This document shows positions 1 to 64,000 of a DNA stretch of 64,000 nucleotides, piece by piece; position 1 is the first letter of the stretch; every line of letters starts with the position of its first letter. The position numbers and the translations under genes were made by a program. A model generated the notes under the pieces. The model had not been told where the DNA came from and searched no databases. It worked only from the letters and a program-made list of their open reading frames with translations. The stretch is taken from contig CAZWEZ010000003.1 of assembly GCA_964632795.1 (NCBI GenBank), forward strand, positions 3,922 through 67,921. Direction: 5' to 3'. Source of the stretch: an uncultured Thalassospiraceae bacterium (GTDB taxonomy: Bacteria; Pseudomonadota; Alphaproteobacteria; Rhodospirillales; 2-02-FULL-58-16).

Positions 1-1620
1 TTGGTCGGCGTCATCGGCGGGCTGGGCGGTTTCTCTCTGCCCATCATGTTCGGTATCGCCGCCGACGCGACGGGCGTGCGCAGCAGTACCTTCATGCTGA
101 TGTTCGCCATTCTCGCGGGGGTCATGATCTGGATTTGGCTGGCGGCCAGGCAAGAGCGCCTGGAAATGCTGGAAGGGGATCCGGAATACCGAGAACAGGT
201 GTTCCGGGAAGAAGTGCTAGCGGCGGTGCAGCGCAGGCACAGTTGGTTGAGGGATTGGCGCCCGGAGGATGAAGCCTTCTGGGAGGAGACCGGGCGGGGC
301 ATCGCCCTACGCAACCTGATCTTTTCCATGCCGCCGTTGCTGTTGTCCTTCGCGGTGTGGATGGTGTGGAGCGTGGTGGTCGTCGAATTGCCTCGTATCG
401 GGTTTCAGTTCACGACAAGCGAGCTCTTCTGGCTGGCCGGCGCCCCGGGCATTTCGGGCGCCGTACTGCGGCTCCTCTATTCCTTCGTCGTGCCCGTATT
501 TGGCGGCAGAAACTGGACCATCTTCAGCACCGCATCCCTGCTGATTCCGACCTTGTGGATGTCCTTGGCCGTGCAGGATCCGGGCACCGATTACGTTGTG
601 TTCGTTGTCATCGCGCTGCTGTGTGGGCTGGGCGGCGGCAATTTCTCCGCCAGCATGGCCAATATCAGCTTCTTCTTTCCCAAGCGCATGCAGGGCACTG
701 CCCTGGGCTGGAACGCCGGGGTCGGCAATCTCGGCGTCGGCCTGGTGCAGGCGCTGGTGCCCCTGATGATCTACATCGGCGCCTTCACCATCATGGGCGG
801 CGAGGCCCAGACTTATGTGGATGGCGACTTGGTGAGCAAGGTCTGGTTGCAGAATGCCGGTTTCACTTGGATTCCGTTTATCCTGGGCGCCACCATTGCC
901 TCTGCCTTGTACCAGAACAACATTCGCGCGGCTCGCGCGACGTTTAGCGAACAGCTCGTGATCTTTCGCCGCAAGCACGCTTGGCTGCTGGCCTGGCTCT
1001 ACACCGGAACCTTCGGCTCCTTCATCGGATTCGCGGCCGCCTTCCCGATCCTTCTCACGGCGCTGTTCCCCGAGGAGGGGATCGCCAAGTGGGCCTTTGT
1101 TGGACCGGTACTGGGCGCTTTGGTCCGTCCGTTCGGGGGGTGGCTGTCCGACCGCCTTGGCGGGGCCAGGGTTACGTTCTGGAACTTCGCCGTCATGGTG
1201 GCGGCGATAATGGGAGCATTGATGTTCCTGCCTTCGGGGTCCGGTGGCAACGAGGTTGCCTGGTTCTTCGCCGCCTTCATGCTGATCTTTATCACCACGG
1301 GTATCGGCAACGGGTCGGTATTCCGGGTGGTGTCGACCGTTTTCCTGACCTTGCACCAGCGCCGGGCCAAGGGGAAAGGCAAGGCCGCGCAGGACGCGGC
1401 GATTTCCGAGGGCGAGATCGAAGCCTCCGTCGCCTTGGGTTTCACCGCCGCCATCGCGGCGCTCGGGTTGTTCTTCATACCGGCGATGGTCGCCATTTCC
1501 ATCGGGGCCACGGGCACCCCCAGGGCTGCCATGATGTTCTTCACCGTATTCATCGCGACGTGCCTGTTCGTGACCTGGTGGTGGTACCGGCGCGAAGGGG
1601 CGGAGGCCAGGTGCGACTAA
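1..1620 (+). CDS. narK: NarK-family nitrate/nitrite MFS transporter, 5'-truncated by the window edge. The visible part is the last helix of an upstream MFS module, a hydrophilic linker, then a complete NarK module (NarK1-NarK2-type fusion).
   Basis: The frame is open from nt 1. Residues 1-50 are a hydrophobic MFS-like tail (GGLGGFSLPIMFG), followed by a linker and then WRPEDEAFWEETGRGIALRNL plus about 12 hydrophobic segments. NarK motifs GGGNFSASMANISFFFPKRMQGTALGWNAGVGNLG and GIGNGSVFR are present. It is an obvious paralog of the next ORF. Confidence 0.8.
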   Translation: MVGVIGGLGGFSLPIMFGIAADATGVRSSTFMLMFAILAGVMIWIWLAARQERLEMLEGDPEYREQVFREEVLAAVQRRHSWLRDWRPEDEAFWEETGRGIALRNLIFSMPPLLLSFAVWMVWSVVVVELPRIGFQFTTSELFWLAGAPGISGAVLRLLYSFVVPVFGGRNWTIFSTASLLIPTLWMSLAVQDPGTDYVVFVVIALLCGLGGGNFSASMANISFFFPKRMQGTALGWNAGVGNLGVGLVQALVPLMIYIGAFTIMGGEAQTYVDGDLVSKVWLQNAGFTWIPFILGATIASALYQNNIRAARATFSEQLVIFRRKHAWLLAWLYTGTFGSFIGFAAAFPILLTALFPEEGIAKWAFVGPVLGALVRPFGGWLSDRLGGARVTFWNFAVMVAAIMGALMFLPSGSGGNEVAWFFAAFMLIFITTGIGNGSVFRVVSTVFLTLHQRRAKGKGKAAQDAAISEGEIEASVALGFTAAIAALGLFFIPAMVAISIGATGTPRAAMMFFTVFIATCLFVTWWWYRREGAEARCD

Positions 1621-1678
1621 CCGGGCGTCGGGCGGCCGGGCGGAGAGCGGGAACAAACAACAGCAATTGGGAAACGAG

Positions 1679-3295
1679 ATGACCGACATAACGAGATGGG
1701 AAATCGAAGATAAAGCTTTCTGGGACACCACCGGAAAGCCCATTGCCAACCGGAATCTTTGGATCTCGATCCCCAGCCTGCTGTGCGGATTTGCGGTCTG
1801 GCTGTACTGGGGCATCATCACGGTGCAAATGCTCAACCTGGACTTCCCCTTCTCCAAGTCAGAGTTGTTCACGCTCTCCGCCATCGCCGGCTTCACCGGG
1901 GCGACGTTGCGGATTCCCAGCACCTTTTTCATCCGCATCGCCGGCGGGCGGAACACCATCTTTTTCACCACCGCGCTTTTGATGATTCCGGCCATCGGCA
2001 CGGGTTTCGCCCTTCAGGACAAGGGGACACCGCTTTGGATGTTCCAGGTGCTGGCGCTGTTTTCCGGATTCGGGGGCGGAAATTTCGCCTCTTCCATGTC
2101 CAACATCAGCTTCTTTTTTCCCAAGCGCATGCAGGGACTGGCCTTGGGCTTGAACGCGGGACTCGGCAACGCCGGCGTGACGACCATGCAAATCCTGGTG
2201 CCGCTGGTGATGACCTTCGGGCTGTTCGGACCGTTCGCAGGCGAACCGATGATCCTCGAGAGCACGTCGGGCACCCTGGTCGGCAAGATCCCGGCGGGCA
2301 CGGAAACCTGGATCGCCAACGCCGGGTTCGTCTGGCTGCTGATACTGATCCCCCTGGCCTTCGCCGGCTGGTTCGGCATGAACAACATCCGGACCGACGA
2401 AGTAACCCCCGAGATCGCCGGCGGCACGGTGGGCGCTTTAGCCCGCATCATGTCGATGCTTGTGGTCGGGTTTCTCACCGCCGTCGTTGGCCTCTATTTC
2501 ATTCTTCCCCAGCCGTTCGGATTGGGCATGCCGGGCTGGACCAAGTGGTTCGTGCTGCTTGGCGTCATCGTCGCCACGGTGGCGCTGCTTTATTACGTAT
2601 GCTTTTTCGTCAGAGACAACCTTCGGCGCCAGTACGGAATCTTCCACAATAAGCAAACCTGGGTCATGAGCGTCATCTATACCATGACCTTCGGTTCCTT
2701 CATCGGCTACTCGGCGGCTTTTCCCTTGGCGATCAAGGTTATTTTCGGCTTCCAGCATATCGAGGTGGGCGGCATCATCAGCCATGACACCATCAACCCG
2801 AACGGCCCAAGCGCCCTGATGTACGCCTGGATGGGACCTTTCATCGGCGCCTTTATCCGCCCTGTCGGCGGCTGGATTTCGGACAAGGTGGGCGGGGCGA
2901 AGGTCACTCAGGTCATCACCATCATGATGATCCTGAGCGCGCTTGGCGTCGCCTACTTCATGAAGGCCGCCTACGTTTCGGCGACGCCGGAGGAATACTT
3001 CGTTCCGTTCTTCCTGCTTTTCCTGGTGCTGTTCGCCGGCACCGGCATCGGCAACGGTTCGACGTTTCGCACCATCGCCATGATCTTCCCCAAGGAGCAG
3101 GTAGGACCTTCTCTGGGCTGGACTTCCGCGGTAGCCGCCTACGGCGCCTTCATCATACCCCAGGTCTTCGGGGAGCAGATCAAGGCGGCGACACCGCAGT
3201 ACGCCCTGTACGGGTTCGCCATCTATTATGGCATCTGCCTGGTGCTGAACTGGTGGTACTACCTTGGGCCGAAGAGGGCGTTCGACAACCCATAA
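1679..3295 (+). CDS. narK: NarK-family nitrate/nitrite transporter (free-standing copy)
   Basis: ITRWEIEDKAFWDTTGKPIANRNLW, GGGNFASSMSNISFFFPKRMQGLALGLNAGLGNAG and GTGIGNGSTFR, with about 12 hydrophobic segments. The ORF opens at TTG 1667 and the first ATG is at 1679. Confidence 0.85.
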   Translation: MTDITRWEIEDKAFWDTTGKPIANRNLWISIPSLLCGFAVWLYWGIITVQMLNLDFPFSKSELFTLSAIAGFTGATLRIPSTFFIRIAGGRNTIFFTTALLMIPAIGTGFALQDKGTPLWMFQVLALFSGFGGGNFASSMSNISFFFPKRMQGLALGLNAGLGNAGVTTMQILVPLVMTFGLFGPFAGEPMILESTSGTLVGKIPAGTETWIANAGFVWLLILIPLAFAGWFGMNNIRTDEVTPEIAGGTVGALARIMSMLVVGFLTAVVGLYFILPQPFGLGMPGWTKWFVLLGVIVATVALLYYVCFFVRDNLRRQYGIFHNKQTWVMSVIYTMTFGSFIGYSAAFPLAIKVIFGFQHIEVGGIISHDTINPNGPSALMYAWMGPFIGAFIRPVGGWISDKVGGAKVTQVITIMMILSALGVAYFMKAAYVSATPEEYFVPFFLLFLVLFAGTGIGNGSTFRTIAMIFPKEQVGPSLGWTSAVAAYGAFIIPQVFGEQIKAATPQYALYGFAIYYGICLVLNWWYYLGPKRAFDNP

Positions 3296-3646
3296 TACCA
3301 ACCTGCGTGGATAAACACCCATTGTGATGGCGTGTCGATTTCGGCAACCGGCCGGCCGGCAACCCCCCCGTGGGGCATCAACCTGTTTATTTGGTATCGC
3401 GTCGGCGGCCCTGTGTACCGAAATGAAAGGGTTTGTCGAACATCGGTCCAAACTTCCTGAGCGCCGATAGGGGAATGGATTTCGCGAGCTACAATTCGTC
3501 CACCGGGAGACCGTCGCTCGTGGCAAGATGATCGTCCCCAGTCGAGGGCACTGTTAACGGCTACCTATGGCTCTGCGACCTTTTTGAGCCTGGTCGCCTT
3601 CTCACCAGTTCGCCAAAGGACGTTCCAATGCTAGCTGCGCTCGTCC

Positions 3647-3810
3647 GAATGTCCGGTTTTGATGCTGTGGACGGCTCCCACCACCGGCATCGCAATGTGC
3701 CAAAGTGCGGTTGCTGTTGCGGAGCGGCTTGAGTCTGCTTATGGCTATCAGCAGCGGTTCCAGGCTACCACAGGTCACGTCCGCTTACCTACAGCAAGCC
3801 GACCTTCAAG
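3647..3810 (+). repeat. Dispersed ~165-bp repeat, copy A (full length)
   Basis: It aligns by eye along its whole length with the reverse complement of 20628-20790. Shared blocks are gtggacggctcccacca, cggcatcgc, ggctatcagc, ccaggctaccacag and agccgac. Its 3' half also matches 18769-18836. Confidence 0.75.
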
Positions 3811-3896
3811 CCCAGTTCGACCGCTTAGGGGCCGACAACGGACCATCTTCGGCGCGGTCCAGATAGTCCGGAGGTGACCCGAAGCTGACTCTAGCC

Positions 3897-4085
3897 TTGC
3901 CGAAGGTGGTGGAGCATTGGTCATTGATGACGTTACGGGAGAAGCTAGTCAAGATCGGGGCTAAAGTGGTCCGCCATGGCCGATACGTCACGTTCCAATT
4001 GGCCGAGGTGGCGGTGCCCCGGAACCTGTTTCGGGAAATCTTGCGGCGGATCGATGAATTGCGACGAAGACCCGCTCCGGCGTAG
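3897..4085 (+). mobile_element. IS1380-family transposase C-terminal fragment (IS remnant)
   Basis: The 62-aa ORF WSLMTLREKLVKIGAKVVRHGRYVTFQLAEVAVPRNLFREILRRIDELR matches the characteristic C-terminal end of IS1380-family transposases. No upstream transposase body is present. Confidence 0.7.
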
Positions 4086-4348
4086 GCCGAGGAAATCGAC
4101 GGCAAGGTGAAAATGATGGGAAAGGTGCGTCTGGATGACAGAAAATATGGGCAAATGGCCTTCCGGACACAGTAAAACCGAAAAATCAGGCCATCGGTTG
4201 GCTGCGGAGAAAATTCCGTTCCCTCGATGGTGACACTGAGGTATGATTTCCGCGAACCTGGAGGTTATCTGGGGAATGTCGGCTTACACCACGCCCAGGG
4301 ACACGACCCAGCCGTCTCACGCTGTGGCCAAAATGGAGAAAGGAAAAG

Positions 4349-4966
4349 ATGATCAATATCAACAATGCTACGCACGAACACATTTGCCCAGGCTCGCATG
4401 GCCATGCGTTCGAGGTGAAGAAAGGCGAATACTTTCGTTTTACCGACCTGGCAGGCCAGCAACCGGTCGATTTCTGGGCATTCAACAAGCAAGATCCGAT
4501 GGAGCACCTCTCGGTTTGTCATACACGGGTCGCGAATCTCAGCATGGAGGTCAAGCCGGGACAGTCCGCAGTCACGTCGAAACGCCGGCCTATCGTGACG
4601 ATGATCGAGGACAACTCCCCGGGACAGCACGACATGCTGCTGGCCGCTTGTGACATCACGCGTTTTGAGACGCTCGGCCACGAAGGCTATCATCGCAACT
4701 GTCAGGACAACATGCATGAGGCGCTCGGTAAACTCGGCATCGAGCTACCCTTCTCGCCCCAGCCATGGAACCTCTTCACTCACTTCCCTTGGACGTCGGA
4801 CAAGAGGATCGAACTGCTTTCACCAGATACGAAGCCAGGCGATAGCATCGTGTTCCGGGCGGAGATGGATTGCATTGTCGCGATCTCAGCCTGCCCGCAG
4901 GACGTCACCCGGATTTGCGGCGACGAGAACACGGACGTCAAGGTTGAAGTCGGAGTCGTCAAATAG
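4349..4966 (+). CDS. DUF1989 (urea-carboxylase-associated-type) family protein
   Basis: GHAFEVKKGEYFRFTDLAGQQPVDFWAF...HDMLLAACD...KPGDSIVFRAEMDCIVAISACPQD matches the DUF1989 beta-barrel family pattern. The RBS-like sequence aaaggaaaag lies upstream of the ATG. Confidence 0.7.
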   Translation: MININNATHEHICPGSHGHAFEVKKGEYFRFTDLAGQQPVDFWAFNKQDPMEHLSVCHTRVANLSMEVKPGQSAVTSKRRPIVTMIEDNSPGQHDMLLAACDITRFETLGHEGYHRNCQDNMHEALGKLGIELPFSPQPWNLFTHFPWTSDKRIELLSPDTKPGDSIVFRAEMDCIVAISACPQDVTRICGDENTDVKVEVGVVK

Positions 4967-5119
4967 TTCAGCTGAAAGATGGGTTCAAAACCCTAAGAGC
5001 CTATCCGAATAACCCTTTATTTGCCAATTTGAGTATTCCTTCCAACCAGATTTAGGGGTCCTTTGGGGGCCGTTGGCGTTGGAGGACGTTGGCGGCGCGG
5101 TAGATGTCGAGGCCGGAGG

Positions 5120-5545
5120 TCACTTCTTGTCATCCGATTCAGCCAGGGTCTGAAACAACTCCAGTAGGCGATCCAGGATCTCTTCGGAGCAGGCGGAGAA
5201 GGCCCGAACGAGTTCAAGCGTTTCCCGCTTGGTACTCAACTGATTCTTGAACTTGCTGCGGCCTCCAGCACCTTCAAAGAACCACTCGACCGGAACACCA
5301 AGGATGCAGGATAATTCCCACAGCCTGGAGGCCCCTATTCGGCTGGTTCCTCGCTCGTACTTATGGATTTGTTGGATGGTTATGCCGACGCGTTTCCCAA
5401 GATCATCCTGGATCATGCCCGCCAATATCCGATGCTCACGGAGCCGCCGGCCGACATGAACATCGACAGCTCGGGGACCATCTCGATAGACAACGTGATC
5501 GTGGCGCTTCCTGATCTTCACTTTTGGTTCCATCTTCGATGCCAT
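5120..5545 (-). CDS. XRE-family helix-turn-helix transcriptional regulator
   Basis: VGRRLREHRILAGMIQDDLGKRVGITIQQIHKYERGTSRIGASRLWELSCILGVPVEWFF is a classic Cro/C1-type HTH. The ORF extends to 5620, and I chose the start at MASKMEPK (5545). The start is uncertain. Confidence 0.7.
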   Translation of the reverse strand: MASKMEPKVKIRKRHDHVVYRDGPRAVDVHVGRRLREHRILAGMIQDDLGKRVGITIQQIHKYERGTSRIGASRLWELSCILGVPVEWFFEGAGGRSKFKNQLSTKRETLELVRAFSACSEEILDRLLELFQTLAESDDKK

Positions 5546-5934
5546 GACGCCCTCTACCTGCCTTTTCTCCACTCCCCCGGCGGCACGAACTCGCCCTGCC
5601 ACGTCACGACCCCCGGCCATCTCCGAACGACGGCGAGGGGGTGTTTCCCTAAGCCTCGACCCGCTTGAACAGCTTCATATCGATCCAGGTGTCCGGTTCC
5701 GCTGCACGATTTGTGCCAGCGGAAATAACCCTGTTATTTGGGCTGAATGGGGGATCGGGTGAGGGTGGATTCCGAGATTTCGGAATCTCCGTGGGGCTGT
5801 GATCCGGCGTTTCGGAAACCGGTTGGGGAAGAGGCCCCGGGGTCGGTCCGGAGGCGGCTATAGGCGTCTTGGATCACATGGTAATGCTCACTCGGCGTAG
5901 CTCCGGATGGCGATGATTGCTCAATCAAGCGGCG

Positions 5935-6002
5935 AGGTCAAACAGGCCTGCCCCCACGAACGATACCATTTTTTAATTAGACCGAGTACCTCTGGGAAGG
6001 CC
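5935..6002 (+). repeat. ~68-bp dispersed repeat, copy 1 (24-bp perfect core ggcctgcccccacgaacgatacca)
   Basis: The core at 5945-5968 is identical to 24494-24517. The flanks align without gaps, with scattered mismatches, out to gggaaggcc. Both copies are in the same orientation. Confidence 0.7.
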
Positions 6003-6157
6003 GAATGTCGCCTCTTGGCAACCGGGCATTTCCCCTTCAAATGACCGCTGTCGGACTCACAGCGGACCCGTGTTGAGGCTGACGATTTCGGTGACTGTTA
6101 ACGCGAAGCTACCATTTGTCCACGACACAGCCGCTGCACGGTGCTACAATAACAACC

Positions 6158-6583
6158 ATGGCTATCGTTGATCCTAACCGCCAGCGAATAACATCGCCGA
6201 CGATCGGCGACCGGTATCATCCCGATTTCTGTTCTGACGGCTGGTCGGCTCGCGGTGAAATGTATGTTGGCGGGCAGATCCCGATTGCGGCCGATGATAC
6301 GGTTTTGGCGCCGGGTGATGTCGAGGGGCAGGCAAGTTTTGTCTTTGACCGTCTGCGCAGTGTGTTGCGGGAAGGCGGCGCAGATCTCGACGATCTCGTG
6401 AAGCATAACCTCTTCCTCGTCGACGATTCGGGATTGGCCGACGTTGCTGAGAACTTCCACAGAATATCGCAAGTATGGAGCGAAATGGCGCCGGACGCTT
6501 GCCCCGCGATGACGCCCATGCGCGTACACGAACTGCCGGTGACCGGAGCCCTGGTCCAGACCGATGGAATCGCGCTGAAGTGA
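6158..6583 (+). CDS. RidA/YjgF/TdcF (endoribonuclease L-PSP) family protein
   Basis: MYVGGQIPIAADDTVLAPGDVEGQASFVFDRLRSVLREGGADLDDLVKHNLFL is the typical Rid-family core. The ORF opens at TTG 6116 and the first ATG is at 6158. Confidence 0.7.
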   Translation: MAIVDPNRQRITSPTIGDRYHPDFCSDGWSARGEMYVGGQIPIAADDTVLAPGDVEGQASFVFDRLRSVLREGGADLDDLVKHNLFLVDDSGLADVAENFHRISQVWSEMAPDACPAMTPMRVHELPVTGALVQTDGIALK

Positions 6584-6626
6584 ATCCGCATCGACCAAAC
6601 AGATCAAGCAAAGGGAGGAAGCATAA

Positions 6627-7529
6627 ATGATCAGCAACCCTGTGCCCTGGCCCGATGGCGCGAAATGCGCGTGTGCCATTACCTTTGACATCGACACCGA
6701 TAGCATTCTGCATCTCGAACATGGCGATCGCGCGCCGACAATGCTGTCGACCATGTCGTGGCTGAAATATGACGAGGTCGCGGTTCCGCGGATTCTAGAG
6801 ATGTACCGGCGCTACGAGATAAAGCAGACATTCTTCTATCCGGCGTGGTGCATGGAACGCTATCCGGCTTTGGTCGACATGATTCTCAAGGATGGCCATG
6901 AGATCGCGGCACATGGCTACCTTCACGAGAATCCGAACCAACAGAGCAAAGAGAAAGAACTCTATTGGTTTGAACGGCAAATAGAGACCATTCGCAAAAT
7001 GACCGGACAGAAACCTCGCGGATGGCGCGCGCCGCTCTACAATTTCTCAATATACTCGCTCGACAACCTGATCGATCAGGGGGTGATCTACGACGCCAGT
7101 CTGATGGGCGACGATATTCCCTACGTTTTGCGAACGTCATCGGGCCAGGTCATCGAGCTGCCGAGCCATTGGGGAATGGACGACTGGCCGCACTACACCC
7201 ACTCAATCGATATGAACTACATGATGCCAATCAAGGCGCCCAACGAGGCAATGAATGTCTTTATGTCGGAATTCGAGGCCATGTACGAATATGGCGGTCT
7301 CTGGGTGACGACCTGGCACCCATTTGTCTCCGGCCGGCTGGCGCGATGCGCCCGGATCGCAAAGATGATCGAGGAGATGCAGAACCGTGGCGGCGTCTGG
7401 TTCGCGACCCTGGAAGAGATCGCCAAACACGTTCAAAAATGCATCGACGACGGCTCCTGGACACCCCGGATCGACGACCTTCCGTACTATAAAGAACGGA
7501 TTCCGGAATTGCCGGAAGCAGCCGAATAA
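6627..7529 (+). CDS. Polysaccharide deacetylase / PuuE-like divalent-metal hydrolase family protein
   Basis: PWPDGAKCACAITFDIDTDS...EIAAHGYLHE...WRAPLYNFS matches the NodB-fold deacetylase pattern. A strong RBS (ggaggaagcataa) precedes the ATG. Confidence 0.7.
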   Translation: MISNPVPWPDGAKCACAITFDIDTDSILHLEHGDRAPTMLSTMSWLKYDEVAVPRILEMYRRYEIKQTFFYPAWCMERYPALVDMILKDGHEIAAHGYLHENPNQQSKEKELYWFERQIETIRKMTGQKPRGWRAPLYNFSIYSLDNLIDQGVIYDASLMGDDIPYVLRTSSGQVIELPSHWGMDDWPHYTHSIDMNYMMPIKAPNEAMNVFMSEFEAMYEYGGLWVTTWHPFVSGRLARCARIAKMIEEMQNRGGVWFATLEEIAKHVQKCIDDGSWTPRIDDLPYYKERIPELPEAAE

Positions 7530-7732
7530 CTGGGAAGCGAGCTCGTCACCCAGCCGCGCGGCCGCGCCTACGGCCTGCTCAGCGTCCTTCTCTTGCCCGG
7601 CGATACCCTGCCCGGGCCGCCTGCCATGGCCGTATCTTCGCCATCCCGATGCTCTTGCTTGCCATCCAGGCCGTGCTCGTCGTTGCCTTCGCGCGGGTGC
7701 CCGACATGGATTCTACGAAGGTCGAAAATGGC

Positions 7733-7781
7733 CTAGTGTCCTGGATCCTAAATGCCACGAACTTAGGATCCAGGGCACTAG
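7733..7781. terminator. 19-bp-stem hairpin between convergent genes. It is also a compact member of the repeat family seen at 53895-54160.
   Basis: ctagtgtcctggatcctaa (7733-7751) pairs with ttaggatccagggcactag (7763-7781) with one mismatch and an 11-nt loop. It overlaps the stop of the minus-strand amidohydrolase gene. The core cctaaatgccacgaacttagga recurs at 54128-54149. Confidence 0.5.
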
Positions 7782-9220
7782 TGAACCGGCAGACAGAACG
7801 GGGCTATTTCGTCGGCCGTTCGCTTCGCCCAATCCATGTCGGGCACCCGCGCGAGGGCGCGTTCCTGCCCGGCTTGCAAACGGTCCAGGGCGTCGTTCTG
7901 ATCGATCGTCTGGACCTCGCCGTCCTTGACCATCAGCTCGCCGCCGACATAGACATCGCGGATCGCGGCGGCGACGCCGGAATAGACCAGGGTCTTCAGC
8001 GGATCGCGCAGCGGCCGCATCGATGGATGGGCGAGATCGACGAGCACGATATCCGCCGTCGCGCCGGCCGAGAGGCGGCCGAGATCGTCCCGGTTGAGCG
8101 CTTTGGCCGCGCCCAGAGTCGCAATCTCGAAGACATCCTGGGTCTTGAGCAGGTCGACGTGGCCGGCGGCGACCTTCGAGATCAAGCCCGCGATCCGCAT
8201 CTCCTCGATCATGTCGTGGGGATAGCAATCGGTGCCGAGCGCCATGTTGATCCCGGCCGCGCGATAGCCGCCGAGGCTGCGCATCATGTCGCCCCACTGC
8301 GCGAAGGCGCGGGCGCAGTGCACCACCGTCGCGCCGGAGCGGGCTAACCGCTCGAGGTCCTGCTTCTCGTGGTGGTTCACCCACGGGTGCTGATCGATAT
8401 TTATCACATGACCAAGGAGCACGTTCGAACCCAGCACGCCGATGTCGTCGAGCCATTCGATCGGCGTCTTGCCGGTGCGGCGGACCATCTCACGGAACTC
8501 CATGACCGACTGGGCGGCATGGGTATGCAACGGAATGCCGCGGGTTTCGGCAGCTTCCTTGCACTTCAAGAACAGCTCTTCGGTACAGGTATCGGCCTGC
8601 GCGGCACCGACCATGCCATGCAACCGCCCGCTCGGGTGCCGCTCCGCTTCGTCAATCACCTCCAGCGCCTTGTCGAGATTGGCGAGGCCCTCGCTTTCGT
8701 GCCAGGTATAGGCGAGCGTCTTGCCGTCCGGCGTGTGCCAGTGTCCGGACTGTATCATCGGACAGGCATAGGTGCGGATCCCGATCTCGGCGAGGCAGTC
8801 GATCCAACCTGGGAACGGCAGGCCCGAGCAGTAGAGCTCGGCCATGGTGGTACAGCCGCTCTTCAGCAGGTCGCAGGCCGAGGCCTGGGTCGCGGCGATG
8901 GCCGAATCGTCGTCTTCCTGGAGGAGCCAAGTGTATTCGAGGAGCTGCGTCATCCACATATGCTTGCTGGCGAGGTCCTCGAAGAAACCTTTGCCGTGCA
9001 TTTCCATATAGGCGTGGAGGTGCAGGTCGAGGAGGCCTGGCAGGACGAGTCGGTCGCGGCCGTCGATCGTGTCGGTCGCGCCACCCTCGTAGTCTTTGCC
9101 GACAAACGTTATCTTACTGCCGGTGAACGCCACGTCGGCCCCTTTGAGGTAAGTGTGACCGCCGCTCGTCGCGTCGTAAGCCACGACCCAATCGGCGTTC
9201 TTGATAACCGTCGTGTTCAT
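7778..9220 (-). CDS. Amidohydrolase-superfamily deaminase/chlorohydrolase-type enzyme
   Basis: NADWVVAYD...LVLPGLLDLHLHAYME (HxH metal motif) and ...LGTDCYPHD. The length (480 aa) and layout are typical of the guanine/atrazine/MTA-deaminase group. The RBS gaggaggg is upstream. Confidence 0.8.
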   Translation of the reverse strand: MNTTVIKNADWVVAYDATSGGHTYLKGADVAFTGSKITFVGKDYEGGATDTIDGRDRLVLPGLLDLHLHAYMEMHGKGFFEDLASKHMWMTQLLEYTWLLQEDDDSAIAATQASACDLLKSGCTTMAELYCSGLPFPGWIDCLAEIGIRTYACPMIQSGHWHTPDGKTLAYTWHESEGLANLDKALEVIDEAERHPSGRLHGMVGAAQADTCTEELFLKCKEAAETRGIPLHTHAAQSVMEFREMVRRTGKTPIEWLDDIGVLGSNVLLGHVINIDQHPWVNHHEKQDLERLARSGATVVHCARAFAQWGDMMRSLGGYRAAGINMALGTDCYPHDMIEEMRIAGLISKVAAGHVDLLKTQDVFEIATLGAAKALNRDDLGRLSAGATADIVLVDLAHPSMRPLRDPLKTLVYSGVAAAIRDVYVGGELMVKDGEVQTIDQNDALDRLQAGQERALARVPDMDWAKRTADEIAPFCLPVH

Positions 9221-9224
9221 CGCA

Positions 9225-9477
9225 TGCCCTCCTCGTCACGCCGCTCCGCGTGCGCGGCACCGCAAGCTCGATCTTGCCGAGCTCCGTCATCGGCCACCGG
9301 GGGGGAGGCTCCGTTTCGCCGGTCGGCCGCCCCCGCCATCCGCCCTTCCAGAACATCCTTCAAAGCTTGGGCGCCGGCCCGCCGGTAATCCTCGCCCCAT
9401 TCTATCCCTTGCGCTTCCATCCTCTTCATCATCCGAAACGCAGCCAGTAAACTCCTGATCGTCGCAGATCGCGGCAT
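9225..9477 (-). mobile_element. Probable IS256/mutator-family transposase N-terminal remnant (frameshifted)
   Basis: Two adjacent minus-strand frames read IEWGEDYRRAGAQALKDVLEGRMA and LGKIELAVPRTRSG. The second resembles the G-x-I-x-L-x-V-P-R-x-R motif of IS256 transposases. No transposase body follows, because the amidohydrolase gene starts at 9220. Confidence 0.4.
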
Positions 9478-9813
9478 TGGGGGTGCTCCTTTGTGGACTT
9501 CGGCAATCCACGGAGTACCCCCTCTTCCCTTTCTGACACAAACACTCGTCCATCACCGCATAATCCACAATTTGGCTTTGTGGGGCCCGGCCATGCTATT
9601 TTGAATTTTGAATGAGGGTCAAGTTGCTTGGGAAATGTCGGCCTACCTCGGCCTCGACGGCGCCCCCACCCCGTTCCGGCGGAGTGACCGGGCGACTCGT
9701 CACTACCGGTAAAATACGGTAACTGCGGAAAAATACCGGTTAACTAAAGAAACTTTGAATACCCATAAAGACATACTTCTGAGTTACTTATGGGGGGTAT
9801 TTTGCCTGAGATA

Positions 9814-9842
9814 TTGACATTGAATTGTATTCAACATATTTT
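9814..9842 (+). promoter_or_regulatory. Sigma70-like promoter candidate with a palindrome in the spacer
   Basis: TTGACA (9814-9819), a 17-nt spacer, then TATTTT (9837-9842). The spacer contains the palindrome ttgaattgtattcaa (9820-9834). The site lies in an AT-rich non-coding stretch about 370 nt upstream of the ABC operon. Confidence 0.25.
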
Positions 9843-10210
9843 TTTAACCATACGGGGAGTTGGTTCTTGGCGTGAATCGGGGCGACGCGGATCTCCGGCC
9901 TGAGACGAGAACGAACACAGAGGCTGATAATCCGTGCCGGATCGCACCAATCGCAGAGGGGCGCGGGCCCGGGTGATGCACCGTTCGTCCGAGGCCGGCG
10001 CAAAGCCTGTCACCGAGGCTCTTCCACAGCAGGACCGAGGCCTGGAAAGCTCTGCCGGAGAGCACTTTGCCGATCGCTCCGTAGGGTCGTGCGCCGATCG
10101 ACCAGCACGATCGGGAAGAACGCGTAAGCGGTAACGGCGGCTCCGAGGCGTCTCCGAGGTTTACCGCGCTTGGTTGGATGAGTCCCTTTTGATTGGGGGG
10201 GCGCGCCATT

Positions 10211-11257
10211 ATGACAGAGGTCAGTGTTGAGTCGACACGGCGGAACGGGCAAAAGAGCGAGCCGTCCGACGACACTGTCCTGTCGGTCAAGAACCTCAAG
10301 ACCTATTTCGACACCCCCGCCGGGGTCGTCAAGGCGGTCGACGACGTCAGCTTCGACCTGCGTCGAACCGACATCCTGGCGATCGTCGGAGAGTCGGGAT
10401 CGGGCAAGAGCGTCACTGCCCAATCGATCATGAAGCTCATCGCCGTCCCGCCGGGTCGCTATGCCGGTGGCCGGATCGATTTGGACGGCCTCGATCTGTT
10501 GTCGTTGAACGAGAAGGCGCTCGAGAGGGTCCGTGGCGAACGGATTTCGATTATCTTTCAAAACCCGCGCGCGGCGCTGAATCCGTCCTTTACCGTCGCT
10601 GCGCAGTTGATCGAAACGCTGCGTCATCATGATCGCAGCCTGTCGAAGGGCGAGGCGGCGAAGCGCGCGGTGGCTCTGCTTCGCGCCGTCGATTTCCCCG
10701 ACCCCCAGCGGGTCGCCGCCAGCTACCCGCACCAAATGAGCGGCGGCATGTGCCAGCGCGTCGGCTTCGCCCTCAGCATGGCATGCGAGCCGGAAATCCT
10801 TATCGCCGACGAGCCGACGACGGCGCTCGACGTGCTGGTCCAGGCGACGATCCTGCTGCTTCTCAAGCGGGCCCATGTCGAGCGCGGCCTGCCGATCATT
10901 CTGATCACCCACGACTTCGGCGTCGTCCGCGTGCTGGCGATGTGGGTCATCGTGATGTACGCCGGCAAGATCCAGGAATCCGGTCCCGCCGAGACCGTCC
11001 TGTCGGATCCCCAGCATCCCTATACCAAGGCGCTCATCTACTCCGTTCCCAAGCCCGACGAGCCAGCTCGGCGCCTCTATCAGATAAAGGGCCAGCCGCC
11101 GGATCTGTCACGCCTACCGTCGGGCTGCAGTTTCGCCGATCGGTGCGAGTTCGTCATGGCGAAATGCCGGACCACGGCTCCCGAGCTTCATCGTTCGCCG
11201 ACGGGCTCGACCGTGCGCTGCCATCTGTTCGACGACGCGTCTGAGGGACCGCCATGA
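10211..11257 (+). CDS. ABC transporter ATP-binding protein, oligopeptide/dipeptide (DppD/OppD) type
   Basis: Walker A GESGSGKS, signature MSGGMCQRV, Walker B ILIADEPTTALD, and the C-terminal oligopeptide-type extension (PQHPYTKALI...CSFADRC). The ORF opens at TTG 10193 and the ATG is at 10211. Confidence 0.85.
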   Translation: MTEVSVESTRRNGQKSEPSDDTVLSVKNLKTYFDTPAGVVKAVDDVSFDLRRTDILAIVGESGSGKSVTAQSIMKLIAVPPGRYAGGRIDLDGLDLLSLNEKALERVRGERISIIFQNPRAALNPSFTVAAQLIETLRHHDRSLSKGEAAKRAVALLRAVDFPDPQRVAASYPHQMSGGMCQRVGFALSMACEPEILIADEPTTALDVLVQATILLLLKRAHVERGLPIILITHDFGVVRVLAMWVIVMYAGKIQESGPAETVLSDPQHPYTKALIYSVPKPDEPARRLYQIKGQPPDLSRLPSGCSFADRCEFVMAKCRTTAPELHRSPTGSTVRCHLFDDASEGPP

Positions 11258-12327
11258 CGCGGTCGCTGCTCGAAATCCGCGGTCTCAGCAAGTCGTTTCC
11301 GATTCGCGAGGGGACCTTTGTGCGTCGAAAGATCGGCGACGTCGTCGCCATAGATGATGTCGCCTTCGATGTCTTCGAAGGCGAGACTCTCGGCTGCGTC
11401 GGCGGGTCCGGGTCCGGCAAATCGACGCTCGGACGCCTCATCCTCAACCTGATACCGGCGGATCGCGGGTCGGTGCGGCTCGATGGCGTCGACCTGGTCG
11501 GGCTCTCGGCGACCGAGATGCGGCGCTACCGGCGGGGCCTTCAGATCGTCTTTCAGGACCCGCTGCATTCGCTCAATCCACGGCGCACGGTGGCCGAGAG
11601 CGTCATCCGTCCGCTGCTCAATTTCGATGTCCCGCGCGAGGAGGCCAAGGCGCGGGTCGACGAGCTGCTCGACATGGTCGGTCTCAACCCCGCCCACGCC
11701 AACCGCTATCCCCACGAGTTCAGCGGCGGCCAGTGCCAGCGAATCGGCATCGCCCGGGCGCTGGCGCTGAAACCGCGTTTCCTGTTCCTCGATGAACCGG
11801 TCTCGGCGCTCGACGTGTCGATCAAGGCTCAAATCCTCAACCTGTTAAAGGACCTTCAGGAGGCTTTGAATCTGACCTACCTGTTCGTCGCCCACGACCT
11901 CAAGATCGTGAAGCACTTCTCGGACCGGATCATCGTTCTCTACCACGGCCGGATCATCGAGATCGGCGGCAGCGACGAGGTCTATCACGAGCCGAAGCAT
12001 CCCTACACGCAATCGCTCCTCGACTCGGTCCTCAACCTCGACGGCGGCGATGCCTGGGAACGGGCCGCGAAACGAACCGGCGTGCTCGCCGATAACGAAG
12101 ATCGCTACAGCGCCTTGCGCGCCGCAGCCGATGCGCGGACCGGCTGCATCTATGCCGGCACCTGCAGCGAGCGGTTCGAACCATGCGCGTCGATCACGCC
12201 CGCGCTGTGCGCAACGAAGCCGGGGCATTGCGTTGCGTGCCACCTTTACGATTCACCCGACAACGCGTCCGCGGATGCTGATGCCGAGTGGCGCGACGAC
12301 GAGCGGACATATCAGCACATTGCATAA
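11254..12327 (+). CDS. ABC transporter ATP-binding protein, DppF/OppF type
   Basis: Walker A GGSGSGKST, signature FSGGQCQRI, Walker B FLFLDEPVSALD, and KHPYTQSLL. The start overlaps the previous stop (ATGA). Confidence 0.85.
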   Translation: MTRSLLEIRGLSKSFPIREGTFVRRKIGDVVAIDDVAFDVFEGETLGCVGGSGSGKSTLGRLILNLIPADRGSVRLDGVDLVGLSATEMRRYRRGLQIVFQDPLHSLNPRRTVAESVIRPLLNFDVPREEAKARVDELLDMVGLNPAHANRYPHEFSGGQCQRIGIARALALKPRFLFLDEPVSALDVSIKAQILNLLKDLQEALNLTYLFVAHDLKIVKHFSDRIIVLYHGRIIEIGGSDEVYHEPKHPYTQSLLDSVLNLDGGDAWERAAKRTGVLADNEDRYSALRAAADARTGCIYAGTCSERFEPCASITPALCATKPGHCVACHLYDSPDNASADADAEWRDDERTYQHIA

Positions 12328-12343
12328 TGGGAGGAAGCAGACG

Positions 12344-13990
12344 ATGCAACGATTGAAAGATCTCGCGGGCCCAACCAGCCGCGATCGGTTGCGGCGCGGC
12401 TTGCTGTCCGGGTGTCTGGCCCTGATCGCGGCCTTCGCCGTCCAAGTAATGGCTCTCGATACGACGGCCAAGGCCCAGATGAAGACGCTTGTCCTCGCTA
12501 TCGAGGGCGAGCCGAGCCGGTTGGACCCCCACACCCATGTCCTTTGGCTCACCTATCGAGAGACGTACCTCATCTATGAGAGCTTCGTCCAACAGGACCT
12601 GACCATCAAGGACGTCCCGCGTCCACCGGTGATACCGGCGCTTGCCACGAGCTGGGACGTCTCCGACGACAAGCTCCACTACACCTTTCACCTGCGCGAA
12701 GGGGTAAAGTTCCATGACGGGACACCGTGGAACGCGGAAGTGGCGAAGTTCAACTTCGACCGTGTGCTCGACAAGGACTTCGAATATTTCTACCCCCTCG
12801 CGAACGGCTTCAACACCTGGTGGCACGGGGATATCGACAACTACGAGGTCGTCGACGAGTACACGTTCCGGGTCAACATGAAGCAACCGAACTCCGAATT
12901 CATCCGGCGCCTGTCGCAAGGTGGCTTCGGCTCGTCGGGCATGATCAGCCCCGAGGTCGTCAAGAAGTACGGCAACGAGGAGGCGCACCTTCATGCCGTG
13001 GGTACCGGTCCGTTCAAGCTCGTCGAGCGCGTCTTCGGCGAAAAGATCGTTCTGGATCGAAACCCGGATTATTGGGACGAGAAGCGGATCCCGAAGGTCG
13101 ATCGGCTGATTATTCGCGGCATTTCCGACGTCGCCACCCGCGAGCTCGCGCTGCTGACCGGGGAGGTCGATATCATTGCGACGCCGTCGCCCGATTCGGT
13201 CGACTATCTCCGGACCCAGGGCATGGTCGTCGACATGGCTCCGATCACGACGATCTACAACCTGTGGGTCAACGTGCGCATGAAGCCGCTCGACGACCAC
13301 CGTGTCCGCAAGGCGCTCTACATGGCCATCGACCGCGAAGGCCTGTGCAAGTACCTACGGCGCGGCCAGTGTTCGCCGGCCTACAGCATCCTCAACTATG
13401 GTGGACCGGGCTACGATCCGAACTACAAGCCGTTCTCCTATGATCCGGCAGGCGCCAAGAAGCTCTTGGCCGAGGCCGGCTATCCGGACGGCTTCGAGGT
13501 CCGCGTCGACTGGACTCCGGGTGGCGCCGGCGACGTCAACACGGTTGCCGACGCCGAGTGGATCCAGCGCGACTGGGCGCGGATCGGCGTCAAGCTGAAC
13601 ATCGAGCTCTTCGAGATCAGCACGTACATGGATACGATGTCCAAGGGCATGCGCGAGGGCACCGGCTTCATGCAGCTCTCATGGGGCGAAAGCGCGTTCC
13701 ACTGGCTCGACGCCGTCATCTCGCCGGCTGCCCTGCCGCCCAACGGGTTCAACGCCGGCTATTACGACAATCCCGTGGTCGGCGAGCTTCTGGCGAAAGC
13801 GCGCGCCGCGCTGACCGAAGACGAGATGGTCAAGCACCTCCGAGAGATTCAACGGATCGTCATCGAGGAGGACACCGCCTTCATCCCGACCCACAGCCCG
13901 TGGGGCGTTTACGCCATGCGGCCCAATGTGAAGGGGTTCGTGCTCGCGCCACAGCACTGGCACGATATGGCGATCGTCGACAAGGAGTAA
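12344..13990 (+). CDS. ABC transporter substrate-binding protein, family 5 (peptide/nickel/opine type)
   Basis: There is a signal-like N-terminus (MQRLKDLAGPTSRDRLRRGLLSGCLALIAAFAVQVMA), then LVLAIEGEPSRLDPH...ALATSWDVSDDKLHYTFHLREGVKFHDG. The RBS gggaggaag precedes the ATG at 12344. The upstream part of the ORF (12050-12343) overlaps the previous gene. Confidence 0.85.
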   Translation: MQRLKDLAGPTSRDRLRRGLLSGCLALIAAFAVQVMALDTTAKAQMKTLVLAIEGEPSRLDPHTHVLWLTYRETYLIYESFVQQDLTIKDVPRPPVIPALATSWDVSDDKLHYTFHLREGVKFHDGTPWNAEVAKFNFDRVLDKDFEYFYPLANGFNTWWHGDIDNYEVVDEYTFRVNMKQPNSEFIRRLSQGGFGSSGMISPEVVKKYGNEEAHLHAVGTGPFKLVERVFGEKIVLDRNPDYWDEKRIPKVDRLIIRGISDVATRELALLTGEVDIIATPSPDSVDYLRTQGMVVDMAPITTIYNLWVNVRMKPLDDHRVRKALYMAIDREGLCKYLRRGQCSPAYSILNYGGPGYDPNYKPFSYDPAGAKKLLAEAGYPDGFEVRVDWTPGGAGDVNTVADAEWIQRDWARIGVKLNIELFEISTYMDTMSKGMREGTGFMQLSWGESAFHWLDAVISPAALPPNGFNAGYYDNPVVGELLAKARAALTEDEMVKHLREIQRIVIEEDTAFIPTHSPWGVYAMRPNVKGFVLAPQHWHDMAIVDKE

Positions 13991-14005
13991 CTCTGGGCGC
14001 ACGAC

Positions 14006-14037
14006 AATCCCGTCGATGGTGATCCATCGACGGGATT
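14006..14037 (+). terminator. Perfect 14-bp-stem hairpin just after the SBP gene (intra-operon attenuator/stabiliser candidate)
   Basis: aatcccgtcgatgg (14006-14019), a tgat loop, then ccatcgacgggatt (14024-14037), followed by ccctttgcc. It sits between the SBP stop (13990) and the permease start. Confidence 0.5.
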
Positions 14038-14061
14038 CCCTTTGCCATTCTCGAGGTGGTC

Positions 14062-15006
14062 ATGCTCCGATTCATCGTCTGGCGGCTGGTCCAGGTCATA
14101 CCTGTCCTGATCGGGGTTTCGTTCATCGTCTTCTCGGCCCTCTACTTGATCCCGGGCGACATCGCCAACACCCTGCTGGCGATGTTCTACACCGAGGAGC
14201 GGGCCGCACTGCTGCGCGCCGAGCTCGGCCTCGACCGCCCGATGCTGGTGCAATACGGGACCTGGTTGTGGGGGGCACTGCAGGGCGATCTCGGGAAATC
14301 GCTGATGATGCGGCTGCCCGTGATGACGGTCCTTCAGGACAAGGTCGTGAATTCTCTCATTCTGACCGGCGCCAGCCTGCTGATCGTCATCCCGGTCAGT
14401 TTCCTCTTGGGCACGACCTCTGCGGCACGGTTCCGCACATCCTTCGACCGGTTCACGGTTTTCTTCTCGCTGCTGCTCGCCAGCATGCCCGTGTTCTGGC
14501 TCGGAATCGTCCTTATGTACCTGCTCGGCGTCAAGCTGCCGCTGTTTCCAATGTCGGGCATGTACAACATGGCCAACCCTGGCGGGTTCTGGGACCTCAT
14601 GCACCATCTGACGCTGCCGGCGATCACCACTGCGGCGACCTCGGTCGCCATCGTCACCCGGGTCACCCGCGGCGCTATGCTCGACACCCTGAACCAGCCC
14701 TATATCCTGGCCGCCCGGGCGCGCGGACTGCCGCGCTCGCGTGTGATCTACGTCCACGGCGTGCGCAACGTCCTGCCGACCTTTTCGAATATGATCGGCC
14801 TGCAGATCGGCTATCTGTTCGGCAGTGCGATATTCTCCGAGATCATATTCAACTGGCCGGGCATCGGACTGCAGCTCTACCAGTCGATCATTCATCGCGA
14901 CCCGACCATGGTCCAGGGCTGTGTCCTTGCCGTGGCCGTCATCTTCGTGCTCGGCAACATGACGGCCGACGTCATTGGCTATTGCCTGGATCCGGCGCGG
15001 AAATAG
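14062..15006 (+). CDS. ABC transporter permease, DppB/OppB type
   Basis: MLRFIVWRLVQVIPVLIGVSFIVF is the typical DppB N-terminus, followed by multiple TM segments and an EAA-like loop (ILAARARGLPRSRVIYVHGVRN). GTG 14056 is an alternative start. Confidence 0.85.
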   Translation: MLRFIVWRLVQVIPVLIGVSFIVFSALYLIPGDIANTLLAMFYTEERAALLRAELGLDRPMLVQYGTWLWGALQGDLGKSLMMRLPVMTVLQDKVVNSLILTGASLLIVIPVSFLLGTTSAARFRTSFDRFTVFFSLLLASMPVFWLGIVLMYLLGVKLPLFPMSGMYNMANPGGFWDLMHHLTLPAITTAATSVAIVTRVTRGAMLDTLNQPYILAARARGLPRSRVIYVHGVRNVLPTFSNMIGLQIGYLFGSAIFSEIIFNWPGIGLQLYQSIIHRDPTMVQGCVLAVAVIFVLGNMTADVIGYCLDPARK

Positions 15007-15021
15007 ACGAGGCCGAACGCA

Positions 15022-15960
15022 ATGCCCACGGAGACGACCCAAGACACCGGATTGCCGGCGCGGATCACGGCCGACGAAGTCGAGCGCGCCCGCTCGACCC
15101 TGTATTTCGTCTGGCGCGGGGTCCAGAACGATCCCTATGCGCTCGCTGGCGCGCTCCTTATCCTGATGTTTGTCGTCTTCGCCCTGTTCGCGCCGTTCAT
15201 CGCACCCTACGGTCCCAACGAGGCGAACCCCGTTTTGCGGCTCCAGGGCATCGGGACCCCGGGACACCTTCTCGGCCTCGACGCCCAGGGTCGCGATGTT
15301 CTCACGCGGCTGATCTACGGGTCGCGCTACTCGCTCGTCACCGGGGTCGCACCGGTGATATTGGGCACCCTGTTGGCGATACCGCTCGGCATGATCGCCG
15401 CCTATTATGAGCGCCTCGGCTATATCATCATGCGCTTCATGGACATCCTGTTCGCGTTTCCCATGGTCCTGCTGGCGATCATGCTGTCCTTCTTCATGGG
15501 CCCCGGGATTGAGAACCTCGTCATCGCCCTCGTCGTCGTGCTGGTTCCCTACAACACACGGGTCGTCTATGTGCAGGCGCTGGCCCAGAAGGAGCTCGGC
15601 TATATCGAAGCGGCGCGCGCCGACGCGACCAGCGACTTCAGGATCCTGTTCGTCGAGATGCTGCCCCATGTGGTCTCGGCCTCGGTAGTCTATTCGATGA
15701 CTATCGTCGGCACCATCGTGGTCACAGCGGCGGGTCTGAGCTTTCTCGGCCTCGGGGTGCAACCGCCGACGCCCGAATGGGGCATCATGACCAGCGACGG
15801 CCGGACCGTGCTTCATATTGCGCCTCATTTGTCGACCCTGCCGGGACTAGCTATTTTTCTCATGGTTACCGGGTTCAATCTTCTCGGCGACAGCCTGCGC
15901 GACGCGCTCGACCCGCGGACGCGGTTGATCCGCGCGGCGGTGACGAAGGTCGAAGCCTGA
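15022..15960 (+). CDS. ABC transporter permease, DppC/OppC type
   Basis: LLGLDAQGRDVLTRLIYGSRYSL and IEAARADATSDFRILFVEMLPH are typical DppC motifs. Multiple TM segments are present. Confidence 0.85.
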   Translation: MPTETTQDTGLPARITADEVERARSTLYFVWRGVQNDPYALAGALLILMFVVFALFAPFIAPYGPNEANPVLRLQGIGTPGHLLGLDAQGRDVLTRLIYGSRYSLVTGVAPVILGTLLAIPLGMIAAYYERLGYIIMRFMDILFAFPMVLLAIMLSFFMGPGIENLVIALVVVLVPYNTRVVYVQALAQKELGYIEAARADATSDFRILFVEMLPHVVSASVVYSMTIVGTIVVTAAGLSFLGLGVQPPTPEWGIMTSDGRTVLHIAPHLSTLPGLAIFLMVTGFNLLGDSLRDALDPRTRLIRAAVTKVEA

Positions 15961-16014
15961 GGACGCGCGCGACGATGGGGCCGGCCGCATCGTTAGTGAT
16001 CAGGAGGCAAGACA

Positions 16015-17247
16015 ATGACAAGACAACGCTTGATGCCAGCCTATCACTGGGACTGGAGCATGCCGGTGCCCTTTTCCCAGGGCTGGAAGACCGATGGCCT
16101 GATCTTCGTCGGCGGCCAGATCTCGGCGGATGCCAAGGGCCGCACCGTCGGTGCCGGCGACATCGCGACGCAGACCCGCAATGTCTTCGAGTTTATCAAG
16201 GCGGTGCTCGACGAGGCCGGCGCCGACCTTTCCGACATCGTCAAGCTCAACACCTACTATCAGTTCGAGGGCGAGGGCGAGGCGATCACGGAGTTCTGGG
16301 AGGCGATGACCGCGGTGCGGATGGAATACCTCGCCGATCCCGGTCCCGTGGGCACGGCGGTGCGGGTCAGGGGCTTCGCCTATGAGGACCTGTCGATCGA
16401 GATCGAGGCCATCGCCTCGACCGGTCAGGAGAAGGTGCGGCTGATGCCGGCGGGCCATTGGGATTGGAGTATGCCGGTCCCCTTCTCGCAGGGCTGGAAG
16501 GTCGGCGACCTGATCTTCATCGGCGGCCAGATCTCGGCGGACGATCAGGGCCGGACCATGGCGCCCGGCGATATCGACGCGCAGACGCGGAACGTCTTCG
16601 AGTTCATCCGGCGCGTCCTCGCCGAGGGCGGCGCCAACCTCGACGATCTGGTCAAGCTGAATACCTATTATCGCTACGAAGGCGACGCACTGACCAAGTT
16701 CTGGGAGAACATGACACGGGTCCGGATGGAGTACATCGCCGATCCGGGTCCCGCCGCGACCGCCGTGCGGATCAACGGCTTCGCCTATGAGGACCTGCTG
16801 ATCGAGATCGAGGGCATCGCCTATACGGGGGGGGACAAGCAGCGGCTGATGCCGGCCAATCACTGGGACTGGAGCATGCCGGTCAAGTTCTCCCAGGGCT
16901 GGCGGGTGGGCGACCTGATCTTCGTCGGCGGCCAGATCTCGGCGGATGCCAAGGGCCGCACCGTCGGTTCCGGCGACATCGCCACCCAGACCCGCAATGT
17001 GTTCGAGAACATCCGCAAGGTCTTGCGGGAGGCGGGCGCCGACATGGAGCAGGTCGTGCGGCTCAACACCTATTACCATTTCGAGGGCGAAGGGCGGGAA
17101 ATCACCGATTTCTGGGAGCAGATGACCAAGGTCCGCATCGAGTACCTGCCCGATCTGGGGCCGGTCGGGACCGGCGTTCGGGTCAACGGGTTGGCCTACG
17201 AGGACCTGCTCATCGAGATCGAGGCCATCGCCTATGTCGGCCCGTGA
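16015..17247 (+). CDS. Single polypeptide made of three tandem RidA/YjgF-family domains
   Basis: The 410-aa ORF carries three collinear units: aa 1-141, 142-276 and 277-410 (nt 16015-16437, 16438-16842, 16843-17244). Each begins RLMPAxHWDWSMPV(P/K)FSQGW, contains (V/I)GGQISAD...TQTRNVFE(F/N)I, and ends EDL(S/L)IEIE(A/G)IA. The RBS aggagg is upstream. Confidence 0.85.
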   Translation: MTRQRLMPAYHWDWSMPVPFSQGWKTDGLIFVGGQISADAKGRTVGAGDIATQTRNVFEFIKAVLDEAGADLSDIVKLNTYYQFEGEGEAITEFWEAMTAVRMEYLADPGPVGTAVRVRGFAYEDLSIEIEAIASTGQEKVRLMPAGHWDWSMPVPFSQGWKVGDLIFIGGQISADDQGRTMAPGDIDAQTRNVFEFIRRVLAEGGANLDDLVKLNTYYRYEGDALTKFWENMTRVRMEYIADPGPAATAVRINGFAYEDLLIEIEGIAYTGGDKQRLMPANHWDWSMPVKFSQGWRVGDLIFVGGQISADAKGRTVGSGDIATQTRNVFENIRKVLREAGADMEQVVRLNTYYHFEGEGREITDFWEQMTKVRIEYLPDLGPVGTGVRVNGLAYEDLLIEIEAIAYVGP

Positions 17248-17279
17248 GGCGCGGGAGACCGTCGTGCGCCAAGCCGCGT

Positions 17280-17615
17280 GGCGGCCGCTTTGACGGCGCC
17301 TATGGCGTGCTGGCCGGGCTTGAGGTGCTCGAGTGCCTGGACGATGCGGGTATCGAGACCGACCATCCGATCACTGTGACGGTGTGGACCAACGAGGAGG
17401 GCAGTCGCTTCGCTCCGGGAGCGGTGGGTTCGTCGGTTTTCGCGGGGCTGCATCGCGTTGTTCATCGCCGAAGTCTGTCCGAGCGACATGATCTTCGTGC
17501 CGTGCCGCGAGGGCATCAGCCACAATCCCGCGGAATATGCAGAGCCGCGAATCTCGCCTTCGGCGCCCGTGTCCTTGCCGCCGCCTTGCTGAAACTGGCA
17601 ACGAAGAGCGATTGA
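17280..17615 (+). pseudogene. Decayed M20-family N-carbamoyl-amino-acid / allantoate amidohydrolase gene (internal deletion plus frameshift)
   Basis: GGRFDGAYGVLAGLEVLECLDDAGIETDHPITVTVWTNEEGSRFAPGAVGSSVFAG is a mid-protein motif block. It joins, via another frame (MIFVPCREGISHNPAEYAEP), to a C-terminal tail (AFGARVLAAALLKLA). About 300 codons of a normal ~410-aa enzyme are missing. Confidence 0.7.
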
Positions 17616-17651
17616 CCCCCAAACTTCGGTTAACATTCAAGGAGAACCGTA

Positions 17652-18728
17652 ATGGGCTATCCGAGCTGGGAAGAGATCCGCGCCACTTCCATCGAGAACA
17701 CGTTCTCTCACATGAACCCGTGGTACGTGCCGATGATCGAGGCCGACATGCCGACCTTTATGGCGCGCCCCCACGTGACCGATCCGGCGGGACTCGAAGG
17801 CGCCGATATCGTAATCATCGGCGCGCCCTATGTTGCGGGCTGGTCAGAATATGCCGGCGTCGGCAAGGAGGAATGGCTGGCGGCTCCCAAACGCGTCCGT
17901 CAGCAATCGATCCGCTATGGCTCGGGCTACATCCAGGATTTCGATCTGGACCTGTTCGAGCATCTTAAAGTCGTCGATTACGGCGATGCCGAGATCCCGC
18001 CTGAGAGCCTGACCACGCCTACCGCGGATAACATTCTCAAGGCTCAGGCGGCTGTGGAGAAGAAGGTAAATGACGTGCTCGCCGTCGGTGCGATTCCGAT
18101 CGTCATCGGCCAGAACTCGCCGTGCGGCTCCTTCGCCGTCGCCAAGGCGGTCTCGGAATCGACGGAGGGTAGGATCGGCACGATCAGCCTGGACACGCAT
18201 TGGGACATCGCCCCGCTAGACAAGCTGACGATGGACCCGCGCATCGCCGGTTCGGACAGTTGGCTCAACAAGACGTATGAATTTCTCGACAACTTCGACT
18301 ACCCCAACCTGATCGAGATCGGCCCGCGCGGCATGCTTGAGAATAAGGAGGCCGTGCGCCAGTTCCTCAGCAACGGCGCGCATTTCTACCCAATGTGGAA
18401 GGTGCGTACCGAGCTTGGCATCGACAAGCTGTGTGAGAATCTGCGTCACGCGTACGATGGCACGGACAAGGTATACGTTCACTTCGACATGGACGTGATC
18501 GGCGGCGCGGGGCCGGCCCCGGGCGATATTCTCGGCGATCTCGCCGAGCCGATCGGCATGACCGACTACGAAGTGCTCCGCATCGCCCATGAGATCGGTA
18601 ACCGCGGCCTGGCGGCGCTCTCCTTCATCTGCATCCCGCCCGGCTCGGCTGTGATCTACCGGCTGATTGTGTACGTGATTGTCTACCTGATGGCCGGACT
18701 TGTCATCGCGCGAAGCCAGCCGCGCTGA
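17652..18728 (+). CDS. Arginase/agmatinase/ureohydrolase-fold protein (divergent metal-site motifs)
   Basis: ISLDTHWD (the DAHxD-type motif) and VHFDMDVIGG (the DxDxxD-type motif) are present with the right spacing. The GGDHS position reads GQNSP. The RBS aaggag precedes the ATG. Confidence 0.65.
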   Translation: MGYPSWEEIRATSIENTFSHMNPWYVPMIEADMPTFMARPHVTDPAGLEGADIVIIGAPYVAGWSEYAGVGKEEWLAAPKRVRQQSIRYGSGYIQDFDLDLFEHLKVVDYGDAEIPPESLTTPTADNILKAQAAVEKKVNDVLAVGAIPIVIGQNSPCGSFAVAKAVSESTEGRIGTISLDTHWDIAPLDKLTMDPRIAGSDSWLNKTYEFLDNFDYPNLIEIGPRGMLENKEAVRQFLSNGAHFYPMWKVRTELGIDKLCENLRHAYDGTDKVYVHFDMDVIGGAGPAPGDILGDLAEPIGMTDYEVLRIAHEIGNRGLAALSFICIPPGSAVIYRLIVYVIVYLMAGLVIARSQPR

Positions 18729-18768
18729 ACGCGGTCTTCTGCACGCTCAGTCTAGAAGGTCCGCTTGT

Positions 18769-18836
18769 GGCTAGAAGCAGCGGTTCCAGGCTACCACAAG
18801 CCTCGTCAGGTTTACCACAGCAAGCAGACGTCAAAC
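18769..18836 (+). repeat. Dispersed repeat, copy B (3' half only)
   Basis: ggctagaagcagcggttccaggctaccacaag...cagcaagcagacgtc aligns with 3740-3810 of copy A. Confidence 0.65.
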
Positions 18837-18921
18837 CCGAATGTCGGCTTTCTGGGCCTTTGGATGGGCTGTGAATCGTTCATACCCGTCCTCGGTCACG
18901 ATAACCCCTATTTTCCAGATC

Positions 18922-20112
18922 TCACGACCACGGGCCGTCTTGCCCCCCGGTCAGAAGTTCCACCCCGTCGGCGGTGACCAGTAGGTTCTGTTCCGCTTGG
19001 GCCACCCCGCAGCCGGCGAGGGACAGAGTCCGTTCGACAGTCAGGTACATGGCCTCCTCGACCTCCATGGTCTCGTCTGGCAGCATCCAGGGCCGTTCCC
19101 AGCCGAGGCCCAGTCCGTGTCCCCAGAGGACTGGATAGACCGCCCCAATCTGATTTGCCCGGGGCGGGCCGTCGACGGCGACGTCCATGTCGCGCAGCGC
19201 GCCGTCGCCGGTCGTCACCAGGTCCTTGACCGCTATCCCCGGGCGAATCGCCTCGATGACCGTGTCCAACGCCCGGTGCAGGGTGTCGAGAAGACGTCGC
19301 TGGTCGGCCGTTGGCGCGCCGACCACCGAAGTTCGTCCGAAATCGGAATAGTAACCGTTCCCGACCACTCCGAGGTCGAGGCGCACCAGGTCGCCGGCCG
19401 CCAACGTGCGGGGGCTGTAACCGGGAAGTGGGTTAGAGGTGTAGGAACCGCACGTCTCCCCCGACGACGCGGCGGCGAAGTAGACCCCGGCACCCTCCGA
19501 GGCGACGACGTTGAACGCCGCGCCGACCGCCTCGGCTTCGCTCCGCCCCGGTTCCAGCGCCTCCAGGAAGGCGGTTACCGCACGGCGGCTGGTGGCGCAG
19601 GTGGCGCGGACCAGGTCCCGCTCGGCCGGGCTCTTGATCCTTCGCATGGCGGCGATCTCTGCGTCGGCGTCGTTCCAGTCGACGGTCGGCAGGGCGGCCT
19701 CCAGCCGCCGCCAAAGGCTGGTTGGCAGGACATCGGCACCGATCAAGGCAAGCGGCCCGCCGCCCAGTCCCAGGTCCTCGATGCCGGCGACCACCTCGCC
19801 GACGAAGTCCCGGGGATAGACGATGTCGGTGGCGGCGATGGTCGCGGTGTCGTATTCGGGAGTGGAGACGAACAACCGATCCCCTCCATCGGCGGCCAGC
19901 AAGTAGACCGTGTGGGCCCGACCGCTCCAGTAGGGCGGGTTGTCGGGCATGTTGACGTAGGCTTGGTAGTGGCCGGTCAGGTAAAGAACGTCGGCGGATC
20001 GGTCGAATGTGAAGCCTCCACGCGAGACGACCAAGGCACCGGCAAATCCCCGTTCGCCCAGTCGTCCGGCCAGCCGCTTCTGGCGGTCACGGTATTCGGC
20101 GAGTTCTATCAT
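18922..20112 (-). CDS. M24-family creatinase/Xaa-Pro peptidase-fold hydrolase (paralog 1)
   Basis: It has a creatinase/prolidase N-domain (ELAEYRDRQKRLAGRLGERGFAGALVVSR) and a pita-bread C-domain (GDLVRLDLGVVGNGYYSDFGRT...HGLGLG...EEAMYLTVE). The ORF extends to 20178. I chose the start at MIELAEY (20112). Confidence 0.8.
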   Translation of the reverse strand: MIELAEYRDRQKRLAGRLGERGFAGALVVSRGGFTFDRSADVLYLTGHYQAYVNMPDNPPYWSGRAHTVYLLAADGGDRLFVSTPEYDTATIAATDIVYPRDFVGEVVAGIEDLGLGGGPLALIGADVLPTSLWRRLEAALPTVDWNDADAEIAAMRRIKSPAERDLVRATCATSRRAVTAFLEALEPGRSEAEAVGAAFNVVASEGAGVYFAAASSGETCGSYTSNPLPGYSPRTLAAGDLVRLDLGVVGNGYYSDFGRTSVVGAPTADQRRLLDTLHRALDTVIEAIRPGIAVKDLVTTGDGALRDMDVAVDGPPRANQIGAVYPVLWGHGLGLGWERPWMLPDETMEVEEAMYLTVERTLSLAGCGVAQAEQNLLVTADGVELLTGGQDGPWS

Positions 20113-20627
20113 TTCGATGGTGCTCCGATGGTGGTGGGGCCGTAATAGAGGGCCGGCTGACATGCCGCAAGGCATCACGTTTCTGCACCTTGGGATCTAT
20201 GGGTGGAGATGTCAGGGCTGCGGCAATCCTCCCGCGAGTGGCACGGGTATCGTGGTCCGGCGCGGGGAGAAGGCAACGTCGGCGCTCACGAGCCTGATTG
20301 GTGATGCCATGGCCACCTGCAAGGGCGACACCCGAGATCGCTACGGGCGGCTTCACTGACCATTGCCCCCGTGAGTCAATTAAAGCGCCGTACAGAGTCA
20401 TCTCGGACTTCCTGGCACCCGTGGACTCCGAAGCCGCTGACGCGCCTCAGCGAGTCCCTGAGAGTCTCCTGCGGCTATTCCGACATCAGGGTAATGTCGA
20501 TGATCGGAGCCACGCCCCGAAGTCCCCGGATCATCTCCACCGAAGGACCTGCCCGGAGACGCTGTTGGGGGCCTGTCTCTTTCGCCTACGAGGCCCACGT
20601 CCTTGGCTCCCAGGGTGGCCATCGAGG

Positions 20628-20790
20628 CCGAACGTCGGCTTACGGTGGTAGAGCGGCGGTGGTCTGTGGTAGCCTGGGACCGCCGCTGATAGCCAGGACC
20701 GGACTCTGAACAACGATCACCCAGCGCAAATTCTTTCTCATCGCGATGCCGATGGTGGGAGCCGTCCACTGCATCAAGAGCGGACATTGA
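20628..20790 (-). repeat. Dispersed ~165-bp repeat, copy C (full length, inverted relative to A and B)
   Basis: The reverse complement aligns end to end with 3647-3810 (see copy A). Confidence 0.75.
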
Positions 20791-21027
20791 AGGGCCTCAC
20801 GTCGCCCTAGGGGAATGGCGATCCTACCCGATTTCTCATGGCACCTCAGGCGGATTTCACCTAACGTTGCAGTGACAGTTTCGGAAAACGCTGAAATCCA
20901 CGTCTGCCATCTACGCCGACACGGGCACCGACGGTAATAGACGTTCCATTTCGATGGTGATGGCCGCCATTTGCGGCGTCGCGTCCATTCTGCTTGGCCT
21001 GGTCGTGCTATGAAGATGAGGAAGGGC

Positions 21028-22668
21028 ATGGAAACAAGACACGCCGACGTATGGATCATCGGTTCGGGAGCGGCTGGTCTGACCGCCGCCATCGCCGCCC
21101 GCTCGCTGGGCGCCGAGGTCGCCGTCATCGGTAAGAGCGCCCCGGGCAAGGGGACCGCGACGACGCTTGCCGTGGGCGCCTTTACCGGCCCCTGGGAGGG
21201 CCTGTCGGCGGAGACCTACATCCGCCAAACCCTGGCCGCCGGACGGGGGCTCAACCAGGTCGACTTGGTCGAAGTGCTGGCCGCCGAGGCGCCGGCCCGC
21301 TTCCGTGACCTGATCGACTGGGGGATGCGCTCCAAATCGGCGCCGGGCTCCTTCATGGCGGTGCCGGCCGGCGGCGAATCGGATCTGGTCCCGGTGTGGG
21401 GCCGGGAGATCGTCCGCTGCCTGGTCGCCAAGGCCCAGGAGCTGGGGGTGATCTTCGCCAACAACCTGGTCGTCCGGTCGATAACGGCCGACCCGGCCGG
21501 CGTCCGCCTGACCGCCCATGGCGAGCGGCACGGAGGCTGGATCGAGTTCAGAGGCGGCGCGGCGATCCTCGCCGCCGGCGGCGGCGGCGGCCTCTACCTG
21601 CACCACGACAATCCTCAGCGGATCACCGGCGACGCCTACGCCCTGGCCTACGAGGCCGGCGCCGTGGTCCAGGACATGGAGTTCGTCCAGTTCTACCCGA
21701 TCGCCATCACCGAACCCGACCGGCCGCCCTTCCTGATCGATGAAGAAGGAGCCGATCTGGGACGGATCGTCAACGGACGGGGCGAGGACATTCTCGAGAA
21801 GTACGCCATCACCGAACGGCCGGCAGCCATCCACGCCCGTGACAGCCTGTCCCAGGCCCTGTACACCGAGATCGAGATCGACGGCCAGGACATCTTCCTC
21901 GACCTCTCCGGGGTGTCGAAGGAGGACTGGTGCGCCAACCCCATCTCGGAATCCCAGTGGGCCTACCTGGACCGCCGCTACGACGCCTGGAACCGGCCGC
22001 TGCGGATGTCCCCGGTTGCCCACTTCCTGGGCGGCGGCGCCCGGATCGACGTCCACGGGGCGACCAACGTGCCGGGCCTCTATGCCGCCGGCGAGGCCGC
22101 AGGCGGCGTTCACGGCGCCAACCGCCTGGCCGGCAACGCCCTCACCGAGACCGTGGTCTTCGGCCACCGGGCCGGTGAGGCGGCGCACCGATGGGCTGCC
22201 GGACGCGACCAGGGACGCGGGATAGCGGCCGACGTCACGCCCGGGGACGAACCGGCCGACGGTACGCCCAAGACCGGCACACCAAGAGCTGACGCCAAAA
22301 CGCTGAAGGGCGAACTGCGCCGGGCCATGTGGCGTTACGCCGGCATCCGCCGCGACGGGGCGGGGCTGGCCACCGGCCTCGAAACTGTCCGCGAGATCGC
22401 CGGGGAAGCCGGCAAGGCGCTAAACGTCAACGAGCCGAAGGAGATCGGCAAACTCGTCGAATTGCAGCTCGCCTCCCGAGCCGCCGAGCTGATCCTCGAG
22501 GCCGCCGCCCGACGCCAGGAAAGCCGGGGCGTGCATTTCCGGGTCGACTTCCCCGAGCCCGACGACGCCAACTGGCTGGGCCACCTGAATGTCCGCCTTG
22601 AGGACGGCGCCCGGCAGTGGACCTTCGACAAACTTCAAGACGCCGGAGGATCGCCACCGGGCGGCTGA
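21028..22668 (+). CDS. FAD-binding flavoprotein of the fumarate reductase/succinate dehydrogenase/L-aspartate oxidase family (stand-alone)
   Basis: Dinucleotide fold DVWIIGSGAAGLTAAIAA, then AAGEAAGGVHGANRLAGNALTE and ESRGVHFRVDFPEPDDANWLGH. No Fe-S or membrane-anchor subunit gene is adjacent. Alternative starts are at 21010 and 20971. Confidence 0.8.
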   Translation: METRHADVWIIGSGAAGLTAAIAARSLGAEVAVIGKSAPGKGTATTLAVGAFTGPWEGLSAETYIRQTLAAGRGLNQVDLVEVLAAEAPARFRDLIDWGMRSKSAPGSFMAVPAGGESDLVPVWGREIVRCLVAKAQELGVIFANNLVVRSITADPAGVRLTAHGERHGGWIEFRGGAAILAAGGGGGLYLHHDNPQRITGDAYALAYEAGAVVQDMEFVQFYPIAITEPDRPPFLIDEEGADLGRIVNGRGEDILEKYAITERPAAIHARDSLSQALYTEIEIDGQDIFLDLSGVSKEDWCANPISESQWAYLDRRYDAWNRPLRMSPVAHFLGGGARIDVHGATNVPGLYAAGEAAGGVHGANRLAGNALTETVVFGHRAGEAAHRWAAGRDQGRGIAADVTPGDEPADGTPKTGTPRADAKTLKGELRRAMWRYAGIRRDGAGLATGLETVREIAGEAGKALNVNEPKEIGKLVELQLASRAAELILEAAARRQESRGVHFRVDFPEPDDANWLGHLNVRLEDGARQWTFDKLQDAGGSPPGG

Positions 22669-22744
22669 CCATGGTGAAATATATTATTTCCCGGCAACTT
22701 GACATTGATCAACAATCGGTTGATTGATTCTTACATAGTGTTCG

Positions 22745-22936
22745 TTGCTGACCATCATTAACGATATTCTCGATTTCTCGAAAATCGAGGCCGGCAAGCT
22801 AGACCTGGAGCAGATTCCGATCTCGGTTCGCGACGCCGTCGAGGGAGTCGCCGAAACCCTCGCCCCCAATGCCCGGAGCAAGAACATCGGGCTCAGCGCC
22901 TACGTGGATCCCGACATCCCCGATGCCGTTTTGGGC
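22745..22936 (+). pseudogene. Internal fragment of a (hybrid) sensor histidine kinase, truncated at both ends
   Basis: LTIINDILDFSKIEAGKLDLEQIPISVRDAVEGVAETLAPNARSKNIGLSAYVDPDIPDAVLG is the end of a HisKA domain and the start of a HATPase domain. There is no N-terminal sensor or H-box and no ATP-binding remainder. It abuts the IS fragment at about 22940. Confidence 0.7.
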
Positions 22937-22939
22937 GGC

Positions 22940-23161
22940 CAGGTAGCAGTAACCGACCAGCAGCATCTGGATCATCAGCTCCGGATCGACCGCTGGGCAC
23001 CCCGTGTGACTGTAGAAAGGCGAAAGCTCGGCGCGAAGCCAGCTCAGATCGAGAACCCCGTCGATCCGACGCAACAGGTGATTGGCCGGGATGCGCTCAT
23101 CGAGATTGAACTCGTAGAAAAGTCGATCCTGTCGATCGACCGCTTGCCCCATCATCGCCAT
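22940..23161 (-). mobile_element. IS5/IS1182-family transposase N-terminal fragment (DUF772-type)
   Basis: DRQDRLFYEFNLDERIPANHLLRRIDGVLDLSWLRAELSPFYSHTGCPAVDPELMIQMLLVGYCY is the conserved N-terminal domain of IS5-group transposases. The DDE catalytic part is absent. Confidence 0.7.
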
Positions 23162-23290
23162 TCCCCCGTCTCGAAAAACGCTGAGACAAAGGAATCACGT
23201 ATGCCAAACCCTGACAACCGAGTTCTTCAACACTCTCAGCCACAACCGGACTCTGGAATTGAGGCGGCACTTGGCCAACTTAACTCGATA

Positions 23291-24334
23291 TCATAATTTT
23301 AAAATGAACTGACATATCTGCCCCATCGTCGTCAGCAGTTGATCGATATCATCTGGTTCGGTATTCCACGCGGTGACGAACCGTGCGGCTGAACCATCGA
23401 GCTCATCCTCATTTACATCAAAGCCTTCGCCTTTAAGGCTTTCGGTGATTGACCTTGGAAGACGCACGAAAACTTCATTCGATTGCGTCGGGTAAGCCAG
23501 TTCGATGCTGGGAAGCGCGGCTAACCCTTCACTGAGGTGGGTCGCCATGGAATTGGCTTGGCGGGCATTGCGAAGCCACACCCCATCTTTCAGATAGGCT
23601 TCAAGCTGCGCAGAAATAAACCGCATCTTGGAGAGCAATTGACCTGCGCGTTTATGAAGGTATGAAAAGGTTTTAGCCATATCGGGTTGAAAAAAGACGA
23701 TAACTTCAGCAGCAAGGCAACCATTCTTTGTTCCGCCAAACGACAGGACATCAACGCCCGACTTCCACGTCATTTCCGCCGGGCTTACACCAAGCGTAAC
23801 AAGCGCATTGGCAAAGCGTGCCCCATCCATATGAACATTCAATCCATGCCCATGGCCCGTTTCCGTGATCGCTGAAATTTCATCGAGTTGGTAAACCGTT
23901 CCCGCTTCACTTGCCTGGGTTATGCTAACCGTAGAGGGTTGCGCGTGATGCACGTTGCCACGCCCATAAATTGTCGAGGCCAAATCTTTGGCACTGATTT
24001 TGGCTCCATCGCCGCCCATGGGGATCAGTTTGGCTCCGCCTGTAAACAGCTCTGGGGCACCGCATTCATCAGTGTTGAGGTGCGCCAGTTCATGGCAGTA
24101 AATCTTTCCAAATGGTGGCGTTAATGCGGCTAGGGCCAACGCATTTGATGCCGTGCCTGTCACAACAGGGAATGCCGCCAATTCGGTTTCAAAAATCTCA
24201 GAAAGCCTGGTTTCCAAATTTAAAGACCACGTATCCTCCCCATAAGATGCGGCGGTGCCGGAATTAGCGGCAACGACGGCGTCCATCACTTCCGGACAAG
24301 CGCACGTGACATTGTCTGATGTTAAAAGGGTCAT
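23291..24334 (-). CDS. Low-specificity threonine aldolase / beta-eliminating lyase family (PLP enzyme)
   Basis: LTSDNVTCACPEVMDAVVAANSGTAASYGEDTWSLNLETRLSEIF...VVTGTASNALALA...SFGGTKNG (PLP-lysine region). The length is 347 aa. Confidence 0.75.
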   Translation of the reverse strand: MTLLTSDNVTCACPEVMDAVVAANSGTAASYGEDTWSLNLETRLSEIFETELAAFPVVTGTASNALALAALTPPFGKIYCHELAHLNTDECGAPELFTGGAKLIPMGGDGAKISAKDLASTIYGRGNVHHAQPSTVSITQASEAGTVYQLDEISAITETGHGHGLNVHMDGARFANALVTLGVSPAEMTWKSGVDVLSFGGTKNGCLAAEVIVFFQPDMAKTFSYLHKRAGQLLSKMRFISAQLEAYLKDGVWLRNARQANSMATHLSEGLAALPSIELAYPTQSNEVFVRLPRSITESLKGEGFDVNEDELDGSAARFVTAWNTEPDDIDQLLTTMGQICQFILKL

Positions 24335-24484
24335 TCTTGAACTCTCTGCTATTTAGTTTGGTGAAAATGAAGATGATGCTTCGGCTTCGAGAAATCGAAT
24401 ACGATTAAGTTGCGCCTGAAGTCAATAAGCTGCTCATCTCCAACTTCTCATGTTGTGAAAGTCTCATGCATCTGGTTCCTCCAG

Positions 24485-24551
24485 GGTCGAGCTGGCCTGC
24501 CCCCACGAACGATACCACTATTTAAGTTAGCCTCGATGTCGAGGGAAGGCC
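24485..24551 (+). repeat. ~68-bp dispersed repeat, copy 2, followed by a 14-bp inverted repeat
   Basis: The core at 24494-24517 is identical to 5945-5968. Immediately downstream, gggaaggcctgatc (24543-24556) pairs perfectly with gatcaggccttccc (24586-24599). Confidence 0.7.
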
Positions 24552-24700
24552 TGATCTGGTCGTAGTCCCCATTGAACGAAGACCTGATCAGGCCTTCCCG
24601 GGATGATGGTTTCCGGTGCTGGGGGCTTGTACCCCAGTGAGCTGTGTGGCCTTAATCTACGCTCGACGCTAAATTCAGGGGGTGACGTGAATAATTTGTG

Positions 24701-25624
24701 CTAACAGTCTCGTTCTCGTCTTAGTTCATGGCATGAGCAATGAACGCCGCCGCCGGCCAAAGCGAACATGTCGTAGTCGACCGCGAAGACCTGAAAGCCC
24801 TCCTGCTCGAGCTTTGCGTTGACGCTAATGTTGTGTGACATCGACAAGACGCGCTTGTTGCCGAGGCTGACTAAATTGCCGCCGAGCTTTACACAGTCGG
24901 CGTATGACACAACGATCCGTTCGATACCTTGCTGATTCAGCCAATCGATTGCATAGGCCGGAAGGGCATCCTCGCAGACCAGCGCCAGCCCTTTTTCCAG
25001 CATGACGACAACGGCGTCCATGTGAACGAACTGGGGCGGGATGGGTACAACGAAGGCTTCCCAATCCATTTCGTGCAGCCAGCCGGCAACCTGTTCCGCG
25101 CCAGCCTGTGTGGAGCGATCACCAGCCCAGCCCAACAGCGCAATGCCCGGTTTGGCGATGACGAAATCACCACCTTCGAAGTAGTCCGCTGTCACCCACT
25201 TCCAGATTGGAATACCCGCGGTCCGATAGAATTCCGATGTCACCGCGTAGTCGCGCTGGCGTGGTGGGGTCTGAATGCTGGTGATCACGGCTCCCCAAGG
25301 AGTCATGAAGCTGGAATCGCGCGTGAATACACTGCTAGGAAGCCCTTCGTCGGCTTCAACGAAATGACATCGCACGCCGTTGGCCTCGTACACTTCGACC
25401 ATCTTGCGATGCTGCTGCATCGCCTTTTGCTTGTCGAAATGAACGCCCGTCTTCTCTTGATTGTTGAAGGTCACTGCGGAAATCGAGTTTAGAGGCACCC
25501 AGCGGAAATCGTCGGGCTTCCCCAACAAGATATCGGTCAGCACGCCGGTTTGCGCTTCGATCCCCCAGCGCACCTCATCCTTCACCAAGCCACTTAGGCC
25601 AACTCCACCGTTTATACTATTCAT
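24701..25624 (-). CDS. Guanidino-group-modifying enzyme superfamily protein (amidinotransferase / DDAH / arginine-deiminase fold)
   Basis: The C-terminal catalytic-Cys motif GGGVHCSCHELRRE is present, along with FTRDSSFMTPWGAVI and the acidic/His motifs typical of the fold. The length is 307 aa. Confidence 0.7.
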   Translation of the reverse strand: MNSINGGVGLSGLVKDEVRWGIEAQTGVLTDILLGKPDDFRWVPLNSISAVTFNNQEKTGVHFDKQKAMQQHRKMVEVYEANGVRCHFVEADEGLPSSVFTRDSSFMTPWGAVITSIQTPPRQRDYAVTSEFYRTAGIPIWKWVTADYFEGGDFVIAKPGIALLGWAGDRSTQAGAEQVAGWLHEMDWEAFVVPIPPQFVHMDAVVVMLEKGLALVCEDALPAYAIDWLNQQGIERIVVSYADCVKLGGNLVSLGNKRVLSMSHNISVNAKLEQEGFQVFAVDYDMFALAGGGVHCSCHELRRERDC

Positions 25625-25674
25625 CTGCGAACCCTTATTCAGATAGGCTCAAGGCTTCACCAGCGTCGTAACGC

Positions 25675-26853
25675 TCAATGGATTGTGTATTTCTTCACAA
25701 CATCTTTTACCAAATCGACGCCCAAACCGGGTAAGTTCGGAAGAGGTAAGATACCGTCTACAATCCCAGGTTCGGGCGTGGTGAGTCCTTTCCTCAGAGA
25801 CGTGGAATGGGCGAGATCTGGAACTAGGTAGGATATGTATGGGCAATTCAAAGTCGCTGCTTGAAAGTGTCGGGACGCTGCAGCACTAATGCCCGTCTTA
25901 TAGCCATGGGGGATGACGACAGCTCCATACAACGCGGCCAAGTCCGCTATTCGACGCGCTTCAGTGAGGCCGCCACATCGGCTTAGGTCTGGTTGAAGAA
26001 CATCAACCTTACCTCTCTCCAGCCACTCACGGCACTCGTAAACGGTAGCAGCCATTTCGCCACCGCCTAACCTAGTCTCGATCCGCTGAGCGAGCTTGTA
26101 GTGCCCTTCGATGTCATCTGGCTGTAGTGTCCCCTCCGCAAAGAATATCCGACAATCCTCAACCCGACGAAGGACCCATAGTGCGTCCCGCCAGTCTGTC
26201 CAACGGTCACCGAAATCAAGCATTAGTGTAACATCACCACCAAGAAGTTTTCGCGCGTCTTTGATGCACGTTACAACCTCTGGATCTGAAATATGTTCTC
26301 CATGCCCGATCTCCATTTTGAAAGCCCGAAAACCTAGATCCAACGCTTGTCCGAACATGCGGTTGAATACTTTCATTAGTTCAGCAGCATCTCGATCTTG
26401 TCCTTTACCAGGGTAGATGGGCGCGTAAGGTTTGATCTCCTGACGGTGAACACCGCCAAGTAATTGATATACTGGTCGGCCAAGTTGCTTTCCTACTAAG
26501 TCATACAAGGCAATGTCGACAGCAGACAACGCATGGATCCCGATACCACGCCGACCATGATACTGCGTCCCATCGTAGAGATCGTTATACAAAGCCCGAA
26601 TTTCGAATGGATCTCGTCCGATCAACATTCCTCGCAATCCTTTACTCCATGCGTGGGAATCTTGCATCATAACAAGATCTCGAACCACTTCTGGCGGGGC
26701 ATCGGCTTCCCCGATGCCAACCCTGCCCTCGCCATCAGTTATCCGCACAATGGCAGTTTCAGTTGAGCAGTCGATGTCTGTTGGATCATTGGCGATCCGT
26801 AATATCAGAACATCCACCTCAGAAATACAACTCTTAGTTAAATTTATTGACAT
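25675..26853 (-). CDS. Enolase-superfamily enzyme (mandelate racemase / muconate lactonizing enzyme family)
   Basis: FKMEIGHG, LMLDFGDRW, FFAEGTLQPDD and QPDLSRCGGLTEARRIADLAALYGAVVIPHGY match the barrel-domain metal-ligand and catalytic pattern of the MR/MLE family. Confidence 0.8.
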   Translation of the reverse strand: MSINLTKSCISEVDVLILRIANDPTDIDCSTETAIVRITDGEGRVGIGEADAPPEVVRDLVMMQDSHAWSKGLRGMLIGRDPFEIRALYNDLYDGTQYHGRRGIGIHALSAVDIALYDLVGKQLGRPVYQLLGGVHRQEIKPYAPIYPGKGQDRDAAELMKVFNRMFGQALDLGFRAFKMEIGHGEHISDPEVVTCIKDARKLLGGDVTLMLDFGDRWTDWRDALWVLRRVEDCRIFFAEGTLQPDDIEGHYKLAQRIETRLGGGEMAATVYECREWLERGKVDVLQPDLSRCGGLTEARRIADLAALYGAVVIPHGYKTGISAAASRHFQAATLNCPYISYLVPDLAHSTSLRKGLTTPEPGIVDGILPLPNLPGLGVDLVKDVVKKYTIH

Positions 26854-26928
26854 CTTGCCTCCGCCTCAGCATGAAAATTGGTCCATTGTATGTCGACAGA
26901 AGAATCGTAACTGCTCACCCCGGCAGGG

Positions 26929-27135
26929 CTACGCTGGCATGAAGATGGAGTTTCCGTCAAGAGTGGCGCGGATGGCTTGGAGGACGGAGAGGCCGTTTTG
27001 GCGGCCAGTGTCGATGACGGAACGGACAGCGGCGAAGAGCTAGCCACCCCATTGGGAACGGAAGCCGTTGGTTACCTTGCGGAAAACGACACTGGGACGC
27101 AGCGCCCGTTCGTAGGCGTTGTTGGTGTTCCGCCG
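26929..27135 (-). mobile_element. IS66-family transposase C-terminal fragment with an in-frame stop
   Basis: My own minus-strand translation reads RRNTNNAYERALRPSVVFRKVTNGFRSQWGG*LFAAVRSVIDTGRQNGLSVLQAIRATLDGNSIF. This fits the conserved NN-x-ER-x-LR...RK...G C-terminal block of IS66 TnpC. No upstream body is present. Confidence 0.55.
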
Positions 27136-27437
27136 TCATCCTGGTTCGGAGGCGACTTCAGCCATGTCCGCATCCCTTTTCGCTCGCCGATCTAGCTCGA
27201 TCCCCCGGACCACTTTTCCCATTGTAGGTCAAATCCCAACAAAATAATTGTCTACAACAATATTTTACAACGTTTGAGTGCTCTGAATTAAGAAATGGGA
27301 TAACAATTAACTTGTTGAAATTAATTAATTTTCTAGGCACTCCGCTTCATCTTCTTAAAAAAAATCGGCCTTGACGCAAAATTTGTATACATGTTACATT
27401 GCCTTCGCCACGAGATAAATGCCTTGAGGTTGGATGG

Positions 27438-28646
27438 ATGAATAAAGGTCCTTTCGGTCTTTACCCGGATATCGCTCAGAAGCTAATCGAGGTGCGGCGC
27501 TTGATTCACGAGCGTCCGGAATTATCCCACGAAGAACATGAAACCTCTGCCCTGGTACGCCGGGAGTTGGAAGCTGTTGGACTTTCCGACCTAATCGGCT
27601 TGGCTGGCACGGGCATAATCGTGAACATCAAAGGTGAGGCCGGGCCATCGAACACGACTCTCGCCCTTCGAGCCGACCTGGATGCCCTTCCGATCACCGA
27701 GCGCACACGCCTCTCCTATAAGTCCAAGCGGCCTGCGGTCATGCACGCCTGCGGGCACGACACCCACACGGCGATGGTCCTGGCTGTCGCGCTAACCTTC
27801 CAGCGCCGGCGGGAAAGCTTCCAAGGTGTCGTCCGCTGCATCTTTCAGCCGGCCGAGGAAGCCGAGCCCTTGGGGGGACGGCAGATCGTCGAGCAAGGCC
27901 ACATCAACGACGTCGATGGTGTCATCGGCATCCACGTCGATCCCTTGATCGAAAAAGGACGGATCGGGGTCGCTCCCGGCGTCTACTCCTGCACCTCGGA
28001 TGAGTTTGACATCGAAGTCCTCGGCAGATCGAGCCACGGCGGCCGGCCGCACGAAGGTGTGGACGCCATCGTCATCGCCTGTGGCATCGTTCAGGAGGTT
28101 CAGAAGGTTCCCTCCCGCCAGAGCGACCCAACCGTTCCACTCATCATCACGGTTGGATCGTTTCACGGCGGGAGCGCCCATAACATTGTGGCCGAACGCG
28201 TGAACCTCAAAGGGACCATCCGCGCTGGCGATAAAACCGTGCGGGCCCTCGCCCATGAACGCCTTTGCACCATCGCCGAAGCCCTCGCGAAAGCACACGG
28301 CGGGAAGGCGGTCGTCACAATTCGCGATGGCGAACCGGCAATCGAGAACCATCCAGCAATGGTGGAACTCATCCGAAGGGCTGGCAACGAGGTAGGCGGC
28401 GATGAAACGGTCTTCGCGGCGCCCCGCTGGACAGCGAGCGACGATTTCGGCTTCTACGCGCAGCAGAAACCAAGTGTTTATTTCCGCCTTGGAGTCCGTA
28501 ACGAACAACAGGGCTGCATCCACCCGCTGCATCACCCCGAGTTCACGGTGGATGAGGACGCGTTGACGCTAGGCGCCGCCGTCCTCGTGCGGGCCACCGA
28601 GTTGTTCCTGAGCGAACCGCGAAACAGCCAACAGTCATGGGAATGA
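27438..28646 (+). CDS. M20-family amidohydrolase (N-acyl-amino-acid / hippurate hydrolase type)
   Basis: LIEVRRLIHERPELSHEEHETSALVRRELEAVG, LALRADLDALPI and MHACGHDTH. The ORF opens at TTG 27399 and the ATG is at 27438. Confidence 0.8.
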   Translation: MNKGPFGLYPDIAQKLIEVRRLIHERPELSHEEHETSALVRRELEAVGLSDLIGLAGTGIIVNIKGEAGPSNTTLALRADLDALPITERTRLSYKSKRPAVMHACGHDTHTAMVLAVALTFQRRRESFQGVVRCIFQPAEEAEPLGGRQIVEQGHINDVDGVIGIHVDPLIEKGRIGVAPGVYSCTSDEFDIEVLGRSSHGGRPHEGVDAIVIACGIVQEVQKVPSRQSDPTVPLIITVGSFHGGSAHNIVAERVNLKGTIRAGDKTVRALAHERLCTIAEALAKAHGGKAVVTIRDGEPAIENHPAMVELIRRAGNEVGGDETVFAAPRWTASDDFGFYAQQKPSVYFRLGVRNEQQGCIHPLHHPEFTVDEDALTLGAAVLVRATELFLSEPRNSQQSWE

Positions 28647-29818
28647 ACGGGATGTCCAAGCCTTATATTCACTTCAGCCGCGAGGAATTTGCCGAACGCC
28701 AGGCCAAGGTAAGAACAAAGCTTGTCGAACTTGGCTTGGACGGTCTTCTCCTATTCAAGATCGAGGATATGTACTGGCTGTGCGGTCTAGACACCGACGG
28801 TTTCTGCATCTTTCATAACATGTTCATTGGGGTGAATGGCGAACTCACCCACGTCACGCGGAATGCTGATCTCGCAAATCTGAACTACTCGTCGATCTGC
28901 AAGGACATCCGGGTCTGGATCGATGCCGAGAACAATCCCAAGTCAAAAGCCATATTAGACATGCTGGCCAGCCACGGCATGCAGGGCAAGCGAGTTGGAA
29001 TCCAACTGGATACCATGGGACTTACCCCACGTCTTTATGAGGAGATCAAGGCGGAACTCGACGGCTGGTGCACGCTGGTCGACGTCCCCGATTTCATTCG
29101 CGATATGCGCCTGGTGAAGAGCCCGCAGGAGCTCGATTATCTCCGCAAAGCCGGTGAAATCATGGACCAGGTGCGAGACGTGGCGATAGAGGTCACCCAC
29201 CCTGGCGCTTTCGAGGGTGATATTTACGGCAGCATCTATAACGAGCTTTTCCGGCTCGGCGGTGATCTCCCCGCGCACATTCCGCCCATTGGCTCCGGCG
29301 ATTCAGCCCTTAACATGCGCTACACGACGAAACGCGACTACATCAAGGAAAATGATCAAGTAACACATGAACTTGGCGTGGGCTATCGGCATTATCATGC
29401 CGCAGATATGTTCGTCGTGTTAACTGGGCCCAAGATTGACGACCGCCACCTCAAGATGCATGAAGCCTGCGTCGATGCGCTGGTGGCGATTCAGGCGGCA
29501 ACACGGCCTGGAAATATCGTGGATGACATGTTCGAGGCGCATCGCAAGGCCTTTGCGAAGCATGGCTACGAGCACGCAATCATAAACGCGTGTGGCTACA
29601 CCATGGGCGCCTGCTGGCCTCCTACTTGGATGGAGCAACCCCAAATTTTCGCCGGAAACTCAACGGTGATCGAACCGAACATGACATTCTTTACCCACAT
29701 GATCCTGATTGATCACGAGAGCGGACTGACGATGTCCCTCGGTGAACAAAACATCGTCACTGATGGGGCGCCGGAAATCATCACTCACGTACCACGCGAA
29801 CCGATTATCAGGAATTGA
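28637..29818 (+). CDS. M24-family creatinase/prolidase-fold hydrolase (paralog 2; ectoine-hydrolase/creatinase-like)
   Basis: Creatinase N-domain (FSREEFAERQAKVRTKLVELGLDGLLLFK) and pita-bread C-domain (YRHYHAADMFVV...NACGYTMG...EPNMTFFTHMIL). The start overlaps the M20 stop. Alternative ATGs are at 28643 and 28652. Confidence 0.8.
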   Translation: MGMNGMSKPYIHFSREEFAERQAKVRTKLVELGLDGLLLFKIEDMYWLCGLDTDGFCIFHNMFIGVNGELTHVTRNADLANLNYSSICKDIRVWIDAENNPKSKAILDMLASHGMQGKRVGIQLDTMGLTPRLYEEIKAELDGWCTLVDVPDFIRDMRLVKSPQELDYLRKAGEIMDQVRDVAIEVTHPGAFEGDIYGSIYNELFRLGGDLPAHIPPIGSGDSALNMRYTTKRDYIKENDQVTHELGVGYRHYHAADMFVVLTGPKIDDRHLKMHEACVDALVAIQAATRPGNIVDDMFEAHRKAFAKHGYEHAIINACGYTMGACWPPTWMEQPQIFAGNSTVIEPNMTFFTHMILIDHESGLTMSLGEQNIVTDGAPEIITHVPREPIIRN

Positions 29819-29859
29819 GGAATTCGCAAGCTAAACCGAAATAGGCCTGGAGCCACTGC

Positions 29860-30645
29860 ATGCCCGAGCCCCGCACCATCGGAACCAAAGCAATCCAAAC
29901 CAAGAAGGTGGCGTTCGATTATGCCTTGAACTCCGGCTCGGCCGACCATCACATTGGCTTGATTACGCTTTCGACCGACTATCTGAGCGAAGCGGAGTTT
30001 TCGAGGGTGGCGCCATTAGGTGAGATCGCCATTCACGCCACCCGAGTGCGGGCGGTTAACCCGGTTACGGCGGAAAACCTGCGTACCATGGGGCCGCTTC
30101 TAACCGAGGCCGCCAGCCTGCTTCCGGACGAACTGGATGCCATCGCTTACTGCTGTACGTCCGGGACGGTGGCGATTGGTGACGAGACGGTCAGCGAACA
30201 GATCCACGTGGCCAAGCCTGAGGTTCCGGTCACCACACCGATCGGTGGTGCCGTGCTCGCCATGCATCGACTCGGCATGTCGCGTGTGACGCTTGTGACC
30301 CCATACGTCGATCCTATCAACCAGGCGATGCGCAATTTTTTAGAGGCTAATGGGGTCCAGGTCTTGAACATTGCAAGTTTTTGTCTGGAGAGCGACCTCG
30401 ACATGGTTCGCTTGCCGCCCGAAGCGATCCGGCAGGCCGCGATCGAGGCCCTTCACGACGACGCCGAGGGATTGTTCATTTCCTGCACGGCGATCCGTGC
30501 TCTTGAAGTGGTCGAATCCATTGAGCGCGACTTGGGTAAACCTGCTTTAAGTGCGATGCAGACATTGATTTGGAACACACTGCGAGGAGCGGGATACGAA
30601 AAGGGGATCGAAGGATATGGCCGCTTATTCCACCTTCCAATCTAA
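29860..30645 (+). CDS. Asp/Glu/hydantoin-racemase-superfamily protein (maleate isomerase / arylmalonate decarboxylase / EutA-like)
   Basis: IGLITLSTDYLSEAEF, AIAYCCTSGT, TLVTPY and LFISCTAIRA show the two-Cys-loop pattern of this superfamily. Confidence 0.7.
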   Translation: MPEPRTIGTKAIQTKKVAFDYALNSGSADHHIGLITLSTDYLSEAEFSRVAPLGEIAIHATRVRAVNPVTAENLRTMGPLLTEAASLLPDELDAIAYCCTSGTVAIGDETVSEQIHVAKPEVPVTTPIGGAVLAMHRLGMSRVTLVTPYVDPINQAMRNFLEANGVQVLNIASFCLESDLDMVRLPPEAIRQAAIEALHDDAEGLFISCTAIRALEVVESIERDLGKPALSAMQTLIWNTLRGAGYEKGIEGYGRLFHLPI

Positions 30646-30721
30646 CGGCCTTAGACCGGAAGCGATTGGGCGTGCATCGGCCGCGTTCGGAAGCGAGAAC
30701 GAGATCTAGGAAGAATGATCC

Positions 30722-31534
30722 ATGGGAATTGGTACCGTTGATGCCGGTGCACGAGACTACATTCGTTTCGAAAATGCATCCAAGAGCTTTGGCGATCACT
30801 CCGTTCTGCGCGAGCTGACGTTCAACATCGCAGCCGGCGAGAAGCTCGCGCTGATCGGCCCCAGTGGTTCAGGCAAGACCACGATCTTGCGCATCTTGAT
30901 GACCCTGGAACCGATCGACTCCGGGGTTATTACGGTCGACGGAGAATATCTCTGGCATATCGAGAGGAACGGCTTCCTGATTCCTGCTGACGAGAAGCAT
31001 CTACGCAAGATGCGCCGAAAGATCGGCATGGTCTTTCAGCAATTCAACCTCTTCCCGCACATGACAACTCTCCAGAACGTCGCCGAACCTCCAGTACTCT
31101 CTCTGGGCCTGTCGAAACAGGAGGCGCGGCAGCGGGCGGTGGAGTTGCTCGACCAGGTCGGGCTCGAGGACAAGCTTCATTCTTATCCCTCACAGCTTTC
31201 AGGCGGTCAGAAACAACGCGTTGCGATCGCCCGTGCCTTGGCCATGCAGCCGAAGATCATGCTTTTTGATGAGGTGACTTCCGCCCTCGATCCCGAGCTT
31301 GTGGAAGAAGTGTTGAACGTCCTGCGGGTGATCGCGAACGAAACCAACATCACGATGCTGCTCGTAACCCATGAGATGAGCTTTGCTCACGATATCGCCG
31401 ATCGTGTGCTGTTCCTCGACGATGGACGAATCGTCGAGGAAGGGCCACCCGACGTCATCTTCAGTAACCCGAAAGAGGAACGTACGGGGGCCTTTCTGCG
31501 CAAGATCATCGCCGCGGGACGGCGACTAACGTAA
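30722..31534 (+). CDS. Polar amino-acid ABC transporter ATP-binding protein (EhuA position)
   Basis: Walker A GPSGSGKTT, Q-loop MVFQQFNLFPH, signature LSGGQKQRVAIARAL, and Walker B IMLFDEVTSALDPE. Confidence 0.85.
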   Translation: MGIGTVDAGARDYIRFENASKSFGDHSVLRELTFNIAAGEKLALIGPSGSGKTTILRILMTLEPIDSGVITVDGEYLWHIERNGFLIPADEKHLRKMRRKIGMVFQQFNLFPHMTTLQNVAEPPVLSLGLSKQEARQRAVELLDQVGLEDKLHSYPSQLSGGQKQRVAIARALAMQPKIMLFDEVTSALDPELVEEVLNVLRVIANETNITMLLVTHEMSFAHDIADRVLFLDDGRIVEEGPPDVIFSNPKEERTGAFLRKIIAAGRRLT

Positions 31535-31644
31535 TCAGTGGAACTACCAACTGTCGAACAACGACAGAGAAATTGTGAGAATTGTGAGATGGGAAAATAA
31601 GGAAAACCTATCCTTGGCGATCGTAAAATTAGGAGGAAAGGATC

Positions 31645-32511
31645 ATGTTCGATATCAAAATCACTAGGTTCTTCAAGATCTGCTCCGGGATGGTAATCTG
31701 TGCCGCCCTTGTCATGACCCTGAGCAGTCCTGTTAAGGCCCAAAGCACGCTCGAGAAAATCCGTGATCAAGGTTATGCTACCATCGGCATGGCCAACGAG
31801 CCGCCATGGACGGCGATTGCTTCGGATGGAAAGATCACGGGAGCAGGCCCCGAGATCGTGCGCTCCGTTCTCAAGATGATGGGGGTGCAGGACGTTAAGG
31901 GTCATATCCTCGAGTATGGAGCAATGATCCCGGCGTTGCAGGCCGAGAGAATCGATTTGATCTCGGCCGGCGTTCTGTTCATGAAACCTGTGCGTTGTGA
32001 AGCGATTCTCTTCTCTCTCCCCGACATTTGCGACGGCGAAGGCTTCGCCGTGAAGGCTGGCAATCCGCACGGGCTCAAAAGCTACGCCGACGTGGCGAGG
32101 GCAAACGTGAAGATCGGCGTGTGCGGCGGCTGTACCGAGGAACAATATGCGCGTGAAGCCGGGGTCGCGGACTCAAATATCGTAATCTCTCCCGACGGTC
32201 AGAGCGGCGCCAAGATGTTGCAGGATGGGCGCATCGACGTGTACGCGCTGCCTGCCTCCTCGATAGTAGACCTCTTAAGCAAGTTCGGTGATAAGAACTT
32301 GGAGGCGGTAACGCCGGTTGAAGGTGTGCCGGTAGGATGCACCGGTGTTGGATTCCGTAAGGCCGACCGGGAGTTTCGGGATAGCTATGATCAAATGTTT
32401 CTCAAGCTGAAAGCGTCTGGCGAATACAGTCGCATCATGGCGACGTTCAACTTTCCCGATACCCTGGAGGCTACCACTAGCCGCAAGGAACTCTGTGGAG
32501 GGCCAAACTGA
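31645..32511 (+). CDS. Polar amino-acid ABC transporter substrate-binding protein, family 3 (EhuB position)
   Basis: Signal peptide (ICSGMVICAALVMTLSSPVKA), then STLEKIRDQGYATIGMANEPPW...YGAMIPALQAERIDLISAG. The RBS aggagg is upstream. Confidence 0.8.
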   Translation: MFDIKITRFFKICSGMVICAALVMTLSSPVKAQSTLEKIRDQGYATIGMANEPPWTAIASDGKITGAGPEIVRSVLKMMGVQDVKGHILEYGAMIPALQAERIDLISAGVLFMKPVRCEAILFSLPDICDGEGFAVKAGNPHGLKSYADVARANVKIGVCGGCTEEQYAREAGVADSNIVISPDGQSGAKMLQDGRIDVYALPASSIVDLLSKFGDKNLEAVTPVEGVPVGCTGVGFRKADREFRDSYDQMFLKLKASGEYSRIMATFNFPDTLEATTSRKELCGGPN

Positions 32512-32802
32512 CCCCGATGATGCTGTGCGTGGCCGAGTGGGCATGCCCCCATGGCCGGTCTTGTTCCGGTTCACGACAACTGTGGCTCTCATGCCGCGGA
32601 CTAGGAACGTGAGCGGTAAGGCATGTCCACCGGCCGTCGCTTTTCGAAACCGACGTTCCTTGGGAGGACTAGACGACCTTCGAAGTGATCTTCCAGAAAT
32701 GCTCTACCTCGAGAATCCGCGTGAACCGTCGCCGCATGAGGATCGTGGTGTTCTCTCTTTGCCATAGGACAGAGATCTGAAGGGCTTGAAAAGGGCACTC
32801 GT

Positions 32803-33465
32803 TTGATTGAATCGCTTGGTTACTATGGATTGATGGGTTGGGGCGCGCTGGTCACCGTCGAGCTAACCGTCTTTGGTTGTTTCTTGGCACTGATCGTCGC
32901 CTTCGTGGCAGGATTGGGGCGGGTCTCGTCTATCCCAGTTCTGCGCTGGGTGTCGTCCATCTACGTCGAGATCTTCCGCGGAACTTCCGCTCTCGTGCAG
33001 CTTTTCTGGTTCTTTTACGCTCTTCCTCTCTTTGGAATCAGGATGGACGCGATCACCACCGGTATCCTGGTTCTTGGCCTGAATGTCGGAAGTTATGGTG
33101 CTGAAGTAGTACGCGGGGCCATCCTTAGCGTCCCCAAAGAGCAGATCGAGTCAGCTATCGCACTCAACTTCACGCCATGGACCCGCATGAGGAAGGTCAT
33201 CCTTCCTCAGGCGATTGTGACCATGCTGCCACCCTTCGGAAACCTCGCGATTGACTTGATGAAGGGGACTGCGCTCTGCTCGCTGATCACGATCGCCGAC
33301 TTGACGTTTCAAGCACAGGTCTTTCGAAGCCAAACGGGGAATACCGCCCTTCCATTTATCGGCGCTCTTCTCACATATTTCGTTATTGCCTCGATCATCG
33401 CTTTCGCCATGCGGAAGATCGAAAATCATATGACCCGGGGTCTCGACATGACGAAACGGAACTGA
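32803..33465 (+). CDS. Polar amino-acid ABC transporter permease (EhuC position)
   Basis: The His/Glu/Gln/Arg/opine-type permease pattern is present: YVEIFRGTSALVQLFWFFY and the EAA-like loop ESAIALNFTPWTRMRKVILPQA. The ORF opens at TTG 32803 and an ATG is at 32833, so the start is uncertain. Confidence 0.8.
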   Translation: MIESLGYYGLMGWGALVTVELTVFGCFLALIVAFVAGLGRVSSIPVLRWVSSIYVEIFRGTSALVQLFWFFYALPLFGIRMDAITTGILVLGLNVGSYGAEVVRGAILSVPKEQIESAIALNFTPWTRMRKVILPQAIVTMLPPFGNLAIDLMKGTALCSLITIADLTFQAQVFRSQTGNTALPFIGALLTYFVIASIIAFAMRKIENHMTRGLDMTKRN

Positions 33466-33468
33466 ACC

Positions 33469-34122
33469 ATGGAATGGGATTGGGACTTTGCATTTCAAAT
33501 TCTTCCTCGTCTGTTAGAAGGCCTCTTAGTGACCGTTGAGGTGACGATCATGGCCTCCGTTGTTGCGATCATTTGCGGTCTACCCCTTGCTATTGCCCGA
33601 CGCTCGAGGAATCCGGCTATTTGGCGGCCGACATACTACCTCAGCGAATTCATTCGCCGAACCCCTCTGCTGATCCAACTTTACTGCCTGTTTTACATTC
33701 TACCAAATATCGGGATCGTGTTGCCGGCACTTACCGCCGGCGTTGTTTGTATAGGGGCGCATTATGCCGTCTATACATCGGAAGTCTATCGCGCCGGGAT
33801 TGAGCGCATTCCGACGGGGCAGTGGGAGGCGGCGAAGGCGCTCAACATGCCGGCACATTCGATGTGGATACGGGTGATCCTTCCTCAGGCGATTCCACCC
33901 ATGATTCCGGCGCTTGGAAACTACGTGATTGCCATGTTCAAAGAATCAGCCATTCTTTACACAATCACGGTTCTTGAACTCATGAACTCGGCCCGGTCCA
34001 TAGCGAACTGGACCTACCGCTACCTCGAACCCATGACAATAGTCGGGCTTCTTTATCTCCTTGTCAGTCTCCCTTCCGCCTTTCTGGTGAGGTATCTGGA
34101 AAGAAGAATGAAGGAAGTATAA
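33469..34122 (+). CDS. Polar amino-acid ABC transporter permease (EhuD position)
   Basis: FIRRTPLLIQLYCLFYILP and EAAKALNMPAHSMWIRVILPQA. The gene is adjacent to the previous permease with a 3-nt gap. Confidence 0.8.
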   Translation: MEWDWDFAFQILPRLLEGLLVTVEVTIMASVVAIICGLPLAIARRSRNPAIWRPTYYLSEFIRRTPLLIQLYCLFYILPNIGIVLPALTAGVVCIGAHYAVYTSEVYRAGIERIPTGQWEAAKALNMPAHSMWIRVILPQAIPPMIPALGNYVIAMFKESAILYTITVLELMNSARSIANWTYRYLEPMTIVGLLYLLVSLPSAFLVRYLERRMKEV

Positions 34123-34125
34123 CGA

Positions 34126-34905
34126 GTGACGAACAGCTTGTTTCCGAAATCTGACAGTAATGGATACAAGGGCAGTGTGCGAGAGAAAATGACCAAGACA
34201 CATCAAGTCTTAGCGAAGGCGGAAAAGCCGCTCTCAGACGCAACGCGACCCAGCAGGAGCCGTGCCAAGGAACGGCACCTCGATATTTATCATGAGATTC
34301 GCAAACGCATATGTCTGCTGACCTATCTTCCTGGCACAAGGCTGAAGGAGACAACTCTGGCGAATGAATTCGGCGTGAGCCGATCACCGATCCGCGAAGT
34401 TATCTGCCATCTGGAAAGCGATGGCCTGATCGAGACACGCCACGGCGCGGGGACCTACGTAACCGATGTAGAACTGGAGAACCTTCTCAAAGTCTACGAG
34501 CTGCGAGTTCATTTGGCTTTTCTCGTGGGTGAGTTGGATCCCGTGCCATGCGCCGCCGACGATATCGCCAAGTGGCGGAACCTGCTGGAAGAACTGAGGG
34601 GTTTTTCCCGAGCGCCCGACCTTATCGGCTACGCCCAGATCGTAATGACTTTCCATCAGCTAATGTTGCAACGTGTTGGTAACGATTCTCTTCGCGAGTT
34701 GATCGACCTGCTGTTTCATCAGACGAACCGCATCTGGGTCAACAATCTGACGGGAATCGATTGGACCGTCGAGATCACAGCGTTGACATCCGAGATCAAC
34801 CAACTCATTCAGGCAATGGAGGTCGGGGATTTACGCGGAGTCGCGCTTTCCTACCGACATGCGATCAGTGCAAGCGTCAAACGTTTCAGCCGATACAGAA
34901 GCTAG
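34126..34905 (+). CDS. GntR-family transcriptional regulator (FadR/FCD-type C-domain)
   Basis: The winged HTH LKETTLANEFGVSRSPIREVICHLESDGLIETRHGAGTYV is followed by an all-helical C-domain. The ORF opens at GTG 34126, and ATG 34189 is an alternative start. Confidence 0.8.
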   Translation: MTNSLFPKSDSNGYKGSVREKMTKTHQVLAKAEKPLSDATRPSRSRAKERHLDIYHEIRKRICLLTYLPGTRLKETTLANEFGVSRSPIREVICHLESDGLIETRHGAGTYVTDVELENLLKVYELRVHLAFLVGELDPVPCAADDIAKWRNLLEELRGFSRAPDLIGYAQIVMTFHQLMLQRVGNDSLRELIDLLFHQTNRIWVNNLTGIDWTVEITALTSEINQLIQAMEVGDLRGVALSYRHAISASVKRFSRYRS

Positions 34906-35132
34906 AAGCAAATGGCCCAGGATGATAATGCCCTCAACTCCTGTTCTACCATGCCAAAGGATAGAACGTTGATCCCGGTTTTGCTCTGTTACTGGACGCA
35001 CAAGTCCTCGCCTTTCTTTGGCTCTCGTCGCCCGGTGTGATGCCGTCGGTACAGCCAGATCAACCGGCACCGGCGATGATTATTGGTAGGTATGGCCTGT
35101 CACCCGTACATTGAACCCAGGTAGATGGCTTC

Positions 35133-36269
35133 ATGGACCACTCCCTCGACCCCGTCGAACTGACGCGAACTCTCATCGGCTTTGATACGATCAACCCACC
35201 GGGCAACGAACGGCCCTGTGCGGAGCACCTGGGACGCCTCCTGAAGGACGGAGGATTCTCCGTTTCCTATCACGAATTCGCGGAACATCGGACAAGTCTG
35301 GTGGCCCGCATCGGCGGATCATCGGACGCAATACCCCTGTGTTTCACCGGACACATCGATACCGTCCCATTGGGGGCTGTGCCGTGGACCGTCGACCCGT
35401 TCGCCGGTGAGATTTCAGACGGAAAACTCTACGGCCGGGGAGCCGCCGACATGAAAAGCGGCGTCGCGGCGTTCGTGGTCACTGTTTTGCGGTTGGCCCG
35501 GGAACTTTCTGAGGGCCCCGGTGTGGTCCTGGTAATTACCGCCGGCGAGGAGACCGGGTGCGAAGGGGCCTATCACTTGGCAGGTCTCGGAGACGTGCTC
35601 GGGGAGGCGGGCGCCATCGTCGTCGCCGAACCGACGTCGAACCAGCCCTGGATCGGCCACAAGGGGGCACTTTGGTTGACCGCCAGAACCACCGGAGTCA
35701 CGGCTCACGGGGCGATGCCGGAGCAAGGCGTCAACGCCGTCTACAAGGCGGCCCACGCCATTGGCAAGCTCGAGGGATTCGATTTCAACGTTGCCCGGGA
35801 CGCCATATTCGGGAAGCCCACGCTCTGTGTCGGCACGGTACATGGTGGACTGAATATCAACTCGGTTCCGGACATGGTTGAGATCGGCATCGACATCCGG
35901 ACCACCCCGGATCAGGACCATGCTACCATTCTTTCCGATCTTTCCGGGTATCTCGGTGAGGACGTCGTGCTTGAGCCTGTCATCGATGTGGGCGGGGTGT
36001 TGACCGATCCCACAAATGAGTGGATGCGGGAGGTTTTCGATATCATGAGCGATATACTGGGGTCCCGGCCGGAAACGCACACCGCGCCCTACTTCACCGA
36101 CGCCTCCGCCCTGACGCCGGCCTATGGTGACGCACCGACCGTCATCCTTGGCCCCGGCGAGGCGACCATGGCCCATCAGACTGACGAATACTGCGTGGTC
36201 GATAGGATCGGTAAGGCAGTTGAAGCGTATACCGGAATCGCCCGACGCTGGAATGCGCGGTTGGGATGA
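35133..36269 (+). CDS. M20-family peptidase (ArgE/DapE/CPG2 type deacylase)
   Basis: LIGFDTINPPGNE, FTGHIDTVPLG and WTVDPFAGEISDGKLYGRGAADMKSG are the canonical M20 metal and catalytic motifs. Confidence 0.8.
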   Translation: MDHSLDPVELTRTLIGFDTINPPGNERPCAEHLGRLLKDGGFSVSYHEFAEHRTSLVARIGGSSDAIPLCFTGHIDTVPLGAVPWTVDPFAGEISDGKLYGRGAADMKSGVAAFVVTVLRLARELSEGPGVVLVITAGEETGCEGAYHLAGLGDVLGEAGAIVVAEPTSNQPWIGHKGALWLTARTTGVTAHGAMPEQGVNAVYKAAHAIGKLEGFDFNVARDAIFGKPTLCVGTVHGGLNINSVPDMVEIGIDIRTTPDQDHATILSDLSGYLGEDVVLEPVIDVGGVLTDPTNEWMREVFDIMSDILGSRPETHTAPYFTDASALTPAYGDAPTVILGPGEATMAHQTDEYCVVDRIGKAVEAYTGIARRWNARLG

Positions 36270-36400
36270 GCAGCCTGCCCTTCGGGATGTCCGTCGAGGT
36301 CGAGGCAATCCTGGAGTCGAACCCGTAGACGCGCAGTCAATACGTCCGGGAGTCTTCGCCAGGCCCGTCCGCGGACGGGTAACGTGAGAGGAGGGCATAA

Positions 36401-37567
36401 ATGAAAGCACCACCCGGCAACTTCTCCGACGCCGAATACCAGCGCAGGAACCGTCTCATCCATCGGCAGATGGCAGATCGGGGTCTAGACGGGCTGATCG
36501 TCACCTCGATCAACAACCTCGCCTACGTCGCGGGCGACACCACTGGCTGGATGGCCACGGGCGCCACGCTCGGCCTCACGGCGGCGGTGGTTGCCGACTC
36601 GAGGGCGCGAATGATGGTTCGCGTTTACGAGACAACCAGCGCCCGTCATCTCGCGCCAAGCTGGCTAACGGTGGTCCCCTACTCGGGGGACGCGGACGAA
36701 CCTCGACATCCTCCCGAGGTGCTCGCGGATCTCCTCGAGGAAGCCGGACTCTCGAGCGCGCGGGTCGGAGTAGAACTCGACCTCCCGGGGCTCGCGCCGG
36801 CGGATCTTGAGGTGCTGTCGCGTCGGTTGCCGAAGGCTGAGTTCGTAGATGCATCCGATGTCATCACGAGCTGTGCAGTCGTGAAATCGGACGAGGAACT
36901 GGAGGTGCTGGGCATGGCGATGCGCGCCACTGAGGCTGCGATCAGTGCGCTAGCCAATGGCCTCCGGGATGGGGTGCGCGAGTACGAACTTGCGGCAGCC
37001 ATGTTCGAAGCGATGGTGCGCACCGGATCCGGTTACCCGGTATTCCAACCCTTCATCAGCTCGGCGGAGAGGAGTGCAATAGCGCACGCAGTGTGGTCCG
37101 AGCGCGCGGTTGGCAAGGGGGACTCTGTTTTCACCGAAGTATCTGGAGCGGTATTGCGCTACCACGCGCCGTTGATCCGCACCGCAGTGGTCGGAGAGAA
37201 CCGGGAGGCCGAAGAGGCGTACGCGGTGGTAGAGGACGCGCTCGAGGCTGCCCTCGGTAAGATTAGAGCGGGCGCGACCACCGGCGAGGTGGACGATGCG
37301 TGCCGCTCGACGATCAAGAAGGCGGGTTACGGCTCGATGTTTCTGCTAAGAACCGGCTACCAGGTCGGGATCGACTGGGTGTTGCGCGGTGCAATCAGCC
37401 TGATGCCTGGCGGCACAGAAGAGTTGCAACCGAACATGACCTTCCATGTCCGGCCCCTCCTGCAGGCTGCGGGGAGATTCTCAGTCGGATGCAGCGAGAC
37501 GGTGGTGGTGACGGACAGCGGCTGGCGCAAGTTGAGCAAGGGGGACCGCATGCTCATACGCGCATGA
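36401..37567 (+). CDS. M24-family creatinase/Xaa-Pro peptidase-fold hydrolase (paralog 3)
   Basis: N-domain (YQRRNRLIHRQMADRGLDGLIVTS) and C-domain (VKSDEELEVLGMAMRATEAA...GYQVGIDW...QPNMTFHVRP...VVVTDSG). The RBS gaggaggg is upstream. Confidence 0.8.
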   Translation: MKAPPGNFSDAEYQRRNRLIHRQMADRGLDGLIVTSINNLAYVAGDTTGWMATGATLGLTAAVVADSRARMMVRVYETTSARHLAPSWLTVVPYSGDADEPRHPPEVLADLLEEAGLSSARVGVELDLPGLAPADLEVLSRRLPKAEFVDASDVITSCAVVKSDEELEVLGMAMRATEAAISALANGLRDGVREYELAAAMFEAMVRTGSGYPVFQPFISSAERSAIAHAVWSERAVGKGDSVFTEVSGAVLRYHAPLIRTAVVGENREAEEAYAVVEDALEAALGKIRAGATTGEVDDACRSTIKKAGYGSMFLLRTGYQVGIDWVLRGAISLMPGGTEELQPNMTFHVRPLLQAAGRFSVGCSETVVVTDSGWRKLSKGDRMLIRA

Positions 37568-38149
37568 GCTGAGTCTGGCGCGGCACGACCTGAGAACACA
37601 TTCGGGATCGAATCGCGGGGCGTCGCTCTTAGCTGCGAGGGGCTCTGCTCCGAGCCAGCTACGCCACTCGAGGATCTCTGCTTGGGACTTCCGTTGGCGA
37701 AGCAGCTTGTCGAACTCCTCGGTGGTCGCCTGGACATCGAAAGTGAACCCGACGTCGGAACAACCGTGACTGTGTGGCTCCAGCTGGAGCAGGTTATCAG
37801 CTGATTGAGCGTGTGTAGCCCACGGCGTGACAGGCACAGCGATGTCCAAAACCGTCCTGATCATCGAGGACGCCCGCTCCAACAGCCACTTTGGGTCATC
37901 ACCGGCGGTTGGCAGCCCCTCCATGGCGAGTCCGCTGTCAGAGGTTAAGCTGACGAAACCCGTGGGAAAGCGGACCTCAGTTCACCGGTTCATCCTCGAA
38001 CTGTATGCCGCTCCCTTCGTCAACAGCTCATCCACCGCCTTCATGATCCGCACCCACACGGCCTTACCGCCCAAAAGTGGTCAAATACGCCCCTTTTAGA
38101 TCGACACCTGCAGAGTCAATTCTCGGTGGTTTCGAGCCCCCGCAACCAG

Positions 38150-38185
38150 AATAAGCCCGTAACCTCAATAGGTTGCGGGCTTATT
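38150..38185 (-). terminator. Hairpin terminator candidate downstream of the minus-strand DUF1330/TPP unit (could act in both directions)
   Basis: aataagcccgtaacct (38150-38165), a caat loop, then aggttgcgggcttatt (38170-38185), with one G-U position. T-rich tracts sit on both sides. An upstream cccgcaacc (38139-38147) could form an alternative pairing. Confidence 0.5.
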
Positions 38186-38219
38186 GATTCTGTGTCTCAA
38201 CGCGGCCGGTAAAGCGGGC

Positions 38220-38507
38220 TCAGAGTCCTTCGACCAGGACCAGATTCCCCCGCGATGCCGAGAGGCGGAGTTTCAGGAGCGGGGCGTAGGCCTCCGAATC
38301 GTACCAGGCGCGCGCCTTTTCCATGCTTTCGAAGCGGATCATCACGGTCCCGCCGGGCGACCAGTCGCCCTCCAGGACCTCGACCTTCCCGCCACGGGCC
38401 AGGTAGGTTCCGCCGAAGGCCTCGACGGTCTCGCCGACCTTGTCGCGGTACTGAACGAAGGCGGCGGCATCGGTGACCTTGATCTGGGCGATGGCGTAAG
38501 CGGCCAT
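38220..38507 (-). CDS. DUF1330 domain protein
   Basis: MAAYAIAQIKVTDAAAFVQYRDKVGETVEAFGGTYLARGG...WYDSEAYAPLLKLR is the typical DUF1330 (dimeric alpha-beta barrel) sequence. The RBS gggagg is upstream. Confidence 0.75.
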   Translation of the reverse strand: MAAYAIAQIKVTDAAAFVQYRDKVGETVEAFGGTYLARGGKVEVLEGDWSPGGTVMIRFESMEKARAWYDSEAYAPLLKLRLSASRGNLVLVEGL

Positions 38508-38531
38508 GGTTGTCCTCCCTAGTGTCCAGGC

Positions 38532-40406
38532 TCACGTATCGCGCAGCTTCCGCTTGCCGAAGGTGGGCTGGGCCTCGGGGATCGGCGGCATCTGCCAGGA
38601 GCCGGTCAGGGGCACCGCCGTGTCGCGGTTGATGAGGACGTCGATCACGGTCGGCACGTTGGAACGGATCGCCTCCTTGTAGGCGTCCCCGAACTGGTCG
38701 GGATGCTCGATTCGGATGCCGCGCGCCCCCATCGCTTCCGCCATCATCGCGAAGTCCGGGTTCCACAGTTCGCCCGTCTTTTCCTTGACGAAGCTGGTGC
38801 CGATCTCGCGGCCGTCCAGGAAGAACCGTTGCAAGTCGCGGATGCAGGCGATCGAGAAGTTGTTCTGGATCACCCACACGGCGGGGATGTCGTATTCGAC
38901 GGCGGTGGCCACGGCGTGGGGCGTCATCATGAAGCCGCCGTCGCCGCACAGGGTCACGCATGGCGAATCGGGACGGGCCAGCTTGGCCCCCAGGACGCCG
39001 CTGACCCCGAACCCCATGGCGGCGAAGCCGCCGGCGGTGAGGTGGTTGCCCGGGACCTGCGAATGCCAGTACTGCTCCGACCACGCCATGCAGTTGCCGA
39101 CGTCGGCCACCATCACCGTGTCCTTGGGCGAGATCTTGCGCATGTCGTGCATCATCCGGCGCGGGTCGATGGGGACCTCGGTGTTGTCGGCGTAGGGATC
39201 GACGAAGTTGCGCCAGTCGGTCTTGTACTGTTCGATCTCGGCCTTCCAGGTATTGCCGAAGCCGTGCTTGCGGCCCTTGGCCCGGGCCGCGTTCAGCATC
39301 TGGGCGAGGAAGCTCTTGGCGTCGGCGACGATGCCCAGCTCGACCGGGTAGTTGCGGCCGATCTCCTCGATGTCGAGGTCGACCTGGATCAGCTTGGTCG
39401 GCGGGATGTTGTAGACGTAGCCGGGCAGCCACGAGGAGGTGTGGAGGTCGTTGAAGCGGGCGCCGATGGCGAGGATGACGTCGGCGTTGCGGGCCGCCTC
39501 GTTGGCCGGGTACTCGCCCCACACGCCGGCCACCCCCAGGTAGAGTTCGTGGGAGGCGAGGATCGTGTCCTTGCCCATGAAGGTGGTGTAAACCGGGATG
39601 TCCAGATACTCGGCCAGCGCCCTCAGTTCCTCCCGCGCGTCGCCGATATGGACCCCGCCGCCGGCCAGGATCAGGGGGCGGCGGGTTCCGACCAGCATGT
39701 CCAGCGCCTTGTCGATGGCGGCGTCGGAGGCCGGTGCCCGCCAGCTCACCTTGCTCGATTGGTTCTCGGGGTCGGGGACCTCGACGGCGGCGGTCTCGAT
39801 GTAGAGGTTGTAAGGCATGTCGAAGTGGACCGGGCCGGGCCGCCCGCCGCGCATCAGCGTGAAGGCGGCGGGCAGGGCCTTGCACAGGTCCTCGACCTTG
39901 CGGATGCGCCACGACTTCTTGACGATCGGCGCGAAGAAGGACGACATGTCGCCCTTGAACCGGTAGTCGTCCTGCAGGGCGCCGCTGTCGAACTGGGTGG
40001 TCGGGACCTGGCCGGTGATCAGGAAGAACGCCGAGTAGTCGTAGAATGCGTTGGCCACCGCGATCATCATGTTCATCGGCCCCGGGCCGGTCGAGGTGTA
40101 GACCGCCAGCGGCTTGCCGGTCAGCCGGAAATAGGCGTCGGCCATGAAGCCGGCGGTCTGCTCGATGCGCGGCGAGATATGGCGGATCTTGTCGGTCCGG
40201 TCGTAGATCGCGTCGAGCAGGCCGATGGCGCCATGGCCGGCGTAGCCGAACAGGTAGGGAACCTTCTCCTTGACCAGGTATTCGGCGATGATTTCGTTGC
40301 CGCGGAGCTCGTTGGTGGTGCTTTGGTAGGAGCTGCTTTGATAGGAACCGCCCTGGTAGGAGCCGCCTTGATAGGTGCTGCTCTGATACTTGCTGGTTCT
40401 CTGCAT
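38532..40406 (-). CDS. Thiamine-diphosphate-dependent enzyme (acetolactate synthase large subunit / sulfoacetaldehyde acetyltransferase / IolD-like) with an N-terminal S/Y/Q/G pentapeptide-repeat tail
   Basis: PYR domain (GNEIIAEYLVKEKVPYLFGYAGHG...TSTGPGPMNM), central domain (RPLILAGGG), and TPP-binding motif (LCGDGGFMMTPHAVATAVEYDIPAVWVIQNN). The N-terminus reads MQRTSKYQSSTYQGGSYQGGSYQSSSYQSTT. Confidence 0.85.
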   Translation of the reverse strand: MQRTSKYQSSTYQGGSYQGGSYQSSSYQSTTNELRGNEIIAEYLVKEKVPYLFGYAGHGAIGLLDAIYDRTDKIRHISPRIEQTAGFMADAYFRLTGKPLAVYTSTGPGPMNMMIAVANAFYDYSAFFLITGQVPTTQFDSGALQDDYRFKGDMSSFFAPIVKKSWRIRKVEDLCKALPAAFTLMRGGRPGPVHFDMPYNLYIETAAVEVPDPENQSSKVSWRAPASDAAIDKALDMLVGTRRPLILAGGGVHIGDAREELRALAEYLDIPVYTTFMGKDTILASHELYLGVAGVWGEYPANEAARNADVILAIGARFNDLHTSSWLPGYVYNIPPTKLIQVDLDIEEIGRNYPVELGIVADAKSFLAQMLNAARAKGRKHGFGNTWKAEIEQYKTDWRNFVDPYADNTEVPIDPRRMMHDMRKISPKDTVMVADVGNCMAWSEQYWHSQVPGNHLTAGGFAAMGFGVSGVLGAKLARPDSPCVTLCGDGGFMMTPHAVATAVEYDIPAVWVIQNNFSIACIRDLQRFFLDGREIGTSFVKEKTGELWNPDFAMMAEAMGARGIRIEHPDQFGDAYKEAIRSNVPTVIDVLINRDTAVPLTGSWQMPPIPEAQPTFGKRKLRDT

Positions 40407-40521
40407 CAGTCTTCACTCTTTATCCTTAATGGCCATCGCGCTTGGGATATCTTTATCCCGTTGGCGGCGCCGAATGCGTCCGCAGCGATAAAAAAAATAC
40501 TCGATGTCATATTGGCAGAGT

Positions 40522-40541
40522 CCGCGAAATGCATTTCGCGG
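40522..40541. promoter_or_regulatory. Perfect 20-bp palindrome in the divergent intergenic region
   Basis: ccgcgaaatg|catttcgcgg, between the TPP-enzyme start (40406, minus strand) and the SBP start (40680, plus strand). Confidence 0.35.
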
Positions 40542-40570
40542 GCCTTTGTATTGAGATTGTATTGCCGAAA

Positions 40571-40592
40571 CCGGGTTTGCGCGCAAACCCGG
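40571..40592. promoter_or_regulatory. Perfect 22-bp palindrome in the divergent intergenic region
   Basis: ccgggtttgcg|cgcaaacccgg, 30 nt downstream of the first palindrome. Confidence 0.35.
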
Positions 40593-40679
40593 CGCCGTTC
40601 CGGAATGGGGCGGATCGTCGTCGAGGTGACGGCAGGCGTTATTGAGAGTTCAGTCCTTGAAGGGAGGCTGTCGAGAATC

Positions 40680-41936
40680 ATGAAAAAATTGATCACCGCA
40701 CTGGCGGCGGGGTTTGCCCTGGTCGTCCTACTGGTCCAGCCGGGCGTGGCCGCCGAAAAACTCAAGGTCGGCGTTCTGGCGACCCTCGAAGGCACTTACA
40801 CCGTCCTCGGCGAGGACGGCGTGCGTGGCTTCAAGGTCGCGCTCAAGCAGTTCGGCGGCAAGGCCGGCGGACGGGAAATCGAGGTCATCATCGGGGCGAC
40901 CGACGCCAGCCCGGATTCGGCCATCCGCGCGGTCCGCAAGCTGGTCGAGCAGGACAAGGTCGACTTCATCATCGGCCCGCTTTCCGGCTCCGAGGGCATC
41001 GCCGTCAAGAACTACGCCCATACCCAGCCCCAGGTGACCATCCTGAACGGCATCTCGGCCGCCCAGGAGACCACCTACGTCGATCCGGCGCCCAATTACT
41101 TCCGCTTCAATACCGACGGCGCCCAGTGGTCGGCCGGTTTGGGTAAATACGTCTACCACGACAAGGGCTATCGCACGGTGGCGACGATCGGCGAGGACTA
41201 CTCCTTCGTCTACACCCAGGTCTTTGGCTTCGTCCTCGAGTTCTGCGGCGAGGGCGGAATCATCACCGAACGGCTCTGGGTGCCTCTGGGGACCAAGGAC
41301 TTCGCCTCGATCATCGCCGCGCTGCCCGACGACGTCGACGCCATCTACCTCGGGCTCGGCGGCGGCGACGCGGTCAACTTCCTCAACCAGTACCAGCAGG
41401 CCGGCGGCGACGCCGCCCTGATCGGCGGCTCGATCATGGCCGACCAGACGGTGATGTCCTCCAAGGGCAGCGCCAAGAAGGCGCTGATAGGCACCCCCGC
41501 CTCGGGGCCCCAGGCCGACACCTGGGACAATCCCAAATGGCAGGCTTACGTCAAGGCCTACCAGGACGCCTTCCCACCCGAAGAGCGGTTCCCCGGCCCG
41601 TCGCTGCTGGCGACCGGCTACTACAATGCCGCCACCGCCGCCTTCACCGTGCTCGACATGATCGGCGGCGACCTCAGCGACGGTCACAAGAAGTTCCGCG
41701 CCGAACTGTCCAAGCTCGAGCTCGACGCGCCCAACGGAAAGATCACCCTCGATCACAACCGTCAGGCCATCGGCAACAACTTCGTCACCGAGGTCTTCGA
41801 GGACGCCAACGGCGAATTGATGAACAAGCTGGTCAAGATCATCCCCAACGTGAACCAGACGCTGGGCATGGACCCGGCCACGTTTGCCACGATCGGCCTC
41901 CCCGGACGCGATATTCCGGAGTGCAAGAAGTACTGA
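40680..41936 (+). CDS. ABC transporter substrate-binding protein, type I periplasmic binding fold (LIV/HAAT family)
   Basis: Signal peptide MKKLITALAAGFALVVLLVQPGVAA, then EKLKVGVLATLEGTYTVLGEDGVRGFKVAL...FIIGPLSGSEG. The long upstream in-frame extension (38703-40679) is antisense to the TPP gene and is rejected. Confidence 0.85.
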   Translation: MKKLITALAAGFALVVLLVQPGVAAEKLKVGVLATLEGTYTVLGEDGVRGFKVALKQFGGKAGGREIEVIIGATDASPDSAIRAVRKLVEQDKVDFIIGPLSGSEGIAVKNYAHTQPQVTILNGISAAQETTYVDPAPNYFRFNTDGAQWSAGLGKYVYHDKGYRTVATIGEDYSFVYTQVFGFVLEFCGEGGIITERLWVPLGTKDFASIIAALPDDVDAIYLGLGGGDAVNFLNQYQQAGGDAALIGGSIMADQTVMSSKGSAKKALIGTPASGPQADTWDNPKWQAYVKAYQDAFPPEERFPGPSLLATGYYNAATAAFTVLDMIGGDLSDGHKKFRAELSKLELDAPNGKITLDHNRQAIGNNFVTEVFEDANGELMNKLVKIIPNVNQTLGMDPATFATIGLPGRDIPECKKY

Positions 41937-42054
41937 TCCGGATCGACTGACGGAGGATCGGCGCCGTGTCCCCCTTGGGGCATGGCGCCGCCTCCGCCAG
42001 CCGTGACTTTCCGGTGATGGCCGCGCGGGACCTCTGGGGGGGGAGCGAAGCCTT

Positions 42055-43188
42055 ATGTCCTTGATCGGTTATCTGACCAAGATCCACTTCGCCGAGGGTA
42101 TTGTCGGCGACGTCCTGCCCTGCGAACTGGAACGGCTCGGCATTCGGCACGTGTTCCTGGTGACCGACGAGGGCGCCGTCGAAAACGGCCTTTTCGAGCG
42201 CGTCAAACCGGCCATCCCGACCAACATTTCGGTCACCCTTTACGATCAGACTCCGGAGAACCCGACCGAATCCGCATCGATCGCCGCAACCGAAATCTAC
42301 GACCTCGAAGGCTGCGACGGAATCATCGCCCTGGGAGGCGGATCGGCGATCGACCTCGCCAAGGTAGTCGGGCTTCTCGCCAGCCATGACGGCCGACTGT
42401 CCACCTACGCCGTGGACGAGGGCGGAATCACCAGGATCCGCGACGTGTTGCCGCCGATCATCGCCATCCCGACGACCGCCGGCACCGGTTCGGAGGTCGG
42501 ACGCTTCGCCCTCATCGTGGATAACGCCGGGCGCAAGCTCGGCCTGGTCAGTCCCCATCTCATCCCGATGGTCGCCATCTGCGATCCCGAGTTGACGGTG
42601 ACCCTGAATCCGTTCCTGACCGCGGCCACGGGGATGGACGCCCTGACCCATTGCATCGAAACCTTCATCGCCACGGCCTATAACCCGCCGGCCGACGGAA
42701 TCGCTCTCGACGGCCTCAAGCGGGCCGCCGCGAACATCGAACTGGCGGTCGAGAACGGCAGGAACATCCACGCCCGGCGCGAGATGATGGCGGCGGCGAT
42801 GGAAGGGGCGCTGGCGCTTCAGAAGGGGTTGGGCGGGGTTCACGCGATCAGCCACGCCTTGTACGACATCGACGGCCACCGGTTCCATCACGGCACCCTG
42901 AACGCCGTCCTGCTGCCCTATGTCCTCGAATTCAACGAGCCGGCCGTCGGGGAGCGTTACGACGACCTGAAACTGGCCATGAAACTGAACAACGGCGCCG
43001 ACCTGGGCGACCACATCAGGCGCCTCAACGAACGCATCGACCTGCCGGCGTCGCTGTGCGAAATGGGGGTCGACCTGGCGGCGATCGACCGCGCGGCGCC
43101 CCTCGCCGAGCGGGACCACACCAACGCCACCAACCCGCGGAAGGCCTCGGCGGCCGACTATCGCGACATCATGCGCGCGGCCTTGTAA
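42055..43188 (+). CDS. Iron-containing (group III) alcohol dehydrogenase
   Basis: IIALGGGSAIDLAK, PTTAGTGSEV and GVHAISHAL...HHGTLNAVLLPYVLEFN are the canonical Fe-ADH motifs. Confidence 0.85.
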   Translation: MSLIGYLTKIHFAEGIVGDVLPCELERLGIRHVFLVTDEGAVENGLFERVKPAIPTNISVTLYDQTPENPTESASIAATEIYDLEGCDGIIALGGGSAIDLAKVVGLLASHDGRLSTYAVDEGGITRIRDVLPPIIAIPTTAGTGSEVGRFALIVDNAGRKLGLVSPHLIPMVAICDPELTVTLNPFLTAATGMDALTHCIETFIATAYNPPADGIALDGLKRAAANIELAVENGRNIHARREMMAAAMEGALALQKGLGGVHAISHALYDIDGHRFHHGTLNAVLLPYVLEFNEPAVGERYDDLKLAMKLNNGADLGDHIRRLNERIDLPASLCEMGVDLAAIDRAAPLAERDHTNATNPRKASAADYRDIMRAAL

Positions 43189-43334
43189 GGGGCCAGCGGT
43201 TTGCAATTTGCTTTCGATGCCGGGTACGGGTTAGGCTGAGCCTCCATAAGTAATAAATCAAAGGGCTCCGAGGCAATAAAATTACTCCAAGGGCTCTTTC
43301 GGGCAGGGGCAGGCCTGCCTTTGGGAGGCGGGGA

Positions 43335-44165
43335 ATGAGTACAGCCATTTCAGTCTATCATGGAGAGTTCGGACGCGCCTCGCTCTACTACCTCGACAAA
43401 CCCATCATCAAGCACGCCCATCGCGAAGCCCACCTGACGTTCCACCTTCAGGGCACGCCCGCGGGAATGGAAATATCCGACAAGCCCTGTCGGGTCTGGG
43501 AGCAACAGGGTGCGGCGGTCAATTCGTGGCAGCTTCACAACTACAATCCGGGCGTAAGGAACGCCGGGCAACACCTGCTGGTTATGTACATCGAGCCGTC
43601 CTGGTTCGTCGATTACAGCCGCTCGTTTACCGGCTCGCTGAAGTTCGGCCGCTCCGAGATCGAAGTGACGCCGGCGATCGGCAACCTGATCCAGAAGGTC
43701 GTCTCCTTGCTCCTCGACGGCGGGACGACGGATATGTTCGACGGCTATCTCTTCAAGTTGACCGACGAAAGCTTCACCCAGTCCCATCAATGGACGCCGG
43801 GGCCCCCCCAGCTCGATCTCAAGCCGAAGATCAACGACTTCCGGGTTCGCAAGTCGATCAAGCTGATGACCGAGAACATCGGCAACGAGATCGACATGGG
43901 GAAGATCGCCACCGAATCAGGCCTCTCGCGGCCCCATTTCTTCAAGCTGTTCCGCGACCAGATGGGGGTGACGCCGAAGCTCTACTGGAACACCATCCGC
44001 ATGGAAAAGGCGCTGTACGACCTGACCGAAACCCCCAAGTACATCACCGATATCGGCTTCGACCTGGGGTTCTCGTCGCAAAGCAGTTTCTCGCGGTTTT
44101 TCGCCCTCAACGCGGGCATGTCGCCGACCGACTACCGGCGCGTCGCCCACGTCCTCAATTCCTGA
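43335..44165 (+). CDS. AraC-family transcriptional regulator
   Basis: The C-terminal double HTH reads IATESGLSRPHFFKLFRDQMGVTPKLYWNTIRMEKA...ITDIGFDLGFSSQSSFSRFFALNAGMSPTDYRR. The RBS gggagg is upstream. Confidence 0.85.
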   Translation: MSTAISVYHGEFGRASLYYLDKPIIKHAHREAHLTFHLQGTPAGMEISDKPCRVWEQQGAAVNSWQLHNYNPGVRNAGQHLLVMYIEPSWFVDYSRSFTGSLKFGRSEIEVTPAIGNLIQKVVSLLLDGGTTDMFDGYLFKLTDESFTQSHQWTPGPPQLDLKPKINDFRVRKSIKLMTENIGNEIDMGKIATESGLSRPHFFKLFRDQMGVTPKLYWNTIRMEKALYDLTETPKYITDIGFDLGFSSQSSFSRFFALNAGMSPTDYRRVAHVLNS

Positions 44166-44552
44166 ATTTCCGACGGCTCCCGCCACGGGCCCCCGGGGCC
44201 ATGATCGGCGGCGGCGACGAGCCCCGGGAGCGGCTTCCCGGAGTGCCGGGGATTCCCCCGCATTAGCGCGCCATGCAACGGTTTCGGGGATTCCGGGCGG
44301 CGCCATCGCAGACTCCGGACTCGCTAGAAAAAGACTACATGGTATGTTCTCATCCAAGGCCATGTTCTAGTTTGTTATTCAAGACGCGCGATCGGACAAG
44401 CGCGGAACAACGACGGGGAGGAACGAATTGGGAATGTATCGGTCCCGGACAACATCCCCCTGTCGTCGAGCGCCGGCCGCCGGATCGGCCGTTCGGGCCG
44501 GGCGACGGTTTCCCTTGCGCCCGATCATGGGACAGCCGCCGGGAGGGACGGG

Positions 44553-45563
44553 TTGATCAAGTTCGCCGAACGGCATCCCATCTGGTCGATCATCATTTTC
44601 CTGGCCGTCATCGTGCTCCTGTGGCTGATCGTCGCGCCGTGGCCCAAGGAACTGACCTCGGTGATCGGGCGCAAGAAGGTCTTCCTCAACGCGCTGTTCA
44701 ACGGCATCACCCTCGGCGGGCTCTATTTCCTGGTCGCCAGCGGGTTCACCCTGATCTTCGGCCTGATGCGGAACGTCAACCTGGCCCACGGCTCGCTCTA
44801 CCTGCTGGGCGGATACATCGGCTACACGATCTCCGATTTGACCGGGTCCTGGCTGTTCAGCTTCGTGGTCGCGTTCATCGCCATGGCCCTGCTCGGCATC
44901 GTCCTCCAGCTCGTCGTCTTCCGCCGCATGGAAGGCGAAGACCTGCGCCAGACCCTGGTCACGATCGGCATCTCGATCGTGCTTGCCGATGTGTATCTCT
45001 GGATCTGGGGCGGTGACTTCTACCAGATCCTGGCCCCCGACTGGCTGTTCGGACCGATCAAGCTGCCGCTGATCACGGCGGTCAAGAGTTCGGGCCAGGT
45101 GGTCTACCTGAAGTACCCGATGGTCCGGATCTTCATCTTCTGCGCCTCGGCCGTCATCGGCGTCCTGATCTGGCTGGTCCTCAACAAGAGCCGGATCGGA
45201 ATGATGGTCCGGGCCGGCGTCGACGACCGCGAGATGCTGTCCGCCTCGGGGATCAGGATCCAGTACGTGTTCGTCGCCGTGTTCGCCTTCGGGGCCGGGC
45301 TGGCGGGAATCGCCGGGGTGGTCGGCGGGACTTTCCAGTCCCTGGCCCCGGGCGAGGACATGCGGTTCCTGCTGTCCTCGCTGGTGGTGGTCATCGTCGG
45401 CGGCATGGGGAGCATTCCCGGCGCCGCCCTGGGGGCCCTGCTGATCGGCCTCTCCGAGCAGTTCGGGTCGGTCTATATGCCGACCTACGCGGTGGTCCTC
45501 ACCTTCCTGATCATGGTCCTGGTCCTGGCCTTCAGGCCCCAGGGACTGTTGGGCAACCGGTGA
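44553..45563 (+). CDS. Branched-chain-amino-acid-type (HAAT) ABC permease, LivH-like
   Basis: LNALFNGITLGGLYFLVASGFTLIFGLMRNVNLAHGSLYLLGGY is the LivH signature region. The ORF opens at TTG 44553, which adds a ~45-aa N-terminal extension, and GTG 44661 is an alternative start. Confidence 0.8.
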   Translation: MIKFAERHPIWSIIIFLAVIVLLWLIVAPWPKELTSVIGRKKVFLNALFNGITLGGLYFLVASGFTLIFGLMRNVNLAHGSLYLLGGYIGYTISDLTGSWLFSFVVAFIAMALLGIVLQLVVFRRMEGEDLRQTLVTIGISIVLADVYLWIWGGDFYQILAPDWLFGPIKLPLITAVKSSGQVVYLKYPMVRIFIFCASAVIGVLIWLVLNKSRIGMMVRAGVDDREMLSASGIRIQYVFVAVFAFGAGLAGIAGVVGGTFQSLAPGEDMRFLLSSLVVVIVGGMGSIPGAALGALLIGLSEQFGSVYMPTYAVVLTFLIMVLVLAFRPQGLLGNR

Positions 45564-46663
45564 GAGCGATGGCACGGCAAAGACACCACGGAGAATCGCC
45601 GACGCCCGGCCAGGGGGAGCTGCCGGTCTGGATCCGCAAGATCCACCCGGTGGTCTGGCTGGTCATCCTGTTCCTTCTGTTCCTGCCGACGTTCACCAAC
45701 AATTTCATCCAGCTCCAGATCTTCGGCTGGAGCTTCATCCTCGGCATGATCGCGCTGAGCCTGATGTTCCTGGCCGGCTACGGCGGGATGATATCGCTGG
45801 TCCAGATGACGGTCGCCGGGTGCGCCGGATACATGGCGGCGATCTTCGGCGACAGCGCCGTGACCACGATCAGCCTGGGTTGGGTGTGGTGGGTGTCCCT
45901 CCCCATCGCCCTGGCCATCGCGGTGGTGTTCGGGACCATCTCGGGCGCCCTGGCGGTGCGCACCGAAGGCATCTACACGCTCATGATCACGCTTGCCATC
46001 GCCGCCGCGTTCTTCTACTTCACCCGCCAGAACTACGTCATCTTCAACGGCTTCAGCGGCTTCAACGCGCTCAAGCCGCCGGCCGTCTTCGGCGTCGATT
46101 GGCGCCATCCGACGGTGTTCTACTACCTGACCCTGTTCTGCGCCGGCTTCAGCTTCCTGGCCGTGCGCTACGTCTCGCGCTCGCCCTTCGGCCTCGCCCT
46201 CCAGGGGATCCGGGACAACGCCCGGCGGATGTCGGCGCTCGGCTTCAACGTGACCGCCCACCGCATCGCCGCCTATTCCTTCGCGGCGCTGATCGCCGGC
46301 GTCGCCGGGATCCTGCTGTCGTGGTTGAACGGCCAGATCTCGCCCGGGACCGCGGGCATCGGTCCGGTGATCGACATCCTGGTGATCGCCGTGATCGGCG
46401 GCCTGCGCCATCCGATCGGGCCCTTCATCGGCGCCCTGGTCTACGTCCTGCTCAAGACCTTCGCCATCGACCTTCTCCAGGGACTCGGTTTCGACAGCCT
46501 ACGCTTCAACTTGGTGGTCGGTCTCGGCTTCCTGGCCATCGTCTTCTATTCTCCGGACGGCGTTCTGGGGCTGTGGGAGCGCTGGCGCCGTTCGAACCGC
46601 CTATTGCGCAAGCGCGACGACCTGCCCCGGCCGGCCGGGGCCGCCACGGGAGACGAGTCGTGA
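45560..46663 (+). CDS. HAAT-family ABC permease, LivM-like
   Basis: ALSLMFLAGYGGMISLVQMTVAGCAGY and the later IGGLRHPIGPFIGALVY. The GTG start overlaps the LivH stop (GTGA). ATG 45569 is an alternative start. Confidence 0.8.
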   Translation: MRAMARQRHHGESPTPGQGELPVWIRKIHPVVWLVILFLLFLPTFTNNFIQLQIFGWSFILGMIALSLMFLAGYGGMISLVQMTVAGCAGYMAAIFGDSAVTTISLGWVWWVSLPIALAIAVVFGTISGALAVRTEGIYTLMITLAIAAAFFYFTRQNYVIFNGFSGFNALKPPAVFGVDWRHPTVFYYLTLFCAGFSFLAVRYVSRSPFGLALQGIRDNARRMSALGFNVTAHRIAAYSFAALIAGVAGILLSWLNGQISPGTAGIGPVIDILVIAVIGGLRHPIGPFIGALVYVLLKTFAIDLLQGLGFDSLRFNLVVGLGFLAIVFYSPDGVLGLWERWRRSNRLLRKRDDLPRPAGAATGDES

Positions 46664-47442
46664 AGACGGTCGCCGAAAGATTGTCGGTGGCCGGGGACGC
46701 TTATGCGCTGGAGCTGAACGGCGTGAGCCGGCTGTTCGGGGCGCTGACCGCGCTGGCGGACATCAACATGCAGGTCCGGGCCGGAGAGAAGCGGGCCGTA
46801 CTCGGTTCCAACGGCGCCGGCAAGACCACGCTGTTCAACTGCATCACGGGGGACTATTACCCGAGCGCCGGACGCATCCGCTTCTTCGGCCAGGACGTCA
46901 CCCGCATCCCGCCCCACGAGCGAATCCGCAAGGGGTTGCGACGGACCTACCAGACCTCGCTGCTGTTCCATAATCTGAGCGTTCTCGACAACGTCTATCT
47001 GGCCTGCCGGGGGGTGTCCCGGGGGCGCTTCTCGCTGTTTAGGACGCGGCGCTCGGACGCCATGATGCATTCGGCCGAGGAACTGGTCGAGGCCGTCCAC
47101 CTCCTGGACGTCAAGTTCCAGAAGGTGGGCGAGCTGAGCTACGGCCAGCAGCGTCAGTTGGAGATCGCCCTGGCCCTCGCCGTGGTCCCGCGTTTCGTGT
47201 TGTTCGACGAGCCGGCGGCCGGCCTGTCGCCGCCCGAACGCGCCGAGTTGATCGAGATTCTCAAGTCGCTTCCCGCCCACATGGGGTTCATCATCATCGA
47301 GCACGACATGGATGTCGCCCTCCGGGTGGTCGAATCGGTGACCGTGATGCACAACGGCTCGATCTTCAAGGAAGGCTCGCCCGAGGAGATCGAAGCCGAT
47401 CCGGAGGTCCAGGAGTTGTACCTGGGTAAGAGACATGGCTGA
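46660..47442 (+). CDS. HAAT-family ABC ATP-binding protein, LivG-like
   Basis: [23 protein letters not shown], Walker [10 protein letters not shown], signature [15 protein letters not shown], and Walker [12 protein letters not shown]. The GTG start overlaps the LivM stop. Confidence 0.85.
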
Positions 47443-49693
47443 GATCGGGCGCAGCCGGACCAGGGAGCCCGACGCGGTCCTCAGGATCAAGGACCTGCAC
47501 GTCTATTACGGCCACTCCCATGCCCTGCAGGGGGTCAACCTGTCCCTCGAGCACAGCTCCCTTTCGGTGGTCGGGCGCAACGGCATGGGCAAGACGACGC
47601 TGTGCAATTCGATCATGGGCCTGGTCAGGTCCTCGGCCGGCTCGATCCGCTACGAATTGAACGAACTCAGGGGATTGGCGCCCAACCAGATCGCCAACCT
47701 GGGCATCGGCTACGTGCCCCAGGGACGCAGACTGTGGCCGTCGCTGACGGTGGACGAGCATCTGCGTCTGTGCTCGCGCGGCGGCAAGCAGGTGGCGTGG
47801 ACGGCCGAGCGCGTCTACTCCATGTTCCCGCGCCTCGCCGAGCGCCGCAACAACAAGGGCAGCCAGTTGTCCGGCGGCGAACAGCAGATGCTGGCGATCT
47901 CGCGAGCCCTGCTCGGCAACCCCAGCCTGCTGATCATGGACGAACCGACCGAGGGCCTGGCCCCGGTCATCGTCGCCCAGGTCGAGGAGATGCTGCTGAC
48001 GCTGGTCGAGGAGGAGGACGTCGCGGTCCTGGTCATCGAGCAGAACATCGGCGTCGCGACGGCGGTCTCGGAGAACGTCGCGATCATGGTCAACGGCCGC
48101 ATCAACCGGATCATGGACTCCGCCCAGCTGGCCGCCGATCGCGACCTCCAACAGCGCCTCCTCGGCGTCGGGCGCCATGGCGAGGAGGCGATCGAGGAAC
48201 TGGAGCCGGTCGCCGACAGCGAGCCGGAGCCGGAGGGCGCGACCCGCCTCCCCCGCCGCCCGGAGAAGACCGAGGTCAAGGTGTTCATGTCCAACCCGAC
48301 GCCGCCGACCCGCTGGTCGCAACCGGCCGAACGGGCGGCGATCATGGCGGCGGCCAAGACCGTCGGACCGGCCGCCGAGGACGAAGACCTTCCCCAAGTC
48401 CTCCGCATGGAGCCATCCTCGCTCGGCGACCTTCGGGGCGACGTCGCCCTGGTCGTCGGCACCCTGGACACCAAATCGAAAGAACTGAAGTACATCCGGG
48501 ATTGCCTGACCGCCTACGGCGTCAAGGCCAAGCTGGTCGACCTGTCGACCAGCGGCCGGCCATCGATCGCCGAGGTGCCGCCCCACCAGGTGGCGACCTA
48601 CAACCGCAAGGGGCCGAACGCGATCTTCACCGGCGATCGGGGGTCGTCGGTCCGCGAGATGGCGATCGCCTTCGAGAACTGGATCGTCCGCCAGCGAGGC
48701 ATCGCCGGCATCATCTCGGCCGGCGGCAGCGGCGGCACGGCGCTGGTCACCCCGGGGATGCGGCGCCTGCCGGTGGGCATCCCCAAGGTGATGATCTCGA
48801 CCGTCGCCTCGGGCGACGTCAAGAAGTACGTCGGGGGCACCGACATCATGATGATGCACTCGGTGACCGACGTTCAGGGGCTCAACCGGATCTCCCGCCA
48901 GGTCCTCGCCAACGGCGCCCACGCGCTGGCCGGGATGGTCATCGGCCGGCCGTCGGCAAGCCCTTCCCGGGCCGACGGCCGCCAGGTCGAGGAAACCGAC
49001 CTGCCGGCCGTCGGCCTGACCATGTTCGGAGTCACCACGCCCTGTGTCCAGCAGGTCACGGCGGCACTGGAGAAAGACTTCGACTGCCTGGTCTTCCACG
49101 CCACCGGGACCGGCGGCCAGTCGATGGAGAACCTGGTCGATTCCGGTATGCTGGCCGGGGTCATCGACATCACGACCACCGAGGTCTGCGACCTGCTGGT
49201 CGGCGGGGTGTTCGCGGCCACCGAGGACCGGTTCGGCTCCATCGTCCGCTCCCGCCTGCCCTACGTCGGCTCGTGCGGCGCGCTCGACATGGTCAATTTC
49301 GGCCCCCGCGACACCGTACCGACGCAGTTCCAGGGGCGGAACCTCTACGAACACAACCCGCAGGTCACCCTGATGCGGACCACCCCCGAGGAAAACGCCA
49401 GCTTCGGGCGCTGGATCGGCGAACGGCTGAACAGGATGGACGGGCCGGTCAGGTTCTTCATTCCCGAGGCTGGAGTCTCGTTGCTCGACGCCCCGGGACA
49501 GCCGTTTCACGACCCCCAGGCCGACCAGGCGTTGTTCGCCGCCCTGGAGGAGACCGTGACCCAAACGGGCAAGCGCCAGCTCATCCGCCTGCCTTTCAAC
49601 GTCAACGATCCGTCGTTCTCGGAAGCTATCGTCACCGCCTTCCTGTCGATCGCCGGCAGGCCGGCGGCGCGACGGCGGAAAGGGAGGAAGTAA
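47435..49693 (+). CDS. Fusion protein: LivF-like ABC ATPase (aa ~14-248), an acidic/Pro-rich linker (aa ~249-336), and a UPF0261 / Tm-1 N-terminal-like domain (aa ~337-745)
   Basis: LivF part: [59 protein letters not shown]0261 part: [74 protein letters not shown]. It is a single uninterrupted 752-codon frame. Confidence 0.8.
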
Positions 49694-49696
49694 GGG

Positions 49697-50530
49697 ATGC
49701 CGTTATTCGAGCGTGAGGCGCTGGTGGAACGGTTCCGCGACATGGTACGGCGCGGCGAACCCATCATCGGGGGCGGCGCCGGGATCGGCCTGTCGGCCAA
49801 GTGCGAGGAGGCCGGCGGGATCGACCTGATCGTGATCTACAACTCGGGGCGCTACCGGATGGCCGGGCGCGGGTCGCTGGCCGGACTGATGTCCTACGGC
49901 AACGCCAACGAGATCGTCATGGAGATGGCGGCCGAGGTGCTGCCGGTGGTCGAGCGGACCCCCGTCCTGGCCGGGGTCAACGGTACCGACCCGTTCTGCA
50001 TCTTCGACAGGTTCCTCGACGACCTCAGGGCGGTCGGCTTCTCGGGGGTCCAGAACTTCCCCACCGTGGGGCTGATCGACGGCACCTTCCGCGCCAACCT
50101 GGAGGAGACCGGGATGTCCTACGGCCTGGAGGTCGACATGATCGCCCTCGCCCACCAAAAGGACATGCTGACCACGCCCTACGTGTTCGGCGAGGAAGAC
50201 GCCGCGGCGATGGCCAGGGCCGGGGCCGACATCATCGTCTGCCACCTGGGGCTGACCACCGGCGGTTCGATCGGCGCCGAGACCTCCCACAAGCTGGAGG
50301 ACTGTCCGGCGGTCGTCGACGCCTGGGCCGAGGCCGCCATGAAGGTCAACAAGGACACCATCGTGCTGGTCCACGGCGGACCGGTCTCGATGCCCGAGGA
50401 CGCCGAGTTCGTCCTCGCCAACACGCAATGCTGCCACGGTTTCTTCGGCGCCTCCTCGATGGAGCGCCTGCCGACGGAAGTCGCGCTGACCGAACAGACG
50501 AGGAAGTTCAAACAGATCGGCGCCGGCTGA
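49697..50530 (+). CDS. TIM-barrel protein of the PEP-hydrolase-like / Tm-1 C-terminal-like family (COG5564 type)
   Basis: [56 protein letters not shown]...[16 protein letters not shown]. This family normally partners UPF0261. The gene starts 3 nt after the fusion gene's stop. Confidence 0.75.
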
Positions 50531-50555
50531 CGGAGCGAGAGAAGGAGGATCGGTT

Positions 50556-53447
50556 ATGACGGGTCAAATGATAGGCACCTTCATTTTGTGGCTGATCGTC
50601 ACGGTCGTGGTGATCGCGGTGATCGTCTATCTGCTGAACTGGCTGTACCACCGCTCGTCGAAGGAGGTCTCCTTCGTGCGGACCGGTTTCGGGGGACAAC
50701 GCGTGGTGATCAACGGCGGGGCGTTCGTGCTGCCGATCATCCACGAGATAACGCCCGTCAACATGAACGTGCTGCAGATGGAGGTGATCCGCGACCGCGA
50801 CCACGCCCTGATCACCAAGGACCGCATGCGCGTCGACATGGTGGCTGAATTCTATGTCCGGGTGTCGCCGGACGTCGAATCGGTGGCCGTCGCGGCGGCC
50901 ACGCTCGGCCGGCGGACCTTGGAACCGGGCAGCCTGCACGACCTTCTGTCGGGCAAGTTCGTCGGCGCGCTGCGCTCGGCGGCGGCCGAGATGACCATGG
51001 AGGAGATGCACGAGCAGCGCAACGACTACGTCGCCTTGATCCGGAGCGCCGCCTCCGAAGCCCTGGCCAAGAACGGCCTCGAGCTTGAAACCGTGGCGAT
51101 CACCGAACTGGACCAGACCGACCTCGAATACTTCAACCCGTCGAACAGGTTCGATGCCGAGGGCCTGACCCGCCTGATCGAGGAGACCGAATCGCGGCGC
51201 AAGCTGCGCAACGACATCGAGCAGGATACGGCGATCAAGATCCGGACCCGCAATCTGGATGCCGAGAAGCAGACCCTGGACATCGAGCGGGAAAGCGAAA
51301 CCGCCCGCCTGGATCAGGAACGCGAGATCGAGATCCTCCGGGCCACCCAGCGCACCGAGCTTGTCCGCAAACGCGCCGAGCAGGAAACCCTGGCCGAACA
51401 GGCCGAGATCGCCGCCCACGAGCAGACGGAAAAGGCTCGTATCACCCAGGAACGGGCGATCACCGAATCGCGGATCGCCAACGAGGAGGAGACCCAGCGC
51501 CGCGAGATCGAGCGGACCCGCGCCATCGAGGCGGCCGAGATCGCCGCCCGCGAGGAAACCGAACGGGCGCGGATCGAACAGGAACGCAAGATCAACGAAT
51601 CCCGGATCGTCAACGAGGAGGAGATCCAGCGCCGCGAGATCGAACGGACCCGCGTCGTCGAGTCGGCCGAGATCGAGGCCCGCGAGGCGACGGAAAAGGC
51701 GCGGATCGAACAGGATATGACGCTGGCCGCCGAGCGCATCGCCACCGAACAGAGAACCCGGACCCTGGAGATCGCCCGCAACCGGGCGCTCGAGGAAGAC
51801 GAGATCGCGGCCCAGGAGGCCACCGAGGCGGCCCGCATCGCCCAGGTCAAGAAACTGGCCGCCAAACGGATCTCCAGCGAGCAGGAGACCCAGAACCTGG
51901 AGATCGAACGCAACCGGACGCTCGAGGAGGCCGAGATCGCCGCCCGCGAGGCCACCGAGGCGGCCCGCATCGCCCAGGAACTGAAGATCGCCGCCGAGCG
52001 GATCGCCAGCGAACAGGAGACCCAGAGCCTGGAGATCGCCCGCAACCGGGCCATCGAGGAGGCCGGGATCGCCGCCCGCGAGGCCACCGAGGCGGCCCGC
52101 ATCGCCCAGGAACTGAAGATCGCCGCCGAGCGGATCGCCAGCGAACGCGAGACCCAGAACCTGGAGATCGAGCGAAACCGGACCATCGAGGAAGCCGAGA
52201 TCGCCGCCCGCGAGGCCACCGAGGCGGCCCGCATCGCCCAGGAGAAAAAGATCGAAGCCGAGCGGATCGCCAGCGAGCAGGCGACCCAGAGCCTGGAGAT
52301 CGCCCGGGCCCAGGTGCTCGAGGAAGCCGAGATCAAGAAGCAGGACCGGCTGGAGCGAGCCCGCATCGCCGCCGAACTGGCCATCGAGAAGGACCGTATC
52401 GCATCGACGACGACCCGCGAGGTCATCGAGGTCGATCACCGCAAGAAGGTCGAGATCGCCGAGAAGGACCGCGAGATCGAGGTCTCCGCCAAGCAGATCG
52501 AGTTCACCGAGGCCGAGAGGAAAGTCCGCACCGCCGATATCGCGGCCAAGCTGGAGATCGACAAGGCAGACGTCGCCCAGGTCCGGGCCATGGACCAGGT
52601 CCGCATCGAACGCGAACAGTCCCTCGAACAGCTCGAGATCTCCAAACGCCAAGTCTACGAGGAAGGGGAGATCACCTCGCACGAAGATGTCGAACGGGCC
52701 CGCATCGCCTCCGAGCTCGGCCTCGACCAGGCGCGCATCATCCGCGACCGCGACGTCAAGAGGATCGACATCGAGCGCGAGACGGTGGTCGAGACGGCGG
52801 AGATGGAGAAGACCATCGCCCTGTTCGAGAAATCCAAGGAACGTTCCGCGGCCCAGGCCGAGGCGGAAGCCGCCCGGGCCAAGGCCGAACAGGCCCAGGA
52901 AAGGGTGGCCACCGTGCGCGAGGAGGAAGTGGCCAAGCGCATGCACTCCATCGACCTGATCATCGCCGAGAAGGACGCCGAGATGAAGAAGATCGCCGCC
53001 GCCGCCGAGAAGGTCCGCGCCGAGGTGGCGGCCGAGGCCCAGCGCCAGATCAACGAGGCCGAGAACGTGCTCACCGACGAGGCCCGCGTCTCGCTGTACA
53101 GGCGCAAGCTGCTCGACAAGATCGAAGGCATCGTCCGCGAGAGCGTCCGGCCGATGGAGAAGATCGAGGGGATCAACATTCTCCATGTCGAGGGCCTGGC
53201 CGGCGGCGGCGGGGGGGAGGCCAGGAACATGACCGACGAGGTGATGGATTCGGCGTTGCGCTACCGGGTCCAGGCGCCGTTGATCGACAGCCTGCTCAAG
53301 GACATCGGCATCGAGGGGGGCAGCATCTCCAAGATGGGCGATGTCATCCGCAGCGCCCGCGACATGCAGAGCATCGCCAAGGTGGTCGAGGCCGATGCCA
53401 AGAAGGACGGCCAGACCCCCGAAGGCGGCGGGGATTCGGGGGGCTGA
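50556..53447 (+). CDS. Flotillin / YqiK-type SPFH (band-7) domain protein, greatly elongated by an internal 44-aa repeat array
   Basis: N-terminal TM helix (IGTFILWLIVTVVVIAVIVYLL) and SPFH core (FVRTGFGGQRVVINGGAFVLPIIHEITPVNMNVLQMEV...ALITKDRMRVDMVAEFYVRV). A long E/A/R/I-rich helical region follows, then a flotillin-type C-terminus (LRYRVQAPLIDSLLKDIGI). Confidence 0.85.
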   Translation: MTGQMIGTFILWLIVTVVVIAVIVYLLNWLYHRSSKEVSFVRTGFGGQRVVINGGAFVLPIIHEITPVNMNVLQMEVIRDRDHALITKDRMRVDMVAEFYVRVSPDVESVAVAAATLGRRTLEPGSLHDLLSGKFVGALRSAAAEMTMEEMHEQRNDYVALIRSAASEALAKNGLELETVAITELDQTDLEYFNPSNRFDAEGLTRLIEETESRRKLRNDIEQDTAIKIRTRNLDAEKQTLDIERESETARLDQEREIEILRATQRTELVRKRAEQETLAEQAEIAAHEQTEKARITQERAITESRIANEEETQRREIERTRAIEAAEIAAREETERARIEQERKINESRIVNEEEIQRREIERTRVVESAEIEAREATEKARIEQDMTLAAERIATEQRTRTLEIARNRALEEDEIAAQEATEAARIAQVKKLAAKRISSEQETQNLEIERNRTLEEAEIAAREATEAARIAQELKIAAERIASEQETQSLEIARNRAIEEAGIAAREATEAARIAQELKIAAERIASERETQNLEIERNRTIEEAEIAAREATEAARIAQEKKIEAERIASEQATQSLEIARAQVLEEAEIKKQDRLERARIAAELAIEKDRIASTTTREVIEVDHRKKVEIAEKDREIEVSAKQIEFTEAERKVRTADIAAKLEIDKADVAQVRAMDQVRIEREQSLEQLEISKRQVYEEGEITSHEDVERARIASELGLDQARIIRDRDVKRIDIERETVVETAEMEKTIALFEKSKERSAAQAEAEAARAKAEQAQERVATVREEEVAKRMHSIDLIIAEKDAEMKKIAAAAEKVRAEVAAEAQRQINEAENVLTDEARVSLYRRKLLDKIEGIVRESVRPMEKIEGINILHVEGLAGGGGGEARNMTDEVMDSALRYRVQAPLIDSLLKDIGIEGGSISKMGDVIRSARDMQSIAKVVEADAKKDGQTPEGGGDSGG
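51405..52460 (+). repeat. Eight in-frame tandem 132-bp (44-aa) repeat units inside the flotillin gene
   Basis: Units start at 51405, 51537, 51669, 51801, 51933, 52065, 52197 and 52329. The consensus is EIAAREATEAARIAQELKIAAERIASEQETQ(S/N)LEI(A/E)RNR(A/T)IEEA. Units at 51933 and 52065 are nearly identical at the DNA level over their first ~85 nt. More degenerate copies flank the array. Confidence 0.85.
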
Positions 53448-53450
53448 GCG

Positions 53451-53888
53451 ATGGCCAAGATATATTGTTCCAACGTGATCAACGTCCCGGTCGACCGGGT
53501 GTGGGCGCAGATCCGCGATTTCAACGGCCTGGCGGCGTGGCATCCGCTGATCGCCGAGAGCACCATCGAACAAGGCGAGCCACCCGACAAGGTCGGCTGC
53601 GTGCGCAACATGAAGCTGAAGGACGGAGGGATCATCCGCGAGCGGCTGCTGGCCCTGTCGGACTACGACTATTCGTGCACCTACGCCATCGTCGAATCGC
53701 CGATGGGGGTCGACAACTACGTCGCCACCCTGAAGCTGATCCCGGTCACCGACGGCGAGCGCACGTTCGGCGAATGGTCGGCCGAGTTCGACTGCGCGCC
53801 CGATCGCGAGGCAGAGCTGGTCCGGAGCATCGGCGGCGATGTCTTCCAGGGCGGCCTCGATGCCCTCAGGAAGAAGCTCGGGGGTTGA
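53451..53888 (+). CDS. SRPBCC-superfamily (polyketide cyclase/dehydrase, START-like) protein
   Basis: INVPVDRVWAQIRDFNGLAAWHPLIAES...GIIRERLLALSDYDYSCTYAIVESPMGVDNYVATLKLIPVTDG. It is a paralog of 54165-54605 and starts 3 nt after the flotillin stop. Confidence 0.75.
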   Translation: MAKIYCSNVINVPVDRVWAQIRDFNGLAAWHPLIAESTIEQGEPPDKVGCVRNMKLKDGGIIRERLLALSDYDYSCTYAIVESPMGVDNYVATLKLIPVTDGERTFGEWSAEFDCAPDREAELVRSIGGDVFQGGLDALRKKLGG

Positions 53889-53894
53889 GGCGCA

Positions 53895-54160
53895 AGTGTC
53901 CTGTTTCCTAAGCTCGTGGTATTTAGGATCGCTTTTCCCGGCCTCCGGGCAGGAGGCGGCGCGCAGGCGATGCCGGCCCATCGGCAAGCGTCGCCGACGC
54001 CCTCCGGAGGCCGGGAAAAGCGACCGTTCGGCGGCCATACATGACCCTCGGACGTCGTCGCGCGGCCCTTGTGATGCGACGGCATCACGGCGGACCACGC
54101 TCCTAACCGAGTGTCATGTATGGCCGTCCTAAATGCCACGAGCTTAGGAAACAGGACACT
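53895..54160. repeat. MITE-like element with nested inverted repeats between the two SRPBCC paralogs
   Basis: The outer arms are agtgtcctgtttcctaagctcgtggtatttaggat (53895-53929) and gtcctaaatgccacgagcttaggaaacaggacact (54126-54160), reverse complements apart from a few mismatches at the inner end. The inner arms are cgcttttcccggcctccgg (53930-53948) and ccggaggccgggaaaagcg (54004-54022), which pair perfectly. Confidence 0.7.
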
Positions 54161-54164
54161 AGCC

Positions 54165-54605
54165 ATGGTGAGGGTGGAGAAAAGCACCATCGTCGAGGCG
54201 CCGATCGACCGGGTGTGGGACGTCCTGCGCGATTTCAACGGCCACGACCGCTGGCATCCGGCGATCGCCGAAAGCGAGATCGAGAACGCGCGGCCCTCGG
54301 ACATGGTCGGCGCGGTCCGCAAGTTCAGGCTCGAGGACGGCGCCGAACTGCGCGAACGGCTCCTCGCCCTGTCGGACTGGGACCAGACCTTCAGCTACTG
54401 CCTGCTGGAGACCCCGATCCCGCTGTTCAACTACGTCGCCCACGTGGCCCTCAAGCCGGTCACCGACGGCGACCGCACCTTCTGGCTCTGGCGCTCGGAG
54501 TTCACCACGCCCCAAGGAAAGGAAAGGGAACTCGCCAGGGTCGTCGGCGAGGACATCTACATGCAGGGCTTCGCCGCCATCAAGAAGATGCTGGAACGCC
54601 ATTGA
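54165..54605 (+). CDS. SRPBCC-superfamily protein (paralog 2)
   Basis: VEAPIDRVWDVLRDFNGHDRWHPAIAES...ELRERLLALSDWDQTFSYCLLETPIPLFNYVAHVALKPVTDG. The ATG at 54165 lies inside ORF 54111-54605. Confidence 0.75.
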   Translation: MVRVEKSTIVEAPIDRVWDVLRDFNGHDRWHPAIAESEIENARPSDMVGAVRKFRLEDGAELRERLLALSDWDQTFSYCLLETPIPLFNYVAHVALKPVTDGDRTFWLWRSEFTTPQGKERELARVVGEDIYMQGFAAIKKMLERH

Positions 54606-54621
54606 GGCCAGGGAGGGCAGA

Positions 54622-55434
54622 ATGCCGGTTACGGTGAAGACGTTCGATCGGCTCCGCGACGCCGTCTCGGCGCTGAGTTCCGATTCCGGGGCCCGCTTCC
54701 TGGGCGGCGGTACCCTGCTCGTGAGGCGCCTCAATGAAGGACGAAGCGAGGCCTCGACCCTGATCCGCTCGACGGACCGGGCGATCGGCGAGATCCGGCC
54801 CTCGGGCAGCCGCGTCTTCATCGGCGCCGGGGCGACCATGGCCCGGATCGCCGCCCACCGCGACCTCGGCTTCCTGAAGGCGGCCGCCAACGCGGTCGGC
54901 GGTCCGGCGATCCGCACCATGGCCACCGTCGGCGGCAACATCTGCGCGCCCTATCCCTTCGGCGACTTCACGGTGGCCCTGCTGGCGCTGGAGGCCAAGG
55001 TGTCGATCCAAAGCGGCTACAACAAGCGGGACGTGTCCCTCGAGGACTTCCTGGCCGGGCGCGGCAGGGACAACCGCACGGTCATCTCCGGGGTGACCTT
55101 CCGCCGCCCGGATTCGGAGCGGGACTTCCGCTTCCTCAAGGTCACCCGGAGCCGGCCCAAGGGGGCGGCGGTGCTGGTCATCGCCACCAACCTGAACCTG
55201 CGGGGCGGGCGGATGTCGTCGCCGCGCGTCGCCTACGGCAACATGGCGCCGGGTCCGATCCGCGCCAAGGCTCTCGAGGCGGCGCTCAACGGCAAGACGC
55301 TGGACAAGGCCGGGATCGCGCCGGCCCTCGCGGTGGCGACCGACGGCTGCGCTCCCGTGAGCGATCCATTCGCCACCGAGCAGTACCGCCGTGACGTGCT
55401 GCCGGTCTACCTCGAACGCCTGCTGCTGGGCTGA
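54622..55434 (+). CDS. Xanthine-dehydrogenase-family FAD-binding subunit (CoxM/NdhF-like), enzyme 1
   Basis: RFLGGGTLLVRRLN, IGAGATMARIA and GGPAIRTMATVGGNIC match the FAD_binding_5 pattern. The RBS gggaggg is upstream. Confidence 0.8.
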   Translation: MPVTVKTFDRLRDAVSALSSDSGARFLGGGTLLVRRLNEGRSEASTLIRSTDRAIGEIRPSGSRVFIGAGATMARIAAHRDLGFLKAAANAVGGPAIRTMATVGGNICAPYPFGDFTVALLALEAKVSIQSGYNKRDVSLEDFLAGRGRDNRTVISGVTFRRPDSERDFRFLKVTRSRPKGAAVLVIATNLNLRGGRMSSPRVAYGNMAPGPIRAKALEAALNGKTLDKAGIAPALAVATDGCAPVSDPFATEQYRRDVLPVYLERLLLG

Positions 55435-55453
55435 AAGGACCTGCGAGGAAACG

Positions 55454-55939
55454 ATGAGTCTGATCCCCGTACAATTCAAACTCAACGGTGAGGACAAGGC
55501 CGAATTCGTCGACAGCACGGCGACCCTTCTCTCGGTGCTGCGCGACAAAATCGGTCTGCTGTCGCCCAAGGCCGGCTGCCAGCAGGGCGGCTGCGGGTGC
55601 TGCACGGTCCTGGTCGACGGCGCCCCCCAGCTGGCCTGCCTGACCCTGGCCGTGACGTGTGAGGGCAAATCGGTCGAGACCGTCGAGGGGATCGGTCGGA
55701 ATGGCGCGCTGCACCCGCTGCAACAGGCCTTCATGGACCACTTCGCGGCCCAGTGCGGGTTCTGCACCACCGGCATGATCATGGCCGCCAAGGCGCTGCT
55801 GGACAGCAACCCGAACCCGACCCGCGAGGACGTGGTCGAGGCCATTTCCGGCAACCTCTGCCGCTGCACCGGCTATCAGCCGATCATCAATGCCGTCCTC
55901 GCCGCCGCCGGCGGGGGCGACGGACATCGGACCTCCTGA
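55454..55939 (+). CDS. Xanthine-dehydrogenase-family [2Fe-2S] subunit (CoxS/NdhS-like), enzyme 1
   Basis: GCQQGGCGCCTVLVDG (plant-type cluster) and QCGFCTTGMIM...NLCRCTGY (second cluster). Confidence 0.85.
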   Translation: MSLIPVQFKLNGEDKAEFVDSTATLLSVLRDKIGLLSPKAGCQQGGCGCCTVLVDGAPQLACLTLAVTCEGKSVETVEGIGRNGALHPLQQAFMDHFAAQCGFCTTGMIMAAKALLDSNPNPTREDVVEAISGNLCRCTGYQPIINAVLAAAGGGDGHRTS

Positions 55940-55952
55940 GGAGACCGCGGCC

Positions 55953-57332
55953 ATGGAATTCAGGAAGGAATTTTTCGCCGACGAGCGCGAGGAGGGTCTG
56001 AGGGAAGTCGGAGCGGTCCGTCCGCGCCAGGACGCGCTGGGCCACGTCACCGGCCGCTCGCGGTTCTACGACGACCACAAGTTCGCCGGCATGCTTCATC
56101 TCAAGATGGTCCGCAGCCCCCATCCCCATGCCCGGATCCGCTCCATCGACACCCATCAGGCGGAGCGCGTTCAGGGCGTCAAGCGGATCATCCAGGCGGC
56201 GGACGTGCCCAAAAACATCCACACCATCCTCCGGCTGATCGATTTCGGGATCGACGACGAACCGGTGCTGGCTTTCGACAAGGTTCGCTACACCGGCGAG
56301 CCGATCGCCGCCGTGGTCGCCGAAACCGAACAGGCCGCCTACGAGGGCGTCTCGAAGGTCCGAATCGATTATGAACAACTGCCGGCGGTCTACGACATCG
56401 AGAAGGCGCTCGAGCCGGGCGCTCCCCTGGTCAACGAGTACCACGGTCAGAACTTCTTCGACTACAACGGCTACGACCACCAGAAGGTCCGCCTGGGCGA
56501 CGTCGAGAAGGCCTTCGCCCAAGCCGACCACGTGATCGAGGAACGCTACCGGATGTCGCCCATGGAGCACGCCACCACCGAGACCAACGGTTGCATCGCC
56601 CGGCCCGACACCGACGGCCGCTATATCTGCCACACCTCTTCGCAGGCGCTGTTCTTCTCGCTCGAGAACGTGGCCCTGATCGTCGGCCTGCCGTCCAACA
56701 AGCTGCACTTCATCGGCGGCACGGTGGGTGGCGGTTTCGGCGGCAAGAACGATACCGTTGTCGAACCGATCACGGTGTTGGCGGCGATGCTGACCCAAAG
56801 GCCGGTCCGCTATTCCTTCACCCGGACCGAGGAGATGCAGGTATCGTCCCACCGCGGCGCCGAGCTGTTCTATATCAAGGACGGGGTCATGAACGACGGC
56901 CGGATCGTCGCCCGCAAGATCAGGTTTTATGCCGACTCGGGGGCCTATTCGCGGCTGTCGCCCTACGGCGTGCTGAAGGCCGCCGCCCACATGCCGGGTC
57001 CCTACACCATTCCCAACGTGTGGATCGACGCCCGGTGCGTCTACACCAACCGCACCCCGTCGAGCTCGATGCGCGGCTTCGGGGTGACCGGGGCGGACTT
57101 CGCGCTCGAGGTCCAGATGGACAAGCTGGCCCGCCTGGTCGGAATCGACCCGATGGAGTTCCGCATCCTCAACGCCTACCGCGACGGCGACATGAAGGCC
57201 CATCACCGGACGACCAGCGGCGCCGCCCTGATCGAATGCGTCCAGGCGGCGGCGGAGCTGGCCGACTGGCCGATCGGGGATCGATACCGCGCCATGTCGT
57301 CGCGCCAGGGCGGCGGCGGGGAAAGGGGGTAG
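55953..57332 (+). CDS. Xanthine-dehydrogenase-family molybdopterin subunit, N-terminal part (NdhL-like), enzyme 1
   Basis: RPRQDALGHVTGRSRFYDDHKFAGMLHLKMVRSPHPHARI (a/b hammerhead) and YTNRTPSSSMRGFGVTGADFALE. It ends at TAG 57330-57332, at the point where unsplit large subunits continue. Confidence 0.8.
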   Translation: MEFRKEFFADEREEGLREVGAVRPRQDALGHVTGRSRFYDDHKFAGMLHLKMVRSPHPHARIRSIDTHQAERVQGVKRIIQAADVPKNIHTILRLIDFGIDDEPVLAFDKVRYTGEPIAAVVAETEQAAYEGVSKVRIDYEQLPAVYDIEKALEPGAPLVNEYHGQNFFDYNGYDHQKVRLGDVEKAFAQADHVIEERYRMSPMEHATTETNGCIARPDTDGRYICHTSSQALFFSLENVALIVGLPSNKLHFIGGTVGGGFGGKNDTVVEPITVLAAMLTQRPVRYSFTRTEEMQVSSHRGAELFYIKDGVMNDGRIVARKIRFYADSGAYSRLSPYGVLKAAAHMPGPYTIPNVWIDARCVYTNRTPSSSMRGFGVTGADFALEVQMDKLARLVGIDPMEFRILNAYRDGDMKAHHRTTSGAALIECVQAAAELADWPIGDRYRAMSSRQGGGGERG

Positions 57333-57338
57333 CGGATC

Positions 57339-58337
57339 ATGGCGAAAAGACGCGGCAAAGGCATTGCGTCGGTCAACTATCCGATCGGCATGAACCTCGG
57401 CGGCGATCCCAGCCAGGCTCTGGTCCATGCCATGCCGACCGGCAAGTTCATGGTTTCCCTGTCCAGCGTCGATCTGGGCCAGGGGATGAAGACGATGGCG
57501 CGCCAGGTCTGCGCCGAGGCCCTGGGGGTGCCGAGCGATGACGTGTACGTCGACACCGGCGACACCGACACCGGTCCCCATTGCATGGGCAGCTTCGCCT
57601 CGCGCGGCACCCATCGGGTCGGCAACGCGGTCATCATGGCGGCCAAGGAGGCCCGCGCCGTGTTGCTGGAGGCGGCGGCGGAAAAGCTGGAGGTCGAGGC
57701 CGGCGACCTGGATACCGACGGCGCCGGCAACATCCATGTCCGCGGCGATCCGGGGAAATCGATCACCGTAACCGAAGCCTCGCTGGCCGGGCAGTTCGAG
57801 CAGGGCCGGACGATCTCGGGGCGGGGAATTTTCCTGGTCCCGCTGTCGCACCCCGACCCCGAGACGGGATCGATGACCCCGGTCACCTGTTACGCCCACG
57901 CCTGCACCGTGGTCGAAGTGGAGGTCGACGACGAAACCGGCGTGGTCACCGTGTTGTCGATCAAGAGCGCCTATGAGATCGGCCGGGGGATAAACCCCAA
58001 AATGGTCGAACAGCAGCTCGTCGGCGGGGCCTGGATGGGCATCTCCCACGCCCTCTACGAGACCACCGAGCCCTATTATCCCGACCGCGCTCACATGCCC
58101 CGGGACTTCACCGGCTATCCGATGCCGGGGCCCGGAGACATCTGCGAGATCGACCTGGTGATCCTCGAACGGCCGGCGAAAGACGGTCCCTACGGCGCCA
58201 AAGGATGCGGCGAGATGTGCGCGACGCCGCCGATCCCGGCCATCGCCAACGCGATCTTCGACGCCGTCGGAGTGAGGATCGACGACATGCCGTTCACCCC
58301 CGAGAAGGTCCTCAAGGGGATCAAGGCGGTGCGCTGA
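57339..58337 (+). CDS. Xanthine-dehydrogenase-family molybdopterin subunit, C-terminal part (NdhM-like), enzyme 1
   Basis: KRRGKGIASVNYPIGMNLGG...VDLGQGMKTMARQVCAEALGVP...GSFASRGT...NPKMVEQQLVGGAWMG...YGAKGCGE. It has its own ATG 6 nt after the preceding stop and the SD-like sequence aaggggg. Confidence 0.8.
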   Translation: MAKRRGKGIASVNYPIGMNLGGDPSQALVHAMPTGKFMVSLSSVDLGQGMKTMARQVCAEALGVPSDDVYVDTGDTDTGPHCMGSFASRGTHRVGNAVIMAAKEARAVLLEAAAEKLEVEAGDLDTDGAGNIHVRGDPGKSITVTEASLAGQFEQGRTISGRGIFLVPLSHPDPETGSMTPVTCYAHACTVVEVEVDDETGVVTVLSIKSAYEIGRGINPKMVEQQLVGGAWMGISHALYETTEPYYPDRAHMPRDFTGYPMPGPGDICEIDLVILERPAKDGPYGAKGCGEMCATPPIPAIANAIFDAVGVRIDDMPFTPEKVLKGIKAVR

Positions 58338-58338
58338 A

Positions 58339-61278
58339 ATGGCGGAGTCGTGGGTCGGCAAATCCATGGAGCGGGTCGAGGACCTGTCGCTGCTGCGCGG
58401 CCTGGGCCAGTTCGCCGACAACCTGGCGACGCCGCCCGGGGTCTGCCATGCCGCCTTCCTGCGCTCGCCCCTGGCCCATGCCAGGGTCGTTTCGATCGAC
58501 GCTTCGGGGGCGGAAAACATGCCCGGCGTCGTCGCGGTCGTCACCGGCGACGACATGGTGGCCCATTCCAGGCCCTTCATCACCGGGGTCAAGGTCGACG
58601 CGCCGCAGTATGCGCTGGCCATCGATCGGGTGCGCTACGTCGGCGAGTCGCTCGCCATCGTCATCGCCAAGGACCGCTACCTGGCCGAGGACGCCGTGGA
58701 AGCGATCGAGGTCGAATACGCGCCTCTGGCGCCGGTGATCGATCCACGCCAGGCCGCCGAAGCGGGCGCGCCGAGACTGCACCCCGGCACCGAGAGCAAC
58801 GTCCTGCACCAACGCTCCTTCAGCTACGGCGACCCTGAGGCGGCGTTCGCCGGGGCCGCCCATACCGTCGAAGCGACCTTCAGCTATCCCCGCAACTCGT
58901 GCACGCCGCTCGAATGCTACTGCGTGATCGCCCACCACCGGGCCGGCGATGACGTCTACGAGGTCACCGCCAATTTCCAGGGGCCCTATACGCTGCACAC
59001 GGTGATGGCGCGCGCGCTGAAGGTCCCCGGGAACCGGTTGCGCCTGAGGACGCCGCCCGATTCGGGGGGCAGCTACGGGGTCAAACAGGGGATCTTCCCA
59101 TACATCGTCGGGCTGGGCGTGGCGGCCAGGATCGCCGGCCGTCCGGTCAAGTGGCTGGAGGACCGGCTCGAGAACCTGGGCGCGGCGACCTCGGCCACCA
59201 ATCGCGTCACGACGCTCAAGGCGGCGCTCGACGACGATGGCCGTATCCTGGCCCTCGATTACGATCAACTCGAGGACTGCGGGGCCTATCTGCGGGCCCC
59301 GGAACCGGCGACCATCTACCGCATGCACGGCAACATGACCGGCGCCTATGCGATCGAAAACCTCAGGATCCGCAACCGGGTGGTGGTCACCAACAAGACG
59401 CCGAGCGGCCTGATGCGCGGTTTCGGCGGGCCGCAGGTCTATTTTCCGCTGGAACGGATCGTCGATCTGGCTGCCCGCAAGATCGGTCTGGACCGGCTGG
59501 AGATGAGACGCCGCAACCTTGTTCCCGGCGCCGCCATGCCCTATCGCACGGCGCCCGGCGCGGTGCTCGATTCGGGCGATTACGCGCGCTCCGTCGAGCG
59601 CGCCGTCGGCGAAGGGGGATTGGCGGAACTGGTCGCCCGTCGCGACCAGGCGCGCTCCGAAGGTCGTCTCTACGGGATCGGCTATGCGACGATCGTCGAA
59701 CCGTCGATCTCCAACATGGGCTACATCACCACCCTTCTGACGCCCCAACAAAGGGAAAAGGCGGGTCCCAAGAACGGCGCCCTGGCCACCGCCACGGTCA
59801 GTTTCGATCCCTCCGGGGCGATCACCGTCAACACCTCGTCGGTCCCCCAGGGGCAGGGTCACCGCACGGTCCTGGCCCAGGTGGTGGCCGATGTTCTCGG
59901 CGTCGAGCCGTCGACCATCGTCGTCTCGACCGACCACGATACGGCCAAGGATGCGTGGTCGATCGCTTCGGGCAATTACGCCAGCCGCTTCGCCGGGGCG
60001 GTCGCCGGGGCGGCCCACAAGGCGGCGGTGAAGCTTCGCCAACGGCTGGCCCGGATCGCCGCCGCCGACCTCAACGTGTTGCCCGATGAGGTGGAATTCG
60101 AGGACGGCAAGGTGTTCGCGCGCGACAATCCCGACAACGCCCTGGCCATCGGGCGGCTCGCCGCCAAGGCCCACTGGTCGCCGCTGTCGGTTCCCGAGGG
60201 GGCCGGCGCCGGGCTGCGCGAGACCGCCTTCTGGAGCCTGCCGGAACTGGTCGAACCGGACGAGGCGGACCGGATCAACTCGTCGGCCTGCCACGGCTTC
60301 ATCTTCGATTTCTGCGGGGTCGAGATCGACCCCGACACCTGCGCCGTGCGGATCGACAAGTACGTCACCATGCACGACGCCGGAAACCTGCTCAATCCGA
60401 TGCTGGCCGACGGCCAGATCCGGGGCGGCTTCGCCCACGGACTGGGGGCGGCGCTGCTCGAGGAACTGGCCTATGCGCCCGACGGCGGCTTCCTGTCGGG
60501 GACCTTCGCCGACTACCTGCCGCCAACCGCGTGCGAGGTCCCCGACCTGGTCATCCTCCATGACGGCTCGCCGTCGCCCTTGACGCCGCTCGGCGCCAAG
60601 GGCCTGGGCGAGGGCAACTGCATGTCGACCCCGGTGTGCATCGCCAACGCGGTGGCCGACGCCACCGGGGTCGATATCGCGACCCTGCCCCTGACCCGCT
60701 CGGCCCTGGCCGAGCTGCTGCTCGGCGAGGAGCCCGCAGGCAGGAGTCCGCTCGCCGCGCCGCCGCCGGGCGACGGACATGCCCTGCGCGGAACGGGATC
60801 GACCCTGGTCCCGGCGACCCCGGAGGCGGTGTGGGCGATCATCCTCGACGAAACCCGGCTGGCCCAGGTCATCCCCGGCTGTCACGACCTCGAAAGAGTC
60901 GGCGAAAATGCCTTCCGGGCCCAGGTGACGCTGGGCATCGGTCCCGTCAAGGGCCACTTCCGGGCCGACGTCGCGCTCCAGGACCTGGACCCGCCGCGCG
61001 CCCTCAGGCTGGTCGGCGGCGCCGAGGGACCGTTGGGATCGTCGCGCGGCGAAGGGACCGTGACCCTGACCGCGACCGACGGCGGAACGCGCATCGACTA
61101 TACCTATGCCGTGCGGGTCTCGGGCAAGGTTGCCGCCGTCGGCGGCCGGCTGATCGACGGCGCGGCGCGAACGTTGATCGGCCGCTTCTTCGAGCGCCTG
61201 GTGGGGATGGCCGGCCAGCCGGCGCGGCGGCGCGGCATCCTGGCCCGCATCCTGGCCTTCTTCGGAATAAGACGATGA
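58339..61278 (+). CDS. Xanthine-dehydrogenase/CoxL-family molybdopterin large subunit fused C-terminally to a CoxG-like SRPBCC domain, enzyme 2
   Basis: ESWVGKSMERVEDLSLLRG...HARVVSID, NKTPSGLMRGFGGPQV and GAKGLGEGN cover aa 1 to about 775. A Pro-rich linker follows, then LVPATPEAVWAIILDETRLAQVIPGCHDLERVGENAFRAQVTLGIGPVKGHF...GKVAAVGGRLIDGAARTLIGRFFERL, the CoxG pattern from about nt 60750 onward. Confidence 0.8.
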   Translation: MAESWVGKSMERVEDLSLLRGLGQFADNLATPPGVCHAAFLRSPLAHARVVSIDASGAENMPGVVAVVTGDDMVAHSRPFITGVKVDAPQYALAIDRVRYVGESLAIVIAKDRYLAEDAVEAIEVEYAPLAPVIDPRQAAEAGAPRLHPGTESNVLHQRSFSYGDPEAAFAGAAHTVEATFSYPRNSCTPLECYCVIAHHRAGDDVYEVTANFQGPYTLHTVMARALKVPGNRLRLRTPPDSGGSYGVKQGIFPYIVGLGVAARIAGRPVKWLEDRLENLGAATSATNRVTTLKAALDDDGRILALDYDQLEDCGAYLRAPEPATIYRMHGNMTGAYAIENLRIRNRVVVTNKTPSGLMRGFGGPQVYFPLERIVDLAARKIGLDRLEMRRRNLVPGAAMPYRTAPGAVLDSGDYARSVERAVGEGGLAELVARRDQARSEGRLYGIGYATIVEPSISNMGYITTLLTPQQREKAGPKNGALATATVSFDPSGAITVNTSSVPQGQGHRTVLAQVVADVLGVEPSTIVVSTDHDTAKDAWSIASGNYASRFAGAVAGAAHKAAVKLRQRLARIAAADLNVLPDEVEFEDGKVFARDNPDNALAIGRLAAKAHWSPLSVPEGAGAGLRETAFWSLPELVEPDEADRINSSACHGFIFDFCGVEIDPDTCAVRIDKYVTMHDAGNLLNPMLADGQIRGGFAHGLGAALLEELAYAPDGGFLSGTFADYLPPTACEVPDLVILHDGSPSPLTPLGAKGLGEGNCMSTPVCIANAVADATGVDIATLPLTRSALAELLLGEEPAGRSPLAAPPPGDGHALRGTGSTLVPATPEAVWAIILDETRLAQVIPGCHDLERVGENAFRAQVTLGIGPVKGHFRADVALQDLDPPRALRLVGGAEGPLGSSRGEGTVTLTATDGGTRIDYTYAVRVSGKVAAVGGRLIDGAARTLIGRFFERLVGMAGQPARRRGILARILAFFGIRR

Positions 61279-62102
61279 AGCCCGCCGCCTTCGACTACGC
61301 GCGTCCCGAGACCACCGCCGAGGCCCTCGACCTGCTGGCCCGGCACGGCGACGAGGCGCGGATCCTGGCCGGCGGGCAATCGCTGGGACCGATGCTCAAC
61401 ATGCGCCTGGCGGCGCCATCGCTGCTGATCGACATCTCGCGGATCGAGAGCCTCAGAACCATCGCCATCAAGAACGGGATGGTGGAGGTCGGGGCGGCGG
61501 TGACCCAGGATGAACTGTTGACGTGGCCCGATCTGTCGGCGGTCCAGCCTCTGCTGGCCCAAACCCTGCCGTGGGTCGGACACCACCAGACCCGCCAGCG
61601 CGGCACCGTGTGCGGCTCGATCGCCAACTCCGACCCCAGCGCCGAGTTGCCCCTTGCCTTCGCGGTTCTCGACGGCCAGGCGGTCCTCGAGGGGAAACGC
61701 GGCCGGCGGACCGTGGCCGCGGACGCCTTCCAGACCGGCATCATGGCGACGGCGATCGAAAGCGGAGAAATGCTGACCGCCGTCAGGTTCCCCGTTGCCC
61801 GCCCCGGCACGGCCGCGGCGTTTCGCGAGGTCAGCCAACGCCACGGCGATTTCGCCATGGTCGCGCTGGCCGCGGTGGGCGGCGCGGACGGGGTGCGGAT
61901 CGGCGTCGGCGGGGTGGCCGAGACGCCGGCGGTGAGCGATCTGCCGTGGCTGGCGGACGGGGCGCTGGAGGAGGCGCTCAACGACTTCGCCTGGTCTCTG
62001 GGGGCGACCGGCGACCAGCACGCGACGGCGCGCTATCGCCGGGAACTGGTTCGCCGCATCGGCCGCCGGGTGATCGCGGAGGTGTCCGATGCCAAGCCTT
62101 GA
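61275..62102 (+). CDS. Xanthine-dehydrogenase-family FAD-binding subunit (CoxM-like), enzyme 2
   Basis: KPAAFDYARPETTAEALDLLARHGDEARILAGGQSLGPMLNMRL...RGTVCGSIANSDP. The ATG overlaps the large-subunit stop (ATGA). There is no Cys-rich insertion of the 4-hydroxybenzoyl-CoA-reductase type. Confidence 0.8.
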   Translation: MKPAAFDYARPETTAEALDLLARHGDEARILAGGQSLGPMLNMRLAAPSLLIDISRIESLRTIAIKNGMVEVGAAVTQDELLTWPDLSAVQPLLAQTLPWVGHHQTRQRGTVCGSIANSDPSAELPLAFAVLDGQAVLEGKRGRRTVAADAFQTGIMATAIESGEMLTAVRFPVARPGTAAAFREVSQRHGDFAMVALAAVGGADGVRIGVGGVAETPAVSDLPWLADGALEEALNDFAWSLGATGDQHATARYRRELVRRIGRRVIAEVSDAKP

Positions 62103-62592
62103 AGCCGGGGCGCGGCATCTGGTCCGCTTGACCCTCAACGGCCGGGCGGTCGAGGGGCACGCCGAACCGAGGATGCTGTTCACCGATTTCCTGCGCCACG
62201 AACTGGGCATGGTGGGGACCACCGTGGGGTGCGAGCACGGCGTTTGCGGCGCCTGCACGGTGCGGGTGGACGGCATGGCCTGGCGGGGCTGCCTGCTGTA
62301 CGCGGTCCAACTCGAAGGGCGGACGGTCGAGACGGTCGAGGGGCTGGCCGGCCCCGACGGCGCGCTCAACGATTTGCAGACGGCGTTCCGCAAGCACCAC
62401 GCGCTGCAATGCGGGTTCTGCACGCCGGGGATACTGATGTCGCTGAGCCAACTCATCGAGGAGGAACCGGGGGCCGACGAGGCCCGCGTCCGCGATGTCC
62501 TGTCGGGCCATATCTGCCGCTGCACGGGATATCACGGGATCGTCGCCGCGGCCCTGGAGGTCCTCGGAGCGCAGAGCCGGGGACGGGACTGA
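62089..62592 (+). CDS. Xanthine-dehydrogenase-family [2Fe-2S] subunit (CoxS-like), enzyme 2
   Basis: GCEHGVCGACTVRVDG and QCGFCTPGILM...HICRCTGY. Confidence 0.85.
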   Translation: MPSLEAGARHLVRLTLNGRAVEGHAEPRMLFTDFLRHELGMVGTTVGCEHGVCGACTVRVDGMAWRGCLLYAVQLEGRTVETVEGLAGPDGALNDLQTAFRKHHALQCGFCTPGILMSLSQLIEEEPGADEARVRDVLSGHICRCTGYHGIVAAALEVLGAQSRGRD

Positions 62593-64000
62593 TGTTCGAT
62601 CTTGGGCGCACCTTTTTGGCCAGCGTGGCGCGGATGCCCGGGGCGCGGGCGATCTCCGACGGTCCCCGTTCGGCGACCTACGGCGAATGGCTGGACGATA
62701 TCCTGCACGTGGTCGGCGGCCTCGACGGACTGGGGTTGGACAAGGGCGACCACGTGGTGACGGTGCTCCAGAACCGGCGCCAGGCGGTGACCCTCCACAT
62801 CGCCTGCCAGATCGCCGGGTTGGCCATCACGCCGCTCAACTGGCGCTCCGGGGCCGAGGAACTCGACTACGTGCTCGACGACGCCGAGGCCAAGGCGGTG
62901 GTCTTCGAGGAGGCGACCCAGGACGCCGTCGCCGGCACCGGGGCGGCGTCCGCCATCCCGCGGATCGGCGTCGGGACCGCAAGCGGGGCCACGGCCACCT
63001 GGGCGGAACTCGCCGCAACCGCGCCGGCCGAAGCCGTTTCCCGAGCCTCGGTCGAGGACACCTCGGTCATGCTGTACACCTCGGGAACCACCGGGCGGGG
63101 CAAGGGCGTGCCGCGCAGCCACCGGGCCGAACGCGCCGCCGCCCTGGCCCATGTCGCCCAGAACCGGTACGCCCGGGGCGAGGTCACGCTCGGTGTCATG
63201 CCGCTCTACCATACGATGGGGGTGCGCTCCCTGCTGGCCTCGGTGATGATCAACGGCCATTTCGTCTGCCAGCGCAGGTACGATCCGGGCCAGGCCCTGG
63301 ACTTGATCGAGAGCCACCGGATCACCAACCTGTACCTGGTGCCGACCCTTTATCACGACCTCCTGGGGGAGCCGTCGTTCGCTTCGCGCGACGTCACCTC
63401 GGTGAGCAAGCTGGGCTTCGCCGGCCAATCGATGACCGACGGGCTGCTCAAAAGGCTGGATGAGGCCTTCAAGCCGGAGCTGTTCGTCAACCACTACGGA
63501 TCGTCGGAAATCTACACCTTCACCATCGAGCCGGACGCGCCGGCCAAGCCCGGCTCGGCGGGCAAGGCCGGGCTGAACCAGGAGATCCGCGTCATCAAGC
63601 TGGACTCGACCGATCCCGAGGACCGCGCGGGGACCAACGAAGAGGGCCAGGTCATCGCCGCCCTGGACGGCGACGAATCCTTCGCCGGCTACTGGAAGCG
63701 GCCGGACGCCGACGCCACGGCGCTTCACGACGGCTGGTACTTCACCGGCGACATCGGCTTTTGCGACGGCGACGGGGACCTGTTCGTCACCGGCCGGGTC
63801 GACGACATGATCATCTCCGGGGGCGAGAACATCCTGCCGGTGGAGATCGAAAGCGTGCTGTCCCTTCACCCGGCGGTCGGCGAGGTGGCGGTGGTCGGCC
63901 TCGCCGATTCCCGCTGGGGACAGAAGGTCGCGGCATTCATCGCGCGGAGCGGCGACATCGACGCCGAGGGGCTGGACGCCTGGTGCCTGAAGTCCGGCCT
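62592..64000 (+). CDS. AMP-dependent acyl-CoA synthetase/ligase (3' end outside window)
   Basis: This ORF is not in the supplied track because it has no stop in the window. My own translation from ATG 62592, which overlaps the previous stop (TGATG), gives MFDLGRTFLASVARMPGARA...MLYTSGTTGRGKGVPRSH (AMP-binding motif I), ...NHYGSSE..., ...WYFTGDIG...GRVDDMIISGGENI. Confidence 0.8.
   Translation, partial: MFDLGRTFLASVARMPGARAISDGPRSATYGEWLDDILHVVGGLDGLGLDKGDHVVTVLQNRRQAVTLHIACQIAGLAITPLNWRSGAEELDYVLDDAEAKAVVFEEATQDAVAGTGAASAIPRIGVGTASGATATWAELAATAPAEAVSRASVEDTSVMLYTSGTTGRGKGVPRSHRAERAAALAHVAQNRYARGEVTLGVMPLYHTMGVRSLLASVMINGHFVCQRRYDPGQALDLIESHRITNLYLVPTLYHDLLGEPSFASRDVTSVSKLGFAGQSMTDGLLKRLDEAFKPELFVNHYGSSEIYTFTIEPDAPAKPGSAGKAGLNQEIRVIKLDSTDPEDRAGTNEEGQVIAALDGDESFAGYWKRPDADATALHDGWYFTGDIGFCDGDGDLFVTGRVDDMIISGGENILPVEIESVLSLHPAVGEVAVVGLADSRWGQKVAAFIARSGDIDAEGLDAWCLKSG

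Follow-up and report, generated by a model that had tools for sequence, protein, structure and literature searches.

A single-chain triple Rid protein without the canonical RidA arginine and its conserved gene partners in an uncultured Thalassospiraceae bacterium

A single polypeptide made of three tandem Rid domains (3xRid) is encoded in a 64,000-nucleotide stretch of DNA (the window) from an uncultured Thalassospiraceae bacterium. The best explanation of this gene, which we regard as reasonably probable, is that it encodes a pseudo-trimer of the 3x-RidA type which lacks the canonical Arg105, acts as an accessory enzyme in the catabolism of a nitrogen-rich compound, and has its units kept alike by gene conversion. 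Architecture, residue pattern, synteny and a conversion tract are observed and the fold is predicted, while pocket location, substrate class and chemistry are inferred.

The repeat units could be recognized in both the DNA and the protein. The gene contains three direct DNA repeats with start-to-start spacings of 411 and 405 nt and 67–80% identity, and the motif RLMPA recurs at amino acids (aa) 5, 142 and 277, so that the repeat period is 137 and then 135 aa. The Pfam scan returned three PF01042 matches with a total of 205.5 bits (cutoff 27.3), PF01042 being the only family above cutoff, while the units scanned alone scored 72.4, 68.0 and 75.0 bits against the same cutoff. By this profile match, the protein is a member of the PF01042 (Rid/YjgF/YER057c/UK114) superfamily. 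An earlier note on this DNA had read three full Rid domains in one 410-aa chain and had proposed an HMM scan, which bore the reading out (68–75 bits per domain). Its description of unit 2 as the more diverged one was also correct by a slight margin, with amino acid identities of 76% between units 1 and 3, 73% between units 1 and 2, and 69% between units 2 and 3. The features discussed here are collected in Table 1.

Table 1. Positions of the 3xRid gene, its repeat units and neighboring genes in the window.
Feature	Position	Strand	Details
DUF1989 gene	4349..4966	+	Displaced here; follows 3xRid and PDA in the canonical operon (L085)
Truncated second 3xRid gene, 3' third (unit 3)	6116..6583	+	P0102/P0115 type with diverged units; 43 nt 5' of PDA
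PF01522 polysaccharide-deacetylase-like hydrolase (PDA)	6627..7529	+	Most conserved partner of 3xRid genes
ATZ/TRZ-type amidohydrolase, 'chlorohydrolase family'	7778..9220	-	360 bits against a cutoff of 416; conserved cluster member
Opp/Dpp-type ABC transporter operon	10193..15960	+	Two ATPases, SBP_bac_5, two permeases; directly upstream of 3xRid
Shine-Dalgarno sequence AGGAGG	16002..16007	+	7 nt 5' of ATG at 16015; direct sequence reading
3xRid gene, three tandem Rid/YjgF (PF01042) domains	16015..17247	+	410 aa, ATG start
Unit 1, aa 1-141	16015..16437	+	H11-W12-D13-W14, G33-G34-Q35, G113 (Arg105 column), R117, E129
55-nt tract in unit 1, gene-conversion tract	16098..16152	+	Identical to 16914-16968
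Unit 2, aa 142-276	16438..16842	+	H148-W149-D150-W151, A248 (Arg105 column), R252, E264
Unit 3, aa 277-410	16843..17244	+	H283-W284-D285-W286, G385 (Arg105 column), R389, E401
55-nt tract in unit 3	16914..16968	+	Identical to 16098-16152
M20 carbamoylase/allantoate-amidohydrolase-type remnant	17244..17615	+	Profile positions ~83-157 of ~417 only

The same architecture of approximately 410 aa was found in more than 100 protein clusters and in 221 stretches of species-representative genomes, including records titled as complete chromosomes and, in cultured Mesorhizobium, closed plasmids. Cultured carriers are Mesorhizobium (Mesorhizobium sp. B2-1-8, plasmid pB2-1-8, FJ970_RS32760) and Peribacillus (P. 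cavernae L5) and, with the 1x form, Arthrobacter (sp. NicSoilE8) and Paracoccus (sp. SCSIO 75233). In IMG, relatives carry the label 'enamine deaminase RidA'. The database search for triple architectures suggested earlier thus found them widely in bacteria, and the 3xRid gene is real rather than misassembled, as the earlier note had suggested. DNA repeats of 75–77% identity that include the 55-nt identical run could in principle mislead short-read assemblers into expanding or collapsing a true gene of one or two units; however, at about 23% divergence the units differ amply enough to be assembled correctly, the frame stays open through all three units with a Shine-Dalgarno sequence and a stop codon, and the architecture recurs in independent clusters, complete chromosomes and closed plasmids, so that an assembly artefact can be given almost no credence.

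The 55-nt run common to units 1 and 3 proved to be an exact identity and also the maximal run between them. The tract comprises 18 identical codons (permutation p = 0.0009) and is missing in an 89%-identical relative, in support of the gene conversion between units 1 and 3 that had been suggested from the identical run. This recent tract helps to hold the units alike, and intragenic gene conversion would be the process by which all three stay similar.

HMM and phmmer alignments placed G113, A248 and G385 in the column of RidA Arg105, and the conserved arginine is missing from all three units. Across the 735 domains of the recovered 3x clade, the column was occupied by Gly in 246, Ala in 147, Ser in 85, Thr in 63 and Val in 44 domains, while Trp was present in 9 and Arg in 6; judged from these alignments, the canonical arginine is missing from nearly the whole clade. 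The earlier hand alignment of unit 1, which had put G-T-A at the arginine position, was one residue off (the ARS motif aligns with V-G-T), but its conclusion of no arginine stands. The label 'Arg-less' fits the canonical position in every unit and needs a qualifier, since R117, R252 and R389, which align with RidA Glu109, represent a conserved arginine four residues downstream of the Arg105 column. E129, E264 and E401 align with RidA Glu120, and F20, F157 and F292 align with RidA Tyr17 as a conservative change. The N-terminal HWDW motif is conserved and present in all units. In the clade it forms part of a conserved loop, P..HW(D)W, that precedes the Phe equivalent to Tyr17. Candidate site residues were the same across the three units, with the exceptions V/A/V, G/A/G and A/A/G. 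Because the three sites are essentially identical, the earlier proposal of three non-equivalent interface sites does not apply to the gene in the window; some relatives whose units have diverged, for example P0102 and P0115, do have non-equivalent sites.

The AlphaFold2 model of the whole chain reached a pLDDT of 95.4 and a pTM of 0.94. The pTM may partly reflect Rid trimer structures learned by the network. Foldseek comparison revealed the chorismatases as the best full-length PDB matches to the model (366–372 aligned columns, target-normalized TM 0.61–0.67), with 13–16% of the structurally aligned residues identical. The full-length match to a Toblerone-fold cyclic amide hydrolase (PDB 5hy2) was weaker (TM 0.48, 13% identity), and single Rid chains (RutC, AmnE, PH0854, YabJ, UK114) each spanned one third of the model with target-normalized TM of 0.81–0.95. 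The protein is predicted to adopt the chorismate-mutase-like Rid fold, and the pTM together with the full-length chorismatase alignment points to a three-fold, trimer-like assembly. The covalent pseudo-trimer proposed in the earlier note is supported by this compact predicted fold, and the structure prediction that it called for gave a trimer-like whole chain. A sequence search of the PDB returned no solved structure of any 3x-Rid protein. With such a fold, the protein should have three inter-domain pockets, which here would be essentially identical to one another; R117, R252 and R389 and the HWDW loop may line them.

The covalent-trimer idea for tandem Rid proteins was already published in 2015, and the architecture is common in bacteria. 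The name '3x-RidA' was given by Niehaus et al. 2015 (BMC Genomics 16:382), with EF_0115 of Enterococcus faecalis as the example, to Rid domains fused in tandem, described as 'presumably covalently linked trimer units' (PMC4433059). With three tandem Rid domains in one polypeptide, 3xRid belongs to this type, to which the paper devotes one sentence without structure, residue analysis, context or function. EF_0115 and the clade described here are likened by description only; the clade is almost entirely Arg-less and has the HWDW motif, and no Enterococcus member turned up when ten distant 3x proteins were looked up by cluster, nor did literature searches for EF_0115 yield anything useful.

With RidA/YjgF/TdcF/UK114, the protein shares PF01042, the fold (TM 0.81–0.95 per domain), the GGQ loop and the Glu120 equivalent, with Tyr17 replaced by Phe. 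It differs in having Gly or Ala for Arg105 and Arg for Glu109, in a HWDW loop in place of the N-A-P-A-A-I-G loop, in a short insertion ahead of the second helix, and in being a covalent trimer. Against TIGR00004, used as a proxy for the RidA subfamily, the units scored 62.5, 58.1 and 63.6 bits, each of them missing the single-domain cutoff of 106.25, while the whole protein reached 174.5 bits as a sum over three units. The Rid subfamilies Rid4-Rid7 also lack the catalytic arginine and are predicted not to hydrolyze imines; Niehaus et al. 2015 list no known activity for them, and Rid7 of S. enterica did not hydrolyze imines (PMC4433059). In Rid4 and Rid7 the Arg105 column is taken by Trp (PMC4433059), whereas the 3xRid clade has Gly, Ala, Ser or Thr. 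The HWDW-type, Arg-less clade to which 3xRid belongs is large, comprises 1x and 3x forms, and is set apart from RidA by the missing Arg105, by the Arg in place of Glu109 on the same strand, and by the HWDW loop.

Over its full length, the model was matched best by the chorismatases FkbO/Hyg5 (PDB 4bps, 5a3k, 5ag3). The chorismatase monomer is said, in work of Juneja et al. from 2013/14, to be pseudo-three-fold and to resemble the RidA trimer. In chorismatase, only one site is known to be used. The repeats of chorismatases are mutually unrecognizable by sequence, whereas the 3xRid units are 69–76% identical with equivalent motifs. Chorismatases possess a YjgF-like domain (PMC3949708), and at 13–16% identity with PF01042 as its only Pfam family, 3xRid does not belong by sequence to the chorismatase family (FkbO/Hyg5/XanB2). 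The single chain of AtzD is thought to have evolved via concatenation of three YjgF-type monomers; its Ser-Lys dyads lie in the central barrel, while the Rid pockets lie outside, at the subunit interfaces (PMC3758960). The gene context of 3xRid, like the Toblerone-fold hydrolases (AtzD cyanuric acid hydrolase, barbiturase), relates to C-N hydrolysis of nitrogen-rich compounds. The protein itself falls outside these hydrolases (TM 0.48, 13% identity and no match to their Pfam family).

The conserved partners of 3xRid are the PF01522 hydrolase (PDA), an ATZ/TRZ-type amidohydrolase, DUF1989 and an Opp-type ABC transporter. The canonical order, as in locus L085, is amidohydrolase, five ABC genes, 3xRid, PDA and DUF1989. 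The PDA gene lies directly downstream of 3xRid on the same strand in 22 loci, with a gap of 39–56 nt (tblastn), and of the 64 loci with full flanks, 35 have it no more than 10 kb away; Pfam on called genes recovered 15 such PF01522 neighbors against the 22 by tblastn, as the crude calling of neighbor genes under-counts. Rid and PDA identities correlate (r = 0.80). The ABC operon is kept together with the 3xRid gene in the clade of at least 67% identity. In the Planctomycetota/Terriglobia clade, the PDA partner is mostly missing, and function may therefore differ between clades. Other contexts include flavin reductase-3xRid-HpaB, 3xRid-PDA-HpaB and toluene/phenol monooxygenase-3xRid-PDA, and the 1x forms of cultured Arthrobacter and Paracoccus adjoin HpaB-like, cyclase-family, M20 and adenine-deaminase-like genes. 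Against NCBIfam, every partner enzyme scored under the equivalog cutoff and no pathway was named; a literature search gave no relevant description of a cluster of Rid, polysaccharide deacetylase and HpaB.

In the window, the PDA gene lies 8.5 kb upstream of 3xRid instead of the usual position directly downstream. For the ORF at its 5' side, the reading as an ordinary single-domain paralog was rejected, since the sequence corresponds to the final third of a 3xRid gene that has been truncated. The neighbor-joining phylogeny was built on a reduced sequence set. The neighbors named in the earlier note are present as far as the end of a peptide/opine-type ABC operon, the ureohydrolase and the M24 gene are concerned, but its 'M20' gene is only an internal fragment, a remnant that marks a rearrangement breakpoint immediately behind the stop codon of 3xRid. 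Arginase-family ureohydrolase, M20 and M24 genes accompany 3xRid in 3, 1 and 5 of 84 loci, respectively; they are not conserved with the gene and were rejected as definers of function.

In the proposed mechanism, the three concatenated Rid domains of the approximately 45-kDa chain would form the same three-fold assembly as a Rid homotrimer. The gene context suggests that an imported nitrogen-rich compound, of cyclic amide/amidine or aromatic-amine type, would be catabolized. The PF01522 C-N hydrolase, the ATZ/TRZ-type amidohydrolase and DUF1989, or elsewhere HpaB-type two-component monooxygenases, may produce an unstable intermediate of imine/enamine type without an alpha-carboxylate, which 3xRid would most likely hydrolyze or tautomerize. 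We infer an accessory role in nitrogen-rich compound catabolism from the gene context, and processing of a C=N intermediate in this breakdown is our best guess as to substrate class and chemistry.

An ordinary RidA fused three times, acting as 2-iminobutanoate/2-iminopropanoate deaminase and shielding PLP enzymes from 2-aminoacrylate, would agree with the IMG name of the relatives, the whole-protein TIGR00004 score, the RidA-type proteins among the best single-chain PDB matches (PH0854, 61.8 bits), and the retained GGQ loop and Glu120 equivalent. However, Arg105 is essential for imine hydrolysis by RidA (PMC4433059) and is Gly, Ala and Gly here, the single units fall far under the TIGR00004 cutoff, and the genes around it encode C-N hydrolases and oxygenases, not PLP enzymes such as threonine dehydratase. 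Because the presumed pocket would differ by the missing Arg105, the Arg at Glu109 and the HWDW loop, 3xRid is probably not such a deaminase, and we hold the fused ordinary RidA to be improbable. Somewhat less improbable, yet still unlikely, is that the fusion opened another chemistry as in chorismatase, AtzD or barbiturase, in which case 3xRid would not process imines or enamines but would itself open rings or act as a lyase, or else bind ligands or regulate without catalyzing a reaction. The chorismatase and Toblerone-fold structural matches speak for it, as do the nearby cyclic amide/amidine enzymes (PuuE-related PF01522, ATZ/TRZ, cyclase family, ectoine-hydrolase-like M24) and the existence of Arg-less Rid subfamilies without known activity (PMC4433059). 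Identity to those enzymes is only 13–16%, though, Pfam sees PF01042 alone, and GGQ and the Glu120 equivalent are symmetric in all three units, unlike in chorismatase. The same clade also contains functional-looking 1x versions, so the fusion is not required for function. The accessory enzyme with a Rid-type trimeric assembly remains the preferred reading.

The architecture itself is already known, and the literature holds no report that we could find of an assigned function for any 3x-Rid protein; the interest lies in the role of the Arg-less version beside its usual deacetylase-like hydrolase partner. The tight, co-evolving Rid-PF01522 pairing offers a concrete starting point for testing what a large Rid clade does, and its occurrence in the cultured strains named above makes such tests practical. 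More tentatively, the HWDW Arg-less clade could be an uncharacterized enzyme class and a living route from the Rid homotrimer to asymmetric single-chain enzymes. Its chemistry would then be other than 2-iminoacid deamination, carried out together with a PF01522 C-N hydrolase, and with oxygenases of HpaB type or amidohydrolases of ATZ/TRZ type, on N-heterocyclic, amidine or aromatic-amine compounds. Its free 1x forms, conversion-homogenized 3x forms, 3x forms whose diverged units are orthologous by index and have non-equivalent sites, and remnants of truncated 3x genes would preserve the steps by which chorismatase and cyanuric acid hydrolase evolved. Spanning homotrimer, fused pseudo-trimer and asymmetric enzyme, the 3xRid homologs may serve as a natural model for the origins of chorismatase and AtzD.

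The 3xRid gene of the window is a complete ORF, preceded by AGGAGG 7 nt 5' of its ATG, and it is built of three direct DNA repeats, the starts of which lie 411 and 405 nt apart. At the protein level, the RLMPA motif starts at aa 5, 142 and 277. A Pfam profile scan revealed a full PF01042 (Rid/YjgF/L-PSP) domain in each third of the protein, and the three units scored 72.4, 68.0 and 75.0 bits when scanned singly (cutoff, 27.3 bits). The main observation of the earlier note, three Rid-family domains in a single 410-aa chain, was thus confirmed. The 55-nt identity that it described between units 1 and 3 (16098–16152 and 16914–16968) was exact and was the longest such run in the gene. Amino acid identity was 73% between units 1 and 2, 76% between units 1 and 3, and 69% between units 2 and 3, so that the greater divergence claimed for unit 2 was borne out only marginally.

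As had been argued from the repeat pattern, the architecture is no assembly artefact, and it is not rare. A search of 5.8 billion proteins yielded more than 100 full-length clusters of this type (395–430 aa; 95% down to 39% identity), and a scan of one genome per species confirmed 221 3xRid stretches. The hosts were Alphaproteobacteria, Gammaproteobacteria, Dehalococcoidia, Planctomycetota, Terriglobia and cultured Peribacillus, and the set includes records with complete-chromosome titles. A single-unit search of 1.84 billion cluster representatives gave, among its 150 best hits, mostly proteins of 380–435 aa with three matched stretches. Annotated three-domain 'RidA family' proteins are also encoded on closed plasmids of cultured Mesorhizobium. 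In some genomes, two or three 3xRid paralogs coexist at separate loci (L023/L036 on CBDAPE010000016.1, L021/L034 on CBDFML010000012.1, and L044); one contig carries two about 13 kb apart, one with HpaB and the other with PF01522 and HpaB. More than three Rid-type stretches occur in some relatives (P0166, 803 aa, five matched stretches; P0232, four), and rare Rid fusions of two and four domains were mentioned by Niehaus et al. (2015, PMC4433059).

The structure of the 3xRid protein was predicted using AlphaFold2 with a 108-sequence alignment, which gave a mean pLDDT of 95.4, a pTM of 0.94 and no low-confidence segments. Since this pTM was obtained for a three-domain chain, the relative placement of the domains in the model is confident. 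Foldseek comparison with the PDB revealed the chorismatases 4bps, 5a3k and 5ag3 as the best full-length matches (366–372 aligned columns, 421 for chain 5a3k_A; TM 0.61–0.67 normalised to target; identity about 15%), while the Toblerone-fold cyclic amide hydrolase 5hy2 matched more weakly (TM 0.48). Single Rid chains (RutC, AmnE, PH0854, YabJ and UK114) each covered one third of the model with TM 0.81–0.95. A sequence search of solved structures found no chain with three Rid domains. These predictions argue against three independent, non-interacting domains. As modelled, the window protein is very probably a covalent Rid pseudo-trimer with three equivalent pockets; a pseudo-trimer had been proposed in the earlier note. 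This reading of the architecture is already published: Niehaus et al. described 3x-RidA as presumably a covalent trimer, with EF_0115 as the example (PMC4433059), and the term '3x-RidA' was not found in any other paper of the literature searched. A comparable origin, by concatenation of three YjgF-type monomers, was proposed for cyanuric acid hydrolase by Peat et al. 2013 (PMC3758960).

Alignment of all units to E. coli RidA by phmmer and HMM showed the catalytic arginine, Arg105, to be replaced in every unit (G113, A248 and G385), in line with the loss suspected earlier. Tyr17 corresponds to F20, F157 and F292, S30-G31-Q32 reads G-G-Q throughout, Cys107 reads A, A and G, and Glu109 is replaced by R117, R252 and R389, while Glu120 is retained (E129, E264 and E401). 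A conserved P..H-W-D-W motif stands where RidA has the loop N-A-P-A-A-I-G, and its residues H11/H148/H283 and W12/W149/W284 were at least 70–90% conserved. Among 735 domains from 269 proteins, the Arg105 column contained G (246), A (147), S (85), T (63) and V (44); Arg was present in only six, three of them in the single protein P0253. Lack of the arginine is thus the usual condition in the recovered 3x clade and not specific to the query. Single units scored 58–63 bits against the RidA model TIGR00004, each below its cutoff of 106.25 bits. According to Niehaus et al. (PMC4433059), changing the RidA arginine to alanine nearly abolishes imine hydrolysis, Rid subfamilies that lack it presumably serve other functions, and Rid7 of S. 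enterica shows no activity. The window protein is thus unlikely to be a canonical 2-iminoacid deaminase. The arginine at +4 (R117/R252/R389) lies on the same strand as the Arg105 column, and because side chains alternate along a beta-strand, it may point to the same face as position 105.

The candidate site residues were identical across the three units of the query except for V/A/V, G/A/G and A/A/G, so that equivalence of all three pockets is to be expected. The earlier expectation of non-equivalent sites did not hold for the window gene, whereas it fits other members of the family: the units of the homologs P0102 and P0115 are mutually only 28–35% identical, with differences at the positions of the HWDW motif, the +4 Arg and the Glu.

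Within-protein unit identity was bimodal, at about 0.3–0.5 in 57 proteins and 0.6–0.99 in 46. When the query was compared with homologs less than 85% identical to it, units of the same index and units of different index were equally similar (identity 0.738/0.721; 0.595/0.591; 0.514/0.513). A neighbour-joining tree of a wider and more diverged set gave a different picture: it contained clades restricted to one unit index, with up to 11 proteins, which implies an ancient triplication whose units are orthologous by index. The query units instead clustered with single-domain proteins (P0133, 68%; Arthrobacter and Paracoccus forms, 53–60%). Taken together, the two patterns imply that transitions between single- and three-domain forms and/or homogenisation are recurrent in the family. 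Units 1 and 3 of the window gene are identical over 18 codons in a row (permutation p = 0.0009), and this run is absent from the 89% identical relative at locus L001, where the longest identical stretch is 16 nt. The tract is a recent gene conversion specific to the lineage of the window gene, consistent with the duplication and/or gene conversion suggested before. In Dehalococcoidia, the 3xRid copy of L012 (10001–11230) had unit-to-unit nucleotide identities of 87–89%. The units of this clade (P0008, P0032 and L012) are 87–95% identical within a protein, a much greater uniformity than that of the window gene, which indicates very recent homogenisation or re-triplication.

The 3xRid gene is the last of an Opp/Dpp-type ABC operon (10193–15960), in agreement with the peptide/opine-type operon noted earlier. 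The conserved neighbours are evident from the closest relatives. L001 carries amidohydrolases, PF01522 (a polysaccharide-deacetylase-like hydrolase), an HTH-cupin regulator, five ABC genes, 3xRid and DUF1989; the 79% identical locus L085 carries an ATZ/TRZ-type amidohydrolase, five ABC genes, 3xRid, PF01522 and DUF1989. Across 84 3xRid loci, PF01522 lay directly 3' on the same strand in 22 (gap, 39–56 nt); of the 64 loci with full flanks, 35 had it within 10 kb. The identities of Rid and PF01522 to the window proteins were correlated (r = 0.80). The neighbouring ureohydrolase, M24 and M20 genes, which the earlier note had linked to 3xRid, co-occurred in only 3, 5 and 1 of the 84 loci, and that link was not upheld.

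In the window, PF01522 and DUF1989 lie upstream of the 3xRid gene, not downstream. The ORF overlapping the 3xRid stop codon matches only positions ~83–157 of ~417-aa carbamoylase/allantoate-amidohydrolase profiles; such an internal gene fragment implies a breakpoint where PF01522-DUF1989 normally follow. The 155-aa Rid ORF aligned without gaps, at 61% identity, to P0102 residues 270–413, which run from the final strand of unit 2 through the linker and unit 3, and no sequence matching units 1–2 was found upstream of it. It is therefore the remaining 3' third of a second, truncated 3xRid gene with diverged units (P0102/P0115 type). The window PF01522 (6627–7526) is 80% identical to that of the P0115 locus L084 (9284–10189), although the two full-length 3xRid proteins share only 39% identity; such a pattern fits an arrival of PF01522 with the truncated Rid gene and not with the intact gene. 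Relatives of DUF1989 are annotated as urea-amidolyase-associated proteins. Downstream, 17652–28646 holds a dense set of C-N and amino-acid enzymes, every score being below equivalog cutoffs, and may be a guanidino- or amidino-compound catabolic island.

Features of the window around the 3xRid gene
Feature	Position	Strand	Remark
DUF1989 gene	4349–4966	+	149.8 bits; displaced from usual place after 3xRid-PF01522
HTH_3 regulator	5123–5620	-	adjoins DUF1989 gene, opposite strand
Rid ORF, 155 aa	6116–6583	+	ends 43 nt before PF01522 gene
PF01522 gene	6627–7529	+	
3xRid ORF	16015–17247	+	ATG start, 410 aa, stop codon present
M20 carbamoylase/allantoate-amidohydrolase-type remnant	17244–17615	+	overlaps 3xRid stop codon
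Arginase family	17652–18728		
M24 with Creatinase_N	18925–20178	-	
L-aspartate-oxidase/fumarate-reductase-like flavoprotein	20971–22668		
GntG-like PLP aldolase	23294–24334	-	
DDAH/arginine-deiminase-like gene	24704–25624	-	
MR/MLE enolase	25678–26853	-	
M20 amidohydrolase	27399–28646		

Recurrent arrangements among the relatives were flavin reductase-3xRid-HpaB, 3xRid-PF01522-HpaB, and a toluene/phenol multicomponent monooxygenase followed by 3xRid-PF01522. At L082, the P0059 locus, the flavin reductase-3xRid-HpaB module is preceded, at a distance of a few kb, by bacterial microcompartment shell genes (BMC, EutN/CcmL and CsoS1D_N; 2529–4819) with an aldehyde dehydrogenase and an aminotransferase. 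In Mesorhizobium, an ectoine-hydrolase-like M24 gene follows at once, its start coordinate being the 3xRid end, and the pair adjoins an amino-acid ABC system, an aspartoacylase-family gene and a Thr/Ser dehydratase. Comparable clusters surround the single-domain members of cultured strains, with a cyclase-family gene in both cases, accompanied by a flavin reductase and an HpaB-like gene in Arthrobacter and by M20 and an adenine-deaminase-like gene in Paracoccus. The nearest solved relative of the PF01522 partner is 3rxz, an uncharacterised M. smegmatis protein, followed more distantly by the peptidoglycan deacetylase 3qbu and the PuuE allantoinase group (1z7a, 3cl6); no 3xRid partner enzyme reached an equivalog cutoff. 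The shared theme of C-N bond hydrolases, often with oxygenases, suggests the breakdown of a nitrogen-rich cyclic or aromatic compound. Tentatively, the window protein could work with the PF01522 and amidohydrolase enzymes as an accessory enzyme, with an unstable intermediate of the C=N type as its substrate. The window 3xRid gene offers a useful, testable lead into an uncharacterised Rid clade.

Follow-up and report, generated by a model that had tools for sequence, protein, structure and literature searches.

The window (the whole stretch of 64,000 nucleotides analysed, from a contig of an uncultured Thalassospiraceae bacterium) carries a string of co-directional genes in which a LIV-type importer is followed by a Tm-1-like enzyme pair, a large flotillin, SRPBCC proteins and molybdenum (Mo) hydroxylases (Table 1). 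The seven ORFs between 44553 and 53888 are all on the + strand, with GC3 values of 0.88-0.94 that are usual for real genes at 62-70% GC, and the ORF list and Pfam agree with the families and the co-direction given in the original prediction. As for their junctions, the GTGA overlap at 46660-46663, the 8-nt overlap at 47435-47442 and the gaps of 3, 25 and 3 nt (49693/49697, 50530/50556 and 53447/53451) were all recovered, with the LivG ORF running from its real start at 46660 to 47442. The other GTGA overlap, at 45560-45563, is present in the ORF list but not in the independent gene call, which starts LivM at 45569 and leaves a 5-nt gap; the LivH/LivM junction is tight with either start.

The seven-ORF string is therefore real, but it is not a complete unit as had been proposed, since it continues in the same direction past 53888 to at least 62592, with gaps of 16, 19, 13, 6 and 1 nt and two ATGA-type overlaps at the junctions downstream of SRPBCC2. 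A consensus scan of positions 40000-56000 gave no promoter-like site on the + strand, and of terminator-like sites on that strand it placed a single one in the string, at 45649 in the LivM gene, which does not exceed what shuffled sequences yield. The seven ORFs are probably the front half of one conserved catabolic module, likely under AraC control.

Table 1. Positions of the genes and other features in the window, with the supporting evidence
Feature	Position	Strand	Evidence
Periplasmic solute-binding protein (SBP), Peripla_BP_6, HAAT family	40680..41936	+	Pfam E 1.5e-51; gene call agrees
Fe-dependent alcohol dehydrogenase (Fe-ADH)	42055..43188	+	Pfam Fe-ADH
AraC-family regulator	43335..44165	+	Pfam HTH_18, E 7.2e-21
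Conserved motif AAGACTN5GGTATG	44331..44346	+	AraC-LivH intergenic region, MAFFT alignment
Permease 1, LivH-like	44553..45563	+	Pfam BPD_transp_2, E 1.6e-32
Permease 2, LivM-like (alternative start 45569)	45560..46663	+	Pfam BPD_transp_2, E 6.2e-28
ATPase 1, LivG-like	46660..47442	+	Pfam ABC_tran E 3e-30 + BCA_ABC_TP_C
ATPase 2 (LivF/UrtE-like) fused to Tm-1-like UPF0261 domain	47435..49693	+	Pfam, NCBIfam, PDB
Linker motif S-N-P-x-P-P-T-R-W, residues 286-294	48290..48316	+	Alignment of fusions
PEP-hydrolase-like TIM barrel	49697..50530	+	Pfam PF09370, 431.9 bits, E 9.8e-130
Dedicated flotillin, 963 aa	50556..53447	+	Pfam Band_7 E 7.5e-15 + Flot E 2.8e-31
SRPBCC protein 1 (helix-grip ligand-binding fold)	53451..53888	+	Pfam Polyketide_cyc2, E 7.7e-24
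Nested palindromic element, 272 nt	53892..54163		Arms mapped, between SRPBCC1 and SRPBCC2
SRPBCC protein 2	54165..54605	+	Pfam, E 4.4e-20
Four-subunit Mo hydroxylase	54622..58337	+	Pfam
FAD subunit	54622..55434	+	Pfam
2x[2Fe-2S] subunit	55454..55939	+	Pfam
Split Mo subunit, MoL1	55953..57332	+	Pfam
Split Mo subunit, MoL2	57339..58337	+	Pfam
Second Mo subunit with C-terminal CoxG domain	58339..61278	+	Pfam, COXG E 2.5e-25
Second FAD subunit	61275..62102	+	Identified by reading the sequence alone
Second FeS subunit	62089..62592	+	Identified by reading the sequence alone

Gene products and intergenic elements

The SBP, Fe-ADH and AraC regulator, expected just upstream of the importer (40680-44165), were all supported by Pfam matches. 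The SBP is the cognate SBP of the importer and is conserved upstream in nearly all the related loci compared; its nearest solved relatives include the PDB entries 4EY3, 4EVQ, 4EVS and 4F06, which we take to be benzoate/4-hydroxybenzoate binders of Rhodopseudomonas palustris. Ligand data for RPA0668 and RPA0985 have been published (PMC3223731). The Fe-ADH resembles 4-hydroxybutyrate dehydrogenase (495.5 bits against NCBIfam NF058672, cut-off 500) and appears to be an optional accessory gene; of the 88 related loci compared, just 17 gave a tblastn match to it. Most related loci keep the AraC gene directly before the permease genes, and when about 260 nt 5' of LivH were aligned with MAFFT for 12 loci, the main conserved block was AAGACTN5GGTATG, seen by eye in six to nine of the 12, with a CTAG/CTTG-like element a little downstream. 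This block is a candidate operator or promoter element.

In the fusion protein, a linker about 90 residues long connects an ATPase (residues 1-244) with a UPF0261 domain (339-740); the Pfam E-values are 1.7e-26 for ABC_tran, 1.3e-57 for UPF0261 and 2.7e-92 for UPF0261_C. In NCBIfam, the ATPase half scores 215.6 bits as UrtE against 140.4 bits as LivF, and the UPF0261 domain 606 bits with NF002673. Each of the 120 best homologues listed is likewise a fusion over its full length. The linker is predicted to be disordered, pLDDT being below 50 over nearly all of residues 245-332 in the AlphaFold model. Its conserved motif shows no change at N287, P291, T292 or W294 across an alignment of 19 fusions. 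Of the 120 closest homologues, 117 fit the pattern N-x(2-4)-P-T-[RK]-W, and a [TN]-R-W core is retained in the fusions of variant B (see below) and of beta- and gammaproteobacteria; the motif is a candidate docking site. Concerning the TIM barrel, which is the partner of UPF0261, the PDB match is 2P10 (Mll9387; E 4e-122). The two domains may well cooperate, as they are fused to each other in plant Tm-1 (PMC5028733) and adjoin in all the bacterial loci seen but one, Mesorhizobium L091, in which no TIM-barrel gene was called between the fusion gene and the flotillin.

The flotillin comprises a hydrophobic N-terminal helix (about residues 5-30), an SPFH domain (41-193), a repeat region (282-633), a Flot domain (804-919) and a Gly-rich tail. 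With positive charges located after its only N-terminal helix, the protein is predicted to lie mostly in the cytoplasm. The stalk consists of about eight 44-residue repeats rich in Glu, Ala, Arg and Ile, and the gene holds a 132-bp tandem repeat of 6.8 copies with 81% matches (51400-52302). The protein has an SPFH domain, a Glu/Ala-rich coiled coil, a C-terminal Flot domain and an N-terminal anchor in common with bacterial FloT and YqiK, but reaches just 31 bits with the FloT model of NCBIfam (cut-off 700). The bacterial flotillins known so far serve as general scaffolds and usually have an NfeD gene next to theirs, whereas this one sits inside a putative catabolic operon that lacks NfeD, and its stalk is built of tandem repeats in variable number, with orthologue lengths of 661-1286 aa in 74 genomes and 562 aa in Variovorax. 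By bringing the importer-kinase fusion, the flotillin, the two SRPBCC proteins and an oxidoreductase together, the module names likely specific clients for a bacterial flotillin. Bacterial flotillins scaffold the assembly of ABC transporters (e.g. FloA with the FhuC ATPase in S. aureus), and flotillin microdomains have been reported to act in ABC-importer/ATPase function (PMC10147376).

The original prediction had the SRPBCC family right, but there are two such genes rather than one, split by an inverted repeat. SRPBCC1 (AlphaFold pLDDT 94) is about 70-75% identical across homologues, its nearest folds being uncharacterised bacterial SRPBCC proteins and then PYR/PYL receptors, and SRPBCC2 is its paralogue (48% identical). 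Both resemble the CoxG of Mo-CO dehydrogenase in being small SRPBCC proteins encoded beside an XDH-family enzyme; membership of the CoxG family was nonetheless rejected, neither protein having a PF06240 match or a membrane anchor, the match being to Polyketide_cyc2 instead and the nearest folds being those just named. The inverted repeat between them is real: the 285-nt stretch 53886-54170 folds into a Y shape at -200.4 kcal/mol (z -16), with no T run downstream of the element. It is not, however, a natural end of the unit, as it is inserted between the SRPBCC genes; relatives have just 2-35 nt there and lack the element, which is a secondary insertion. A miniature relative of it lies at 7733-7781.

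The best solved match of MoL1 is 3HRD_A, the split large subunit of Eubacterium barkeri nicotinate dehydrogenase (E 3e-72). That enzyme (NdhF/S/L/M) likewise has four subunits and a split Mo subunit, whereas the organisms with the window-type genes are aerobic or facultative Proteobacteria; to our knowledge, the E. barkeri system has no transporter, kinase, flotillin or SRPBCC partners. For the second Mo hydroxylase large subunit, no orthologue was found in the related loci compared, and the second set (58339..62592) is apparently lineage-specific. Where gene calls or annotation reach, relatives have CoxD-like AAA genes at its position, joined in three loci by CoxE-like VWA genes.

Conservation of the module and its variants

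In all 74 species genomes with enough flanking DNA, the genes downstream of the LivF::UPF0261 fusion are, in this sequence, those for the TIM barrel, the flotillin and a pair of SRPBCC proteins. These genomes span Bradyrhizobium, Roseiarcus, Xanthobacteraceae, Rhodobacterales and Geminicoccaceae, and beta- and gammaproteobacterial examples were found too. The median intergenic gaps are 0-25 nt at most junctions, a crude estimate that turns negative for SRPBCC1/SRPBCC2, and the same gene order was obtained in eight loci from independent gene calls or annotation. The check on co-occurrence named in the original prediction thus gave a fixed order, and the lack of co-occurrence that would have refuted the prediction is decisively excluded. 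The link it drew to the adjacent Mo hydroxylase is likewise real, the split nicotinate-dehydrogenase-like enzyme being present in 73 of the 74 loci. Its remark that the system was not recognisable also stands, as our literature search found no paper describing this module, which is widely conserved but undescribed.

A second arrangement, variant B, was found in Mesorhizobium, Variovorax, Denitrobaculum and one MAG. The fusion, the flotillin and SRPBCC1 are kept, as is the TIM barrel in three of the four loci, and an SRPBCC::MDR fusion at the SRPBCC2 position replaces the Mo enzyme (in L093, the one scanned, NADPH:quinone reductase is the family that fits best). Genes for the flotillin and SRPBCC persist where the Mo hydroxylase is replaced and are therefore not mere accessories of that enzyme; they go with the transporter-kinase fusion. 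Unfused UPF0261 occurs in two further settings. In Thermomicrobium roseum, it stands with the transporter, the TIM barrel and an XDH-family enzyme but no flotillin, which makes the flotillin dispensable for the chemistry. In NGR234, a UPF0261/TIM pair unaccompanied by flotillin stands with a sugar-type ABC transporter, so that an aromatic acceptor is not guaranteed. Fusion and flotillin thus appear together, the latter being kept across oxidoreductase types and missing with unfused UPF0261.

Proposed function, precedents and competing readings

The best reading of the module, which we judge about as likely to be right as wrong, is an AraC-controlled importer with a tethered MarK-type kinase, in which the flotillin and SRPBCC proteins hold an oxidoreductase at the membrane. 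The importer would take up an aromatic or N-heteroaromatic compound that bears, or acquires, a ring hydroxyl, a substrate class suggested by an SBP nearest to aromatic-acid binders and a MoL1 nearest to nicotinate dehydrogenase. As the substrate leaves the transporter, the tethered UPF0261 domain would phosphorylate this hydroxyl with ATP, both trapping and activating it, a step modelled on MarK (lignin-derived phenolics) and on the kinase required by 3-hydroxypyridine dehydrogenase. The Mo hydroxylase would then oxidise the ring, and the TIM barrel might act on an aryl or enol phosphate, conceivably removing the phosphate, which is a guess. The two SRPBCC proteins would bind a hydrophobic ligand (a quinone or an intermediate) and link the oxidoreductase, itself soluble, to the membrane, a role for which the menaquinone-binding CoxG (PMC12202499) and CoxG-like membrane anchors (PMC11962113) offer support, with the flotillin gathering transporter, kinase and oxidoreductase in one membrane patch.

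The closest precedent is the 3-hydroxypyridine (3hpd) system of Ensifer adhaerens HP1, in which a multi-subunit XDH-family Mo hydroxylase (HpdA1-4) is likewise accompanied by a separate SRPBCC protein. That subunit and a PEP-utilising/PPDK-type kinase pair are both essential for 3-hydroxypyridine hydroxylation, the ATP- or PEP-driven kinase, required genetically, being thought to act on the ring hydroxyl of the substrate (bioRxiv 10.1101/2020.01.08.898148). In the window, by contrast, the putative kinase forms one protein with an ABC-importer ATPase and its fold (UPF0261/Tm-1-like) is unrelated. The Mo subunit is divided in two, both SRPBCC proteins lack a membrane anchor, and a TIM barrel and a flotillin are added; neither a flotillin nor a transporter fusion has been reported from 3hpd.

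The original prediction named the families of the Tm-1-like enzyme pair correctly but lacked the biochemical precedent of MarK (Saro_1862, Novosphingobium aromaticivorans), a UPF0261 protein acting as an ATP-dependent kinase on phenolic hydroxyls of aromatic compounds (PMC12624787). The window's domain has the same two-domain fold and natively keeps the ATP-contact Lys (Tm-1 K20, MarK K16) and the acceptor-site residues Gly195, His219 and His304 of MarK, all invariant in the 19 fusions, whereas four substrate-contact residues differ (T196V, F283M, I285N and H348L). MarK is moreover a free-standing homodimer that belongs to an acetovanillone carboxylation pathway and has no described TIM-barrel partner, and among PDB entries plant Tm-1 (3WRY, E 4e-99) matches the domain of the window far better than MarK does (9MPY, E 5e-54). 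It aligns end to end with the UPF0261 part of tomato Tm-1; in the plant protein, which inhibits viral replication, this part is fused to a PEP-hydrolase-like TIM barrel, whereas here it is attached to a transporter ATPase, with the TIM barrel encoded on its own. Plant Tm-1-like genes derive from bacterial genes (PMC5028733).

One competing reading, which we consider unlikely, holds that the genes form two units, the transporter with UPF0261/TIM and, independently, the flotillin, SRPBCC proteins and oxidoreductase, the latter anchoring a soluble dehydrogenase to the membrane and passing on its electrons. Transporter and flotillin would form no physical complex, and the two units would share an operon only because both belong to the same pathway. 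Points in its favour are that CoxG binds menaquinone and hands CO-dehydrogenase electrons to the respiratory chain (PMC12202499), and that CoxG-like proteins provide a membrane anchor for a soluble dehydrogenase (PMC11962113), so that such SRPBCC proteins serve oxidoreductases directly. SRPBCC2 is also fused to the oxidoreductase in variant B, the second Mo subunit of the window has its own CoxG domain, and the T. roseum combination does without flotillin. The flotillin, however, was never seen apart from the LivF::UPF0261 gene (five of five homologues looked up independently of that gene lie within the same module, and 74 of 74 loci with it have the flotillin), it stays when the oxidoreductase type changes, and it accompanies neither the T. 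roseum Mo hydroxylase nor the NGR234 pair.

To a similarly low degree of probability, UPF0261 and the TIM barrel could be not pathway enzymes but a ligand- and ATP-sensing appendage of the ATPase, gating import in response to cytoplasmic substrate or product (trans-inhibition), in the manner of the regulatory domains at the C-termini of MalK, MetN or ModC. Known ABC regulatory domains do sit C-terminally on the nucleotide-binding subunit, as UPF0261 does here, but they pack directly on the ATPase dimer, whereas the linker in the window is long and predicted to be disordered. The UPF0261/TIM pair of NGR234 adjoins a sigma-54 activator, the TIM-barrel family was first named 'TIM-barrel signal transduction protein' (PMC5028733), and tomato Tm-1 works by ATP-bridged binding rather than known catalytic activity (PMC12624787). 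In MarK itself, the ATP and acceptor sites lie about 25 A apart (PMC12624787), leaving catalysis as yet without a structural explanation. Against regulation, MarK has true ATP-dependent kinase turnover for the same fold (64 per min; PMC12624787), the invariant Lys, His and Gly residues are those of ATP contact and acceptor site, and regulation would not account for the TIM barrel, flotillin and SRPBCC genes being obligatory.

Finally, the ordinary annotation as a branched-chain amino-acid (LIV) importer with unrelated passenger genes, although in line with the LIV/HAAT Pfam families of the permeases and ATPases and with PGAP naming, is already disfavoured as highly improbable by the higher UrtE than LivF score of the ATPase half, by the aromatic-acid binders nearest to the SBP and by the strict synteny that 8-10 non-transport genes keep with it in several proteobacterial classes, which is incompatible with passengers.

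Conservation of the module

The gene string starting at 44553 is one conserved module and, judging from the sequences, its domains carry the residues expected for activity. All seven ORFs of the original prediction are present, with GC3 values of 0.88–0.94 and a codon-position GC pattern typical of real genes in a window of high GC (62–70%), itself part of a metagenome scaffold (ENA ERZ23499938, ZHAO22-1 scaffold_87), and the families named for them were recovered by Pfam (Table). Their junctions also hold as predicted, apart from that between the two permease genes, where an independent gene call starts permease 2 at 45569 and replaces the 4-nt overlap by a 5-nt gap.

The fusion gene, in which the second ABC ATPase of the importer is joined through a linker to a Tm-1-like UPF0261 domain, was used to find related loci. 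The best 120 homologues listed, each standing for one cluster at 90% identity, have 63–77% identity, and every one of them is a full-length fusion. A scan with one genome per species provided at least 80 loci, mostly from Bradyrhizobium; Roseiarcus, Xanthobacteraceae, Sulfitobacter, Tateyamaria, Geminicoccaceae, Denitrobaculum, Aquibaculum and a Burkholderiales MAG are also among those listed. The window proteins were compared with the related loci by tblastn, and gene order was counted in the 74 loci that extend 9 kb or more downstream. The conserved co-occurrence on which the original prediction depended was found in every one of them: the TIM barrel, the flotillin and the two SRPBCC proteins (SRPBCC1 and SRPBCC2) lie downstream of the fusion, on the same strand, at offsets fitting the gene order of the window. 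Four Mo-hydroxylase genes come next in 73 of the 74 loci. Median gaps are 0–25 nt for most junctions, these being crude values taken from longest ORFs, which turn negative for SRPBCC1/SRPBCC2. Upstream, genes for the substrate-binding protein (SBP) and the AraC regulator are present in most loci. Of the 88 loci compared, just 17 gave an Fe-ADH match. The reverse look-up, with the flotillin as query, placed five homologues out of five between the TIM-barrel or fusion gene and the SRPBCC genes.

Two flotillin homologues, P0127 (flotillin plus SRPBCC) and P0222 (TIM barrel plus flotillin), were considered as Rosetta-stone fusions and discarded. Their neighbouring genes are fragmented, so both were treated as frameshift artefacts and not as evidence, and they are probably not real domain fusions; one of the two source contigs is labelled with a coverage of 2.14x.

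Two variants were distinguished. Variant A, the form of the window, ends with the Mo hydroxylase, followed, where gene calls or annotation reach, by CoxD-like AAA and then CoxE-like VWA genes. Variant B, found in Mesorhizobium, Variovorax paradoxus, Denitrobaculum and one MAG, retains the permeases, SBP, LivG, fusion, flotillin and SRPBCC1, as well as the TIM barrel in three of the four loci (none was called in Mesorhizobium). Variant B has no Mo enzyme, and its second SRPBCC domain forms a fusion with an MDR domain (ADH_N + ADH_zinc_N), whose best family match in L093, the variant-B locus scanned, is NADPH:quinone reductase. In the three of four variant-B loci with upstream genes called or annotated, FAA-hydrolase, alpha/beta-hydrolase and amidohydrolase genes are located upstream. 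Variant B indicates that flotillin and the SRPBCC pair track the transporter–kinase fusion and not a particular oxidoreductase. That the flotillin and the SRPBCC proteins serve the oxidoreductase only, outside any transporter complex, is one of the two main rival readings and is held to be less likely.

Fusion and flotillin appear together in the loci seen. The Thermomicrobium roseum locus, on a Thermomicrobiota megaplasmid, encodes a HAAT transporter with an unfused LivF, a UPF0261 gene 12 nt later and the TIM barrel, together with a cyclase-family protein, PEP/pyruvate-binding and PEP-utilising proteins, an FAA hydrolase and an XDH-family Mo subunit. It thus holds both kinase types (UPF0261 and PEP-utilising), contains no flotillin, and may represent a precursor state. 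In Sinorhizobium fredii NGR234, an unfused UPF0261/TIM pair (y4oU/y4oV region) adjoins a sugar-type ABC transporter, and no flotillin was found at that locus. Taken together, both loci indicate that the association of the UPF0261/TIM pair with ABC import is broader than the fusion module.

Table. Coordinates and family assignments of the features considered (window positions unless a contig or locus is named)
Feature	Contig or locus	Coordinates	Assignment or remark
Upstream part	window	1-22700	uptake and hydrolysis genes
Inverted repeat, 36-nt arms	window	7685-7720 / 7823-7858	
Miniature copy of the palindrome	window	7733-7781	49 nt
Low-GC region	window	23000-35000	
TPP enzyme	window	38532-40406 (-)	acetolactate-synthase-like
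SBP	window	40680-41936	Peripla_BP_6
Permeases 1 and 2	window		BPD_transp_2 (Pfam)
ATPase 1	window		LivG-like (Pfam)
Fusion, 752 aa	window	47435-49693	ABC_tran 31-172, UPF0261 N domain 339-503, UPF0261 C domain 524-739 (Pfam)
Flotillin, 963 aa	window		Band_7 + Flot (Pfam)
SRPBCC1	window	53451-53888	145 residues
Palindromic element	window	53892-54163	272 nt
SRPBCC2	window	54165-54605	146 residues
Second Mo hydroxylase set	window	58339-62592	979-aa Mo subunit with CoxG domain
Fusion, Variovorax paradoxus	CP063167.1 (L109)	10950-13202	named 'ABC transporter permease'
Fusion, Yoonia	NZ_CP151764.1 (L110)	10998-13160	named 'ABC transporter permease'
T. roseum locus	NC_011961.1 (L107)	5875-21920	unfused UPF0261
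P0127	L089	983-4378	flotillin + SRPBCC
P0222	L090	1256-4285	TIM barrel + flotillin

Importer, putative kinase fusion and flotillin

The HAAT-family importer is complete, Pfam recognising all five components: two BPD_transp_2 permeases, the LivG/LivF-type ATPases and a Peripla_BP_6 SBP. Labelling it as a branched-chain amino-acid transporter is probably wrong: with the LIV-binding model (LivJ/K equivalog) the SBP reaches 39 bits vs. a cut-off of 477, and the best NCBIfam score of the ATPase half of the fusion is with UrtE, not LivF. The nearest solved relatives of the SBP include benzoate/4-hydroxybenzoate binders of R. palustris. Ligand data exist for RPA0668 and RPA0985 (PMC3223731). Reading the substrate from the accessory genes (4-hydroxybutyrate-dehydrogenase-like Fe-ADH, TPP enzyme, variant-B hydrolases) was also tried, and yielded no coherent pathway.

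As for the fusion, both UPF0261 domains are present (N-terminal, PF06792, E 1.3e-57; C-terminal, PF23189, E 2.7e-92), the NF002673 score is 606 bits vs. a cut-off of 520, and the alignments of the UPF0261 half with tomato Tm-1 (E 4e-99) and the UPF0261 aromatic kinase MarK (E 5e-54) cover its entire length. The ATP-contact lysine (position of Tm-1 K20 and MarK K16) is native in the fusion, within the motif GTLDTK, and the MarK acceptor-site residues Gly195, His219 and His304 are kept (motifs MFGVTT, FHATG and HNPQ). All of these residues, as well as the Walker A, signature and Walker B motifs of the ATPase half, are invariant in 19 fusions. MarK is the first UPF0261 protein for which a catalytic activity was demonstrated, and its E16K substitution, which introduces this lysine, raised activity by about 1600-fold (PMC12624787). 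A purely regulatory pair, with UPF0261 and the TIM barrel controlling the transporter instead of acting on a substrate, is the other main rival reading; it is held to be less likely, and the ATP-contact and acceptor-site residues retained in the fusions speak against it. If the fusion acts as a kinase, it is expected to use a different acceptor from that of MarK, since the MarK contacts to acetovanillone (Thr196, Phe283, Ile285 and His348) are replaced by Val, Met, Asn and Leu in the pairwise alignment.

The ABC and UPF0261 halves are joined by a linker of about 90 residues, disordered in the AlphaFold model. It carries a nearly invariant S-N-P-x-P-P-T-R-W motif, whose [TN]-R-W core is kept in variant B and in beta- and gamma-proteobacterial fusions, a conservation that would be the signature of a candidate docking motif. 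Docking onto the fusion itself was dismissed, nearly all of residues 245–332 having a pLDDT below 50. Concerning annotation, the name 'ABC transporter permease' is carried by the Variovorax paradoxus and Yoonia fusions and by several NCBI fusion homologues (GenBank/RefSeq); as the fusion has no membrane domain, this amounts to a systematic misannotation.

The PEP-hydrolase-like TIM barrel is a full-length PF09370 member (431.9 bits vs. a cut-off of 33.8) and matches the solved Mll9387 (2P10) over 269 residues (E 4e-122).

The flotillin possesses an SPFH/Band_7 domain (PF01145, E 7.5e-15) and a C-terminal Flot domain (PF15975, E 2.8e-31). Judged by inspection alone, residues 5–30 (IGTFILWLIVTVVVIAVIVYLLNWLY) form a hydrophobic N-terminal membrane anchor, followed by HRSSK; given these basic residues after a single N-terminal helix and the positive-inside rule, the bulk of the protein is probably cytoplasmic. 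The SPFH domain is followed by a run of some eight repeats, each of 44 residues, in which Glu, Ala, Arg and Ile abound and Ile is spaced about every 11 residues (at the DNA level, 6.8 copies of 132 bp with 81% matches), then the Flot domain and a Gly-rich tail. As orthologues range from 562 to 1286 aa, the 'giant' size first noted reflects variable repeat expansion. The protein is not equivalent to FloT (NCBIfam NF058507, 31 bits vs. a cut-off of 700). A gene for an NfeD-family partner is typical beside bacterial flotillin genes; no NfeD domain was found at the window locus, nor at any related locus for which gene calls or annotation were available. A search for solved flotillin relatives by sequence gave just spurious coiled-coil matches to a Rab-family protein.

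Extent of the string, SRPBCC proteins and Mo hydroxylases

The unit is larger than the seven ORFs. Past the inverted repeat, the string goes on with SRPBCC2, FAD, 2x[2Fe-2S] and split Mo-subunit genes, a Mo::CoxG gene and a second FAD and FeS pair; the genes after SRPBCC2 are spaced by 1–19 nt or overlap, and the string reaches at least 62592. In a consensus scan of 40000–56000, no promoter-like site was found on the + strand, and the sole + strand terminator-like site inside the string is no more than shuffles give.

The palindromic element lies exactly between the SRPBCC1 stop codon and the SRPBCC2 start codon. It consists of a 64-nt outer arm pair around two hairpins with 20-nt arms, and a surrounding stretch of 285 nt gives, when folded, a long stem bearing both hairpins (-200 kcal/mol, z -16). 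A terminator and a known RNA were considered and set aside: the element has no T run on its 3' side, an Rfam search of 40000–56000 returned nothing credible (its sole matches, to two miRNA models, fell below threshold with E 0.14 and 0.64), and it is absent from all related loci examined with gene calls, where SRPBCC1 and SRPBCC2 are 2–35 nt apart. For these reasons it is read as an inserted palindromic repeat and, given the short spacing in relatives, as a secondary insertion; it is no evidence for a natural operon end. Within the window its sole other copy is a 49-nt miniature (CTAGTGTCCTGGATCCTAAATGCCACGAACTTAGGATCCAGGGCACTAG) related to the ends of the element, which places the latter in a small genome-specific repeat family. 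This miniature is itself nested in a second inverted repeat at the 3' end of an amidohydrolase gene, and the nested palindromes look like a genome-specific REP- or MITE-like family. An exact 24-mer of the element had no match in JGI metagenome contigs; an 18-mer had 12 single-strand matches, none of these loci matching the element by blastn. The element may act in mRNA processing or stability, or as an attenuator within the operon.

SRPBCC2 is 48% identical to SRPBCC1, which is itself about 70–75% identical across homologues. The AlphaFold model of SRPBCC1 is a complete helix-grip domain (pLDDT 94) with nothing left over and, at 145 and 146 residues, the two proteins lack a membrane anchor of their own. 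The nearest structures of SRPBCC1 are uncharacterised bacterial proteins, then plant PYR/PYL receptors, not CoxG. An assignment of the pair to CoxG (PF06240) was abandoned on this fold search and on Pfam, which gives Polyketide_cyc2 (and Polyketide_cyc for SRPBCC2) and no COXG. CoxG, for which roles in carrying quinone or in anchoring have been described (PMC12202499, PMC11962113), is kept solely as a functional analogy. For quinone binding and electron relay the one hint, an indirect one, is the variant-B fusion of SRPBCC2 to a quinone-reductase-like domain.

The first Mo hydroxylase is encoded by four consecutive genes for the FAD, 2x[2Fe-2S] and two-polypeptide Mo subunits (Pfam). The best solved match of MoL1, one half of the split Mo subunit, is 3HRD_A, the split large subunit of E. 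barkeri nicotinate dehydrogenase; no NCBIfam equivalog cut-off was reached by the enzyme, the best score being with pucD (299 bits vs. 784). In 3hpd, the 3-hydroxypyridine dehydrogenase cluster of Ensifer adhaerens HP1, a phenylphosphate-synthase-type kinase is required by a Mo hydroxylase whose SRPBCC subunit is a protein of its own (bioRxiv 10.1101/2020.01.08.898148). The window resembles it in its Mo hydroxylase with separate SRPBCC, the gene order in the window being SRPBCC, SRPBCC, FAD, FeS, Mo. Unlike 3hpd, it shows no PEP-utilising/PPDK-type kinase domain among the Pfam-scanned genes of the string, and the UPF0261 kinase may occupy that role.

The second set follows directly on the first. 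Its Mo subunit ends in a CoxG domain (COXG E 2.5e-25) and had no orthologue in the related loci; the FAD and FeS partners were recognised from the sequence alone. At the position of the second set, relatives carry, where readable, genes for maturation proteins of the CoxD-like AAA and CoxE-like VWA types, whereas none of the window ORFs scanned was CoxD- or CoxE-like.

Possible working of the module and the rest of the window

All the families involved are known, and catabolic clusters pairing a transporter with a Mo hydroxylase are common. In kind, the module can be described as a kinase-assisted oxidative catabolic cluster. New are its obligatory dedicated flotillin, the fusion of a transporter ATPase to a Tm-1-like kinase domain and the anchorless SRPBCC pair. 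The combination had been put forward as one that matches no recognised system, and a literature search bears this out: no paper describing it was found among the eight that mention UPF0261 or elsewhere, nor any combining 'flotillin' and 'SRPBCC', and in one Bradyrhizobium paper a flotillin figures only as an entry in a proteomics list.

In the working proposed here, the importer would bring in an aromatic or N-heteroaromatic compound, and the tethered UPF0261 domain would phosphorylate a ring hydroxyl, trapping and activating the substrate. The Mo hydroxylase would then oxidise the ring and the TIM barrel deal with the aryl or enol phosphate, while the SRPBCC proteins would bind a quinone or an intermediate and tie the soluble oxidoreductase to the membrane, and the flotillin would keep the components together. 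The strongest analogies behind this scheme are MarK, 3hpd, CoxG and a report on S. aureus linking flotillin microdomains to an ABC-importer ATPase (PMC10147376).

A more far-reaching version, which we hold to be rather doubtful, is a new membrane-bound catabolic machine performing ABC group translocation, i.e. vectorial phosphorylation by an ATPase-tethered kinase, inside a compartment made by the dedicated flotillin; both features would be without precedent. The flotillin would then form a cage or fence on the cytoplasmic side, above the outlets of the transporter, and the number of its 44-residue repeats would determine how high this stands. Enclosed in it would be the activated intermediate together with the SRPBCC carriers and the oxidoreductase, with docking through the linker [TN]-R-W motif. 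If so, for no earlier bacterial flotillin would the clients have been defined genetically and a metabolic purpose established, and the module would also hint at what the plant Tm-1 family did biochemically in its ancestral state.

To our knowledge, bacterial flotillins are usually discussed as general scaffolds with poorly defined specific clients. Comparative genomics names probable clients for one flotillin subfamily: the kinase-fused ABC importer, two SRPBCC proteins and an oxidoreductase. The carriers are common soil and marine bacteria, including culturable genera (many Bradyrhizobium species, Variovorax, Mesorhizobium, Sulfitobacter), which makes the scaffold question directly testable and would give bacterial flotillin research defined clients. 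For UPF0261 and its TIM partner, the bacterial pair from which the tomato virus-resistance protein Tm-1 descends, the module is a second physiological context besides MarK; it ties the UPF0261 fold to transport and Mo-dependent hydroxylation, and parallels the unexplained kinase requirement of 3-hydroxypyridine dehydrogenase.

Concerning the rest of the window, its upstream part contains further genes for uptake and hydrolysis. They encode two MFS transporters and an Opp/Dpp-type peptide ABC transporter, as well as an amidohydrolase, an arginase-family enzyme, a creatinase/prolidase, a triple RidA-domain protein and a fumarate-reductase-like flavoprotein. These genes do not recur in the related loci examined, the exception being the creatinase/M24 gene that adjoins the window string itself. 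The low-GC region (0.53–0.56 vs. 0.62–0.70 elsewhere) contains genes for a beta-eliminating lyase, an amidinotransferase/DDAH-like protein, an enolase-superfamily protein, M20 and M24 peptidases, an Asp/Glu-racemase-like protein, a polar amino-acid ABC transporter and a GntR regulator, and may be a horizontally acquired island for the catabolism of an amino-acid derivative. Finally, the divergently oriented TPP enzyme falls under every equivalog cut-off and has an odd low-complexity run (KYQSSTYQGGSYQGGSYQSSSYQST) at its N-terminus; its gene is conserved solely in the closest relative, L007, where it is 83% identical.

Follow-up and report, generated by a model that had tools for sequence, protein, structure and literature searches.

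A conserved fusion of a HAAT-family ABC ATPase to a Tm-1-type UPF0261 domain in an uncultured Thalassospiraceae bacterium

Does the ATPase of a bacterial importer carry, within a single polypeptide, a domain of the tomato Tm-1 type, and if so, what might this attachment serve? The question is raised by a 64,000-nucleotide stretch of DNA (hereafter the window; GCA_964632795.1 CAZWEZ010000003.1:3922-67921), for which an earlier note had described an uninterrupted 752-codon frame comprising a complete LivF-type nucleotide-binding domain (NBD), an E/P/A-rich linker of about 90 residues and a C-terminal UPF0261 domain of about 410 residues, followed after 3 nt by a TIM-barrel partner. This description was borne out. 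The 752-aa open reading frame (47435..49693, + strand), supported by Pfam, NCBIfam and related loci, opens with an ATG and contains no internal stop.

A second importer ATPase with a C-terminal UPF0261 domain

The NBD, of the LivF/UrtE type, covers residues 14-249 (47474..48181, +) and ends at ...LLGVGRHG (residue 249). Its ATPase motifs are all intact, with the Walker A motif at residues 47-55, the signature LSGGEQQML at residues 145-153 and the Walker B motif at residues 165-175. Across 27 fusions no variation was found in Walker A, the Q-loop (YVPQGRRLW), the signature, Walker B and the EQN switch, and the HAAT ATPase motif set, including IEQN, is complete and invariant in the same sample. 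Pfam ABC_tran matched residues 31-172 (1.7e-26, 93.9 bits for a cut-off of 25). The scores against NCBIfam UrtE (215.6 bits) and LivF (140.4 bits) both lie below the curated cut-offs (285.8 and 441, respectively), and assignment of the NBD to either equivalog was rejected. The NBD is a HAAT-family ABC ATPase that scores higher against UrtE than against LivF; the LivF-type label given previously needs correcting in this respect.

The UPF0261 domain spans residues 336-742 (48440..49660, +) and bears all the conserved family motifs. Both Pfam halves were recovered well above the cut-off of 27 bits: PF06792 (UPF0261 N) at residues 339-503 (1.3e-57, 195 bits) and PF23189 (UPF0261_C) at residues 524-739 (2.7e-92, 308 bits). 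NCBIfam NF002673 gave 606 bits for a cut-off of 520. The linker between the two domains (residues 250-335, 48182..48439, +) consists of 86 residues, including 14 E, 12 P and 11 A, and is predicted to be disordered, as pLDDT is below 50 at residues 245-298 and 307-333 of the AlphaFold model; the NBD was modelled with pLDDT mostly between 80 and 90. In this model no defined contact between the NBD and UPF0261 was present (pTM 0.43, linker pLDDT below 50). Alignment of the 27 fusions revealed a conserved linker motif, SNPxPPTRWS, at residues 286-295 (48290..48319, +): conservation is 0.75 in this region compared to majority-residue frequencies of 0.32 and 0.46 in the flanks, N287, P291 and W294 are unchanged, and 245 of 252 fusion-like proteins match P[TN][RK]W. 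This motif and the flotillin gene described below are features beyond those of the earlier note.

Several long reading frames overlap this region, at 47366-49564 (-), 47602-49716 (+) and 49703-50437 (-). They were rejected as genes as they have no Pfam match, and we regard them as shadow frames of 68% G+C DNA.

The fusion might be an artefact, either because a stop or a frameshift was missed in the linker or because UPF0261 is translated separately from the ATG at 48407. The linker DNA is indeed 72.5% G+C and of low complexity, a sequence type prone to indels, and this ATG is in frame, 12 codons ahead of the UPF0261 domain. However, an ENA scaffold and a Logan contig of run SRR8799001, stored as separate records, encode the identical protein, the NBD and UPF0261 lie in one frame uninterrupted by a stop in all of the 87 related loci, and the same architecture recurs at 63-76% identity in over 120 protein clusters, 731-781 aa in length; these observations argue against an artefact. 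As for separate expression, the methionine (Met325) is not conserved among the fusions, no purine-rich Shine-Dalgarno-like sequence was found in the 12 nt preceding the ATG, and the + strand showed nothing resembling a promoter. Both versions of this reading are extremely improbable and can be considered effectively refuted.

The fusion is widespread. It was checked across the junction in at least 80 species genomes, several hundred more being candidates; about 250 fusion protein clusters were retrieved, and relatives extend down to 37% identity. Hosts include Bradyrhizobium, Rhizobium, Mesorhizobium, Roseibium and Sulfitobacter, and in 239 of 252 fusion-like proteins 6-7 of the 7 UPF0261 motifs are preserved. 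It cannot be called a rare fusion. No paper describing the NBD::UPF0261 architecture was found in our literature search, in agreement with the view that it is undescribed; databases nevertheless carry it, the JGI pipeline labelling both halves and NCBI naming the protein, wrongly, 'ABC transporter permease'. The 752-aa product is thus a genuine, old and widely conserved fusion, and not an assembly artefact: it joins a complete second HAAT ATPase, a disordered linker and a UPF0261 domain with all its motifs.

The TIM-barrel partner and the relatives of UPF0261

The reading frame starting 3 nt past the fusion stop (49697..50530, +) encodes a PEP_hydrolase-like TIM barrel of 277 aa (Pfam PF09370, 9.8e-130, 432 bits for a cut-off of 33.8). 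It aligned with Mll9387 (2P10) at 410 bits, and its model (pTM 0.81) matched the fold of 2P10 at TM 0.80. The fold matches that follow, 2-methylisocitrate lyase, KPHMT and phosphorylmutase, are weak (TM ~0.55, 15% identity) and stand beside unrelated barrels such as Pdx1 and triosephosphate isomerase; a profile search of the TIM barrel gave no sequence link to the PEP mutase/isocitrate lyase superfamily.

TIM-barrel sequences from 120 clusters share 81-85% identity, and the presence of the barrel follows the state of the UPF0261 motifs. It adjoins 125 of the 128 fusions with intact motifs (L103 being one in which an adjacent TIM barrel is absent) and none of the 4 degenerate ones (Fisher p = 3e-6). 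In two further degenerate fusions, L096 and L097, loss of the TIM barrel was predicted from this pattern before the loci were read, and was then observed. At locus L039 the TIM barrel is part of a triple NBD::UPF0261::TIM fusion. The TIM barrel is retained with an intact UPF0261 domain and lost with a decayed one, which suggests that the two act as one unit. The UPF0261 motifs have decayed in a rare group of five loci (L007, L008, L043, L096 and L097), all of which lack the TIM barrel. In four of these the genes for the transporter, the flotillin, the SRPBCC protein and the hydroxylase are still present, the L007 contig being too short to show the last two. As these fusions retain the rest of the cluster, catalysis cannot be the sole selected role of the UPF0261 domain: the cluster can do without the enzyme step, but the domain persists.

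Which reaction could such a unit perform? The UPF0261 domain aligned over its full length with Tm-1 (3WRY, 338 bits); its match to MarK (9MPY), a protein of the same family and fold, reached only 189 bits. MarK (Saro_1862 of Novosphingobium aromaticivorans, described in 2025) is a stand-alone UPF0261 protein that phosphorylates a phenolic hydroxyl as an ATP-dependent aromatic kinase, converting ATP to ADP (PMC12624787). No other protein of this little-studied UPF0261 family has a measured activity, and the statement that the family is of unknown biochemical function is in this respect partly outdated. Lysine K347 of the GTLDTK motif aligns with Lys20 of Tm-1 (GTADTK) and Lys16 of MarK, both of which contact the ATP phosphates (PMC12624787). 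In MarK, Gly195 and His219 hydrogen-bond the phosphoryl-acceptor oxygen and His304 stacks (PMC12624787); these residues align with G532, H555 and H640 of the fusion. However, only these 3 of the 7 MarK pocket residues (G195, T196, H219, F283, I285, H304 and H348) are conserved, the differences being T196V (V533), F283M (M619), I285N (N621) and H348L (L684). MarK, a free homodimer, has no TIM partner and is encoded next to the acvCDEF carboxylase genes, whereas the fusion has a TIM partner and, in the window and in L003-L005, no biotin-carboxylase-type genes were found in the 10 kb flanking it on each side. A MarK-type aromatic (acetovanillone) kinase, which would be expected beside acvCDEF/hpeCBAD carboxylase and phosphatase genes, is thus matched by neither the pocket nor the gene neighbourhood. 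Tm-1 (PDB 3WRV-3WRY) has the same motifs and the same PEP_hydrolase-like TIM partnership, although the TIM partner is fused in plants, as in L039, and is a separate protein in the window. Tm-1 is an ATP-bridged inhibitor of a viral replicase with no known enzymatic reaction, no link to transport and no ABC ATPase attached, whereas here UPF0261 is appended to one.

The gene cluster around the fusion

A conserved cluster of some 16 genes is centred on the fusion, all features below being on the + strand. The fusion is preceded by a LivH/UrtB-like permease (44553..45563; BPD_transp_2, 1.6e-32; UrtB 180 bits, below the cut-off of 250), a LivM/UrtC-like permease (45569..46663; BPD_transp_2, 6e-28; gene call in L001) and a LivG/UrtD-like first ATPase (46660..47442; ABC_tran, BCA_ABC_TP_C; UrtD 212 bits and LivG 190 bits, each below cut-off), whose 3' end overlaps the start of the fusion by 8 nt. 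Together with a Peripla_BP_6 substrate-binding protein, these genes provide the HAAT operon context; compared to the UrtA, UrtB, UrtC and UrtD equivalogs, all partners score below the NCBIfam cut-offs. The fusion thus occupies the position of LivF/UrtE in LivHMGF, UrtBCDE and HbaEFGHI, past two BPD_transp_2 permeases and a LivG/UrtD-type ATPase and with a Peripla_BP_6 gene nearby, and shares all the ATPase motifs of LivF/UrtE. However, it runs on for about 500 residues beyond the point at which the canonical proteins stop.

Downstream of the TIM barrel lies a flotillin gene (50556..53447) encoding an N-terminal hydrophobic membrane helix followed by basic residues, an SPFH/Band_7 domain (7.5e-15, 55.9 bits), EA-rich 44-aa repeats and a C-terminal Flot domain (2.8e-31, 108.6 bits). 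Its membrane helix, SPFH domain, EA-rich coiled-coil region and Flot domain are those of flotillin/SPFH assemblies (HflK/C-FtsH, FloT/FloA and YqiK), and NfeD, the usual flotillin partner gene, is absent from the cluster. A flotillin follows the fusion, with or without the TIM barrel, in 130/132 loci; when the search was reversed and started from the flotillin N-domain, UPF0261 was found upstream in 55/56 loci. To our knowledge, no flotillin dedicated to an ABC importer operon has been described.

Next comes the first SRPBCC protein (53451..53888; Polyketide_cyc2, CoxG-like, 7.7e-24), present in 64/66 loci with sufficient flank. The two permeases, the LivG-like ATPase, the fusion, the TIM barrel, the flotillin and this protein form a packed run, with gaps of 3, 25 and 3 nt after the 8-nt overlap. 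The + strand gave no promoter-like site and a single terminator-like one, inside permease 2 near 45650; these totals are below the expectation from shuffled sequence.

The wider cluster adds the substrate-binding protein, an AraC-family regulator, a second SRPBCC protein and a nicotinate-dehydrogenase-like molybdenum hydroxylase. The periplasmic binding protein (40680..41936; Pfam 1.5e-52) was found in 65/87 related loci, many of which are truncated by contig ends; its best solved relatives are 4ZPJ, 4EY3, 4EVQ, 4EVS and 4F06, the last four of which we take to be benzoate-derivative binding proteins. The regulator (43335..44165; HTH_18, HTH_AraC) was found in 61/87 loci. Between these two genes lies an iron-containing, 4-hydroxybutyrate-dehydrogenase-like alcohol dehydrogenase (42055..43188; Fe-ADH, ADH_Fe_C; NF058672 495.5 bits, below the cut-off of 500), whose presence is variable among related clusters. 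The second SRPBCC protein (54165..54605; gene call and Polyketide_cyc2 match in L001) is conserved in L003-L005, L008, L096 and L097. The hydroxylase comprises a CoxM/XdhB-like FAD-binding subunit (54622..55434; FAD_binding_5, CO_deh_flav_C, and NCBIfam), a [2Fe-2S] subunit (55454..55939; Fer2 and Fer2_2 in L001) and a molybdopterin subunit split into an N-terminal half (55953..57332) and a C-terminal half (57339..58337). The former matched the nicotinate dehydrogenase large subunit 3HRD_A at 247 bits (runner-up 168) and the latter aligned end to end with the medium subunit 3HRD_B at 184 bits. In the Eubacterium barkeri enzyme (3HRD) the large subunit is likewise split (about 460 + 330 aa here), and both halves match it best; identity is moderate and the curated family cut-offs are not reached. 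The FAD and 2Fe-2S subunits and the SRPBCC genes are encoded alongside here (PMC12202499). CoxG-type SRPBCC proteins carry quinone to xanthine-oxidase-family enzymes (PMC12202499), and aromatic acids are among the known substrates of HAAT transporters (PMC3223731).

What the fused domain may do

The most likely reading, which we hold tentatively, is that the fusion tethers an ATP-dependent enzyme module to an importer whose substrate is an aromatic or N-heteroaromatic acid. At the cytoplasmic face of this importer, UPF0261 would make up a two-part ATP-dependent enzyme together with the TIM barrel, with one UPF0261 copy per transporter because the NBDs would be a LivG/LivF heterodimer. On the model of MarK, UPF0261 may transfer phosphate from ATP to the oxygen of a hydroxyl or an enol, the acceptor being the imported compound or its hydroxylated product, and the TIM barrel, whose weaker fold matches beyond Mll9387 include PEP-mutase/isocitrate-lyase enzymes, would then convert the intermediate, a phosphorylated compound or an enolate. 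An aromatic or N-heteroaromatic carboxylate is the probable substrate, a class suggested by the 3HRD-like hydroxylase halves, the relatives of the binding protein and the known HAAT transporters for aromatic acids. That unfused UPF0261+TIM pairs on rhizobial plasmids also have ABC importers beside them fits this reading. The tether would serve to trap the substrate, or to channel it, where it enters, the flotillin, with an SPFH domain expected to be cytoplasmic, would arrange the transporter-enzyme unit in the membrane, and the SRPBCC proteins would connect the hydroxylase to the membrane quinone. This mechanism is weakened by the five loci with decayed motifs, by L103, whose intact domain has no TIM barrel next to it, by the activity of MarK without a TIM partner, by the 4 of 7 pocket residues that differ, by the lack of a defined NBD-UPF0261 contact in the model and by the weakness of the TIM fold matches beyond 2P10; in addition, MarK and Tm-1 are homodimers, an awkward fit with one copy per transporter. 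The coupling of uptake to an ATP-dependent transformation, as proposed in the earlier note, is plausible, with the qualification that decayed fusions lacking the TIM barrel keep the rest of the cluster.

Other roles for the fused domain have to be weighed against this one. The ABC importer ATPases MalK, MetN and ModC bear an extra domain C-terminal to the NBD, and UPF0261 occupies this usual site of regulatory domains: it might be a sensor that binds ATP or a cytoplasmic metabolite made or used by the TIM barrel and gates the ATPase, tuning or trans-inhibiting import. Retention of the domain after decay of its catalytic motifs is what is expected of a pseudoenzyme regulator, and Tm-1 works by ATP-bridged binding rather than by known catalysis (PMC12624787). 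We nevertheless consider such gating rather unlikely, since about 95% of the fusions keep every catalytic-type motif and a highly conserved TIM barrel, which exceeds the needs of a ligand sensor, while an 86-residue disordered linker is a poor allosteric transmitter and contact with the NBD is not predicted. The domains of MalK, MetN and ModC are ligand-binding folds of ~100-130 aa packed on the NBD dimer; the domain fused here is two-lobed, enzyme-type and 410 aa long, on a long flexible tether and with its own partner protein.

Selection might instead have favoured docking of the transporter to the flotillin assembly, and perhaps to the hydroxylase, UPF0261/TIM activity being a secondary passenger. 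The near-constant flotillin, which also follows the TIM-less degenerate forms, and the reciprocal search agree with such an adaptor, as does L010, which keeps the flotillin though its NBD is dead and its neighbourhood otherwise unrelated; no flotillin was found near the unfused UPF0261+TIM pairs. However, an interaction between the flotillin and the fusion is inferred from gene order, and adjacency cannot tell which protein the flotillin binds; moreover, the active-site motifs and the TIM barrel are strongly conserved, an argument that catalysis is selected in most lineages, and docking as the main role seems unlikely. We find it similarly doubtful that neighbouring pathway genes simply merged, in a 'Rosetta-stone' fusion securing only equal expression, with an enzyme that acts on free cytoplasmic substrate and has no kinetic or spatial coupling to transport. 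A long, poorly conserved, disordered linker would suit two independent domains, and unfused UPF0261+TIM pairs on rhizobial plasmids also adjoin ABC importers, of other families. In contrast, the fusion persists over 37-100% identity and hundreds of genomes without reverting, the linker bears the strongly conserved SNPxPPTRWS motif, and the UPF0261 domain is kept even when catalytically decayed. Whether as a tethered enzyme, the reading that we prefer, or otherwise, the fusion provides a concrete and testable setting in which to learn the role of the orphan UPF0261/TIM pair.

The fusion gene and its distribution

The LivF/UrtE-type nucleotide-binding domain (NBD) and the Tm-1-type UPF0261 domain are encoded by a single stop-free frame of 752 codons at 47435-49693 on the forward strand, as the earlier note had read it, and all the motifs quoted there were found in the product. 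The profile searches suggested in that note matched every family concerned: ABC_tran (residues 31-172), the UPF0261 N-terminal domain (residues 339-503) and UPF0261_C (residues 524-739) in the fusion, and a full-length PEP_hydrolase-like TIM barrel (Pfam, 9.8e-130) encoded on the forward strand at 49697-50530, 3 nt past the fusion stop, where the partner had been placed. The linker, described as about 90 residues rich in E, P and A, spans residues 250-335 (86 residues: 14 E, 12 P, 11 A). With the NCBIfam models, the C-terminal part of the fusion was assigned to NF002673 (606 bits for a cut-off of 520), and the N-terminal part was nearest to UrtE (216 bits) and then to LivF (140 bits), both below cut-off. 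As every subunit of the importer scored below the curated cut-offs, its identification as a true urea (Urt) or branched-chain amino acid (Liv) transporter was rejected.

An assembly artefact or a missed stop codon was rejected, as the identical protein is present in two separately stored records, a 104-kb ENA scaffold and a Logan contig of run SRR8799001, and as the NBD and UPF0261 share one stop-free frame in 87 of 87 loci. The competing long ORFs (47366-49564 and 49703-50437 on the reverse strand, 47602-49716 on the forward strand) have no family match and are shadow ORFs, by-products of DNA with 68% G+C. The internal start put forward in the earlier note, ATG 48407, is not supported: the methionine varies among the fusions and lacks a preceding Shine-Dalgarno sequence, and the forward strand showed no promoter-like site. 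Artefact and internal start are effectively ruled out.

A word-indexed search retrieved more than 120 clusters of proteins of 731-781 aa with the same three Pfam domains and 63-76% identity, and an exhaustive search of 50%-identity representatives traced fusions down to 37% identity. When 185,579 species genomes were scanned with a query limited to the junction (the linker flanked by the C-terminal 55 residues of the NBD and the N-terminal 135 of UPF0261), the whole junction was covered in all of the best 80 loci. The matches listed include many Bradyrhizobium species (japonicum, lupini, liaoningense and others), Rhizobium, Mesorhizobium amorphae, Metarhizobium, Roseibium, Sulfitobacter, Roseomonas, Pelagibius, Denitrobaculum and a few MAGs labelled as other phyla. 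The cluster is also carried by a Shinella zoogloeoides megaplasmid. In a rough neighbour-joining tree, most intact fusions formed one clade beside the unfused rhizobial plasmid pairs, with protein cluster P0122 outside; this tree is too crude to establish a single origin of the fusion. The closest unfused homologues (clusters P0136 and P0162) both lie on short contigs.

The fusion is annotated automatically as 'ABC transporter permease' by NCBI and with a two-part label by JGI. Many NCBI homologues bear the same name despite having no membrane domain, a misnomer that hides the architecture from text searches. In the literature searched, we found no description of the fusion, the conserved cluster, the flotillin link or the coupled loss of TIM barrel and UPF0261 motifs, and publications on flotillin with CoxG or SRPBCC contained nothing on the fusion architecture or its cluster. 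The suggestion that the architecture is undescribed thus stands for publications but not for databases, where the fusion is already present in well-known genomes. It is built from known parts, its function is predicted, and a specialist would be moderately surprised by it.

The conserved cluster, its flotillin and its probable cargo

Gene order was established from gene calls and Pfam matches in the window and five relatives, and from a tblastn tally over all loci. The cluster opens with a Peripla_BP_6 binding protein, in some cases an Fe-alcohol dehydrogenase and sometimes an aldehyde dehydrogenase, and an AraC regulator; two BPD_transp_2 permeases, a LivG/UrtD-like ATPase, the fusion, the TIM barrel and the flotillin follow; and it closes with two SRPBCC proteins, the FAD, 2Fe-2S and split molybdopterin subunits of a xanthine-oxidase-family hydroxylase and, usually, a MoxR-type AAA protein. 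In the window, the run of genes that starts with the permeases and ends with the first SRPBCC gene is tightly packed, with one 8-nt overlap and intergenic gaps of 3, 25 and 3 nt. On the forward strand between 44 and 54 kb, no promoter-like site was detected, and the only terminator-like site there lies inside the second permease gene, totals being below shuffle expectation.

Several neighbouring genes deserve mention. The Fe-alcohol dehydrogenase (42055-43188) scored 495.5 bits against the 4-hydroxybutyrate dehydrogenase model NF058672 (cut-off 500); close homologues occur only variably in related clusters, sometimes with an aldehyde dehydrogenase alongside. The split hydroxylase genes of the window are followed immediately by one for a second xanthine-oxidase-family large subunit (58339-61278, 979 aa) with a fused C-terminal CoxG/SRPBCC domain, a position occupied in most related loci by the MoxR-type AAA gene. 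An acetolactate-synthase-like TPP enzyme (38532-40406, reverse strand) has an unusual N-terminal stretch in which S, Y, Q and G abound (QSSTYQGGSYQGGSYQSSSYQSTT) and which may reflect either a mis-called start or a true low-complexity tail; locus L070 has a copy with 70% identity close to its cluster.

The product of the flotillin gene (50556-53447, forward strand) has no family in precomputed annotations; direct scanning matched Band_7/SPFH (7.5e-15) and Flot (2.8e-31), as it did for the large protein after the fusion at loci L008 and L010. Its N-terminus consists of a hydrophobic helix followed by basic residues, and by the positive-inside rule the SPFH domain should face the cytoplasm, the side on which the NBD lies. 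In 130 of the 132 loci with enough flanking sequence, a flotillin gene comes next after the fusion or after the fusion and TIM barrel; of the two exceptions, L006 is broken by insertion sequences and L050 has the TIM barrel and flotillin 6 kb further on. Reciprocally, a search with the flotillin N-domain alone found UPF0261 upstream in 55 of 56 metagenome loci with at least 2.2 kb of upstream sequence, and a LivF-type NBD in 47 of 48 with at least 3.3 kb. Within the flotillin gene, an EA-rich unit of 132 nt (44 aa) is repeated in tandem about 6.8 times (51400-52302). Differences in repeat number probably account for the spread in length of its homologues from related clusters (558 to 1264 aa), and this length shows no evident link to whether a TIM barrel is there.

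No flotillin is found near the unfused UPF0261 and TIM-barrel pairs of Sinorhizobium and Mesorhizobium plasmids, which lie beside a cupin protein and ABC importers of other families. These pairs, Tm-1-like and PEP-hydrolase genes and then the cupin gene, span 6986-10701 of L094 (Sinorhizobium pSymA) and 13986-19674 of L095 (a Mesorhizobium plasmid) and adjoin importers of the sugar and polar amino acid types. L095 additionally encodes a 609-aa protein annotated as PEP hydrolase family.

Each half of the split molybdopterin subunit finds its best end-to-end match in the nicotinate dehydrogenase of Eubacterium barkeri, at 247 bits to the L and 184 bits to the M part of a likewise split subunit. 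The best solved relatives of the binding protein are 4ZPJ and then 4EY3, 4EVQ, 4EVS and 4F06, the last four of which we take to be benzoate-derivative binding proteins of Rhodopseudomonas and relatives. Systems of the HAAT (LivF/UrtE importer) type bind benzoates, as described for RPA0668/HbaE (PMC3223731), and CoxG-type SRPBCC proteins act as quinone carriers between the membrane and xanthine-oxidase-family enzymes (PMC12202499). The hydroxylase match, the binding-protein relatives and the CoxG role together suggest an aromatic or N-heteroaromatic carboxylate as the most likely cargo. A candidate phosphoryl acceptor is the product of the hydroxylase, which would be a hydroxy-heteroaromatic compound or its lactam tautomer.

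Natural variants and the linker motif

Among 252 fusion-like proteins, 239 retain at least six of the seven UPF0261 motifs, and few are left in the other 13. In all five degenerate loci with readable context (L007, L008, L043, L096 and L097), the TIM barrel is absent and the flotillin gene is the immediate downstream neighbour of the fusion; the SRPBCC and hydroxylase genes are still present in L008, L096 and L097, and the L007 contig ends before that region. L096 and L097 were picked on their motifs before the loci were read and hence served as a test of this pattern. In the overall tally, the TIM barrel is adjacent to 125 fusions with intact motifs and absent from 3, and adjacent to none of the degenerate ones and absent from 4 (Fisher p = 3e-6, only indicative because the loci are phylogenetically related). 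L103 is an intact fusion without an adjacent TIM barrel. The degenerate forms are not one large sister family: a search with P0124 returned mostly intact fusions (55-59% identity), and they are therefore rare, scattered offshoots. Hydantoinase A/B genes (ATP-dependent hydantoinase/oxoprolinase family) lie directly upstream of the TIM-less L096 cluster (1-1996); their replacing the lost enzyme, hinted at by this locus only, was rejected as they occur in none of the 96 others.

At L039 (9359-12478), a Paracoccaceae MAG encodes a 1039-aa triple fusion of ABC_tran, UPF0261 and PEP_hydrolase. It has an altered Walker A (GRHGRGQTA), is a single instance and may result from two adjacent genes merged by assembly error. 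Conversely, the NBD of L010 lacks the Walker A, signature and Walker B motifs, and the intact UPF0261, the TIM barrel and an 853-aa flotillin remain; this locus (7072-14613) has two divergent permease-like genes, no LivG or binding-protein gene, and otherwise unrelated neighbours (amidohydrolase and alpha/beta-hydrolase genes). Taken together, these variants indicate that a single functional unit is made up by UPF0261 and the TIM barrel, and that the association of NBD, UPF0261 and flotillin outlasts the loss of ATPase or UPF0261 motifs.

Within the linker, the frequency of the majority residue is 0.32-0.46 over most positions and 0.75 at residues 282-297, compared with 0.80-0.85 in the folded domains. 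The conserved stretch is SNPxPPTRWS, in which N287, P291 and W294 are invariant in 27 fusions; P[TN][RK]W is matched in 245 of the 252 fusion-like proteins. An AlphaFold2 model gave pLDDT values mostly of 80-90 for the domains and below 50 for residues 245-333, with no fixed orientation of NBD and UPF0261 (pTM 0.43). Docking of the motif on either domain was rejected since the model leaves it disordered. Conserved and yet modelled as disordered, SNPxPPTRWS looks like a short linear peptide predicted to bind a partner in trans.

Predicted chemistry and competing explanations

The family of UPF0261 and TIM-barrel proteins occurs in bacteria, archaea, fungi and plants, the plant form being the tomato virus-resistance protein Tm-1. 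MarK, the stand-alone UPF0261 protein of Novosphingobium aromaticivorans (PDB 9MPY), is a kinase that acts as a homodimer and has no TIM partner; it uses ATP, releasing ADP, to phosphorylate the phenolic hydroxyl of acetovanillone and related aromatics (PMC12624787). In the literature searched, no other UPF0261 catalytic activity besides MarK (2025) is reported, and none for the TIM-paired form. By score, the UPF0261 domain of the fusion resembles Tm-1 (338 bits) far more than MarK (189 bits). When the MarK pocket was mapped onto the fusion with a HMMER alignment, the acceptor-oxygen binders Gly195 and His219 and the stacking His304 were found to be kept (G532, H555 and H640), whereas T196, F283, I285 and H348 are replaced by V, M, N and L; the ATP-contact lysine is common to Tm-1 (K20), MarK (K16) and the fusion (K347). 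With conserved ATP and acceptor residues and an altered pocket, kinase-type chemistry on a planar hydroxylated acceptor is plausible, on a substrate other than that of MarK. A MarK orthologue in an acetovanillone pathway was rejected, given the different pocket, the absence of acvCDEF genes and a similarity far below that to Tm-1. The TIM barrel is 81-85% identical across 120 clusters and matches Mll9387 (2P10); the next structural neighbours of its model (pTM 0.81) are 2-methylisocitrate lyase, KPHMT and a phosphorylmutase, at TM ~0.55 and among unrelated barrels, a weak hint at chemistry on an oxo-acid or enolate.

The explanation we favour, tentatively and at a little under an even chance, is that of a two-part ATP-dependent enzyme, composed of UPF0261 and the TIM barrel, that is tethered to the importer. 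One copy would be carried per transporter, acting on the cargo or its first metabolite, and the flotillin would organise this transporter-enzyme unit in the membrane. The retention of the domain in degenerate TIM-less fusions implies that catalysis is not its only selected role, which keeps two rival explanations alive: that the UPF0261 domain is a regulatory appendage of the importer, which we regard as unlikely, or an adaptor for the flotillin, which we regard as quite unlikely. The same retention of decayed domains, with the conservation of the linker motif, argues against a neutral Rosetta-stone fusion, to which we likewise give a rather low probability.

The tethered-enzyme explanation has a bolder extension, which we consider improbable: importer, UPF0261, TIM barrel and a dedicated flotillin would constitute one membrane machine for 'ABC-driven group translocation'. 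The substrate would be phosphorylated or otherwise ATP-activated on leaving the transporter, inside a flotillin-organised or flotillin-caged membrane patch at which the SRPBCC proteins and the molybdenum hydroxylase would dock, with SNPxPPTRWS as the docking peptide. If true, this would represent a transport-metabolon principle not described for ABC importers and the first client-specific bacterial flotillin.

By setting the UPF0261/TIM pair in a defined context, the fusion makes the long-open function of Tm-1-type proteins directly testable by feasible experiments. The handles are a ligand-screenable binding protein, an AraC regulator expected to react to the inducer, a hydroxylase whose likeness to nicotinate dehydrogenase hints at the class of substrate, and hosts that can be cultured and manipulated genetically, such as Bradyrhizobium, Shinella, Sulfitobacter and Roseibium. 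An enzyme covalently tied to an ABC importer ATPase bears on how uptake is coupled to first-step metabolism, and a flotillin gene tied to this fusion over more than 100 loci bears on what bacterial flotillins organise.
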